Source: an uncultured Bacilli bacterium (lineage in GTDB: Bacteria > Bacillota_I > Bacilli_A > RF39 > UBA660). Taken from it: 36,414 nucleotides of DNA. The notes under the pieces were generated by a model. It saw only the letters and a list, made by a program, of their open reading frames with translations, did not search any database and had not been told where the DNA came from. The stretch lies in contig CANQXQ010000003.1 in assembly GCA_947627845.1 (NCBI GenBank), forward strand, positions 1 to 36,414, given 5' to 3'. Made by a program: the position numbers and the translations under genes. This document shows, piece after piece, positions 1 to 36,414 of the stretch. How positions within the stretch are numbered: position 1 is the stretch's first letter; the number at the start of each line of letters is the position of its first letter.

Positions 1-11
1 TTTAAATGTAA

Positions 12-39
12 TTGACTAAATGTCTTGTTTTCTTATAAT
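12..39 (+). promoter_or_regulatory. sigma-70/SigA-type promoter
   Basis: TTGACT (12-17), 16-nt spacer, TATAAT (34-39); a GGAGG RBS follows at 63-67. Confidence 0.6.
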
Positions 40-360
40 ATAAGAGTAATTTTTGAAAAGTTGGAGGTTAATTTTTTACTCCAAAACTTAGATAAATTAA
101 AAGATTATTTAAGAGACTATGAATTAACTGACAGTAATGGCAATACTTATTTAACTGGTGAAAAAAGAATATATATTCCCTTTTTTATAACTATTAAAAA
201 TGGAGGTATAGTTGAAGCAAAAGGAATAAGTAGAATCTTAGAAGAAGGACAAACTAAATATTCTGAAATGACTGAAAACCAATATAATGATTTTTATGAA
301 ACATTTAGTAAAATATATACCTCTAGTAATACTTGTCCTATTAATGAAGAATGTAATTAA
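25..360 (+). pseudogene. probable 5'-truncated gene; C-terminal part resembles a thioredoxin-fold/accessory protein ending in a Cys pair
   Basis: The ORF's TTG start lies inside the promoter spacer, and the GGAGG RBS has no ATG/GTG/TTG after it. The protein has YIPFFITIKNG (cis-Pro-strand-like) and ends TCPINEECN. Confidence 0.4.
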
Positions 361-431
361 ATGCATATTAACAAGTACTATGCAAAATCTATTTTTGATA
401 TAATATTTTGATTGAAATATATTAATATAAG

Positions 432-476
432 AAGTTAATGCAAGTTTATTTCTTAAGCTTTTGTATTAACTTTTTT
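432..476 (+). terminator. intrinsic terminator
   Basis: AAGTTAATGCAA / TTGTATTAACTT stem (one G-U pair) followed by a T run. Confidence 0.6.
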
Positions 477-542
477 AATAATAAAAGAATTGCTAAAAAA
501 ATAATAATAACCAAAAAATGCTCTATAAAAATTAAGAAAATG

Positions 543-604
543 TGTTAAAAAAATAGCAAAATTTTAACATATTCCTTGCATATGTTAAAAAAATAGTATA
601 AAAT
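543..604 (+). promoter_or_regulatory. fic promoter with overlapping repeated operator-like boxes
   Basis: TTGCAT (576-581)-17-TAAAAT (599-604); TGTTAAAAAAATAG at 543-556 and 583-596, plus inverted TTTTAACA at 562-569. Confidence 0.6.
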
Positions 605-627
605 TATATATAAGGAGATGTCTAACA

Positions 628-1683
628 ATGAAGTTATTACCATTTAATGATTATGATTTAAAAACCCCAAAAATACTTGAAGCATTAAATGAAGCTTCCA
701 GATCACTTGCTGAATTAAAAGGCTTTGCTAATTCCATTCCCAATCAACATATTTTAATTAATGCTATTACTATTAATGAAGCCAAGGATAGTAGTGCTAT
801 AGAAAATATTGTGACTACCCATGATAGTATTTATAAAGTATTAACCGAAAGTGGATTTAAAGATGAGTCTGCTAAAGAAGTTGTTGATTATAGAAGTGCT
901 ATTTGGCGCGGGTATGAAGTAATAAAAGAAAAAGGATTTATATCAACTAATATTTTAGTGGAACTTCAAGAAATTATTGAACACAACAAAGCTGGGATAA
1001 GAAAAAATCCTGGTACGAAATTAGTTAATAGTAAAACGCCAGAGGTAATTTATACTCCCCCTCAAGCAGAAAAAGAAATTAGAGATTTATTGAAAAATCT
1101 TGAAGATTATATTAATGAAAAGAATGACGATGTAGATCCATTAATTAAAATGGCTTTAATTCATTATCAATTTGAATCTATCCATCCCTTTTACGATGGA
1201 AATGGTAGAACAGGAAGAATATTAAATGTTTTATATTTAGTATTAAATAATCTTTTGGATAGTCCAATTCTTTATTTAAGTAATTATATTAACAAAAATA
1301 AAGAACAATACTATAAATTATTTACTGAATTTAGAGAAAATAATAACTATGAAGATTGGATTATCTATATATTAAAAGGAATTGAAGAAACATCTAAAAA
1401 AACAATTCAATTAATTAAACAAATTCAAAATGAAATGGAATCTTATAAAGAAGATTTTATGACAAAATTGCCTAAAATATATTCTGATGAATTATTATAC
1501 TCTTTATTCTTTGAAGTTTATACTCGAATTAATTATATTGAAAATAGATGTGGTGTAACAAGACAAACCGCCGCTACATATTTAAATAGTTTAGTAGATG
1601 CAGGATTACTTGAAATCGAAAAAGTAGGAAGAGAAAGTATTTATAAAAATAAAAGATTAATTGATTTATTAAGTAAATTTTAA
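628..1683 (+). CDS. fic: Fic family AMPylase (class II, N-terminal inhibitory helix, C-terminal winged HTH)
   Basis: Canonical HPFYDGNGRTGR motif; SSAIEN matches the (S/T)xxxE(G/N) inhibitory motif; C-terminal GVTRQTAATYLNSLVDAGLL HTH; AAGGAG RBS. Confidence 0.92.
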   Translation: MKLLPFNDYDLKTPKILEALNEASRSLAELKGFANSIPNQHILINAITINEAKDSSAIENIVTTHDSIYKVLTESGFKDESAKEVVDYRSAIWRGYEVIKEKGFISTNILVELQEIIEHNKAGIRKNPGTKLVNSKTPEVIYTPPQAEKEIRDLLKNLEDYINEKNDDVDPLIKMALIHYQFESIHPFYDGNGRTGRILNVLYLVLNNLLDSPILYLSNYINKNKEQYYKLFTEFRENNNYEDWIIYILKGIEETSKKTIQLIKQIQNEMESYKEDFMTKLPKIYSDELLYSLFFEVYTRINYIENRCGVTRQTAATYLNSLVDAGLLEIEKVGRESIYKNKRLIDLLSKF

Positions 1684-1700
1684 ATATATCATCCCAATAA

Positions 1701-1858
1701 CTAGTAAAAAGTTCAGTGAAGTTTTAGAATAATTGAAAAATAAAAACTCTTTCTAATATAATATTTGAATGCAACCGCCAGGAAGCAATAATAATATTAG
1801 AAAGAGAACGCTTATGAAAAATATTCAAATAAAACGATATAAAAAGTTTAACACATAA
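1701..1858 (+). mobile_element. probable insertion-sequence left-end remnant with RBS-sequestering hairpin and 14-codon ORF stub
   Basis: Perfect 13-bp inverted repeat CTCTTTCTAATAT (1747-1759)/ATATTAGAAAGAG (1794-1806); TTGAAA-18-TATAAT with the -10 overlapping the left arm; ATG at 1814 stops at 1858. Confidence 0.45.
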
Positions 1859-2088
1859 CCAATGAAATTGCAAATGTCATATAATATTTGCTCCAAAATA
1901 TATCGTTGCAATTATGAAAAATACTTTATATTAATATGCATTGCTTGAAGTAATGGAACATTTATCATCCTTTGTAAAGGGAAATATTATTATATAAAAA
2001 AATAATATTAAGAATGCTATGACACAAAAAAGTTCTAGCTAAAGTAGAGTATTTCCTAACTAAAAAATAATTATAAATTTTTTCTCAA

Positions 2089-2117
2089 TTTACATCTTTA
2101 TACCTCCATGATATACT
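2089..2117 (+). promoter_or_regulatory. bsh promoter
   Basis: TTTACA (2089-2094)-17-TATACT (2112-2117) with extended TG. Confidence 0.55.
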
Positions 2118-2146
2118 ATTATTATAAAATGAAAGGAAAATATAAT

Positions 2147-3121
2147 ATGTGTACTGCAATAACTTATAATACTAAAGATCATTACTTTGGAAGGAATTTA
2201 GATTTGGAGTATTCTTATAAAGAAACCGTGACCATAACTCCTCGAAATTATTCTTTTAAATTTCGGAAAGCCAAAGAAATAAAAAATCATTATGCTCTTA
2301 TCGGCATGGCTTATGTTGCTGATAATTACCCTTTATATTATGATGCTATTAATGAAAAAGGTTTAGGGATGGCTGGTTTAAACTTTCCCAAGAATGCTGC
2401 ATATAAAGAATTAGAAAAGAGTAAAGATAATATTGCTCCCTTTGAATTTATTCCTTGGGTTTTATCGCAATGTGCTAATCTTGAAGAAGCCAAAGAATTA
2501 TTAACTACGATTAATATTGCTCAAATTAATTTTAGCGAAGAATTACCGGCATCACCCCTCCATTGGATTATTGCTGATCAAGAAAAATCCCTTACGGTTG
2601 AATGTGTAAAAGAGGGTTTAAAAATATATGATAACCCCGTCGGAGTTTTAACTAATAATCCTCCTTTTGACATGCAAATGTTTAATTTAAATAATTATAT
2701 GAACTTATCAATTGAACCCCCTATAAATAACTTTTCAAAAAATTTAGAATTTGATACTTATAGTCGTGGCTTGGGCGCTTTAGGTTTACCTGGTGATTTG
2801 TCTTCAGCCTCACGCTTTGTTAAAGCAAGCTTTACCAAAATGAATTCTTTATCAGGTTCTTCCGAGAAAGAAAGTATTAGCCAATTTTTCCATATTTTAA
2901 AATCCGTGGAACAACAAAGAGGTTGTGTTCATATGGGCGGTGATAAATACGAAATAACTATTTATAGTTCATGTTGTAATATGGACAAAGGAATATATTA
3001 TTATACAACTTATGATAATAGTCAAATTACAGGTATAGATATGCATAAAGAAAACTTAGATGGTGCTAATTTAATTAATTATGATTTAATTAAAGATGAA
3101 CAAATATTAATGCAAAATTAA
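2147..3121 (+). CDS. bsh: bile salt hydrolase / choloylglycine hydrolase (Ntn hydrolase)
   Basis: Start re-assigned to ATG 2147 (GAAAGGA RBS), giving M-C2-TAITY...GRNLD (Cys2, Arg16, Asp19); also GMAGLNF, LTNNP and SRF motifs. Confidence 0.9.
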   Translation: MCTAITYNTKDHYFGRNLDLEYSYKETVTITPRNYSFKFRKAKEIKNHYALIGMAYVADNYPLYYDAINEKGLGMAGLNFPKNAAYKELEKSKDNIAPFEFIPWVLSQCANLEEAKELLTTINIAQINFSEELPASPLHWIIADQEKSLTVECVKEGLKIYDNPVGVLTNNPPFDMQMFNLNNYMNLSIEPPINNFSKNLEFDTYSRGLGALGLPGDLSSASRFVKASFTKMNSLSGSSEKESISQFFHILKSVEQQRGCVHMGGDKYEITIYSSCCNMDKGIYYYTTYDNSQITGIDMHKENLDGANLINYDLIKDEQILMQN

Positions 3122-3133
3122 GAAATTTAAACC

Positions 3134-3171
3134 AAAAGCAAATTTTAAAAATATTTAAGATTTGCTTTTTT
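3134..3171 (+). terminator. intrinsic terminator after bsh
   Basis: AAAAGCAAATTTTAAA / TTTAAGATTTGCTTTT stem plus T tract. Confidence 0.75.
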
Positions 3172-3173
3172 CA

Positions 3174-3238
3174 TGCTATAATCATAAATAGCAACCAAAT
3201 TTATCATTAAAACAACCCAAAAGTGATAGTTTGCAACC
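3174..3238 (+). promoter_or_regulatory. extended -10 promoter followed by three phased CAACC boxes
   Basis: TGcTATAAT at 3174-3182; CAACC at 3192, 3213 and 3234 (21-bp period). Confidence 0.5.
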
Positions 3239-3277
3239 GGTAGAAATAATAAAATAAGAAAAAGAAAGGAGAAAAAA

Positions 3278-4789
3278 ATGAATAGTGTATTTGCCGAAAA
3301 TTTAAAAAAAATTCGAAAAGATCATAATTTATCTCAAGAACAGTTAGCGGAAGAATTAGGAGTATCAAGACAAGCCATCTCGAAATGGGAGTCTGCTCTT
3401 GCTTACCCCGAAATGGACAAAATAATTGCTTTATGTGATAAATTTAATTTAAATATTGATGATTTACTTCATAAAGATATTAAGGAAGTTAAAGGGGAAG
3501 AAGAAACTAAAAATAATTTAAATAAATATATTGATGATTTCTTAAAGTTTATTACTGATACTCTAAATTTCTTTTGCAATATGAATTTTAAAAGTAAAAT
3601 AAAATGTCTTTTTGAACAAGTTTTAATAATTAGTTTTTTAGTTATTTTATCAGTTCTTTTTTACTTTTTTGCTAATCATATTTTAATGGGTATAATTTCT
3701 TTTTTACCCCTTAAAATTAATCATATTTTAAAATCAATTTTTGATGGTATAATCTTCTTTATATTAGGTTTAATATCATTAATCATATTTATTCATATTT
3801 TTAAAACTAGATACTTAAATTATTATTTAAATATTAAAATTTCTAATGAAATACCTCAAGATAAATCTAATGAAATACCCCAAGACAACCTTAAAGAAAA
3901 AACACCCAAAATTGCTTTAAAAAACGAAACTAGTAAAATAATTATTAGAGACCCCGAGACTAGTGAATATAGTTTTATTAAAGGCTTATTTAAATTTATT
4001 ATTGGTATAATTAAGTTTTTTGCTTTATTTTTATTATTGTTTTTAAGTTTCAGTTTAATTGGTTTATTTTGTAGTTTAATTTTAAGCTTTTTAATCTGGA
4101 AAACTGGTTTATTTTTCGTTGGTTTACTTACTTTAATTATCTCTATATCTAGTCTAAATATCATTTTAATTTTAATTATCTTAAACTTTATCTTTAATCG
4201 TAAAACTGAAAAGAAAAAAATGATTTGGTCTTTTCTTATTTCATTAATATTTTTAGGAATAAGTATTGGTTTAATTTTAATAGGTTCTCTAAACTTTAAT
4301 ATTGTTAAAAGTAATAATATTAAGACTAATACTCTTGAATATAATATGCAAGATGATTTATTTTTCACTTCCTATACTAATATTGAATATTTTGAAACAG
4401 ATATTGATAATCTAAAAATTGAATATCAAGTTTATAACTTATGTGATTTAAAACTTGAAGATGATATATATAATGGTATTCATTTAACAACTATCTGCTC
4501 TAATTATATTCCAATTATAAAAGATATTATTAATAATTTAAATCATAAACAATTATTAGACTTAAACTATGATTTCCAAAGTCTTAAAATATATGCTTCC
4601 CATGAAAATATTTTAAAGTTAAAAGAGAACTTTAATAATCATTATCAAAAATTAAATGCTTATGATGACGAAATAAATAATTATGAAAACATTATTAGTG
4701 AATATGAAGATAAAATAACTTCTTATGAAACCAAAATTCAAGAATTAGAAATCCAACTATTAGAATATAATCAAAAAAATTGTGAATAA
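3278..4789 (+). CDS. membrane-anchored XRE-family HTH regulator with several TM helices and a C-terminal coiled coil
   Basis: N-terminal LKKIRKDHNLSQEQLAEELGVSRQAISKWES...PEMDK; about 5-6 hydrophobic segments; heptad-like acidic C-terminus; GAAAGGAG RBS. Confidence 0.85.
   Translation: MNSVFAENLKKIRKDHNLSQEQLAEELGVSRQAISKWESALAYPEMDKIIALCDKFNLNIDDLLHKDIKEVKGEEETKNNLNKYIDDFLKFITDTLNFFCNMNFKSKIKCLFEQVLIISFLVILSVLFYFFANHILMGIISFLPLKINHILKSIFDGIIFFILGLISLIIFIHIFKTRYLNYYLNIKISNEIPQDKSNEIPQDNLKEKTPKIALKNETSKIIIRDPETSEYSFIKGLFKFIIGIIKFFALFLLLFLSFSLIGLFCSLILSFLIWKTGLFFVGLLTLIISISSLNIILILIILNFIFNRKTEKKKMIWSFLISLIFLGISIGLILIGSLNFNIVKSNNIKTNTLEYNMQDDLFFTSYTNIEYFETDIDNLKIEYQVYNLCDLKLEDDIYNGIHLTTICSNYIPIIKDIINNLNHKQLLDLNYDFQSLKIYASHENILKLKENFNNHYQKLNAYDDEINNYENIISEYEDKITSYETKIQELEIQLLEYNQKNCE
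3842..3889 (+). repeat. 24-bp in-frame tandem duplication (SNEIPQDK/SNEIPQDN)
   Basis: tctaatgaaatacctcaagataaa followed by tctaatgaaataccccaagacaac. Confidence 0.85.
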
Positions 4790-4804
4790 ATTATCAAAAA
4801 ACAT

Positions 4805-4833
4805 TTGCGAAAAATTTCTAAAAATAGTATAAT
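4805..4833 (+). promoter_or_regulatory. SigA-type promoter upstream of MATE leader
   Basis: TTGCGA (4805-4810)-17-TATAAT (4828-4833). Confidence 0.7.
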
Positions 4834-4854
4834 TTATAAGTCTGATCCAGCATA

Positions 4855-4892
4855 ATGCGTAAAAACAAGACAAGTTTTACGCATCTTTTTTT
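4855..4892 (+). terminator. terminator hairpin in the MATE 5' leader (candidate attenuator)
   Basis: Perfect 10-bp stem ATGCGTAAAA/TTTTACGCAT followed by C and T7, lying downstream of the promoter and upstream of the RBS. Confidence 0.7.
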
Positions 4893-4942
4893 GCCTTAAA
4901 AAGGCTAATTGGATTGATTTTCCATTAAAAGGAGGAAGAAAT

Positions 4943-6913
4943 ATGGAAAAAAATAATAAATTTTTAGGGGAAGAAAAAATAACTAAATTGCTATTTAAAT
5001 TTTCTATTCCCTGTATTTTATCTCTACTAATTAGTTCTTTATATAATATAGTAGATCAAATCTTTATCGGCCATAGTTCTTTAGGCTATTTAGGAAATGC
5101 CGCGACTGGTGTTGTTTACCCCATCACAATTATTGCCGTTGCTTTTGCTTGGTGTTTTGGTGATGGTGCCGCCGCTTATTTATCTTTATGTCAAGGAAGA
5201 GGAGATACTAAAAATGCGCATCAAGCTATAGGTAATAGTTTAATAATAACATTCGTTACCAGTATTTTATTTCTTATTTTAGGCTTCATTTTTAAAGATA
5301 AATTATTATATCTTTTTGGAGCCAGTTCTAAAAGTATTAAGCTTGCTCGCGATTATTATACTATTATATTAAGTGGCATACCAATATATATGTTAGGTAA
5401 TAGTATGAATGGTATTATGCGTGCAGATGGTTCTCCTAAATTTTCTATGCTTGCTACGACGATTGGAGCTATTACCAATATTATTTTAGATCCTATCTTT
5501 ATCTTTGGCTTTAATTGGGGAATTAAAGGAGCCGCGTACGCTACCGTAATTGGACAAATAGCTACTTTAATTATTTCTGTTATTTACTATTTAAAACCCC
5601 AAACTTTTAAATTAATAAAAGCTAGTTTCAAAATTAATTTTTCAATTTTTAAAAATGTTATCAAATTAGGTATTTCTACTTTTATTACTCAAATTAGTAT
5701 AGTCATTATTTCTTTAGTCTGTAATATTATGTTAGCTAAATATGGCGCTCAAAGTAAATATGGGGCTGATATTCCTATTGCTGTTATTGGTATAGCTATG
5801 AAAGTATTTTCTATTGTCATTAATATTATTGTTGGTATTATTTTAGGGGCTCAACCTATCTTTGGTTATAACTATGGAGCTAGAAATATCGCCCGGGTAA
5901 AAGAAACATTTAAAAAAGTAGTTATTGCTTCTTTAATTGTTGGGGTATTTTTTACTGCAATTTTTGAACTATGTCCTCGTTTAATTATTAGTATCTTTGG
6001 TACTAATGATAGTTTATATTTGGAATTTGCCGTATTAACCTTTAGATTATTTTTAATGCTTGTAACCTTTACTTGTTTAATCAAAATGAGTTCTATTTTC
6101 TTTCAAGCTGTAGGTAATCCTGTAAAATCCGCAATTGCTTCTCTTGCTCGTGATATTCTATTCTTTGTGCCATTAGTTCTAATCTTACCTAAATATATAG
6201 GTATCAAAGGGGTTTTATTAGCATCACCCATTGCTGATTTTTTAGGTATTATTGTTACAATTATTTTAATTTATAATTTCTTTGCTAAATTAACTGTTAA
6301 AACTATAGCTCAAGATAATGTCTATTTAAAAAATTCTCATCCCGGAGTTATTGTTACAATTGCTCGTGAGCATGGTTCTCAAGGTAAAGCTATTGGCGAA
6401 CTTGTTGCCCAAAAATTAAACATTCCTTACTATTATAAAGAAATGACTGCCCTAGCTGCTAAAGAAAGTGGCCTAGATAAAGAATTTATTTCTAATCTTA
6501 ATCATAGTCAAGATATAATGCATGATTTATATTTAACAACATCTCCTGTAAAATATGCAATAGAAGCCCAAGAAAAAGTTCTAAAAAAGATTGCCGAAAA
6601 AGGTTCATGTGTTATTGTTGGGCGTGCTGCCGATTATGTTTTAAGAGATAATCCTAATGTTATAAAAATCTTTATATATGCTCCTAAAGAATATCGAATT
6701 AAAAATATTATGGAAATGTATCATGATACTAAAGAAAAAGCCCAAAAAAATATTGAAATATCTGATAAAAATAGAGCAACCTATTATGAATTAATTTCTA
6801 CTCAAAAATGGGCAAATCCTGAAAATTATGATTTATGTATCACCTCAAAATTAGGCAAAGAAAAAACTGCCGAAATAATATGTGATTATCTTAAAAAAAT
6901 AAACCCAATGTGA
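4943..6913 (+). CDS. MATE efflux transporter (MepA-like) fused to a C-terminal cytidylate-kinase-like domain
   Basis: LYNIVDQIFIG, NIILDPIFIF and QPIFGYNYGA MATE motifs; C-terminal VTIAREHGSQG, CVIVGRAADY and YDLCITS motifs of the cytidylate-kinase-like family. Confidence 0.9.
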   Translation: MEKNNKFLGEEKITKLLFKFSIPCILSLLISSLYNIVDQIFIGHSSLGYLGNAATGVVYPITIIAVAFAWCFGDGAAAYLSLCQGRGDTKNAHQAIGNSLIITFVTSILFLILGFIFKDKLLYLFGASSKSIKLARDYYTIILSGIPIYMLGNSMNGIMRADGSPKFSMLATTIGAITNIILDPIFIFGFNWGIKGAAYATVIGQIATLIISVIYYLKPQTFKLIKASFKINFSIFKNVIKLGISTFITQISIVIISLVCNIMLAKYGAQSKYGADIPIAVIGIAMKVFSIVINIIVGIILGAQPIFGYNYGARNIARVKETFKKVVIASLIVGVFFTAIFELCPRLIISIFGTNDSLYLEFAVLTFRLFLMLVTFTCLIKMSSIFFQAVGNPVKSAIASLARDILFFVPLVLILPKYIGIKGVLLASPIADFLGIIVTIILIYNFFAKLTVKTIAQDNVYLKNSHPGVIVTIAREHGSQGKAIGELVAQKLNIPYYYKEMTALAAKESGLDKEFISNLNHSQDIMHDLYLTTSPVKYAIEAQEKVLKKIAEKGSCVIVGRAADYVLRDNPNVIKIFIYAPKEYRIKNIMEMYHDTKEKAQKNIEISDKNRATYYELISTQKWANPENYDLCITSKLGKEKTAEIICDYLKKINPM

Positions 6914-6942
6914 TATAATTATAATGAAAGGAAAATTAAATT

Positions 6943-7509
6943 ATGAAAAAAAATATTACTACCACTGAAGCAATATTTCCCATGCCTGTATTAATGATTG
7001 CCACTTATAATGATGATGACACCGTTAATGTCATGAATGCAGCTTGGGGAACAATGCTTGAAAGAAATCAAATATTATTAAATTTAAGTGAAACTCATAA
7101 AACAGTTCAAAATATTAAAAAAAGGAAAGCTTTTACTGTAAGCCTTGCTGATAGTAAACATGTAAAAGAAGCTGATTATTTTGGTCTAGTCTCTGGCCAT
7201 AATACTCCCAATAAATTTGTAAGTAGTGGTCTTACTGCGACTAAATCTCTTAATGTTGATGCCCCAGTTATAAATGAATTTCCTATTTGTCTAGAATGTA
7301 CTTATCTAACAAGTGGCAATGATGAATATAATTATGGTGTTATTGGGAAAGTAGTTAATACTCTTGCAGATGAAAGTATTATGACTAATGATAATATTGA
7401 TTTAGCTAAAGCTAATATTATTGCTTTTGATCCTTTTACTCATGGTTATTACGAAGTTAATAAAAGAGTAGGAAATGCCTTTAAAGATGGCTTGGAATTA
7501 AAAAAATAA
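6943..7509 (+). CDS. flavin reductase-like (flavoredoxin-type) FMN-binding protein
   Basis: FPMPVLMIATY, NVMNAAWG, EADYFGLVSG and APVINEFPICLEC motifs. Confidence 0.85.
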   Translation: MKKNITTTEAIFPMPVLMIATYNDDDTVNVMNAAWGTMLERNQILLNLSETHKTVQNIKKRKAFTVSLADSKHVKEADYFGLVSGHNTPNKFVSSGLTATKSLNVDAPVINEFPICLECTYLTSGNDEYNYGVIGKVVNTLADESIMTNDNIDLAKANIIAFDPFTHGYYEVNKRVGNAFKDGLELKK

Positions 7510-7854
7510 ATGACTCGTGAAGAAATATTTACCTATGTTTTAACTAAATATCAAACTATTCCTCAATATAAATGGCCTAAATACCCACTATATGCAGTTT
7601 TAGAACATACTAATAAAAAATGGTATGGGCTAATTATGAATATTGAGAAAAATAAATTAGGCTTAAATGGGGAAGCCCAAATTGATATTTTAAATGTTAA
7701 AGTTCCCCCAGAATTAGTAGGTAGTTTAAGAATGAATAAAGGATTTTTAAAAGCCTATCACATGAATAAAGAACATTGGGTAACAATCATTTTAAATGAA
7801 GTTGATCAAAATAAAATTAAAGAATTAATTGATTTAAGTTATGATTTAACTTAA
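7510..7854 (+). CDS. MmcQ/YjbR family DNA-binding protein
   Basis: KKWYGLIM, ILNVK, AYHMNKEHWVTI and LIDLSYDLT motifs. Confidence 0.9.
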   Translation: MTREEIFTYVLTKYQTIPQYKWPKYPLYAVLEHTNKKWYGLIMNIEKNKLGLNGEAQIDILNVKVPPELVGSLRMNKGFLKAYHMNKEHWVTIILNEVDQNKIKELIDLSYDLT

Positions 7855-7863
7855 GTCTTAAAT

Positions 7864-7892
7864 AAGCAAATATTTAAAAAATTTGCTTTTTT
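7864..7892 (+). terminator. intrinsic terminator
   Basis: AAGCAAAT/ATTTGCTT stem plus T tract. Confidence 0.7.
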
Positions 7893-7986
7893 ATTTTTTA
7901 AAACCTAAATTTTTATTTTTTAAATCTAAACTAATTTCTTATTTTTAATTAAAGTGTTATACTTAAAGAAGATTAGGAGAATACTT

Positions 7987-8487
7987 ATGGAAAAAAAGAA
8001 AAAAGAAATAGTTAAAATGTTATTAAAAGAAAATTTAGAAGAAAAAGATGAAGAAGAAATAATTAATTTATTAGTTGATAGTCCCATTGCGATTGATGTC
8101 GATAAAGAAATAGACTCTAAAATGACTTTTGGCGATAAAGTCGCCGATAAATTATCAGAAATTGCTGGTTCATGGACTTTTATTATTGGATTTAGTATAT
8201 TTCTCTTATTTTGGATCATTTTAAATGGTGTAATTTTAATTAAAGCTATTGATCCATACCCCTTTATTTTATTAAATCTTTTACTCTCATGTTTAGCAGC
8301 TCTTCAAGCTCCAATAATCATGATGAGTCAAAATCGGCAATCTAAAAAAGATACTATTCGTAATAAAAATGATTATCGAACTGATTTAAAAAGTGAACTA
8401 ATTTTAGAGCAATTATATGACCAATTAGAAAAAGTTTTACATAATCAAAAAGAAATATTAAGTTATTTAAAAGATGAAAAAAAATAA
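7987..8487 (+). CDS. DUF1003 membrane protein
   Basis: TFGDKVAD..AGSWTFI and DPYPFILLNLLLSCLAALQAPIIMMSQNRQ; start re-assigned to ATG 7987 after AGGAGA. Confidence 0.9.
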   Translation: MEKKKKEIVKMLLKENLEEKDEEEIINLLVDSPIAIDVDKEIDSKMTFGDKVADKLSEIAGSWTFIIGFSIFLLFWIILNGVILIKAIDPYPFILLNLLLSCLAALQAPIIMMSQNRQSKKDTIRNKNDYRTDLKSELILEQLYDQLEKVLHNQKEILSYLKDEKK

Positions 8488-8502
8488 ATTAATTCTTCTT
8501 TA

Positions 8503-8535
8503 GTAACTTAATCGTAACTTTATAAGTAGTATAAT
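8503..8535 (+). promoter_or_regulatory. OmpR-type tandem binding site over the -35 region of the ABC operon promoter
   Basis: GTAACTT at 8503 and 8514 (11-bp period); TATAAT at 8530-8535; no recognisable -35. Confidence 0.65.
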
Positions 8536-8562
8536 TTACTATGAAAAAGGAGGAATTTTCTT

Positions 8563-9234
8563 ATGGAAATCCTAAAAGTAGAAAATTTAACTAAAATTTA
8601 TGGTAAAAATACCACTAAAGTTATCGCCCTAGATAATGTTTCTTTTAGTGTTAAAAAAGGCGAATTTGTGGCTATTGTTGGGGCATCCGGTTCAGGTAAG
8701 TCAACGCTTTTACATTTAATCGGAGGAGTAGATCGACCTACATCCGGTAAAGTTTATATTGACGGTCAAGACATCTTTAATTTTGATGATGATAAATTAG
8801 CAATATTTCGCCGTCGTCAAATAGGCTTAATCTATCAATTTTATAATTTAATTCCTATTTTAAATGTTGAAGAAAACATAACTTTACCACTAGCTTTAGA
8901 TAATCGTCAAGTTAGTAAAGAAAAACTAGATAATATGTTAGACTTATTAGGTTTAACATCAAGACGTGACCATTTACCTCATGAATTATCGGGAGGCCAA
9001 CAACAAAGAACAAGCATAGGAAGAGCTTTAATAACTAATCCTACTCTTATTTTAGCTGATGAACCAACTGGTAATTTAGATAGTAAATCTAGTGATGAAA
9101 TAGTTGCGCTTTTAAAAAAATCTAATAAAGAGTTAAATCAAACAATTATCATGATCACCCATAATTTAGAAATAGCCAAAGTCGCCGATCGAATTATTAA
9201 AATTGAAGATGGCAAAATCATTGAGGAGCAGTAA
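8563..9234 (+). CDS. ABC transporter ATP-binding protein (LolD/MacB-like)
   Basis: Walker A GASGSGKST, LSGGQQQR signature, ILADEPTGNLD. Confidence 0.95.
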   Translation: MEILKVENLTKIYGKNTTKVIALDNVSFSVKKGEFVAIVGASGSGKSTLLHLIGGVDRPTSGKVYIDGQDIFNFDDDKLAIFRRRQIGLIYQFYNLIPILNVEENITLPLALDNRQVSKEKLDNMLDLLGLTSRRDHLPHELSGGQQQRTSIGRALITNPTLILADEPTGNLDSKSSDEIVALLKKSNKELNQTIIMITHNLEIAKVADRIIKIEDGKIIEEQ

Positions 9235-9236
9235 TC

Positions 9237-11852
9237 ATGAATTTACTCAATAAATTAACCATCAAAAATTTAAAGTTAAACAAAAAAAGAACAGTTGTTA
9301 CCATTATTGGTATAATTCTTTCAGTCGCTTTAACGACCGCGGTTTCTTCGATTTATACTAGTGGTATTAAATCACTAATTAATTTTGAAATATATGAAAA
9401 AGGTAATTTTCATACGGCTTATTATGATGTTTCACCCAAAGATTTACCAACTTTTAAAAATAATCGCGCTATAGAAACTTATTATATAACTAAAAATATT
9501 GGTTATGCTAAAATAGCTTCTAAAAATGAATATAAACCTTATGCTTATGTTAAAGCTTTTACTAAAAGTGCTTTAGAAAATCTTTCTATTAAACTAGTTA
9601 ATGGTCGTCTTCCCCAAAATGAAAATGAAATACTTATTCCTACCCATTTAAAAACGAATGGTCGTTTAACTTTAAATATTGGAGATACAATTACTTTAAA
9701 TATGGGTAAAAGAATAAGCCAAGATAATTATGAACTAAGCCAAACCAATCCTTATCAGTATGATGAAATATTTGAAAGTACATCCTTTAAAACTTATACT
9801 ATCGTCGGAATTATAGAAAGACCCGCCTCTAATATTGAAGAATATTCGGCCCCCGGTTTTACTTTTGTTACTTTTATGCCTGATACTAATATTACTGATA
9901 ATATCGATTTATATGTTAAATATACTAAAGATGGTGTTAAAAATGCTTATCAAGTAACCGCCGGTATATTAGGTGTAGATCAAGAATTATTTACTAAATA
10001 TTATAATGCGACCGCGACTTATGATGAGGTAGTTAAATATAATAATGAAGAACTACCCAAAGAAAAATATAAAATTAATATTAATTCTTATTTAATTACT
10101 TTACAAACTAATCCTATTAAAGAAAGTGGAATTGAGGGTCTAGGTCAAATTGTTTGTGTTGTTCTAGCTATAATTGTCTTTACTTCTATCTTCTGTATTA
10201 AAAATAGTTTTGACATATCTATTACTGAAAAAATAAAACAGTATGGTATGTTACGTAGTGTTGGCGCGACTAAAAAACAAATTAAAAAGAATGTTTTTTA
10301 TGAAGCTACTATTTTAGGTTTAATTGGTATTCCTTTAGGAATATTAAGTGGTTTTCTAGCTTCCTATATCTTAATAATTGTTAGTAATTATTTCTTAAAT
10401 GGCGTAATAAGCCACGGCTTAAAACTTGTCTTTACTTTCTCGATTTATGCTGTTTTAATTGCTATTATATTAGGCATAATAACTCTTTATTTTTCAGCCT
10501 TTCAAAGCGCTAGACGCGCATCAAAAATATCACCAATCGAATCTATAAGAAATAGTGCTAATATTAAAATAAAACATCAAAAAATAAAATCATCAAAACT
10601 TATCAAAAAACTCTTTGGCATAGGGGGAGAAATATCATTTAAAAATTTAAAGAGAAACAAAAAGAAATATCGCACAACTGTCCTATCATTAGTAATATCA
10701 GTTTTTGTATTTATTGCTTTATCAAGTTTTATGGATTTAGCTTTCGACTCTGTTAAAAATGAATTAAATATCTCGGAATATAATTTAAATCTAATCACTA
10801 ATAATATCGAAGCTAATAATTATCTTAACTATTTAGCAACTACTACTTTAAATAATATTGAAGAATATTCAGTTATAAGATCTAAAGATATTGTTCTTAA
10901 AAACCCTAAATATAATCCCGCCTATTTAAATTGGATTAATTCTGATACAGTTGATTTAGAAGAAAACTATAGTAGTTTTTATACTTTAGGTAAAGAACCC
11001 TATCAAAAATATTTAAAATCTTTAGGCTTAAAATATGAAGATATGCAAGATAAAGTAATTATTGCCGATTATGGTAAAAGTACTCGGCAAATTAATGATA
11101 AATATGAAAGTCAATATTTTCATTTATATTCTTATCAAAAAGGTGATATTATAAATATTAAAATAAATGATACTGATAGTATCGAAACTAATAATGAATA
11201 TCTTTCTTTAGAGGTAGGATTTGTTACTAAAGAGCAACCATTTGGCCTTAAAAATACTAATAGTACTAAAATAATTATTAGTGATGAATTATTTGATAAA
11301 TTAACTAAAACCAATCATCTGGAAATTTATTATAAATCTAATAATGCGACTGTCTTACAAGATGATATTGATGCGACCTTAAAAGGGGAGACTTACACCC
11401 TTAATAATTTAGAAGAAAATGTTACGATGATGAACAAATTATTTACTTTAATTGGTATCTTCTTATATGGCTTTATTATTGTTATAACTTTAATAGGAAT
11501 TACTAATATCTTTAATACTATTACAACTAATATGGAACTTCGAAAACCTGAATTTGCCATGTTAAAATCTATTGGTATGACAACCTATGAATTTAACCGC
11601 ATGATTAGATTAGAAACTGTTTTTATGGGAGCTAAAACTTTATTATTTGGTCTTCCCATTGGTTTAGGACTATCATATTTAATGTATTATTTATTAGGTA
11701 AAAATTCGGGCTTATCTTATCATTTACCAACACTTGCTATAGTAATTGCTATTTTAGCGGTCTTTGTTCTTATTTCTTTAATAATGAAATACTCTTTAAA
11801 TAAAATAAATAAACAAAATACTATTGAAACTATACGTAATGAAAACATTTAA
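9237..11852 (+). CDS. FtsX/MacB-like ABC permease (duplicated FtsX domains)
   Basis: Two FtsX motifs (KQYGMLRSVGAT, EFAMLKSIGMT) and two large extracellular loops. Confidence 0.9.
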   Translation: MNLLNKLTIKNLKLNKKRTVVTIIGIILSVALTTAVSSIYTSGIKSLINFEIYEKGNFHTAYYDVSPKDLPTFKNNRAIETYYITKNIGYAKIASKNEYKPYAYVKAFTKSALENLSIKLVNGRLPQNENEILIPTHLKTNGRLTLNIGDTITLNMGKRISQDNYELSQTNPYQYDEIFESTSFKTYTIVGIIERPASNIEEYSAPGFTFVTFMPDTNITDNIDLYVKYTKDGVKNAYQVTAGILGVDQELFTKYYNATATYDEVVKYNNEELPKEKYKININSYLITLQTNPIKESGIEGLGQIVCVVLAIIVFTSIFCIKNSFDISITEKIKQYGMLRSVGATKKQIKKNVFYEATILGLIGIPLGILSGFLASYILIIVSNYFLNGVISHGLKLVFTFSIYAVLIAIILGIITLYFSAFQSARRASKISPIESIRNSANIKIKHQKIKSSKLIKKLFGIGGEISFKNLKRNKKKYRTTVLSLVISVFVFIALSSFMDLAFDSVKNELNISEYNLNLITNNIEANNYLNYLATTTLNNIEEYSVIRSKDIVLKNPKYNPAYLNWINSDTVDLEENYSSFYTLGKEPYQKYLKSLGLKYEDMQDKVIIADYGKSTRQINDKYESQYFHLYSYQKGDIINIKINDTDSIETNNEYLSLEVGFVTKEQPFGLKNTNSTKIIISDELFDKLTKTNHLEIYYKSNNATVLQDDIDATLKGETYTLNNLEENVTMMNKLFTLIGIFLYGFIIVITLIGITNIFNTITTNMELRKPEFAMLKSIGMTTYEFNRMIRLETVFMGAKTLLFGLPIGLGLSYLMYYLLGKNSGLSYHLPTLAIVIAILAVFVLISLIMKYSLNKINKQNTIETIRNENI

Positions 11853-11854
11853 AA

Positions 11855-11880
11855 GGAGCTTCTAAAAAAGCTCCATTTTT
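11855..11880 (+). terminator. intrinsic terminator
   Basis: GGAGCTT/AAGCTCC stem followed by ATTTTT. Confidence 0.7.
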
Positions 11881-11946
11881 AGCTTTATTTAAAAAAGTAA
11901 CTAACCAGTATTATACGTGTTATAATAAATTAGAAAGGACTTATTT

Positions 11947-12603
11947 ATGAATATACTACTAATTGAAGATAATATCTCTATTATTAAAGGATTAACTTAT
12001 TCTTTTACTAAAAATAATTATCATATTATTGCAAAAACAACTATTAAAGATACATTAGAATATTTAAACACTAATCCTAATCTTGATTTAATTATTTTAG
12101 ATATAACTTTACCTGATGGAAATGGTTATAATTTTTTTAAAAGTACCCTTAAACACTTAAATATTCCTATCATTTTCTTAACTGCTAACGATGAAGAAAA
12201 TATTATCGTTTCTTCTCTAAATGAGGGTGCCGAAGATTATTTAACTAAACCCTTTAGTATTAAAGAACTTTTAGTGCGGGTAAATAAAATTATTTTACGG
12301 ACTAAAAAAAGTAGTATCATTAAAGTTAAAGATCTTACCTTTGATTTTGATAAATTAATTTTAACTAAAAATAATAAACCTCTTGATCTAACCCCATTAG
12401 AATTAAAAATTATTAATTTATTATTTTTAAATATTAATAAAGTTGTTAGTCGTAATTTTTTACTAGATAAAATTTGGGAATGGACAGGTAATTATATTGA
12501 TGATCATACTATTACGGTTTATTTTAATCGTATCAGAGAAAAAATAGGCCCAAATATTATTACAACTATTAAAGGAATGGGGTATAGAATAGATGCAGAA
12601 TAA
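11947..12603 (+). CDS. OmpR-family response regulator
   Basis: LLIED, ILDITLPDGNG, FLTA and KPF receiver motifs; winged helix ending TIKGMGYR. Confidence 0.95.
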   Translation: MNILLIEDNISIIKGLTYSFTKNNYHIIAKTTIKDTLEYLNTNPNLDLIILDITLPDGNGYNFFKSTLKHLNIPIIFLTANDEENIIVSSLNEGAEDYLTKPFSIKELLVRVNKIILRTKKSSIIKVKDLTFDFDKLILTKNNKPLDLTPLELKIINLLFLNINKVVSRNFLLDKIWEWTGNYIDDHTITVYFNRIREKIGPNIITTIKGMGYRIDAE

Positions 12604-13804
12604 AGTTAAATTAAAAAAATATCTTCTTTTAATCTTAATTATTTCTTTAATATTTTTAATTAGTTTTCTAGGTGTAAATATTTATGAACATCATACTTTA
12701 ATTAAAAATAATAATTATCAAATAGCTTCTTTAGTTAATGTCATAAAAAATAATTACCCCAATATTAGTGATGAAACAATAATAACTATTTTAAATGAGA
12801 AAGAACCCCTAAATGTAGAACTCTTTAATAAATATGGTATAGATTTAACTAAAGATACCATAAGTTTATCTAATGTAAAATTATCACATAATTATCTCGT
12901 AATAAATCTTTGCTTAATCTTTCTAATAATTATTATTTTCTTGATTATCTTTTTAATTTATGATTTTACATCTAGTAAAGAAATTAAAAACTTAACTAAA
13001 TATTTAGAAGAATTAAATAAAAAGAATTATAGTTTAAAGATAACTACTAACTCGGAAGATGAATTATCTATTTTAAGAAACGAAATATATAAAACAACAA
13101 TTATGTTAAAAGAAATGGCCGAAATTAATGCCAAAGATAAATTAAACTTAAAGAAATCTTTAGAAGATATTTCTCATCAATTAAGAACTCCCTTAACTAG
13201 TATATTAGTGATGTTAGATAATTTAATTGATGATAATGATATAGATCTAAATACTCAAAATGAATTTTTAAGAGATATTAAAAGACAAACACTAAATATT
13301 AGTTTTCTCGTTGAAAACATTTTAAAACTTTCCAAATTTGATGCTAATACTATAAAACTTAATAATGAAAAAATCTATCTTCATGATATTATTAGAGAGT
13401 CAGCTAAAAATGTCGCTCCTTTAAGTGATTTAAAAAATATTAAAGTAAATATTATGGGTGATCATAAAATTCAAATAAATGGTGATTTAAAATGGCAAGT
13501 AGAAGCCTTAACTAATATTTTAAAAAATAGTTTAGAATATTCTTCTATAAATTCTGATGTAGAATTAACTTATGGTAAAAATAATATTTATGCTTATATT
13601 AATATCAAAAATAAAGGTCAAGAAATTGCTAAAAAAGATTTAAAACATATATTTGAACGTTTTTATAAAGGTGCTAATTCATCTTCGGAAAGTATTGGTA
13701 TAGGACTAGCTTTAGCAAAGACCATTATTGAAGAGACAAATGGCACGATAACTGCCACTTCTAGTAATGGGGAAACTGTCTTTACTATTAAATATTTTTA
13801 TTAA
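12593..13804 (+). CDS. sensor histidine kinase (2 TM, HAMP-like, HisKA, HATPase)
   Basis: DISHQLRTPL H-box, NILKNSLEYS N-box, IFERFYKG, GIGLAL; overlaps the regulator stop. Confidence 0.93.
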   Translation: MQNKVKLKKYLLLILIISLIFLISFLGVNIYEHHTLIKNNNYQIASLVNVIKNNYPNISDETIITILNEKEPLNVELFNKYGIDLTKDTISLSNVKLSHNYLVINLCLIFLIIIIFLIIFLIYDFTSSKEIKNLTKYLEELNKKNYSLKITTNSEDELSILRNEIYKTTIMLKEMAEINAKDKLNLKKSLEDISHQLRTPLTSILVMLDNLIDDNDIDLNTQNEFLRDIKRQTLNISFLVENILKLSKFDANTIKLNNEKIYLHDIIRESAKNVAPLSDLKNIKVNIMGDHKIQINGDLKWQVEALTNILKNSLEYSSINSDVELTYGKNNIYAYINIKNKGQEIAKKDLKHIFERFYKGANSSSESIGIGLALAKTIIEETNGTITATSSNGETVFTIKYFY

Positions 13805-13809
13805 TAAAC

Positions 13810-16413
13810 TTAATCCTTAAATAATTTAACAATAATTTTTTTCAAAAATTCATCTACTAAAAAGGCTAATATAACCACTAAAATAACATAAGTTACCTGA
13901 ATTAAACTTAAACTTGTAATGCCAAATATATATTTAATTGGACTAATAAATACTAAAAGTTGAATAAAAGCTAAAACTAAAATACTTCTATTTAAGATTT
14001 TATTTTGCCCCAATTTTTTATTTAATACACTATTTTTTAAATTCCGACAACTATAAGCAAAAATAATTTCTTGTAAAATTAAAGTTAAGAAAGCCATAGT
14101 TGAGGCCACATTAACATCATATACTTTTAAATTAACGAAATAAACAATTAAAATAATCATCATTTTTATTATTGCGGAAGTAAGTATTTTAGCAAGTAAA
14201 AAAGGGGTAAAAAATGAACTATCTTTTTTTCTTACTTTTCTTTTCATAAGATCTTCATCGCCATCTTCAAAAGCTAAAGCTATGGCTGGTAAACTATCAG
14301 TAATTAAATTAATATATAAAAGTTGAATTGGTAAAAATATTTCTACACCTAGTATCATTCCAATAAATACAATTAATACCTCGGCAATATTCGCGGCTAG
14401 TAAATAAACTAATACATTTCGAATATTATCAAATATTCTCCGACCCTCTTGTACCGCGGTGACAATGGTGGCAAAACTATCATCGGAAAGAACTATATCG
14501 GCGACATTTTTAGATACTTCGGTCCCTGTAATACCCATGCCAATTCCAATATTTGCACTTTTAATCGCTGGCGCATCATTAATTCCATCACCTGCCATAG
14601 CCACCACTTTGCCTTTTTCTTTCCAAGCCTTAACAATACTTAATTTATTAATAGGACTAACTCGCGCATAAACACTATATTTAGCAATATTTTCTCGTAA
14701 CTCTAATTCATTCATTTTATCAAGCTCATACCCTAAAATAGCTTCTCTATCATCTTCCATTATACCAACTTCTTTGGCAATCGCTTTCGCTGTATCTAAA
14801 CTATCACCTGTAATCATAATGGGTTTAATATGGGCTGTTTTACATAAAGCAATTGCTTCTTTAACCTCACTTCGGGGTGGATCAATCATGGCTGTTAAAC
14901 CGACAAAGATTAAATCATTTTCCAGTTCCTTGTTAATATTAAATTTACCCTCAATTTCTTTATAACCATAAGCTAGAATACGATAAGCTTTATTAGACTC
15001 TAATATTTCAATATTTTTTAATTCTTCTTTCTTTTTCTTGGTTAATTTTTTAACTTTATTATCTTCTAATATAAATTTACATCTGGTAATAAGAGAATCG
15101 AAACTACCTTTAATATATAATCTAATTTTATCATTACATTTATTAATCGTTGACATCATTTTTCGTTCAGAGTCAAAAGGTAATTCGCCAATTCTTTCAT
15201 TTTGCATTTGAACAGCTCTAACATCTAAATATTTACTACAACATTCATATAAAGCAATTTCGGTCGGATCTCCAATATATTCTTCTTCATTTTTTTCAGC
15301 ATCATTATTTAAAGCTAATATTTGTAATAATAAATTATCTTTTTTTAGTTCATTATATTTCCAAAGTTTATTATCAAAATATAATTCTTCGACTTTCATT
15401 TTATTTTGGGTAATCGTCCCTGTTTTATCAGTACATATAATATCAGTACAACCTAAAGTTTCAATACTTGCCATTTTTCTTACAATTGCCTTTTTTTTCG
15501 CCATTACGCCCATCCCTAAAGATAAAGTAATTGTAATAATCGCTGGTAATCCCTCGGGTATAGCCGCGACGGCTAAAGATATAGCTAACATAATAACTTC
15601 CATTAATTTCATATCTTTTAAAATACCAATAATAATCATCAACCCAATAATAACCATTACAATTTTAGTTAAAAATTTACTTATATCATTAATTTTCTTT
15701 TGTAAAGGGGTAATTTCTTTTTCTTGATTTTCTAAACTTTTCGCAATCATTCCAAATTCCGTATCATCTTTTGTTTTACAAACTACAGCTATACCTTTAC
15801 CATAAACAATATTTGTGCCGGCATATAACATATTAGATCTTTGAGCTAAAGGTGTATCTAAACTTAATGTTTTTATATCTTTTTCTACCGGAATAGACTC
15901 CCCAGTTAAGGCTGCTTCCTGGGCTTTTAAACTAGCCGCATATATAATTCTTGCATCCACGGTTACTTTATCACCAGGTTCCACTAAAAGAATATCACCC
16001 TTAACTAATTCTTCACTTTTAATAATCATAACTTTATTATTTCTTTTTACTTTAACTTTAGTTACTTGACTTTTATTTAAAGCATCAATTGCTTTATCAG
16101 CTTTTAATTCTTGTAAAAAACCTAAAATAGCATTCATAATAACAATCGCTAATATAACTATACTATCAATAAATGACTCATCTTTAACAATGGCTAAAAT
16201 AAAAGAAAATAAAGCGACGATTAAAAGAACAATAATCATTAAATCTTTAAATTCTTCTAAAAATTTTTTAAACTTTGACTCTTTTTTATTTTCTTTTAAG
16301 ATATTTAATCCATCTTTTTCTAATCTTTTTTGAGCTTCTTTAATATCTAAACCCTCTTTAGTCGTCTTAAGCTCTTTTAAAACTTGTTCTATATTTTCAT
16401 TATAGTATCTCAT
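13810..16413 (-). CDS. P-type ATPase, P2A (Ca2+-transporting-like)
   Basis: LTGES, IPEGLP, DKTGT, MITGD, GDGINDAPA and NLITDSLPA motifs. Confidence 0.95.
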   Translation of the reverse strand: MRYYNENIEQVLKELKTTKEGLDIKEAQKRLEKDGLNILKENKKESKFKKFLEEFKDLMIIVLLIVALFSFILAIVKDESFIDSIVILAIVIMNAILGFLQELKADKAIDALNKSQVTKVKVKRNNKVMIIKSEELVKGDILLVEPGDKVTVDARIIYAASLKAQEAALTGESIPVEKDIKTLSLDTPLAQRSNMLYAGTNIVYGKGIAVVCKTKDDTEFGMIAKSLENQEKEITPLQKKINDISKFLTKIVMVIIGLMIIIGILKDMKLMEVIMLAISLAVAAIPEGLPAIITITLSLGMGVMAKKKAIVRKMASIETLGCTDIICTDKTGTITQNKMKVEELYFDNKLWKYNELKKDNLLLQILALNNDAEKNEEEYIGDPTEIALYECCSKYLDVRAVQMQNERIGELPFDSERKMMSTINKCNDKIRLYIKGSFDSLITRCKFILEDNKVKKLTKKKKEELKNIEILESNKAYRILAYGYKEIEGKFNINKELENDLIFVGLTAMIDPPRSEVKEAIALCKTAHIKPIMITGDSLDTAKAIAKEVGIMEDDREAILGYELDKMNELELRENIAKYSVYARVSPINKLSIVKAWKEKGKVVAMAGDGINDAPAIKSANIGIGMGITGTEVSKNVADIVLSDDSFATIVTAVQEGRRIFDNIRNVLVYLLAANIAEVLIVFIGMILGVEIFLPIQLLYINLITDSLPAIALAFEDGDEDLMKRKVRKKDSSFFTPFLLAKILTSAIIKMMIILIVYFVNLKVYDVNVASTMAFLTLILQEIIFAYSCRNLKNSVLNKKLGQNKILNRSILVLAFIQLLVFISPIKYIFGITSLSLIQVTYVILVVILAFLVDEFLKKIIVKLFKD

Positions 16414-16521
16414 AATATCTTCCTTTATATTCTATTCTATTATAACATAAAGTTTTTTTAAAATATATTTTTTGTAACAAATTAAAATATTAATAGTATA
16501 ATTTATGAACGAGGTAATAAT

Positions 16522-16655
16522 ATGGAACCTAAATTTGCTGACATCTATCAAGAATATTTTCCTAGTGTATATCGCTACTTATTAAGTCTTACTAAAGGCA
16601 TTATTTTGCAGAATAATTAACGGAAGAAACTTTTTTTAAACTTTTAAATAAAATA
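16522..16655 (+). pseudogene. ECF sigma-70 factor pseudogene (region 2 remnant)
   Basis: GAGGT RBS then MEPKFADIYQEYFPSVYRYLLSLTKG; a -1 frame continues HYFAE*LTEETFFKLLNKI, matching the ECF region-2 pattern Y..Y...VYRY......AE(D/E)L.QETF.K; frameshift, stop and truncation are all visible. Confidence 0.75.
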
Positions 16656-16711
16656 GCTTGTATTATCTTAAAAAATAAAAGATAATATTATTACAGAAAA
16701 GAAGTGCTATT

Positions 16712-18523
16712 ATGAAAAAAATATCTAAAATAAAAAGTATGTTAACTTATAATTTAAAATCTTTAATTGGCTTTGAAATAATTTATAAATTATCAACTAC
16801 TATTATCTTTGTTCCCTTATTTTTAAGTATCTTTAAACTTATAACTAAAGTAAGTGGTTATACTTATTTAACTTTTGAAAATATCTTTAATTTTTTACTT
16901 AATCCCTTAACTATCTTATTTTTACTTATATTAATATTAATTATGACTTTTTATACTATCATTGATATTAGTACCATTATTCTTATCTTAGATAGTTCTT
17001 ACCAAAAAAAGAAAATAACTATTAAAGAAGCTTTTATTCTATCTCTAAAAAAATCAATCCAAGTTTTTAAACCTCAAAATATTTTATTTTCTTTCTTAAT
17101 AATTTTTTTAATTCCATTCTTAAATTTAGGTATATCATCTAGCTTTATTTCTACCATTTCTATTCCGGAATTTATTTTAGATTTCATCATGCATAATAAT
17201 TTCCTTTTAATAATTTATTTATTAGTTATCTTCTTCTTAAGTGTTTTATTATTTAAATGGTTATATGCGATGCATTATTATATCTTAGAAGATTGTAATT
17301 TTAAAGAAGCTTGTCATAAAAGTTCTACCTTAAGTAAAAAAAATAAATTAAAAGATTTTTTAAGAATTATTCTTATTGAATTAGTCATGTTCATTCTTTA
17401 TTTTATCTTTATCTTACTAGGAATAATACTTATTCTTTTCCTTACTAAAATATTTAATAAAACTAATATCTTAAGTAATTTATCTATTACAATTATCTGG
17501 CTTTTAATTGCTTTATCATTTGTTATTTTAAGCTTACTTACAACCCCAATTTGTTATGCCATAATAAGTGTATTATATTATAATCATAAAGAAAAAAATA
17601 ACGAAGAAATTAAACATATTAAAGTAAATGAAAAAGAAATTAAAAAAGCTTCAAAAAAATTTACTATTTTAAAATATACTATTATTGTTTTAATTATTGT
17701 TAGTTCAAGTATCTTTACTTATTCTCTTTTAAATGGTCATTATGATTTTAATATTGAATATATAAGAACCATGGAAGTCACAGCTCATCGGGGTGCCTCC
17801 AAGCTTTACCCTGAAAATACTATGGCTGCCTTTATTGGCGCTAAAGAATTAAACGCGGATTGGATTGAACTTGATGTTCAACAAACTAAAGATCAAAAAT
17901 TAATTATTTTACATGATACTAATTTAAAAAGAACCACCGGCCTTAATAAAAATACTTGGGATGCTACTTATGATGAAATCGCCAAATTAGACGCGGGAAG
18001 TTTCTTTAGTTCTAAATTTAAAGGCGAGAAAATTCCTTTATTAGAAGATGTTATATCATTTGCTAAAGAAAATAATATTAAACTAAAACCAACGGGCCAT
18101 GAAACTGATTTTGAAAAGGCGGTCGGGGAAGTAATAAAAAAATATGATTTTGAAAATAACTGTGTTATAACATCTCAAGTATATAGTGTTTTAGAAAACT
18201 TAAAAGAGTATGATCCCAATTTAAAAACCGTTTATGTTATGTCTTTAGCTTATGGTGATATTACTAGCTTAAAGGCCGCCGATAACTTTAGTATTGAAGC
18301 ATCAAGTATTACTAAAACTTTAGTTAATAAAGTCCATAATGCTGGTAAACAACTATATGCTTGGACAGTTAATACGGAAAATAGTATTAATGCCATGATT
18401 GAATTAAATGTTGATAATATTATTACTGATAATATAACTTTAGCTAAAGATACTATTTATTCTTGTAAAACTAGTAATATAATCCAAGAATATGTTAAAT
18501 TTATAAATAATCTTTTAAAGTAA
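16712..18523 (+). CDS. membrane-domain glycerophosphodiester phosphodiesterase (GDPD), possibly inactivated
   Basis: Multi-TM N-terminus; TAHRGAS..PENT, IELDVQQTKD, LHD, WTVN and IITD motifs; the usual NIELK motif is absent (NNIKLKPTG). Confidence 0.88.
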   Translation: MKKISKIKSMLTYNLKSLIGFEIIYKLSTTIIFVPLFLSIFKLITKVSGYTYLTFENIFNFLLNPLTILFLLILILIMTFYTIIDISTIILILDSSYQKKKITIKEAFILSLKKSIQVFKPQNILFSFLIIFLIPFLNLGISSSFISTISIPEFILDFIMHNNFLLIIYLLVIFFLSVLLFKWLYAMHYYILEDCNFKEACHKSSTLSKKNKLKDFLRIILIELVMFILYFIFILLGIILILFLTKIFNKTNILSNLSITIIWLLIALSFVILSLLTTPICYAIISVLYYNHKEKNNEEIKHIKVNEKEIKKASKKFTILKYTIIVLIIVSSSIFTYSLLNGHYDFNIEYIRTMEVTAHRGASKLYPENTMAAFIGAKELNADWIELDVQQTKDQKLIILHDTNLKRTTGLNKNTWDATYDEIAKLDAGSFFSSKFKGEKIPLLEDVISFAKENNIKLKPTGHETDFEKAVGEVIKKYDFENNCVITSQVYSVLENLKEYDPNLKTVYVMSLAYGDITSLKAADNFSIEASSITKTLVNKVHNAGKQLYAWTVNTENSINAMIELNVDNIITDNITLAKDTIYSCKTSNIIQEYVKFINNLLK

Positions 18524-18537
18524 AGGACGGAAGTATT

Positions 18538-18630
18538 ATGAATAAAAAATTTTTGAAAATGTTAATATATGGTATTTTAATTGCTATTGGTTTATTTTTA
18601 GCTTATATTATCTTAACTGATATATATTAG
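18538..18630 (+). CDS. 30-aa single-pass membrane peptide (not in the ORF track)
   Basis: MNKKFLKMLIYGILIAIGLFLAYIILTDIY*; purine-rich AAAGGACGGAAG upstream; basic N-terminus then a hydrophobic helix. Confidence 0.55.
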   Translation: MNKKFLKMLIYGILIAIGLFLAYIILTDIY

Positions 18631-18698
18631 ATTGGTAAAAAATTCATATTTACTATCATTAAAATATATAATATAATCTAAAAAAAGAGGGAATATTT

Positions 18699-19586
18699 AT
18701 GATCTTAAATATAAGTGGTCGCACTGATATTGTGGCCTTTTATACGCCTTGGTTTATGAATAGATATAAAGCGGGTTTCCTAGATGTTCGAAATCCTTTT
18801 AATGTTCATTTAGTAAGTCGTATTTATTTTAAGAATGTAGATGCTCTTTTATTTTGTACTAAAAATCCTTTACCCATTATAAAATATTTACCCGAAATAA
18901 ATAAGCCAATTATCTTTCAAATTACTTTAACTCCCTATCAAAAAGATATTGAACCTTATGTTCCTGATAAAAAAGAAATTATTAAAGCAATTAAAGAAAT
19001 ATCTCAAATTATCGGTAAAGATAAAGTTTATATTAGATATGATCCTATCTTTATAAGTCCTAAATATAATCTTGGCTATCATGAAAAAGCTTTTGCTAAA
19101 ATGTGTAAACTTTTAAATGGTTATACTTCAACTATTATAGTATCTTTTTTAGATATTTATAAAAATGTTTTAAAAAATAAACATATTTTAAACTATCAAC
19201 CTTTAACGGAAAATGATTTAAAAACCCTAGGCTTAAGTTTTAGTAAAAGTGCTCGCTTAAATAATATGTCTGTTCAAACTTGTTTTGAAGATCGAAATTT
19301 AGTTGAGTATGGTTTTAAAAAAGGGGAGTGTTTATCATCAGAAATGGCTTTAAAGTTAACTGGTAAAACTTATAAACGCTGGACAGCTCGCCCCGAGAAG
19401 AAATGCCATTGCGTTCAAATGGTTGATATTGGTTTTTATAATAGCTGTAATCATCTTTGTAAGTATTGTTATGCTAATTATGATGAAACCCAAGTTAAAA
19501 ATAATTTCTTAAATCATGATCCCAACTCTTCTTTACTAATAGGCCATTTAAAAGCCGATGATATAATAAAAGAAAGAATAAAATAA
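18699..19586 (+). CDS. DUF1848 family protein (radical-SAM/SPL-like, C-terminal CxxxCxxC)
   Basis: SGRTDIVAFY..WF.NR, TKNP, RYDPI and DIG.YNSCNHLCKYCYAN motifs. Confidence 0.88.
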   Translation: MILNISGRTDIVAFYTPWFMNRYKAGFLDVRNPFNVHLVSRIYFKNVDALLFCTKNPLPIIKYLPEINKPIIFQITLTPYQKDIEPYVPDKKEIIKAIKEISQIIGKDKVYIRYDPIFISPKYNLGYHEKAFAKMCKLLNGYTSTIIVSFLDIYKNVLKNKHILNYQPLTENDLKTLGLSFSKSARLNNMSVQTCFEDRNLVEYGFKKGECLSSEMALKLTGKTYKRWTARPEKKCHCVQMVDIGFYNSCNHLCKYCYANYDETQVKNNFLNHDPNSSLLIGHLKADDIIKERIK

Positions 19587-19653
19587 ATAGTTATTCTAAA
19601 AATATATTGCTTTAAAAGTATTTTCGTTTTAATATAATATATAGGTGAAAGTA

Positions 19654-20292
19654 GTGAAAAAGAGAAGTAAAAAGAATATCTATAATTTTTTTTGGTTATT
19701 TATTTTTGGCAGTGTTTTTGGTTGGATTTGTGAAGTATTATTTAGTTTAGTCGTACACGGGGAATTTATTAATCATTCGGCTTTAGTTATTGGCCCTTTT
19801 GATTTCTGCTATGGCATTTGTGCCTGCGCCCTAACTTGTTTATTATATAAATTTAAAGATAAAGGCGTAATACCTCTTTTTTTCATCAGCTTCACTTTAG
19901 GTTCCATTTTAGAATATATTATGAGTTGGGGCATGGAATTTGCTTTAGGTTTTTGTGCCTGGGATTATAGTCATATGTTTTTAAATCTTAATGGTCGCAT
20001 CTGTTTAGCCATGTCTTGTTTATGGGGCTTTTTAGGTATTATTTGGATTAAAAATATTTACCCTTATATTGCTAAATTAATTGCGAAAATGTCTAGTAAT
20101 TTTGGCCATAAATTAACCATTATTTTAATTATCTTTTTAGCTTTTGATCTTGCTTTAACCGCTAGTGCTGTAATCCGCGCTAAAAAATGGGAGCAAGGCA
20201 TTCCTCCCTCTAACTTTTATGAAAAATTTTTAGATAAAACTTTTAATAAAGATTATTTATATAATATGTTTAATAACAGTTGGGGTAACTAA
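19654..20292 (+). CDS. putative ABC transporter permease (CmpB/DUF1113-like membrane protein)
   Basis: GWICE, GPF..YG, LEY and WDYS...NLNGRICL motifs; GTG 19654 follows an AGGTGA RBS. Confidence 0.8.
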   Translation: MKKRSKKNIYNFFWLFIFGSVFGWICEVLFSLVVHGEFINHSALVIGPFDFCYGICACALTCLLYKFKDKGVIPLFFISFTLGSILEYIMSWGMEFALGFCAWDYSHMFLNLNGRICLAMSCLWGFLGIIWIKNIYPYIAKLIAKMSSNFGHKLTIILIIFLAFDLALTASAVIRAKKWEQGIPPSNFYEKFLDKTFNKDYLYNMFNNSWGN

Positions 20293-20314
20293 ACCTCCAA
20301 AATTTTTTTATGTC

Positions 20315-20356
20315 TTGACAAACTGTATATAATCTGTATATAATATATATATACAG
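20315..20356 (+). promoter_or_regulatory. promoter with YtrA-type GntR operator
   Basis: TTGACA (20315-20320)-18-TATAAT (20339-20344); palindrome CTGTATATA-N5-TATATACAG (20334-20356); extra tandem CTGTATATAAT at 20323. Confidence 0.8.
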
Positions 20357-20367
20357 AAAGGCCAGTT

Positions 20368-20745
20368 ATGGAAATAATTATCAGTAATTCAAATGGAGTA
20401 GCCATTTATGAACAAATAAAAAATCAAATAAAAAGTAAAATTATCACCAATGAATTACAAGTTGGGGAACAATTACCCTCAATTAGAGCATTAGCTAAAG
20501 ATCTTCGTTGTAGTGTTATTACCACAAAAAATGCTTATGAAGAATTAGAAAAAGAGGGTTATGTTAAAACTATACCTGCTAAAGGTATTTATGTTGCACC
20601 AATTAATCATGAATTAGCTCGCGAAGAGGAGTTAAAAAAATTAGAGAATTTACTTGATAATGTTTTACAACTAGCCAAAATAAATAATATTAAAAAAGAA
20701 GAAATTATAAAAATGTTAAACATTTTAGACGAGGAGACTAACTAA
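20368..20745 (+). CDS. GntR family regulator, YtrA subfamily
   Basis: IYEQI, LPSIRALA.DL.CSVITTKNAYEELE; short (125 aa) and ahead of ABC genes. Confidence 0.93.
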   Translation: MEIIISNSNGVAIYEQIKNQIKSKIITNELQVGEQLPSIRALAKDLRCSVITTKNAYEELEKEGYVKTIPAKGIYVAPINHELAREEELKKLENLLDNVLQLAKINNIKKEEIIKMLNILDEETN

Positions 20746-21602
20746 TGGAAAATATTTTAGAAGTAAAAAATTTAACCAAGCAATTTCCAGGCTTTGCTTT
20801 AGATAATGTAAGTTTTACTTTACCCCAAGGCATGATCATGGGAATTATTGGTGAAAATGGTTCAGGAAAAACCACGACTATTAAATCAATTTTAAATATC
20901 TATACTAATTATACCGGCGAAATTAATATATTTGGTTTAAATAATAAAACTAATGATGAAGCTATCAAAGAAAATATCGGGGTTGTATTAGATGATACCT
21001 TTTTCCCAGAAATCTTAAAAGTTGCCGATATAAATAAAATAATGAAAGGCATATATAAGAATTGGGATGAAGCTTTATTTCATAAATATCTTACGGATTT
21101 TAATTTAAATCCTAAAAAAATGATTAAAACTTTATCAAAAGGAATGCGTAAAAAATTAGAAATTGCAACAGCTTTATCGCATCACCCTAAACTTTTAATC
21201 TTGGATGAACCCACCGCGGGTTTAGATCCCATCGCTCGAAGTGAAGTTATCGATTTATTTCAAAGTTTTATTGAAGATGCTTCATGTTCTATATTAATAT
21301 CAAGTCATATTACGACGGATTTAGAACATATTGCTGATTATATAACTTTTATTAATGCTGGTAAAATTATTTTATCTAAACCAAGTAATGAATTATTAGA
21401 TAATTATGGCATAGTTAAATGTAATGAACAAGAATTTTTAAGTTTTAATAAAAGTGATTACTTAAAATATAAAAAAAATCGTTATGCTTATGAAGTTTTA
21501 GTTCCCAATAAACAAGCTTTTAAAAATAAGTATCATCCGGAAGTAATAGATAATATTACTTTAGAAGAACTAATGATATTAATGATTAAAGGAGAAGGGT
21601 AA
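20745..21602 (+). CDS. ABC transporter ATP-binding protein (YtrB-like)
   Basis: GENGSGKTT, LSKGM, ILDEPTAGLDP and SSH motifs; TAATG coupling to the upstream gene. Confidence 0.93.
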   Translation: MENILEVKNLTKQFPGFALDNVSFTLPQGMIMGIIGENGSGKTTTIKSILNIYTNYTGEINIFGLNNKTNDEAIKENIGVVLDDTFFPEILKVADINKIMKGIYKNWDEALFHKYLTDFNLNPKKMIKTLSKGMRKKLEIATALSHHPKLLILDEPTAGLDPIARSEVIDLFQSFIEDASCSILISSHITTDLEHIADYITFINAGKIILSKPSNELLDNYGIVKCNEQEFLSFNKSDYLKYKKNRYAYEVLVPNKQAFKNKYHPEVIDNITLEELMILMIKGEG

Positions 21603-22228
21603 TGAAAGGTTTAATTAAAAAAGATTTATTAATGATCAAAAGTAATTTTAAAACTTTAGGTCTAGTATTTATAATATATGTTATTTTAGCATTTCAAGGG
21701 GAAATGGACATAAGTTTTGCTATTCCTTTTTTAGGCAGTATGATTATGATGTCAACATTTAGTTTTGATAATCTTAATAAATGGGATGCCTATGCTATAA
21801 CTTTCCCTAATGGTCGCAAAAATATTGTTATATCTAAATATTTAGCTAATTTTCTCTTTGTTAGCCTCTTAAGTTTAATTGAATTAGTAATCCTATTTAT
21901 TATTCAGTTTACAGAACATAAACTTAACCCTCAAGTTTACTTTACTATATATACTATGTTTTTTGCAACAATCCTTTTTCAAGATATAATCTACCCTATA
22001 ATCTTTCGTTTTGGTATTGAAAAAGCTCGCATAGCTATCTTTGCGGTTATTTTTAGCTTAGTTATTATTTTAATTGGTTTAGTTAAATTATTTAGTTTTA
22101 AATTTTTAGCTAGTTTACTTTCTATTTTTGAAAATCATATCTTTTTATCATTAACTTTATTTTTAATCATTCTTACTTTAGTTTCTTATAAAATCTCTAA
22201 AAAAATATACTTAAAAAAAGAATTCTAA
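21602..22228 (+). CDS. ABC-2 type permease
   Basis: MKGLIKKDL, P.GRKNIVISKY and C-terminal KKEF; about 6 TM helices; TAATG coupling. Confidence 0.85.
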   Translation: MKGLIKKDLLMIKSNFKTLGLVFIIYVILAFQGEMDISFAIPFLGSMIMMSTFSFDNLNKWDAYAITFPNGRKNIVISKYLANFLFVSLLSLIELVILFIIQFTEHKLNPQVYFTIYTMFFATILFQDIIYPIIFRFGIEKARIAIFAVIFSLVIILIGLVKLFSFKFLASLLSIFENHIFLSLTLFLIILTLVSYKISKKIYLKKEF

Positions 22229-22285
22229 ATATTATTTATTAATGAAAGTTTTACGTTAAAAAAATAAGTGACTAATACCTAAATA

Positions 22286-22314
22286 TTGACATTTTTTTCT
22301 AAATTATCTAAAAT
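22286..22314 (+). promoter_or_regulatory. SigA-type promoter
   Basis: TTGACA (22286-22291)-17-TAAAAT (22309-22314). Confidence 0.7.
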
Positions 22315-22341
22315 TAAATTATCAAAGAAAAGAGGTAAATT

Positions 22342-22698
22342 ATGAAAATAACAATTGATCGAATAATCATGGGAGTTTTAGTTATTATTTTAGCCGGCAC
22401 AAGCATTTTCTTTTATTTAAAATCTGAACATTTAGAAGATGTCATTGATAATGAATTAGATTATCGCTCTACTAATCCGGAAGCTAGTGGTTATATTTCT
22501 AAAGAACAAGCACTAAATATTGTTTTAGATAACTTAAATATTACCCAAAATGATATTTACGATTTAAGTATTGAACTTGATTATAAATATAACGCCACTG
22601 TTTATGATATTGATTTTAAATATAATCGTTATGAATATGATTATTATTTAGATGCTAAAACTGGGGAAATTATTAAATCATTTCATGAAAGAGATTAA
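22342..22698 (+). CDS. membrane-anchored PepSY domain protein
   Basis: N-terminal TM; ISKEQAL, YDIDF and YYLDAKTGEII PepSY motifs. Confidence 0.85.
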   Translation: MKITIDRIIMGVLVIILAGTSIFFYLKSEHLEDVIDNELDYRSTNPEASGYISKEQALNIVLDNLNITQNDIYDLSIELDYKYNATVYDIDFKYNRYEYDYYLDAKTGEIIKSFHERD

Positions 22699-22703
22699 GT
22701 AAT

Positions 22704-24656
22704 ATGAAAAAAATAAATGTCTTTTTAATATCTTTAGTAAGCTTTATATATCTAGAAATAATAATTAAACTATTATTAAAAGAACAAATTTTAGAGACTA
22801 GTTTAATTAATATGCTTATCTTTATTTTAGCTATTAGTTTATTATTTAATCTAATAGTTACTTTTTTTAAAAAAGAACGTCTAAATAAAACAATCTATTT
22901 TACTTTATTAGTTTTTATAACTATTTGGTTTAGTGCAAATTATGTGTTAAAAAGTTACTTTGGTTTTTATCTTTCTTGGCATGCTTTTAATATTGCTGAT
23001 CAATTAGAAAGTTTTGCTGGTAAAGGTGTAATTGAAGTCTTAAAACGTTTACCAGGCATTTTATTAATATTTATACCTTTAATAATAAGTATAATATTTC
23101 ATAAAAAGTTAACTTTTAAAAAATTATCAATCAAAGTTAAACTTATTTATTTTAGCCTCTTTCTTATTACTTTAGGTGCTTATTTTTTAAGTTTAAATTT
23201 TAATAAAGATGAATCTTATTCTCCTTATAGTTTAACCTATGAAGTAAATGATATAAATCTTCATGTGGAAAAATTAGGTATTATGAACAATTTTGTTATT
23301 GATACTTATCGAACTATTTTTGGCTTTGAAGAAAAAATAGCTATAAATGAAAATCCTATCATCCCACCTGCAAGTGATGAACCAACCCTTGAAGAACCCA
23401 AAGTTTATACTTATAATAATTTAGATATTGATTTTAATACTTTACTTAGTAATGAACAAAATTCTACTATTAAGCAAATTCATGAATATATGGCTCATGA
23501 AACGGGAACTTTAAAAAACGAATATACCGGTTATTTTAAAGATAAAAACTTAATTTTGTTTATGGCCGAAAGCTTTAATGAAGTCGCAGTTAAAAAAGAA
23601 CTAACCCCAACTTTATATGAATTAATCCATAATGGTTTTGAATTTACCAATTTTTATACTCCAACTATTTATAGTACTATTGGTGGTGAATTTCAAGAAT
23701 TAACTGGTCTTTATGCTTCTTCTTTAGATATTTTATCAAAATTTAGAGGTGGTAAAGTATCTTTCCCTCAAGGTGTTGCGACCCAATTTCAAAAAGAAGA
23801 ATATAAAACCTATGCTTATCATAATAATACCTATAACTTTCAAAATCGTGATAAATATTTAAAAAGTTTAGGTTTTGATTATTATAAAGCTTGTCAAACT
23901 GGTTTAGAAAAATTAATTAATTGTAATGAATGGCCTCGTAGTGATGTAGATATGATTGATACTACTTTTGATGAATATATAAATGAAGATAAATTTATGG
24001 TATTTTATGCGACTGTCTCTGGCCATTCTGGTTATACTTTCTCTTCTAATGCTATGGCTCGTAAACATGAAAAAGAATATAAAGCCTTTGGTTATAATTA
24101 TTCTGAGGGACCTGCCTCATATCTTGCGGCTCAAATGGAATTAGATCAAGCTTTAGAGTTATTAATTAATAAATTGGAAGCCAGTGGTAAATTAGATGAT
24201 ACAGTCATTGCTTTAGTGGGCGATCATTACCCTTATGAATTAAGTGTTACCGAAGTAAATGAGATAAGTGATTTTAAAAGAGATGCCAATGTTACTATAA
24301 ATAAGAGTAATTTTATCTTATGGAATAATGCGATGTCTAAAGTAACAATTGACAAAGTTGGTAGTCAAATTGATGTTATACCAACAATTTATAATATTTT
24401 TGGTTTAGATTATGACTCTCGTCTTTTTATCGGTAAAGATATTTTAAGTACTGAACCAGGTTTAGCAATTTTCTCTAATCGCAGTTGGGTTTCTGATAAA
24501 GGTATTTATTATGCCGCAAATGGTAAATTTGTTCCTAATGAAAATGTGGAAATACCCGAAAATTATGTGAAAAATATGAACCAAATAGTTACTAATAAAA
24601 TAACTATGAGTCGTTTAATTATTAATAATAATTACTATAGTAAAGTATTTAATTGA
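22704..24656 (+). CDS. LTA synthase family / sulfatase-fold phosphoglycerol transferase
   Basis: About 5 N-terminal TMs; NLILFMAES, STIGGEF (catalytic Thr), TVSGH, GDHYPY and SQIDVIPT motifs. Confidence 0.85.
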   Translation: MKKINVFLISLVSFIYLEIIIKLLLKEQILETSLINMLIFILAISLLFNLIVTFFKKERLNKTIYFTLLVFITIWFSANYVLKSYFGFYLSWHAFNIADQLESFAGKGVIEVLKRLPGILLIFIPLIISIIFHKKLTFKKLSIKVKLIYFSLFLITLGAYFLSLNFNKDESYSPYSLTYEVNDINLHVEKLGIMNNFVIDTYRTIFGFEEKIAINENPIIPPASDEPTLEEPKVYTYNNLDIDFNTLLSNEQNSTIKQIHEYMAHETGTLKNEYTGYFKDKNLILFMAESFNEVAVKKELTPTLYELIHNGFEFTNFYTPTIYSTIGGEFQELTGLYASSLDILSKFRGGKVSFPQGVATQFQKEEYKTYAYHNNTYNFQNRDKYLKSLGFDYYKACQTGLEKLINCNEWPRSDVDMIDTTFDEYINEDKFMVFYATVSGHSGYTFSSNAMARKHEKEYKAFGYNYSEGPASYLAAQMELDQALELLINKLEASGKLDDTVIALVGDHYPYELSVTEVNEISDFKRDANVTINKSNFILWNNAMSKVTIDKVGSQIDVIPTIYNIFGLDYDSRLFIGKDILSTEPGLAIFSNRSWVSDKGIYYAANGKFVPNENVEIPENYVKNMNQIVTNKITMSRLIINNNYYSKVFN

Positions 24657-24665
24657 GGTAAATAT

Positions 24666-25274
24666 ATGCAAGATTATCTAATAAATATAATTGGCTTTAT
24701 TGTATCAATATTTATTGCCTTTCTAACGGCTTACTTTACTAGCCGAGGAAATGAGAAAAAAACTACTAATGAATATTTTAAAAAAGAGGGTATTAAAGTT
24801 CAAAAAAGATTATTAGAATTTTGGACCAATCAATTATTTTATGATGTAAGTAAATGCTGTGAAATTTATAAAGAAGAAGCTAATATATCAAAAAAAGTTA
24901 GCAACACTGAAGTTATTAACATAATTATCAAAGAAGCTTCTATCTATTCATCTAAAGAAACAATAAAAGCTTTAGGAAGTTATCAGCAATTTAATTATAA
25001 TATTCATCATAAGAAAAAAGATAATAAATATTATATGGTAAAAACAATTATAACTCCCTTAAGAATTACTAAAAGAATGAAATATGATTTTACGGGAGAA
25101 AAATTAAACATTTTAGATATTTTAAAAGTAAAATTAAATGATTATGATTATAAAATAGCTATATTATTTTATATTATTGAAATAGAATATTTTATTAAAG
25201 AACATTTATTTTTATTTAGTTTAATTATTATATTATTACTTATGAGTACAATTTTAATTCTTTCTATGTTATAA
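24666..25274 (+). CDS. hypothetical membrane protein (N- and C-terminal TM helices)
   Basis: 202-aa ORF with GAGGT RBS, hydrophobic termini and a Lys-rich soluble core; no family recognised. Confidence 0.7.
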   Translation: MQDYLINIIGFIVSIFIAFLTAYFTSRGNEKKTTNEYFKKEGIKVQKRLLEFWTNQLFYDVSKCCEIYKEEANISKKVSNTEVINIIIKEASIYSSKETIKALGSYQQFNYNIHHKKKDNKYYMVKTIITPLRITKRMKYDFTGEKLNILDILKVKLNDYDYKIAILFYIIEIEYFIKEHLFLFSLIIILLLMSTILILSML

Positions 25275-25294
25275 TACCTAAAGGAGTGATTTAA

Positions 25295-25933
25295 GTGGAG
25301 TATAATAAAATAAAAGATGCCAGTAAGATTATTAGTAATAGTCCTTATTTAATTAAAAATCCTACTAGCTATAAAAATAAATGGTCAAGCCTTTTTGGCA
25401 ATAATAATCCCATTAATTTAGAACTTGGCATGGGAAGAGGGGATTTTATTATTAACATGGCTAAAACTTACCCTAAAATTAATTTTATTGGTTTAGAAAT
25501 ATCTGACTCTCAAATGGTTATGGCAACTCAAAGATTAGTCAATCAAAATTTACCCAACTTAAAATTAATAAATGCCGATGCTCAAGATTTAGATAAAATT
25601 TTTGGTAAAGAAATTAATACTATTTATTTAACTTTTTCGGAACCATGGCCTAAAAAAATTGATGAAAAGAAAAGATTTACCAATATTAATTATTTAAAAT
25701 TATATGATAGAGTTTTTAAAAAACATAAACATATTATCTTAAAAACTGACAATAAAGGGTTCTTTGCTTATTCCCTAGAGACTTTATCACAATATTGGTA
25801 TGTCTTTGATCGCATTAGTTTAGATTTACATCATAACGAAATACCTATTCCTAATATTATGACTGATTTTGAAAAAAAATATTATGAAGAGGGAAGACCA
25901 ATATATTATTTAGATGCTACCTTTACAGATTAA
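25295..25933 (+). CDS. trmB: tRNA m7G46 methyltransferase TrmB-like protein with divergent active-site motif
   Basis: LELGMGRG.F SAM motif, PWPKK, KTDN and MTDFEKK; has FSEPW where FSDPW is expected. Confidence 0.78.
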   Translation: MEYNKIKDASKIISNSPYLIKNPTSYKNKWSSLFGNNNPINLELGMGRGDFIINMAKTYPKINFIGLEISDSQMVMATQRLVNQNLPNLKLINADAQDLDKIFGKEINTIYLTFSEPWPKKIDEKKRFTNINYLKLYDRVFKKHKHIILKTDNKGFFAYSLETLSQYWYVFDRISLDLHHNEIPIPNIMTDFEKKYYEEGRPIYYLDATFTD

Positions 25934-25961
25934 AAAAAAGAATAACTGAATTCTTTTTTTT
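25932..25961. terminator. bidirectional terminator between convergent trmB-like and NUDIX genes
   Basis: AAAAAAAGAAT-N6-ATTCTTTTTTT inverted repeat. Confidence 0.6.
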
Positions 25962-26532
25962 ATTTTAATGTCCTTATTCGTTTAACAATCTTTTCATTAT
26001 TTGGTCTTATAAAACTAACTACATCTTCCTTATAACTATCATCTAAATTTACCCATTTTATTTCACTATTTTCTGAGGGTAAAACTCTAATCTTATTCAT
26101 ATCTTCATTTTTAGCCATCACTAAATACAAAAAATCAAAATGTGTATGAGCAGAAACATACTTTCCTTTTTTAAAATGTCCAGGCGTAGGTATTGCCATT
26201 ATCGCAAATAAATCTTTAGTATAAGGTTTAACTTTTAATACCGTTTCTTCTTCTACTTCTCTTACAGCTACCCCAAGTAAATTAGTTTCTCCATCTGCAT
26301 GGCCACCTGGGTATATAAAGCCCTTTAAAATATTATGATGAACTAAAAGAGTTTTAGTAAAATCTTCATTAACTACAAAAGCCGAACCTGTAAAATGCCC
26401 CAAAATATTATTTCTAGTTAATACATCATCAAAACTATTTATAAATGTAAGCATAGCTATTTTATCATTTAATTCTTGTTCATTAAAAGGCTCAAATTTT
26501 TCTAATTCTTCTTTTAATATATCATTATTCAT
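25960..26532 (-). CDS. NUDIX hydrolase
   Basis: GHFTGSAFVVN, PGGHADGE.......REVEEET Nudix box, H.HFD..YL. Confidence 0.9.
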   Translation of the reverse strand: MNNDILKEELEKFEPFNEQELNDKIAMLTFINSFDDVLTRNNILGHFTGSAFVVNEDFTKTLLVHHNILKGFIYPGGHADGETNLLGVAVREVEEETVLKVKPYTKDLFAIMAIPTPGHFKKGKYVSAHTHFDFLYLVMAKNEDMNKIRVLPSENSEIKWVNLDDSYKEDVVSFIRPNNEKIVKRIRTLK

Positions 26533-26619
26533 AATCCCACCTTAATCATTATATCATTAATTCCTCTTTTTTTCATAGACTAAAAATGCTATAATATACT
26601 TATATTAAGGAGACTATCT

Positions 26620-27828
26620 ATGAACAAAAAATTTATAATCATTCCAAGTATTATTATTTTAATTTTATTAATTACCCTTATCTCTATAAAAGTGTATAAA
26701 AATTACCAAATAAAACATGCTGTAATTATTGTAGAATTACAAGAGCCATTAGAAACCGAATTTTTAAGTAAAGTTAAAGTTTCTGATTTTATTGTAAATA
26801 TTAATGGTAAAATAGTTGATGATTATACCATTGATACAACCAAAGTTGGTCCTAAAAAAATAAAATTTACTTATATAAATGATGATAATATTAAATTAAA
26901 TCAAGAATATATTCTAAATATTAAAGATACGACTGCGCCCATTGTTTGGTTAAGTGGTTCTTATTCTGTTACGGTAGGAAGTGAAATTAATCTACTTGAT
27001 AAAATTATGTGTGGTGATAACTATGATGCTAATCCTGTTTGTGAAATAATTGGCGATTATGATATGAATACCGCGAATACTTACCCCTTAACTTTTAAAG
27101 CCACTGATTCTAGTGGAAATGTGACCGAAAAGAAATTTAATTTATATGTTCGAAAACCAAGCACTGGGGGAGGCTCATCATCTCCTAGTACTCCTTCTCC
27201 TAAAACTGAATTTAGTGATGTAATAGCCAATTATAAGACCGCTAATACCGAAATAGGTTTAGATATTTCGGAATTTCAAGGAGTCGTAGATTTTAATAAA
27301 TTAAAAGAAGCCGGGGTAGAATTTGTTATTTTACGTGTTGGTAGTACGCATGGTATAAAAGGGGATTATTTTGTTGATGCCAAATTCCATGAAAATATCA
27401 AAAAAGCTAATAAAGCTGGAATGCCAGTTGGAGTTTATTTTTATTCCTATGCTAATAGTAAAGAAAAAGCTATTAAAGATGCTAAATGGATTTTAAATGA
27501 AATTAAAGGTTATAAAGTTGATTTACCTATAGCCTTTGACTGGGAAAACTGGAGTTTTTATAATGAATTTAATTTAAGCTTCTTTGGTTTAACTGATATG
27601 GCTAATGCTTTTTTAGATACTTTTAAAGATGCTGGTTATGATGGAATGCTTTATAGTAGTAAAACTTATCTTGAACAAATATGGCTTGAAACTCCTTACC
27701 CTGTATGGTTAGCGCATTATACTAAACAAACATCTTATAAAGGCGATTATAGTTATTGGCAATTATGCAGTAATGGTCATGTATCAGGCATAAATGGTGA
27801 TGTTGATATAAATATTCGCTATAAATAA
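26620..27828 (+). CDS. membrane-anchored GH25 muramidase with Ig-like stalk domains
   Basis: N-terminal TM; DTTAP and ATDSSGN Ig-like repeats; Ser/Pro/Gly linker; GLDISEFQG, GVYFYSYA, FDWE, WLAHY and WQ...G.V.GI.GDVDIN GH25 motifs. Confidence 0.9.
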   Translation: MNKKFIIIPSIIILILLITLISIKVYKNYQIKHAVIIVELQEPLETEFLSKVKVSDFIVNINGKIVDDYTIDTTKVGPKKIKFTYINDDNIKLNQEYILNIKDTTAPIVWLSGSYSVTVGSEINLLDKIMCGDNYDANPVCEIIGDYDMNTANTYPLTFKATDSSGNVTEKKFNLYVRKPSTGGGSSSPSTPSPKTEFSDVIANYKTANTEIGLDISEFQGVVDFNKLKEAGVEFVILRVGSTHGIKGDYFVDAKFHENIKKANKAGMPVGVYFYSYANSKEKAIKDAKWILNEIKGYKVDLPIAFDWENWSFYNEFNLSFFGLTDMANAFLDTFKDAGYDGMLYSSKTYLEQIWLETPYPVWLAHYTKQTSYKGDYSYWQLCSNGHVSGINGDVDINIRYK

Positions 27829-27853
27829 TTTAAATTAGCATATATTTTAATAG

Positions 27854-28459
27854 GTGATAACTATTAAAAGAGTAGGTATTATTTTAAGAAAGTTTACAGA
27901 AAATAATAAAGAATTTATCGGCTCTCGCTTTGATTTATTTAAAACTTTAAAGAAATATGATGTTAGTGTTTTAGCCATTCCTCAGACTAATTCTTTTTCT
28001 AAAATAAAAGAACTTATTGATCTTTGTGATGGCATTATTTTACCTGGTGGTGATAGTCCTCTTTCTCAAGATTTTTATCTAATTAAGTACTTATATGAAA
28101 AAGATATACCTACTTTAGGTATTTGTTTAGGCATGCAATCAATGGCTAAATATTTTGGTAAACATAAAGAATTATCTATTGAGGGCCACTATAGCTTCCA
28201 AGATTATGTTCATGAAGTTAATATTAAAAAAGATAGTCTGTTATATAAAATAATTCAAAAAGAAACAATATTAGTTAATTCTAGACATCATAGTTATATA
28301 CCCAAGACTAATCTAAAAGTAAATGCAACTTATAATAATATTATAGAGGGAGTAGAGGATCCCACCAAAAAATTCTTTTTAGGCTTAGAGTGGCATCCTG
28401 AAAGTTTAAATGATATAAATAGTAAAAAAATATTTGCTTATTTTTTAAATATTCTTTAG
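27854..28459 (+). CDS. peptidase C26 / gamma-glutamyl-gamma-aminobutyrate hydrolase-like class I glutamine amidotransferase
   Basis: DGIILPGG, LGICLGMQ (Cys), VNSRHH and WHPE (His-x-Glu); start uncertain (GTG 27854 or ATT 27863). Confidence 0.88.
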   Translation: MITIKRVGIILRKFTENNKEFIGSRFDLFKTLKKYDVSVLAIPQTNSFSKIKELIDLCDGIILPGGDSPLSQDFYLIKYLYEKDIPTLGICLGMQSMAKYFGKHKELSIEGHYSFQDYVHEVNIKKDSLLYKIIQKETILVNSRHHSYIPKTNLKVNATYNNIIEGVEDPTKKFFLGLEWHPESLNDINSKKIFAYFLNIL

Positions 28460-28478
28460 CCTATTTAAAGAATATTTA
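28446..28478. terminator. hairpin/terminator between convergent genes
   Basis: TAAATATTCTTTA-N7-TAAAGAATATTTA perfect inverted repeat. Confidence 0.55.
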
Positions 28479-28517
28479 GGATTTTTAAATAAAAGAAAAA
28501 TAAAAAAGTAACTTTCG

Positions 28518-29252
28518 TTACTTATTATCATAAAAGCTTTTGATAGCTACTAAAATTCTCTTAATATTTTCTTCTTTAAAAGGTTTATTTAAAACATCTA
28601 AAATAGGGTAAGTGAAAGCTTTCTTTATAGTTTCTTCGGTATCATCACCAGTAATAATTATAACTGGTACTTTATCAAATAAATCATTTTCTTTCATATA
28701 ATCTAAAACATCAAACCCATTCATCCCAGGCATATTTAAATCAAGTAATATCGCATATATATCTTCTTTAAGATTAGTTATGGCTTCATTTCCATTATTC
28801 GCTCTAATTATGCTATATTCTTCACTAATATTTTTTTCAATAAAATTAAGCATAATATTGGAATCATCCGCGATAATTATTCTTTTTTTATTTTCTCCCT
28901 CAAAATAAGTATTAAGTAAATCTTTAATCTTATTTAAAGTACTTTTTAAATTTTCAAAATTACTAGTAATAAATTCTTGATTTTTTTCTTTACCCGCCAT
29001 TTCATGTTGTAAAAATATTTCGGCATCATTCATAAAACCTAAATATTTAGCTTCACTTTTAGTACTATGAGCCAGAATACCATAATTTTCATAATCATTA
29101 TTATTTTTATAGTATTCTAAATTATTAAGTTTATCAGTTATTGAGTCTCTAAATTCTTTTAAACTATCATTATACGAGTCTAAATCTCCCCAAAACTCCA
29201 TCGCTTCATCTACATGTACCCCATAGTTTTTTAAAATATCAATCTTTTCCAT
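28518..29252 (-). CDS. HPt-receiver fusion protein (no output domain)
   Basis: LAHSTKSEAKYLG HPt motif; ADDS, LLDLNMPGMNG, IITG and KPF receiver motifs; AAGGAGG RBS. Confidence 0.88.
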   Translation of the reverse strand: MEKIDILKNYGVHVDEAMEFWGDLDSYNDSLKEFRDSITDKLNNLEYYKNNNDYENYGILAHSTKSEAKYLGFMNDAEIFLQHEMAGKEKNQEFITSNFENLKSTLNKIKDLLNTYFEGENKKRIIIADDSNIMLNFIEKNISEEYSIIRANNGNEAITNLKEDIYAILLDLNMPGMNGFDVLDYMKENDLFDKVPVIIITGDDTEETIKKAFTYPILDVLNKPFKEENIKRILVAIKSFYDNK

Positions 29253-29264
29253 TCGTAACCTCCT

Positions 29265-31079
29265 TTATTTTAAAAACTTTGTTAACACTTTATTAAGTAA
29301 GTATCTATCAATTGGCTTAGATAAATATTCATCAAATCCGGCACTTTTATATTTTTCGTCTGTTCCCTCAATCGCATCCGCGGTTAAAGCAATCACTGGA
29401 ACATCAAATCCTGGAATTTCTTTTAATTTATTTAAAGCTTCAATTCCATTCATTTTTGGCATCATAATGTCCATTAAGATTAAATCAAAGGTTTGTTTTT
29501 GAGCTTCTTCTAAAGCTTCCATCCCACTTGTAACAGATACTATATCAAACTTATATGGTTTTAAAATATTTTCGGCCACTTTTAAATTAATCTTCGAATC
29601 ATCTACCACTAAAATCTTTTTGCCCTCAAATGCACTATAATCAATTTCTATTTCTTCGGTTTTACTTTCTGGAATTTCCATACTAACAATTTCTTGTTCG
29701 AGATAAATTCTAAAGGTTGAGCCCTCTCCATATTTACTAAAGACATTAACGCGACCACCCATCATTTCAGTTAAGCTTTTAGTAATGGCAAGTCCTAAAC
29801 CTGTACCCTCAATTGTTGTGTTTCGATCTTCATCAATTCTCTCAAATTTATTAAATAATTTATCTATATCTTCTTTTTTAATTCCTCGTCCGGTATCTTT
29901 AACCGAAATATAAAGTAAACTAGTTTTAGTGTCCATTCGATTAATACAATTAATATTAAAGTTTATTTCTCCCTCGTCAGTATATTTAGCGGCATTAGTT
30001 AATAAATTTAATACTATTTGTTTAAGTTTAGCTACATCGCCTTTTAAAACTCCCGGTAAATCCTCTGAATAAGTATATTTAAACTCAATAGGTTTTTCCC
30101 CAATTCTTGGAATTACTAATTTACATAAAGAATTAAATACTTCTCGCGGATTATATTCTTTAGGAATTATTTCCATTTTATTAGCTTCAATTTTTGATAT
30201 ATCAAGTATACCATTAACTATTTCTAATAAGTTATTGGAAGCTTCTACAATATCTTTCGCAAATCCTTTAGTTTCTTCGTTTAAATCATTCCTATCAACT
30301 AAACATTCACTAAATCCCACAATAGCATTAAGTGGAGTTCTAATCTCATGAGACATATTTGATAAGAAATCAGTTTTTGCTTTATTGGCTTTTTCCGCTT
30401 GCTCTTTGGCTAAATTTAATTCTCTAATATGTTTTAAATCAGGGTTTTCAATTGTATGATACATAATAAAGATAATAATAGACTGGAAGAATAGCATTAA
30501 AGTAAGTTTTGGATTAATGTGTTGCACTATAATAAAAACTGTTCCGAGTCCAATATAAACCAAAAGAGGAATGTACTCTTTTTTAATAATTTGTTTAAGA
30601 TTTTTAATTAAGCAATAAAGCATAATTATAATAAAGATAAGCGAACAAATATAATTTATATTAACACTTAAGCCGTAAGTGAAAATACTCGTTTCATCAC
30701 TATATATTTTTATTGGCAAACAAAATATAATTAAGCCTACTAACCATCCAATTATTTTTGAAATTTTAGCTATTTTATTTCCATAGTCTAAATTAAAAGA
30801 TATCAATATAATATAGTAAGTAAATCCTAATCCCCATAGAAAATAAAATACTATATATAATCTTGATATAAATTGATTAATAACATTATCTATTCCTAAA
30901 ATATGAAAAGAAAAATAACCTATAATATCGATTGTTAATCCAATTATTGTCAGAATTAACATTCTCGAAAATATTTTTAATTGTACACTTTTAATATTTT
31001 CCTTTGAACTAAAAACAATAAAAATAATTACTAAAAAGAACAAACTTGCAATTGATAACGCCACACTAAAAGAACCCAT
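29265..31079 (-). CDS. hybrid sensor histidine kinase (about 7-TM sensor, HisKA, HATPase, REC)
   Basis: SHEIRTPLN, NLLTNAAKYT, DTGRGI and GTGLGLAI; C-terminal VVDD, MDIMMP and KPI. Confidence 0.95.
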   Translation of the reverse strand: MGSFSVALSIASLFFLVIIFIVFSSKENIKSVQLKIFSRMLILTIIGLTIDIIGYFSFHILGIDNVINQFISRLYIVFYFLWGLGFTYYIILISFNLDYGNKIAKISKIIGWLVGLIIFCLPIKIYSDETSIFTYGLSVNINYICSLIFIIIMLYCLIKNLKQIIKKEYIPLLVYIGLGTVFIIVQHINPKLTLMLFFQSIIIFIMYHTIENPDLKHIRELNLAKEQAEKANKAKTDFLSNMSHEIRTPLNAIVGFSECLVDRNDLNEETKGFAKDIVEASNNLLEIVNGILDISKIEANKMEIIPKEYNPREVFNSLCKLVIPRIGEKPIEFKYTYSEDLPGVLKGDVAKLKQIVLNLLTNAAKYTDEGEINFNINCINRMDTKTSLLYISVKDTGRGIKKEDIDKLFNKFERIDEDRNTTIEGTGLGLAITKSLTEMMGGRVNVFSKYGEGSTFRIYLEQEIVSMEIPESKTEEIEIDYSAFEGKKILVVDDSKINLKVAENILKPYKFDIVSVTSGMEALEEAQKQTFDLILMDIMMPKMNGIEALNKLKEIPGFDVPVIALTADAIEGTDEKYKSAGFDEYLSKPIDRYLLNKVLTKFLK

Positions 31080-31094
31080 TTTTATCTACCATCC

Positions 31095-32906
31095 TTATCT
31101 ACTCCTTTGTAAACTAACTTCACCATTATTAACATTGGAATAATCAATATTAAATTTTTTAATTATTTCATTTTTAACAACTTTACCACCAATATTTCTT
31201 GGCAAATTATCAGTAAATATCCATTCATAAGGTATTGAAACTTCATCTAAATTATCATAGCATTCATTAATTAAAAACTCTTTTATTTCCTGTTCTTTTC
31301 CCACATACTCCGGTTTTAAAACTATTACTGCGACAGGAACTTCCTGTTCAGTTTTATGAGGAACTCCAAAAACAAATGATTCTTGAACATATTTATAACT
31401 ACTTATAAATTCATTTATTTTATTAGGATGAATATTAAATCCAAATCTCATAAATGTATCGGAAATTCGTTCAGCAAAGAAGAAATGACCTGAATTATCA
31501 CAATAACCTAAATCTTTTGTGTGTAACCAAACTCTACCATCACTATGTTTTATTAAAGCCTGTTTTGTTTCTTCTTCATTATTTAAGTAACCTTTCATTA
31601 AAGTAGGACCTGAAATACAAATTTCTCCAACTGTATTATAAGGTAACTCTTCATCGGTACCTGGTTTAAATATTGCCATATCAGTTAAAGGAAGTGGTGT
31701 TCCAATACTACCAAATTCATATTTACCAATTGGTCCAGTGGCACCTCCCAAACATTCTGTTGAACCATAACCTTGTTTTACATAAATAGCCTTTTCATTA
31801 AGTGTTTTTTCTACATCACTTGGCAATTTAGCTCCACCAGAAATTCCGTTTTTCATTGGCTTTAATGTTCCATTCTTAAATTCTTCACTTCTTGCCATAC
31901 AAATAAAATGAATTGGACCACCTGTAAATTGGGCTGGGTTTGTTTGTACCATCAACTCAGCAATTTTTTCGGTAATCAAATTTGGAATCATAATAACTTG
32001 AGTACCTAAAATAGCTTCATAGTGCATAACAGAAAAGCCATAAGAAATAGATTGAATAAGTATGTCTAAAATTTTATCGCCTTTTTCATAATCAATACCA
32101 GCTAAAAGATGTTGATACGCTTGTGCATTAATACTTTCATTTGTAAATACAGCACCTTTAGGAACTCCAGTTGTACCACTTGTTCCAATTATTGCTGCCA
32201 CTCCATTTTCTTTATAATAAGGATCTCCTAATTTTTCTTTTGCACCTTCTTTTATAAATTCGTTCCAAGTAATAATACTAGAATTATATGGAACAGCTAT
32301 TTTACCAAATGGCGCTTTATCTCCTTTAAGTTTTGCCATCGTATTTACAAAATCTTTTAAATATTTCGAAATCATGCCCGTTCCATCAGTTAAAACTACC
32401 GCATGAATATGGCAATCTTTTAATACTTGAGCATATTTTTCATAAAAACCATTAAACATAACTACTTTATCTATTTCATTTGCTCTTAAAATTTTTTCTA
32501 ATTCTCTAGCCGGCAAACTAGGAAGAATAGGATAACTTGTGCCACCTATATAGTTAAGGCCATATATTGAACATCTAGATTCAGGGACATTAGGTAGAAT
32601 AATTGGTATTATTTCTTCTTTTTTGGTATTTAAAGCTTGAAAACTTTTAGCAATTTTCTTACAACCTTTAATGTATTCATCATAACTGATTTTTAAACCG
32701 CCCTTGTAATTAGCACCTGGTATCCATAATGCTGTATTTTTTCTGTTTTCTCTTGAATATTTTTCTAACATTTGATAAATACTCATATGAATATCTAAAT
32801 GATCTTTATCAAAATCCTTATAAAGATTACTCCAAGGTCTATCTTTACTAGCTAAACCAGTAAGTTCTTTTTTAATTTTTTCTAAATTTTCATTTTCATT
32901 GCCCAT
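31095..32906 (-). CDS. class I adenylate-forming enzyme (long-chain acyl-CoA ligase-like)
   Basis: TSGTTGVPKG P-loop, QGYGSTE, GEICISGPTLMKGY, HTKDLG and LPRNIGGKV motifs; GGGAGGT RBS. Confidence 0.9.
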   Translation of the reverse strand: MGNENENLEKIKKELTGLASKDRPWSNLYKDFDKDHLDIHMSIYQMLEKYSRENRKNTALWIPGANYKGGLKISYDEYIKGCKKIAKSFQALNTKKEEIIPIILPNVPESRCSIYGLNYIGGTSYPILPSLPARELEKILRANEIDKVVMFNGFYEKYAQVLKDCHIHAVVLTDGTGMISKYLKDFVNTMAKLKGDKAPFGKIAVPYNSSIITWNEFIKEGAKEKLGDPYYKENGVAAIIGTSGTTGVPKGAVFTNESINAQAYQHLLAGIDYEKGDKILDILIQSISYGFSVMHYEAILGTQVIMIPNLITEKIAELMVQTNPAQFTGGPIHFICMARSEEFKNGTLKPMKNGISGGAKLPSDVEKTLNEKAIYVKQGYGSTECLGGATGPIGKYEFGSIGTPLPLTDMAIFKPGTDEELPYNTVGEICISGPTLMKGYLNNEEETKQALIKHSDGRVWLHTKDLGYCDNSGHFFFAERISDTFMRFGFNIHPNKINEFISSYKYVQESFVFGVPHKTEQEVPVAVIVLKPEYVGKEQEIKEFLINECYDNLDEVSIPYEWIFTDNLPRNIGGKVVKNEIIKKFNIDYSNVNNGEVSLQRSR

Positions 32907-32930
32907 AAATTAACCTCCCTATTAAACAAT

Positions 32931-32939
32931 ATTGTATCA
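32931..32939 (-). promoter_or_regulatory. extended -10 promoter of the ligase-kinase operon
   Basis: Minus-strand TGATACAAT about 25 nt upstream of the ligase ATG. Confidence 0.5.
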
Positions 32940-33067
32940 TAACTTTAATTAAAATGATATAAATTATTGTTATAAACAATAAATAATTTGAAAAAATAAG
33001 TGAATATTTTCCTTCCAAAAATCTACCCAAACTATATTATATAAATCTTAAAAATGCAACAAATTTA

Positions 33068-33096
33068 TTGCCTCAATGTATCAAATATGATACAAT
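33068..33096 (+). promoter_or_regulatory. promoter with palindromic operator in the spacer
   Basis: TTGCCT-17-TACAAT; TGTATCA-N4-TGATACA at 33077-33094. Confidence 0.75.
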
Positions 33097-33115
33097 TATT
33101 ACGGTGATTTGACGA

Positions 33116-33370
33116 ATGAAATACGATCCTAGTTATGTTGACTACTCCTACGATGGTGAACTTTTAAATGAAATCTTTATAAAAGAATTTATTAGATTTA
33201 GAAAAGAGAATAATTTAACTCAAGATGTCTTTTCTAAATTTTCTAATGTTCCCCGGGAAAAAATTGCCCGGATTGAAAATGGTTCTCATTCTCCGAGTAT
33301 TTTAAGTTTATTAAAAATTCTGGGTCCTATTGGTTATACAATTAAAATTGTTAAAGTAAATAGATACTAA
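33116..33370 (+). CDS. small XRE-family HTH protein (HigA-like antitoxin architecture)
   Basis: RKENNLTQ......VPREKIARIENG.HSPS..SLLKIL...G motif; GGTGA RBS. Confidence 0.8.
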   Translation: MKYDPSYVDYSYDGELLNEIFIKEFIRFRKENNLTQDVFSKFSNVPREKIARIENGSHSPSILSLLKILGPIGYTIKIVKVNRY

Positions 33371-33419
33371 TCATATTCAAAATTAAAAATTTTTGATATA
33401 ATATACTAACGGTGATTAT

Positions 33420-34280
33420 ATGAATAGATATGAAAGTACTAAAAAAGTTAGCTTAATTGGTATGATTAGTAATATTTTTTTACTTATCATTAAATTTATT
33501 GTGGCTACTTTTTCTCATAGTGAAGCTTTACTGGCGGATGCTGTTAATTCGGGAGGCGATATTTTTTCTTCCTTAATGTCTTATATTGGCAATAAAATAG
33601 CGAGCCATCCTAGCGATGAAGATCACAACTTTGGCCATGGTAAAGCCGAGTATATCTTTTCTCTACTTATTGGTATTTCTATGATTTTAGTCGCATCTAA
33701 AGTTTTTTATGATTCTTTAAAATCTATTTTTAATCATAACCAATTTATTTTCTCTATCTATTTAGTTATAGTTTGTATTATTACAATTTTAACTAAATTA
33801 GCTCTCTATTTATATTGTAAAACTAATTATCATAAACACTATAATATTTTACTTAAAGCCACTATGAACGATAATCGTAATGATGCAATTTTAAGTTTTG
33901 GTACATTAGTTTCAGTTATTCTAGGCTTCTTTGGCTACTATTATTTTGATGGTATTATAGGTTCTTTAATTTCTATTTATATTATTTTTACTGGTATTTC
34001 TATCTTTTTAGAAAGTTATAAAATTTTAATGGATGTTTCCCTAGATAAAGAATACACGGATAATATTATTAAATATATTTTAAAAAATAAAGAAATAAAA
34101 AAAGTCACGGATTTTAATACTATTGCGACCGGCTATAAATATATTGCCATCTTAACTATTAATGTTGATGGTAATTTAACTACTTTTAAATCCCATGAAC
34201 TTGCCGATAACTTAGAAAAAGAAATTCCTAATGAATTTCGCAAAATTTATAAAGTAATAATTCATGTAAATCCCATTTAA
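33420..34280 (+). CDS. cation diffusion facilitator (FieF/MntE-like)
   Basis: SEALLADAVNSGGD, D.DHNFGHGKAEY, DNRND and IHVNP motifs. Confidence 0.92.
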   Translation: MNRYESTKKVSLIGMISNIFLLIIKFIVATFSHSEALLADAVNSGGDIFSSLMSYIGNKIASHPSDEDHNFGHGKAEYIFSLLIGISMILVASKVFYDSLKSIFNHNQFIFSIYLVIVCIITILTKLALYLYCKTNYHKHYNILLKATMNDNRNDAILSFGTLVSVILGFFGYYYFDGIIGSLISIYIIFTGISIFLESYKILMDVSLDKEYTDNIIKYILKNKEIKKVTDFNTIATGYKYIAILTINVDGNLTTFKSHELADNLEKEIPNEFRKIYKVIIHVNPI

Positions 34281-34319
34281 TAATTTTTAAAACTTTGTTA
34301 TAATTAATTTGGTGATAAT

Positions 34320-35813
34320 ATGACCAAAAATAAACTTAATAATATTTTAAGTAATATTATTATAATTATTATAATTTTAATTGGCGCATCCATGTTAATT
34401 ATGCGATTTACGCAAAATGATATTTTTTTTGATCTTAAAACTGGTCAAAATCTTTTTAAATATGGCTTAGATTTTAAAGATCATTTTTCTTTTATACCCA
34501 ATTTAACTTATCTATATCATCATTATTTATATGATATATTAATCTCTCAAATATATTCTTATACAAACTTTTATGGTATATTTATTTTTTTCTTACTTAT
34601 CTATTCTTTATTAGGCCTTATTGTTTATAAAATAACTAATAATTATTCTCAAAATAAATTAATATCTTTATTTATATCTTTAATTACTATGTATTTATTA
34701 AAATCATATTATAGTGATCGGGTTCAAGCAGTTACTTATATCCTATTTTTTTTAGAAATTTATTATCTAATTAAATTATATAATACTGGTAATAAAAAAT
34801 ATTCTTTTATCTTAATCTTATTATCTATTTTAATTGTTAATTTACATATGCCTTTATGGATTTTTACTTTAGTTTTATGTTTACCATTTTTAGCTGAAAT
34901 AGTTTTAATCCCTTTAATTAATAAAATAAAATTTCTAAAAAATCATCTCTCCAATAAAATTATTTTTACTAAACCCCAAAATTCTAAAATATTTATTCTA
35001 ACTTTTATTTTATTATTATTAAGTGGTTTATGCTCACCTTTTAAATTAAATCCTTATACTTTTTTTATTAAAGCTTTTAATAATAGTTCTTATAGCTTTA
35101 TTATGGAAATGCAACCAACCATTTTAATTCATGAACCTAAACTTTTAATTATCTTGGGTCTAACAATTATTTTATTTATGTTTAAAACTAAAATAAAATT
35201 CTCTGATTTAGCTCTACTTTTAGGTTTATTTGTTTTTTCTTTAATCGCGCATCGTAATATTGCTTATGTTTATCTTTTTTACCCCTTGATATTAATTAAA
35301 ATCTTTTTCGAAAATTATTCTTTACCTAAATTTCCTGAAATAAAAAATATTACTAAATATCTAAACATTAATGTTCTTTATTTCATAACAGCCATTTGTT
35401 TACTAATCTGTTATATCTTATCTTTTAGTCTTTTAAAAGATTTTGACTATAAAGTTAAAGATACTTACCCTGATGAAATAGTAAACTATATTAAAAATAA
35501 TTTAGATTATTCTCATTTAAAATTCTATTGTGACTTTAATTATGGCTCTTATCTAGCTTTATATGATATTCCCATTTTTATTGACTCTCGAGCCGAAGTT
35601 TATATTAAAGAATTTAATGGGGGAGAGGACATAATAAAAGATTATTTAATTTCAACTGGTATGAACTATAAAGAAATATTTGAAAAATATCAATTTGATT
35701 ATGCCATAGTCTATTATAATAATGATTTATACCATTATTTAGAACAAGATGCAGATTTCGAATTAATTTATAATGAAGATAATATGTATGCCTTATTTGA
35801 ATGCAATCTATAA
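34320..35813 (+). CDS. polytopic membrane protein, GT-C-fold glycosyltransferase-like
   Basis: ND after TM1 (QNDIFFDLKTG), R.Q, VNLH, NPY..F and FNYGSYL..FIDSRAEVY; more than 10 TMs. Confidence 0.55.
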   Translation: MTKNKLNNILSNIIIIIIILIGASMLIMRFTQNDIFFDLKTGQNLFKYGLDFKDHFSFIPNLTYLYHHYLYDILISQIYSYTNFYGIFIFFLLIYSLLGLIVYKITNNYSQNKLISLFISLITMYLLKSYYSDRVQAVTYILFFLEIYYLIKLYNTGNKKYSFILILLSILIVNLHMPLWIFTLVLCLPFLAEIVLIPLINKIKFLKNHLSNKIIFTKPQNSKIFILTFILLLLSGLCSPFKLNPYTFFIKAFNNSSYSFIMEMQPTILIHEPKLLIILGLTIILFMFKTKIKFSDLALLLGLFVFSLIAHRNIAYVYLFYPLILIKIFFENYSLPKFPEIKNITKYLNINVLYFITAICLLICYILSFSLLKDFDYKVKDTYPDEIVNYIKNNLDYSHLKFYCDFNYGSYLALYDIPIFIDSRAEVYIKEFNGGEDIIKDYLISTGMNYKEIFEKYQFDYAIVYYNNDLYHYLEQDADFELIYNEDNMYALFECNL

Positions 35814-35818
35814 GTTAA

Positions 35819-36271
35819 TTATTTTAAATATTTAGGACTATCAATTCTTCCTAATATATAATCCGCGGAAACTCTATATTTTTTACATATTTCATATAAA
35901 AAAGATGTGGAAATTAAATATCTACCTCGCTCATAATCCGCAATAACTGAATGTGTAGTATTTAAAATCGCTGCTAATTTAATTTGAGTAAGTTTATTTT
36001 CTTTTCTAAACTCTTTTAATCTCAATCTCACTAAATTTTTAGTATAATGTGTACCAAGACCATTATACTTTTTAGTATTTGTAAAATTAAAAATATAGTC
36101 AAGGGACACTTTAAAATAGTCACATATTTTTATTAAATGTTTCAAAGGAATAATTGTGTATTCTGTTTCATATTGGTTATAAGTTCCACTATAAATATTT
36201 AAAATATTAGCTATTTCATATTGCTTTATATTTTTACTTTCTCTTAATTCTATTATTCTTTTATTATACAT
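35819..36271 (-). CDS. tandem (double) XRE-family HTH regulator
   Basis: Two XRE repeats, ending VSLDYIF and VSADYILG. Confidence 0.88.
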   Translation of the reverse strand: MYNKRIIELRESKNIKQYEIANILNIYSGTYNQYETEYTIIPLKHLIKICDYFKVSLDYIFNFTNTKKYNGLGTHYTKNLVRLRLKEFRKENKLTQIKLAAILNTTHSVIADYERGRYLISTSFLYEICKKYRVSADYILGRIDSPKYLK

Positions 36272-36313
36272 TTATATCCACCAATACAATTGTCTCATAA
36301 AAAAATACATAAA

Positions 36314-36372
36314 ATATTTTCTCCTAAAATGCCGACATTTTTCTTGACTTTAACTATAGGAGAATATATAAT
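36314..36372 (+). promoter_or_regulatory. divergent control region: consensus promoter for an off-window gene plus operator-like inverted repeats
   Basis: TTGACT (36344-36349)-17-TATAAT (36367-36372); TTCTCCTA (36319-36326)/TAGGAGAA (36357-36364); AAAATG-CCGA-CATTTT (36326-36341). Confidence 0.65.
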
Positions 36373-36414
36373 TTAAGTATAAGTTAGAAAATTATAATAT
36401 GATTGATAGAAAAG

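Follow-up and report, generated by a model that had tools for sequence, protein, structure and literature searches.

Three genes on the minus strand of the window, the whole 36,414-nt stretch of DNA analysed here, are best explained from their sequence as one operon made of two modules, an exchangeable input cassette and a conserved transmitter backbone. The cassette joins an enzyme of the ANL superfamily to the seven-transmembrane (7TM) domain of a hybrid histidine kinase, and the two form one hypervariable unit that is inherited and exchanged together on the conserved backbone. The pairing of enzyme and sensor recurs across one bacterial family and seems to be undescribed; our literature search found no paper describing an enzyme–7TM kinase–HPt-REC module. 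The reading we favour, with a probability of about 0.55, is that one acyl or lipid ligand is common to enzyme and receptor.

The predicted operon and its proteins

The locus comprises the following features, with the strand in brackets.

28490..28529 (-): terminator-like hairpin and U-run that overlaps and follows the HPt-REC stop codon (-7.9 kcal/mol, z -2.76)
28518..29252 (-): HPt-REC gene, 244 aa (ORF map, Pfam)
HPt-REC aa 125-233 (-): receiver, D171 at 28740-28742 (Pfam REC 1.4e-20)
HPt-REC aa 1-119 (-): HPt domain, H62 at 29067-29069 (homologue alignment)
29253..29264 (-): kinase–HPt-REC spacer, 12 nt, folds at 0 kcal/mol
29265..31079 (-): hybrid kinase gene (ORF map, Pfam)
29265..30437 (-): transmitter backbone of HisKA, HATPase_c and receiver (Pfam)
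29289-29615 (-): kinase receiver, D537 at 29469-29471
29694-30041 (-): HATPase_c
30183-30380 (-): HisKA, H244 at 30348-30350
30438..31079 (-): 7TM sensor domain (kinase aa 1-214) with the invariant TIENPD motif at its end (AF2 model and alignment)
30483..33007 (-): hypervariable input cassette, comprising the ligase gene with some 100 nt of DNA upstream, the spacer, and that part of the kinase gene which encodes the 7TM domain (blastn boundaries)
31080..31094 (-): ligase–kinase spacer, 15 nt, purine-rich AGGATGG before the ATG, unstructured (MFE 0 kcal/mol)
31095..32906 (-): ANL enzyme gene, 603 aa (ORF map, Pfam)
32907..33115 (.): intergenic region separating the divergent ligase and HTH_3 genes, presumed promoter region (ORF map)
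33116..33370 (+): small divergent XRE/HTH_3 gene, 84 aa (Pfam HTH_3 6.2e-08)

The earlier note on this DNA had described three minus-strand genes with gaps of 15 and 12 nt and no hairpin between them. The ORF map and spacer sequences agree with this layout; both spacers are predicted to be unstructured, and a consensus scan gave no terminator-like match within the block on the minus strand. The same scan missed the hairpin at the end of the operon because its stem contains too few G-C pairs. Promoter-like matches were no commoner than in shuffled sequence (32 seen against 34.6 expected, in AT-rich DNA), so that the promoter scan was uninformative on an internal promoter. Among 55 related pairs, the gap from ligase to kinase has a median of 54 nt and ranges from -50 to 138. 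The divergent HTH_3 protein, possibly a local regulator, is 73-74% identical in the related genome G013, where it has the same position, and an opposite-strand ORF of 84-96 aa, judged by size only, lies there in 17 of the 36 hybrid-kinase loci of the window's genus.

The description of the second protein as a roughly 7-TM hybrid kinase with its His and Asp holds up well. HisKA, HATPase_c and Response_reg all score above cut-off, with every box of a hybrid histidine kinase intact (H244, N362, D395/G397/G399, G425/G427/G429, D493, D494, D537, T566 and K588), and the AF2 model of residues 1-231 (pLDDT 86.2, pTM 0.83) has seven TM helices, a β-hairpin on the outside and short cytoplasmic loops. 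Residues Y89, P122, G136, P171, M206, Y207 and T209-D214 are invariant in 55 sensor sequences. The 7TM region of the window copy has no Pfam match, neither to 7TMR-DISM (PF07695), which 4 of the 55 sensor homologues match weakly (best 0.0043), nor to HisKA_7TM (PF16927). An Atlas feature search gave leads at 0.86-0.87 only, and the structure matches are generic 7TM bundles, with no transporter fold identified among them.

For the third protein, proposed to be an HPt-REC fusion, the receiver half is confirmed by Pfam as Response_reg and is nearest in the PDB to CheY- and Spo0F-type single-domain regulators. The HPt half is less straightforward: the Pfam model Hpt (PF01627) misses the window copy at E<=0.01, whereas 25 of 33 aligned homologues match it (best 8.9e-08), and H62, K65, S66 and G72 are invariant in 33/33. 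The four sites of a phosphorelay (H244, D537, H62 and D171) are thus all present, but the relay had been called complete, and its terminal receiver carries no output domain; nor is there an output domain or a DNA-binding partner in the operon. The only orphan DNA-binding regulator found in this genome (G000) is a Spo0A (G000 C22:12475-13263). As Spo0A occurs in 44/44 genus genomes and 47/49 family genomes, including 10 of the 11 that lack the sensor, co-occurrence does not support a link between the two.

The domains AMP-binding (PF00501; 1.2e-50, 172.8 bits) and AMP-binding_C (PF13193; 9.1e-11, 43 bits), both above cut-off, together with adenylation motifs (TSGTTGVPKG, GYGSTE, R480, P-loop K250 and A10 K575), place the enzyme in the ANL superfamily, and it is the single AMP-binding match found in this genome. 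Across its family the adenylation motifs (P-loop T/K, A5 Glu, A7 Asp, A8 Arg and A10 Lys) are kept in 50-56 of 56 members (P-loop T and K as well as A5 Glu 56/56; A8 Arg and A10 Lys 55/56 each), and these enzymes are predicted to be of active type and catalytically competent. The nearest models are fatty-acyl-CoA ligases, and among solved structures FadD13, 4-coumarate-CoA ligases and luciferases come closest. The more specific label of acyl-CoA ligase, given to the gene previously, is unproven, however. All 25 NCBIfam models listed for the enzyme score below their own cut-offs, among them the best FadD-type match (NF004837, 244.2 bits against 476) and the Aas model NF006386 (119 bits), so that by score it does not qualify as a FadD-type protein. 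In addition, CoaE, ACP (PP-binding) and Pta (PTA_PTB), as well as FabF, PlsY, PlsC/PF01553 and DegV, were not found in this 92%-complete genome; of 13 sampled genomes of the genus, this one included, one yielded CoaE, two gave marginal PP-binding matches and none yielded Pta. It is possible that the host salvages CoA.

The input cassette in related genomes

The earlier note had staked its proposal beforehand on conservation of the order ligase, kinase, HPt-REC in related genomes. Adjacency and order are kept in 5/5 orthologous loci, and across 80 loci from related gut Bacilli 72 of 86 sensor-kinase ORFs have an ANL ligase no more than two genes upstream, 67 of them directly upstream on the same strand and 5 at a distance of one or two genes. 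A PF01553-type acyltransferase replaces the ligase in 2 of the 86, and 6 have no enzyme upstream. Within the window's genus all 36 hybrid-kinase loci read enzyme–kinase–HPt-REC, the enzyme being a ligase in 31 and an acyltransferase in 5 (all 5 Pfam-verified). A second class of locus runs from acyltransferase to 7TM kinase to stand-alone receiver in 9/9 cases (one Pfam-verified), one sensor type always has the PF01553 acyltransferase and never a ligase in the enzyme slot, and 4 loci contain ligase–acyltransferase–7TM gene strings. Some genomes hold up to six modules. The other neighbours of the sensor kinase are variable and do not include any conserved exporter, precursor gene or second biosynthetic enzyme.

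Comparison with G013 locates the variation. At the protein level the flanks are 54-73% identical, the kinase core 63-93% and HPt-REC 65%, against 32% for the ligase and 27-40% for the 7TM domain; along the kinase, identity steps up from 27-40% at aa 1-210 to 63-93%. At the DNA level, blastn finds 73% similarity to the G013 locus (L025) throughout 26755-30482 and 33008-34281; between these stretches it breaks off sharply and survives only in a 138-nt patch of the ligase core. The right cassette boundary is the same with two further loci, L069 (30464) and L092 (30485). Another pair, L058 and L090, is 98% identical in the core but 35% in the sensor and 42% in the ligase, and its DNA similarity is gone exactly from about nt 155 of the ligase to about codon 205 of the kinase.

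Ligase and sensor diverge in step. Over 55 pairs the Mantel correlation is 0.71 for ligase and sensor, 0.26 for ligase and core and 0.23 for sensor and core, with 0/999 permutations reaching each value. The genus contains 11 sensor, or cassette, types; the median identity of ligases is 65% within a sensor type and 22% between types, compared with 76% and 74% for the core. These types are scattered almost at random on the backbone tree, which requires 23 changes of sensor type (shuffle mean 25.3, minimum possible 10). The coupling is imperfect, as 23 of 1485 pairs combine a sensor identity of at least 50% with a ligase identity below 50%, and 6 show the reverse. Taken together, conserved adjacency and cassette co-variation strongly support the proposal of a functional tie between the ligase and the multi-TM hybrid kinase, in one module with HPt-REC.

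Not all of these sensors can act as kinases. Among 55 ligase-linked sensors, 41 are fully intact and 14 are pseudokinases, in which the phospho-acceptor His and the G2 box are gone although the ligases beside them retain intact catalytic motifs. An HPt gene lies downstream in 0/11 pseudokinases with downstream DNA, versus 32/38 His-intact kinases. Because the 14 pseudokinases keep the ligase–7TM pair, the pair itself is under selection.

Readings of the enzyme–sensor pair

A link to lipids is suggested by the alternation of acyltransferases with ligases in one slot, by the fatty-acyl-CoA ligase models nearest to the window enzyme and by the all-membrane 7TM bundle. In the favoured, shared-ligand reading, enzyme and 7TM receptor would both recognize a single acyl or carboxylate compound that partitions into membranes, most likely a fatty-acid-like lipid. 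Within the bilayer the receptor would bind it, and the ANL enzyme, at the inner leaflet, would either consume it or make the product that the receptor reads, so setting or resetting the signal. Phosphate would then pass from H244 to D537 in the kinase, on to H62 of the HPt domain, and finally to D171 of the fused receiver, to another receiver, or to both. We infer the shared ligand, the direction of the enzyme's effect, the phosphotransfer and the output alike.

Unlikely, though the strongest of the alternatives, is cell-cell signalling of the pherotype kind, in which the enzyme would make a self-produced lipid-like signal, as an acyltransferase or, in the case of the ANL ligase, as an acyl-adenylate or amide/ester-forming synthase, and the cognate 7TM kinase would detect it, the cassette types being specificity groups as in agr/com. 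The 11 types near-randomly placed on one backbone within a single genus, the exchange of alleles at a syntenic locus between related species, and an agr-like layout with enzyme and receptor hypervariable and the transmitter conserved all argue for it; so frequent an exchange of alleles at a single locus is easier to reconcile with social, pherotype-type selection than with nutrient sensing. The rpf-1 and rpf-2 cluster variants, which excerpts of PMC4517397 describe as having different RpfC input domains, offer a parallel, and a genome in which CoaE and ACP were not found leaves room for a non-thioester product. Against this, the module conserves no exporter, precursor or second biosynthetic gene, a single ligase acting on a common acid would confer little signal specificity unless a second substrate were joined, pseudokinase versions cannot signal alone, and some genomes carry up to six modules.

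Improbable on our estimate is a capture machine, with the 7TM domain serving mainly as a conduit or docking site in the membrane from which the cognate enzyme receives a lipid or fatty acid, by vectorial acylation or by lysolipid re-acylation as in LplT-Aas, and the kinase a secondary flux reporter that can decay. The pseudokinases, with their preserved ligase motifs and missing HPt genes, speak for this reading; scavenging of lipids is plausible where FabF, ACP, DegV, PlsY and a PF01553 enzyme were not found, and ligase plus PF01553 acyltransferase resemble a split Aas, even if the Aas model is matched below its cut-off. Yet the 7TM domain shows no transporter fold and has short cytoplasmic loops, and with 41 of 55 kinases intact and HPt-REC always kept in the genus loci, signalling is clearly selected.

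More speculative and doubtful is the idea that these loci are a new class of kin or pherotype signalling, based on lipids and used by uncultured gut Bacilli with reduced genomes. Each cassette's ANL ligase or acyltransferase would make an acylated molecule of its own, read only by the co-inherited 7TM kinase, and the shared backbone from HK-REC to HPt would lead to the orphan Spo0A; if true, related strains would decide sporulation or another developmental switch by specificity group.

Co-variation of adjacent genes could come partly from linkage, as any recombination tract replaces adjacent DNA together and recombination resolves only in conserved DNA. Such DNA is present here in the kinase core and upstream of the cassette but not between ligase and sensor, which confines the cuts to the flanks. 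That the enzyme gene is operon cargo sharing no ligand with the sensor, and its joint variation physical linkage only, is nevertheless very improbable, given that the pairing holds across a whole bacterial family in otherwise unrelated gene contexts, that the slot is shared by two unrelated acyl-handling enzyme families, each of which goes with a sensor type of its own, that ligase identity follows sensor type rather than backbone, and that pseudokinases keep the pair.

Comparison with known systems

The analogy drawn previously to the Rpf/DSF system of Xanthomonas and Stenotrophomonas is fair in the sense that the two may work alike: in each, a multi-TM hybrid kinase and the REC and HPt functions share a cluster with a fatty-acid-type ANL ligase. 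According to PMC9040794 and PMC10226988, RpfB turns over the fatty-acid signal, and the variation in RpfC input among rpf clusters was mentioned above. Membership of the cluster is rejected, as no RpfF-type synthase or HD-GYP regulator accompanies kinase and ligase. Neither an RpfF-type crotonase, whose absence from the window had been stated correctly, nor an RpfG HD-GYP protein appears among the Pfam matches of the 30 other window ORFs or in the neighbour clusters of related loci. The window sensor, moreover, belongs to a different, unassigned 7TM family, its HPt lies on a separate HPt-REC protein, an acyltransferase can take the place of the ligase in relatives, and the host is a reduced-genome gut Bacillota.

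In Staphylococcus aureus, fatty acid kinase FakA/FakB controls the intramembrane sensor SaeS, according to sections of PMC5539427. There, too, a membrane-embedded kinase reads a pool that is governed by an enzyme activating free fatty acids. The Fak genes, however, are unlinked to saeRS and encode a different enzyme family, DegV was not found in the present genome, and SaeS has two TM helices where the window sensor has seven. Lysophospholipid re-acylation by LplT-Aas of E. coli combines a membrane protein with acyltransferase and ANL acyl-activating activities, an arrangement that the ligase–acyltransferase–7TM strings may echo; but LplT is an MFS transporter and not a 7TM kinase, and Aas works with ACP, for which the present genome gave no match.

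In agr, the variable region takes in both the gene or genes that make the signal and the part of the receptor kinase that senses it. The window operon differs from agr/com of Gram-positive cocci in that it contains no peptide precursor or AgrB-type protease, the partner being an acyl-handling enzyme, and in that its kinase is a HisKA-type hybrid with an HPt relay, whereas agr has an HPK10 kinase and a LytTR regulator. Allelic hypervariable regions of agr are mentioned in a portion of PMC6834553. What the window locus has in common with these systems, as an architectural resemblance only, is the layout of specificity groups: a hypervariable signal-making gene (its place taken here by the enzyme gene) and receptor sensor, a conserved kinase core, and several allelic types among close relatives.

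Layout of the predicted operon and its putative sensor

The ORF map recovers the three neighbouring genes that the earlier note had described, with intergenic gaps of 15 nt (ligase/kinase) and 12 nt (kinase/HPt-REC):

31095-32906, minus strand, ligase gene
29265-31079, minus strand, hybrid kinase gene
28518-29252, minus strand, HPt-REC gene

Both spacers fold without structure (0 kcal/mol), in agreement with the described lack of a hairpin between the genes, and a consensus scan for minus-strand terminators returned none within the three-gene block. A purine-rich ribosome-binding stretch lies 5′ of each gene, and a hairpin with a U-run (-7.9 kcal/mol, z -2.76) lies 3′ of the HPt-REC stop codon. 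The promoter scan was uninformative, with matches at chance level (32 found versus 34.6 expected in shuffles). The window is one contig (C3) of the assembly G000, which comprises 983 kb in 88 contigs at 92% completeness and about 25% G+C; the sequencing runs listed for it are all DNA, none RNA, and come from animal-gut metagenomes, with word shares of at most 0.45.

Elsewhere in the window, a choloylglycine (bile salt) hydrolase family gene (2108-3121, plus strand; CBAH 4.6e-107) and a Fic/SoFic-like gene (628-1683, plus strand) are consistent with a gut organism. The plus strand also encodes a 656-aa fusion of unusual architecture, with a MatE efflux domain and a C-terminal cytidylate-kinase-like (Cytidylate_kin2) domain (4943-6913), and two proteins that Pfam does not match at E ≤ 0.001 (34320-35813, 497 aa; 24666-25274, 202 aa).

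The kinase starts with an N-terminal membrane domain without a Pfam family; HisKA, HATPase_c and receiver domains come after it. Its sites are all intact (H244, N362, the G1 and G2 boxes, D493/D494, D537, T566 and K588), and it belongs to the intact class, not to the pseudokinases found among its homologues. AF2 modelled residues 1-231 with confidence from an alignment of 55 sequences (pLDDT 86.2, pTM 0.83); the model has seven predicted TM helices, an outer-face β-hairpin joining TM4 and TM5, inner loops that are short and basic, and, on the cytoplasmic side, a helix that runs into the DHp. Foldseek returned nothing for this model in the PDB at E ≤ 1e-3, and in VIA-align many 7TM proteins, GPCRs among them, scored Z 14-16. 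As this range is also seen for unrelated helical bundles, we dropped assignment to a specific fold family and describe the predicted domain only as a GPCR-like 7TM bundle. Pfam did not match the window copy and gave weak 7TMR-DISM matches in 4/55 homologues, while the Atlas gave nothing beyond Bacillota clusters without a name and distant leads to HisKA_7TM. Complex prediction for the ligase and the 7TM domain gave a score of 0.00 twice, in runs that had no control complexes and speak neither for nor against binding.

In the HPt-REC protein, a 119-residue N-terminal domain with invariant H62, K65, S66 and G72 precedes a receiver with D129, D130, D171, T201 and K223; Pfam Hpt misses this domain in the window copy and matches it in 25/33 aligned homologues. 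The His-Asp-His-Asp relay, previously called complete, does have all four sites, but its final receiver carries no output domain. Besides this relay, G000 encodes two regulator pairs of the OmpR type and an agr/com-like LytTR pair. It also has a partial receiver, at the edge of a contig, and an orphan Spo0A (REC plus Spo0A_C, 262 aa; contig C22:12475-13263, locus L108) beside pgk and tpi. PMC10868615 describes RF39 as retaining spo0A and predicts sporulation. We keep Spo0A as a possible endpoint of the relay; as Spo0A_C occurs in 44/44 genus genomes and 47/49 family genomes, with or without the sensor, co-occurrence across genus or class is uninformative about a link. The agr/com-like pair (C22:5020-7051, also L108) consists of a LytTR response regulator and a 424-aa HATPase_c_5 kinase, and a 177-aa ORF without assignment lies upstream of it (7084-7617).

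Conservation of the enzyme and kinase neighbourhood

The earlier note had staked its reading on ligase and kinase staying adjacent in relatives, and in most cases they do. A search with the ligase at E ≤ 1e-20 across G000 and 60 relatives, 36 of these in the window's genus, gave matches in 17/61 genomes; in five genus genomes among them the ligase (67-71% identity) is followed by the kinase and then HPt-REC, in the same order in 5/5. With a 7TM-domain profile, relatives were found at no fewer than 453 places in a species-representative genome collection. The best 80 of these at least 453 loci come almost all from uncultured gut Bacilli or 'Tenericutes' MAGs, Clostridium sp. CAG:628/710/302/524 and Candidatus Scybalousia, taxa of the GTDB order RF39. 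They hold 86 sensor-kinase ORFs, the neighbours of which were scored with HMMs built from the sequences of this analysis; in these bulk tallies a gene was labelled as HPt, receiver, ligase or acyltransferase by those HMMs, with Pfam spot-checks, and gene calls in relatives are longest ORFs.

A ligase lies directly upstream on the same strand in 67/86 cases, one small gene away in 1, and before an acyltransferase and then the kinase in 4. Two ORFs have an acyltransferase without a ligase upstream, three stand in tandem behind another sensor kinase, six have neither enzyme upstream, and three have upstream DNA too short to score. The remaining neighbours vary, and the biggest recurrent neighbour cluster is the acyltransferase.

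Within the genus, the sensor was found in 41/44 genomes. The genus locus set, consisting of matches in open frames of at least 590 aa without fragments, truncated frames and the short contig of the related genome G011, contains 36 hybrid-kinase loci from 34 genomes, and all 36 are ordered enzyme, kinase, HPt-REC. The slot upstream of the kinase is occupied by two acyl-enzyme families, with a ligase in 31 loci and a Pfam-confirmed PF01553 acyltransferase in 5. A second class of locus, encoding a non-hybrid 7TM kinase of 460-472 aa and a stand-alone receiver, has an acyltransferase directly upstream in 9/9 loci (Pfam-verified for the G011 copy). Among 399 scored class genomes, strong sensor matches are limited to the window's family (38/49 genomes, 1-6 copies each), and other families gave weak matches only, in 14 genomes. 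Against a representative library of 1.84 billion proteins, the sensor profile gave 3,792 matches at E ≤ 1e-3, 1,882 at E ≤ 1e-10 (representatives at 50% identity) and 618 at E ≤ 1e-30; among the 150 best listed, 149 begin within the first 15 residues and the remaining one at residue 218.

Short open frames of 227-310 aa were considered as stand-alone, kinase-less 7TM proteins; this idea was dropped because for three of them the locus (L115, L119 and L126) ends just past the match, which fits contig-end truncation. The ends lie near the 7TM/kinase junction and fit assembly breaks on a conserved multi-copy kinase core. Sensor copy numbers in MAGs are probably underestimated. Tandem arrays occur (LIG-HK-LIG-HK in L097, LIG-HK-HK-HK in L033, LIG-LIG-HK in L064 and L070), and the related genomes G288 and G274, of about 1.2-1.4 Mb, have six sensor copies each; for reduced genomes, up to six modules represent a considerable outlay. 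Downstream of HPt-REC lies an ORF of 314-317 aa in L018 (4646-5590) and likewise in L020, L021, L022, L144, L150, L152, L153, L156 and L157, with a 4-nt overlap where checked (L018-L022). Pfam identifies the L018 copy as an adenosine deaminase; being missing from the window and most genus loci, this gene was rejected as part of the operon and is a neighbour.

Exchange of ligase and sensor as one cassette

The ligase gene and the 7TM part of the kinase gene form one exchangeable cassette on a backbone of kinase core, receiver and HPt-REC. The window and the related genome G013 share the same locus, with identities of 73% (HTH_3), 66% (CDF), 54% (GATase) and 71% (GH25) in the flanking proteins, 65% in HPt-REC and 63-93% in kinase residues 211-600, but just 27-40% in kinase residues 1-210 and 32% in the ligase. 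DNA similarity of about 73% across 26755-30482 is then lost up to 33008, save for 138 nt within the ligase core, and two other relatives place the right-hand boundary at 30464 and 30485. The breakpoint falls where TM7 ends, at the invariant motif TIENPD.

The same pattern recurs between other loci. L058 and L090 are 98% identical in the kinase core, 35% in the sensor and 42% in the ligase, and their DNA similarity (85-89%) is lost exactly from ligase nt ~155 to kinase codon ~205; the corresponding identities are 88%, 39% and 21% for L039 and L059, and 82-83%, 32-33% and 24-25% for L074 and L083 against L102. In the reverse case, L069 and L095 have similar ligases (56%) and sensors (about 57%) on very different cores. 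Across 55 non-redundant pairs, the Mantel correlation was 0.71 for ligase and sensor, 0.26 for ligase and core and 0.23 for sensor and core, with 0/999 permutations reaching the observed r for each. Among 1,485 comparisons of ligase and sensor identity, 36 were high for both and 1,420 low for both; 23 combined a sensor at 50% or more with a ligase below 50%, and 6 showed the reverse.

Single linkage at 55% divides the 36 genus loci into 11 sensor types, one of which, type 4, has the acyltransferase in 5/5 members.

Median identity between genus loci of the same and of different sensor type
Same type: sensor 64%; ligase 65% (minimum 44%); core 76%; HPt-REC 64%
Different type: sensor 30%; ligase 22% (maximum 47%); core 74%; HPt-REC 64%

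On a maximum-likelihood tree of core, receiver and HPt-REC, the backbone of the window groups as sister with two loci of type 5 (SH-aLRT 99), yet its cassette is of type 2; the G013 cassette is of type 7. Sensor type switches 23 times on this tree, against a possible minimum of 10 and a mean of 25.3 (range 22-28) under shuffled labels.

A proposed shared acyl compound and known systems

The gene's description as acyl-CoA-ligase-like holds in that it encodes an ANL adenylate-forming enzyme (Pfam AMP-binding 1.2e-50, AMP-binding_C 9.1e-11) whose top NCBIfam models are fatty-acyl-CoA ligases, but every one of these scores under its curated cut-off. The closest solved structures are FadD13, 4-coumarate-CoA ligases and luciferases, and no other AMP-binding-type enzyme was found in G000. 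Although the median identity of the ligase family is 27%, its catalytic motifs are retained (P-loop Thr and Lys 56/56, A5 Glu 56/56, A7 Asp 50/56, A8 Arg 55/56, A10 Lys 55/56), and cassette ligases are, as judged from these residues, predicted to be catalytically intact. Ketoacyl synthase, PP-binding/ACP, DegV (FakB), PlsY, a PF01553 (PlsC-type) acyltransferase and CoaE were not found in G000 at 92% completeness, and of 13 genus genomes, 0 matched for Pta, 1 for CoaE and 2, both marginally, for PP-binding. These negative results, from incomplete assemblies, leave the name 'acyl-CoA ligase' unproven and suggest a lipid-scavenging lifestyle.

We consider it somewhat better than even (roughly 0.55) that one membrane-partitioning acyl compound is recognised by both the enzyme and the 7TM domain. 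The 7TM receptor would report this compound along H244, D537 and H62, with D171 or a different receiver as the last acceptor, and the enzyme would use the compound up or yield what the receptor senses.

The allele-like scatter of cassette types favours a different account, pherotype signalling, in which the enzyme would synthesise the signal; the types were compared among species-representative genomes, where within-species segregation is not visible, and we regard this account as unlikely. Slightly less probable still is a capture machine, with the 7TM domain passing substrate to the enzyme, for which the pseudokinases speak. Fourteen of the 55 ligase-linked sensor proteins (at L046, L050, L051, L052, L054, L066, L080, L085, L087, L093, L095 and L096, with two copies at L097) lack the phospho-acceptor His and the G2 box; the H-box His is replaced by Gln (in 12), Asn or Ala, most retain the N and G1 boxes, and several retain receiver sites. 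A recognisable HPt, counted if fused or within two genes, accompanies 0/11 pseudokinases with downstream DNA versus 32/38 His-intact kinases. Mere linkage of ligase and sensor is, in our view, very improbable.

Input domains of two-component systems are mostly orphans with unknown ligands. If enzyme and receptor do share a compound, each receptor carries a built-in clue in the form of a co-inherited acyl-handling enzyme with apparently intact catalytic residues, the substrate of which can be assayed, and ligand discovery thereby becomes directly testable for the whole receptor family (1,882 representatives at E ≤ 1e-10). The division into cassette and backbone is also a natural experiment, in which input specificity is rewired and phosphotransfer specificity left untouched. 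The host bacteria, uncultured Bacilli of the gut, are abundant and have genomes of about 1 Mb; several carry up to six modules and G000 carries one. As canonical genes for fatty-acid or phospholipid synthesis were not found in G000 at 92% completeness, the operon probably bears on the reading or scavenging of host and dietary lipids.

The literature searched, with few subscription journals, held no relevant description of a ligase-7TM kinase module. In agr-type loci, a hypervariable block of producer and sensor sits on a conserved kinase, and the operon resembles them in this design. Allelic hypervariable regions of agr are mentioned in PMC6834553. The proposed analogy to Rpf/DSF signalling works at the level of a ligase paired with a multi-TM hybrid kinase with HPt (PMC9040794, PMC4504480, PMC10226988, PMC4517397), but the operon is not a member of that system, because RpfF and RpfG are absent from it. 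It also echoes the control of SaeS by FakA (PMC5539427).
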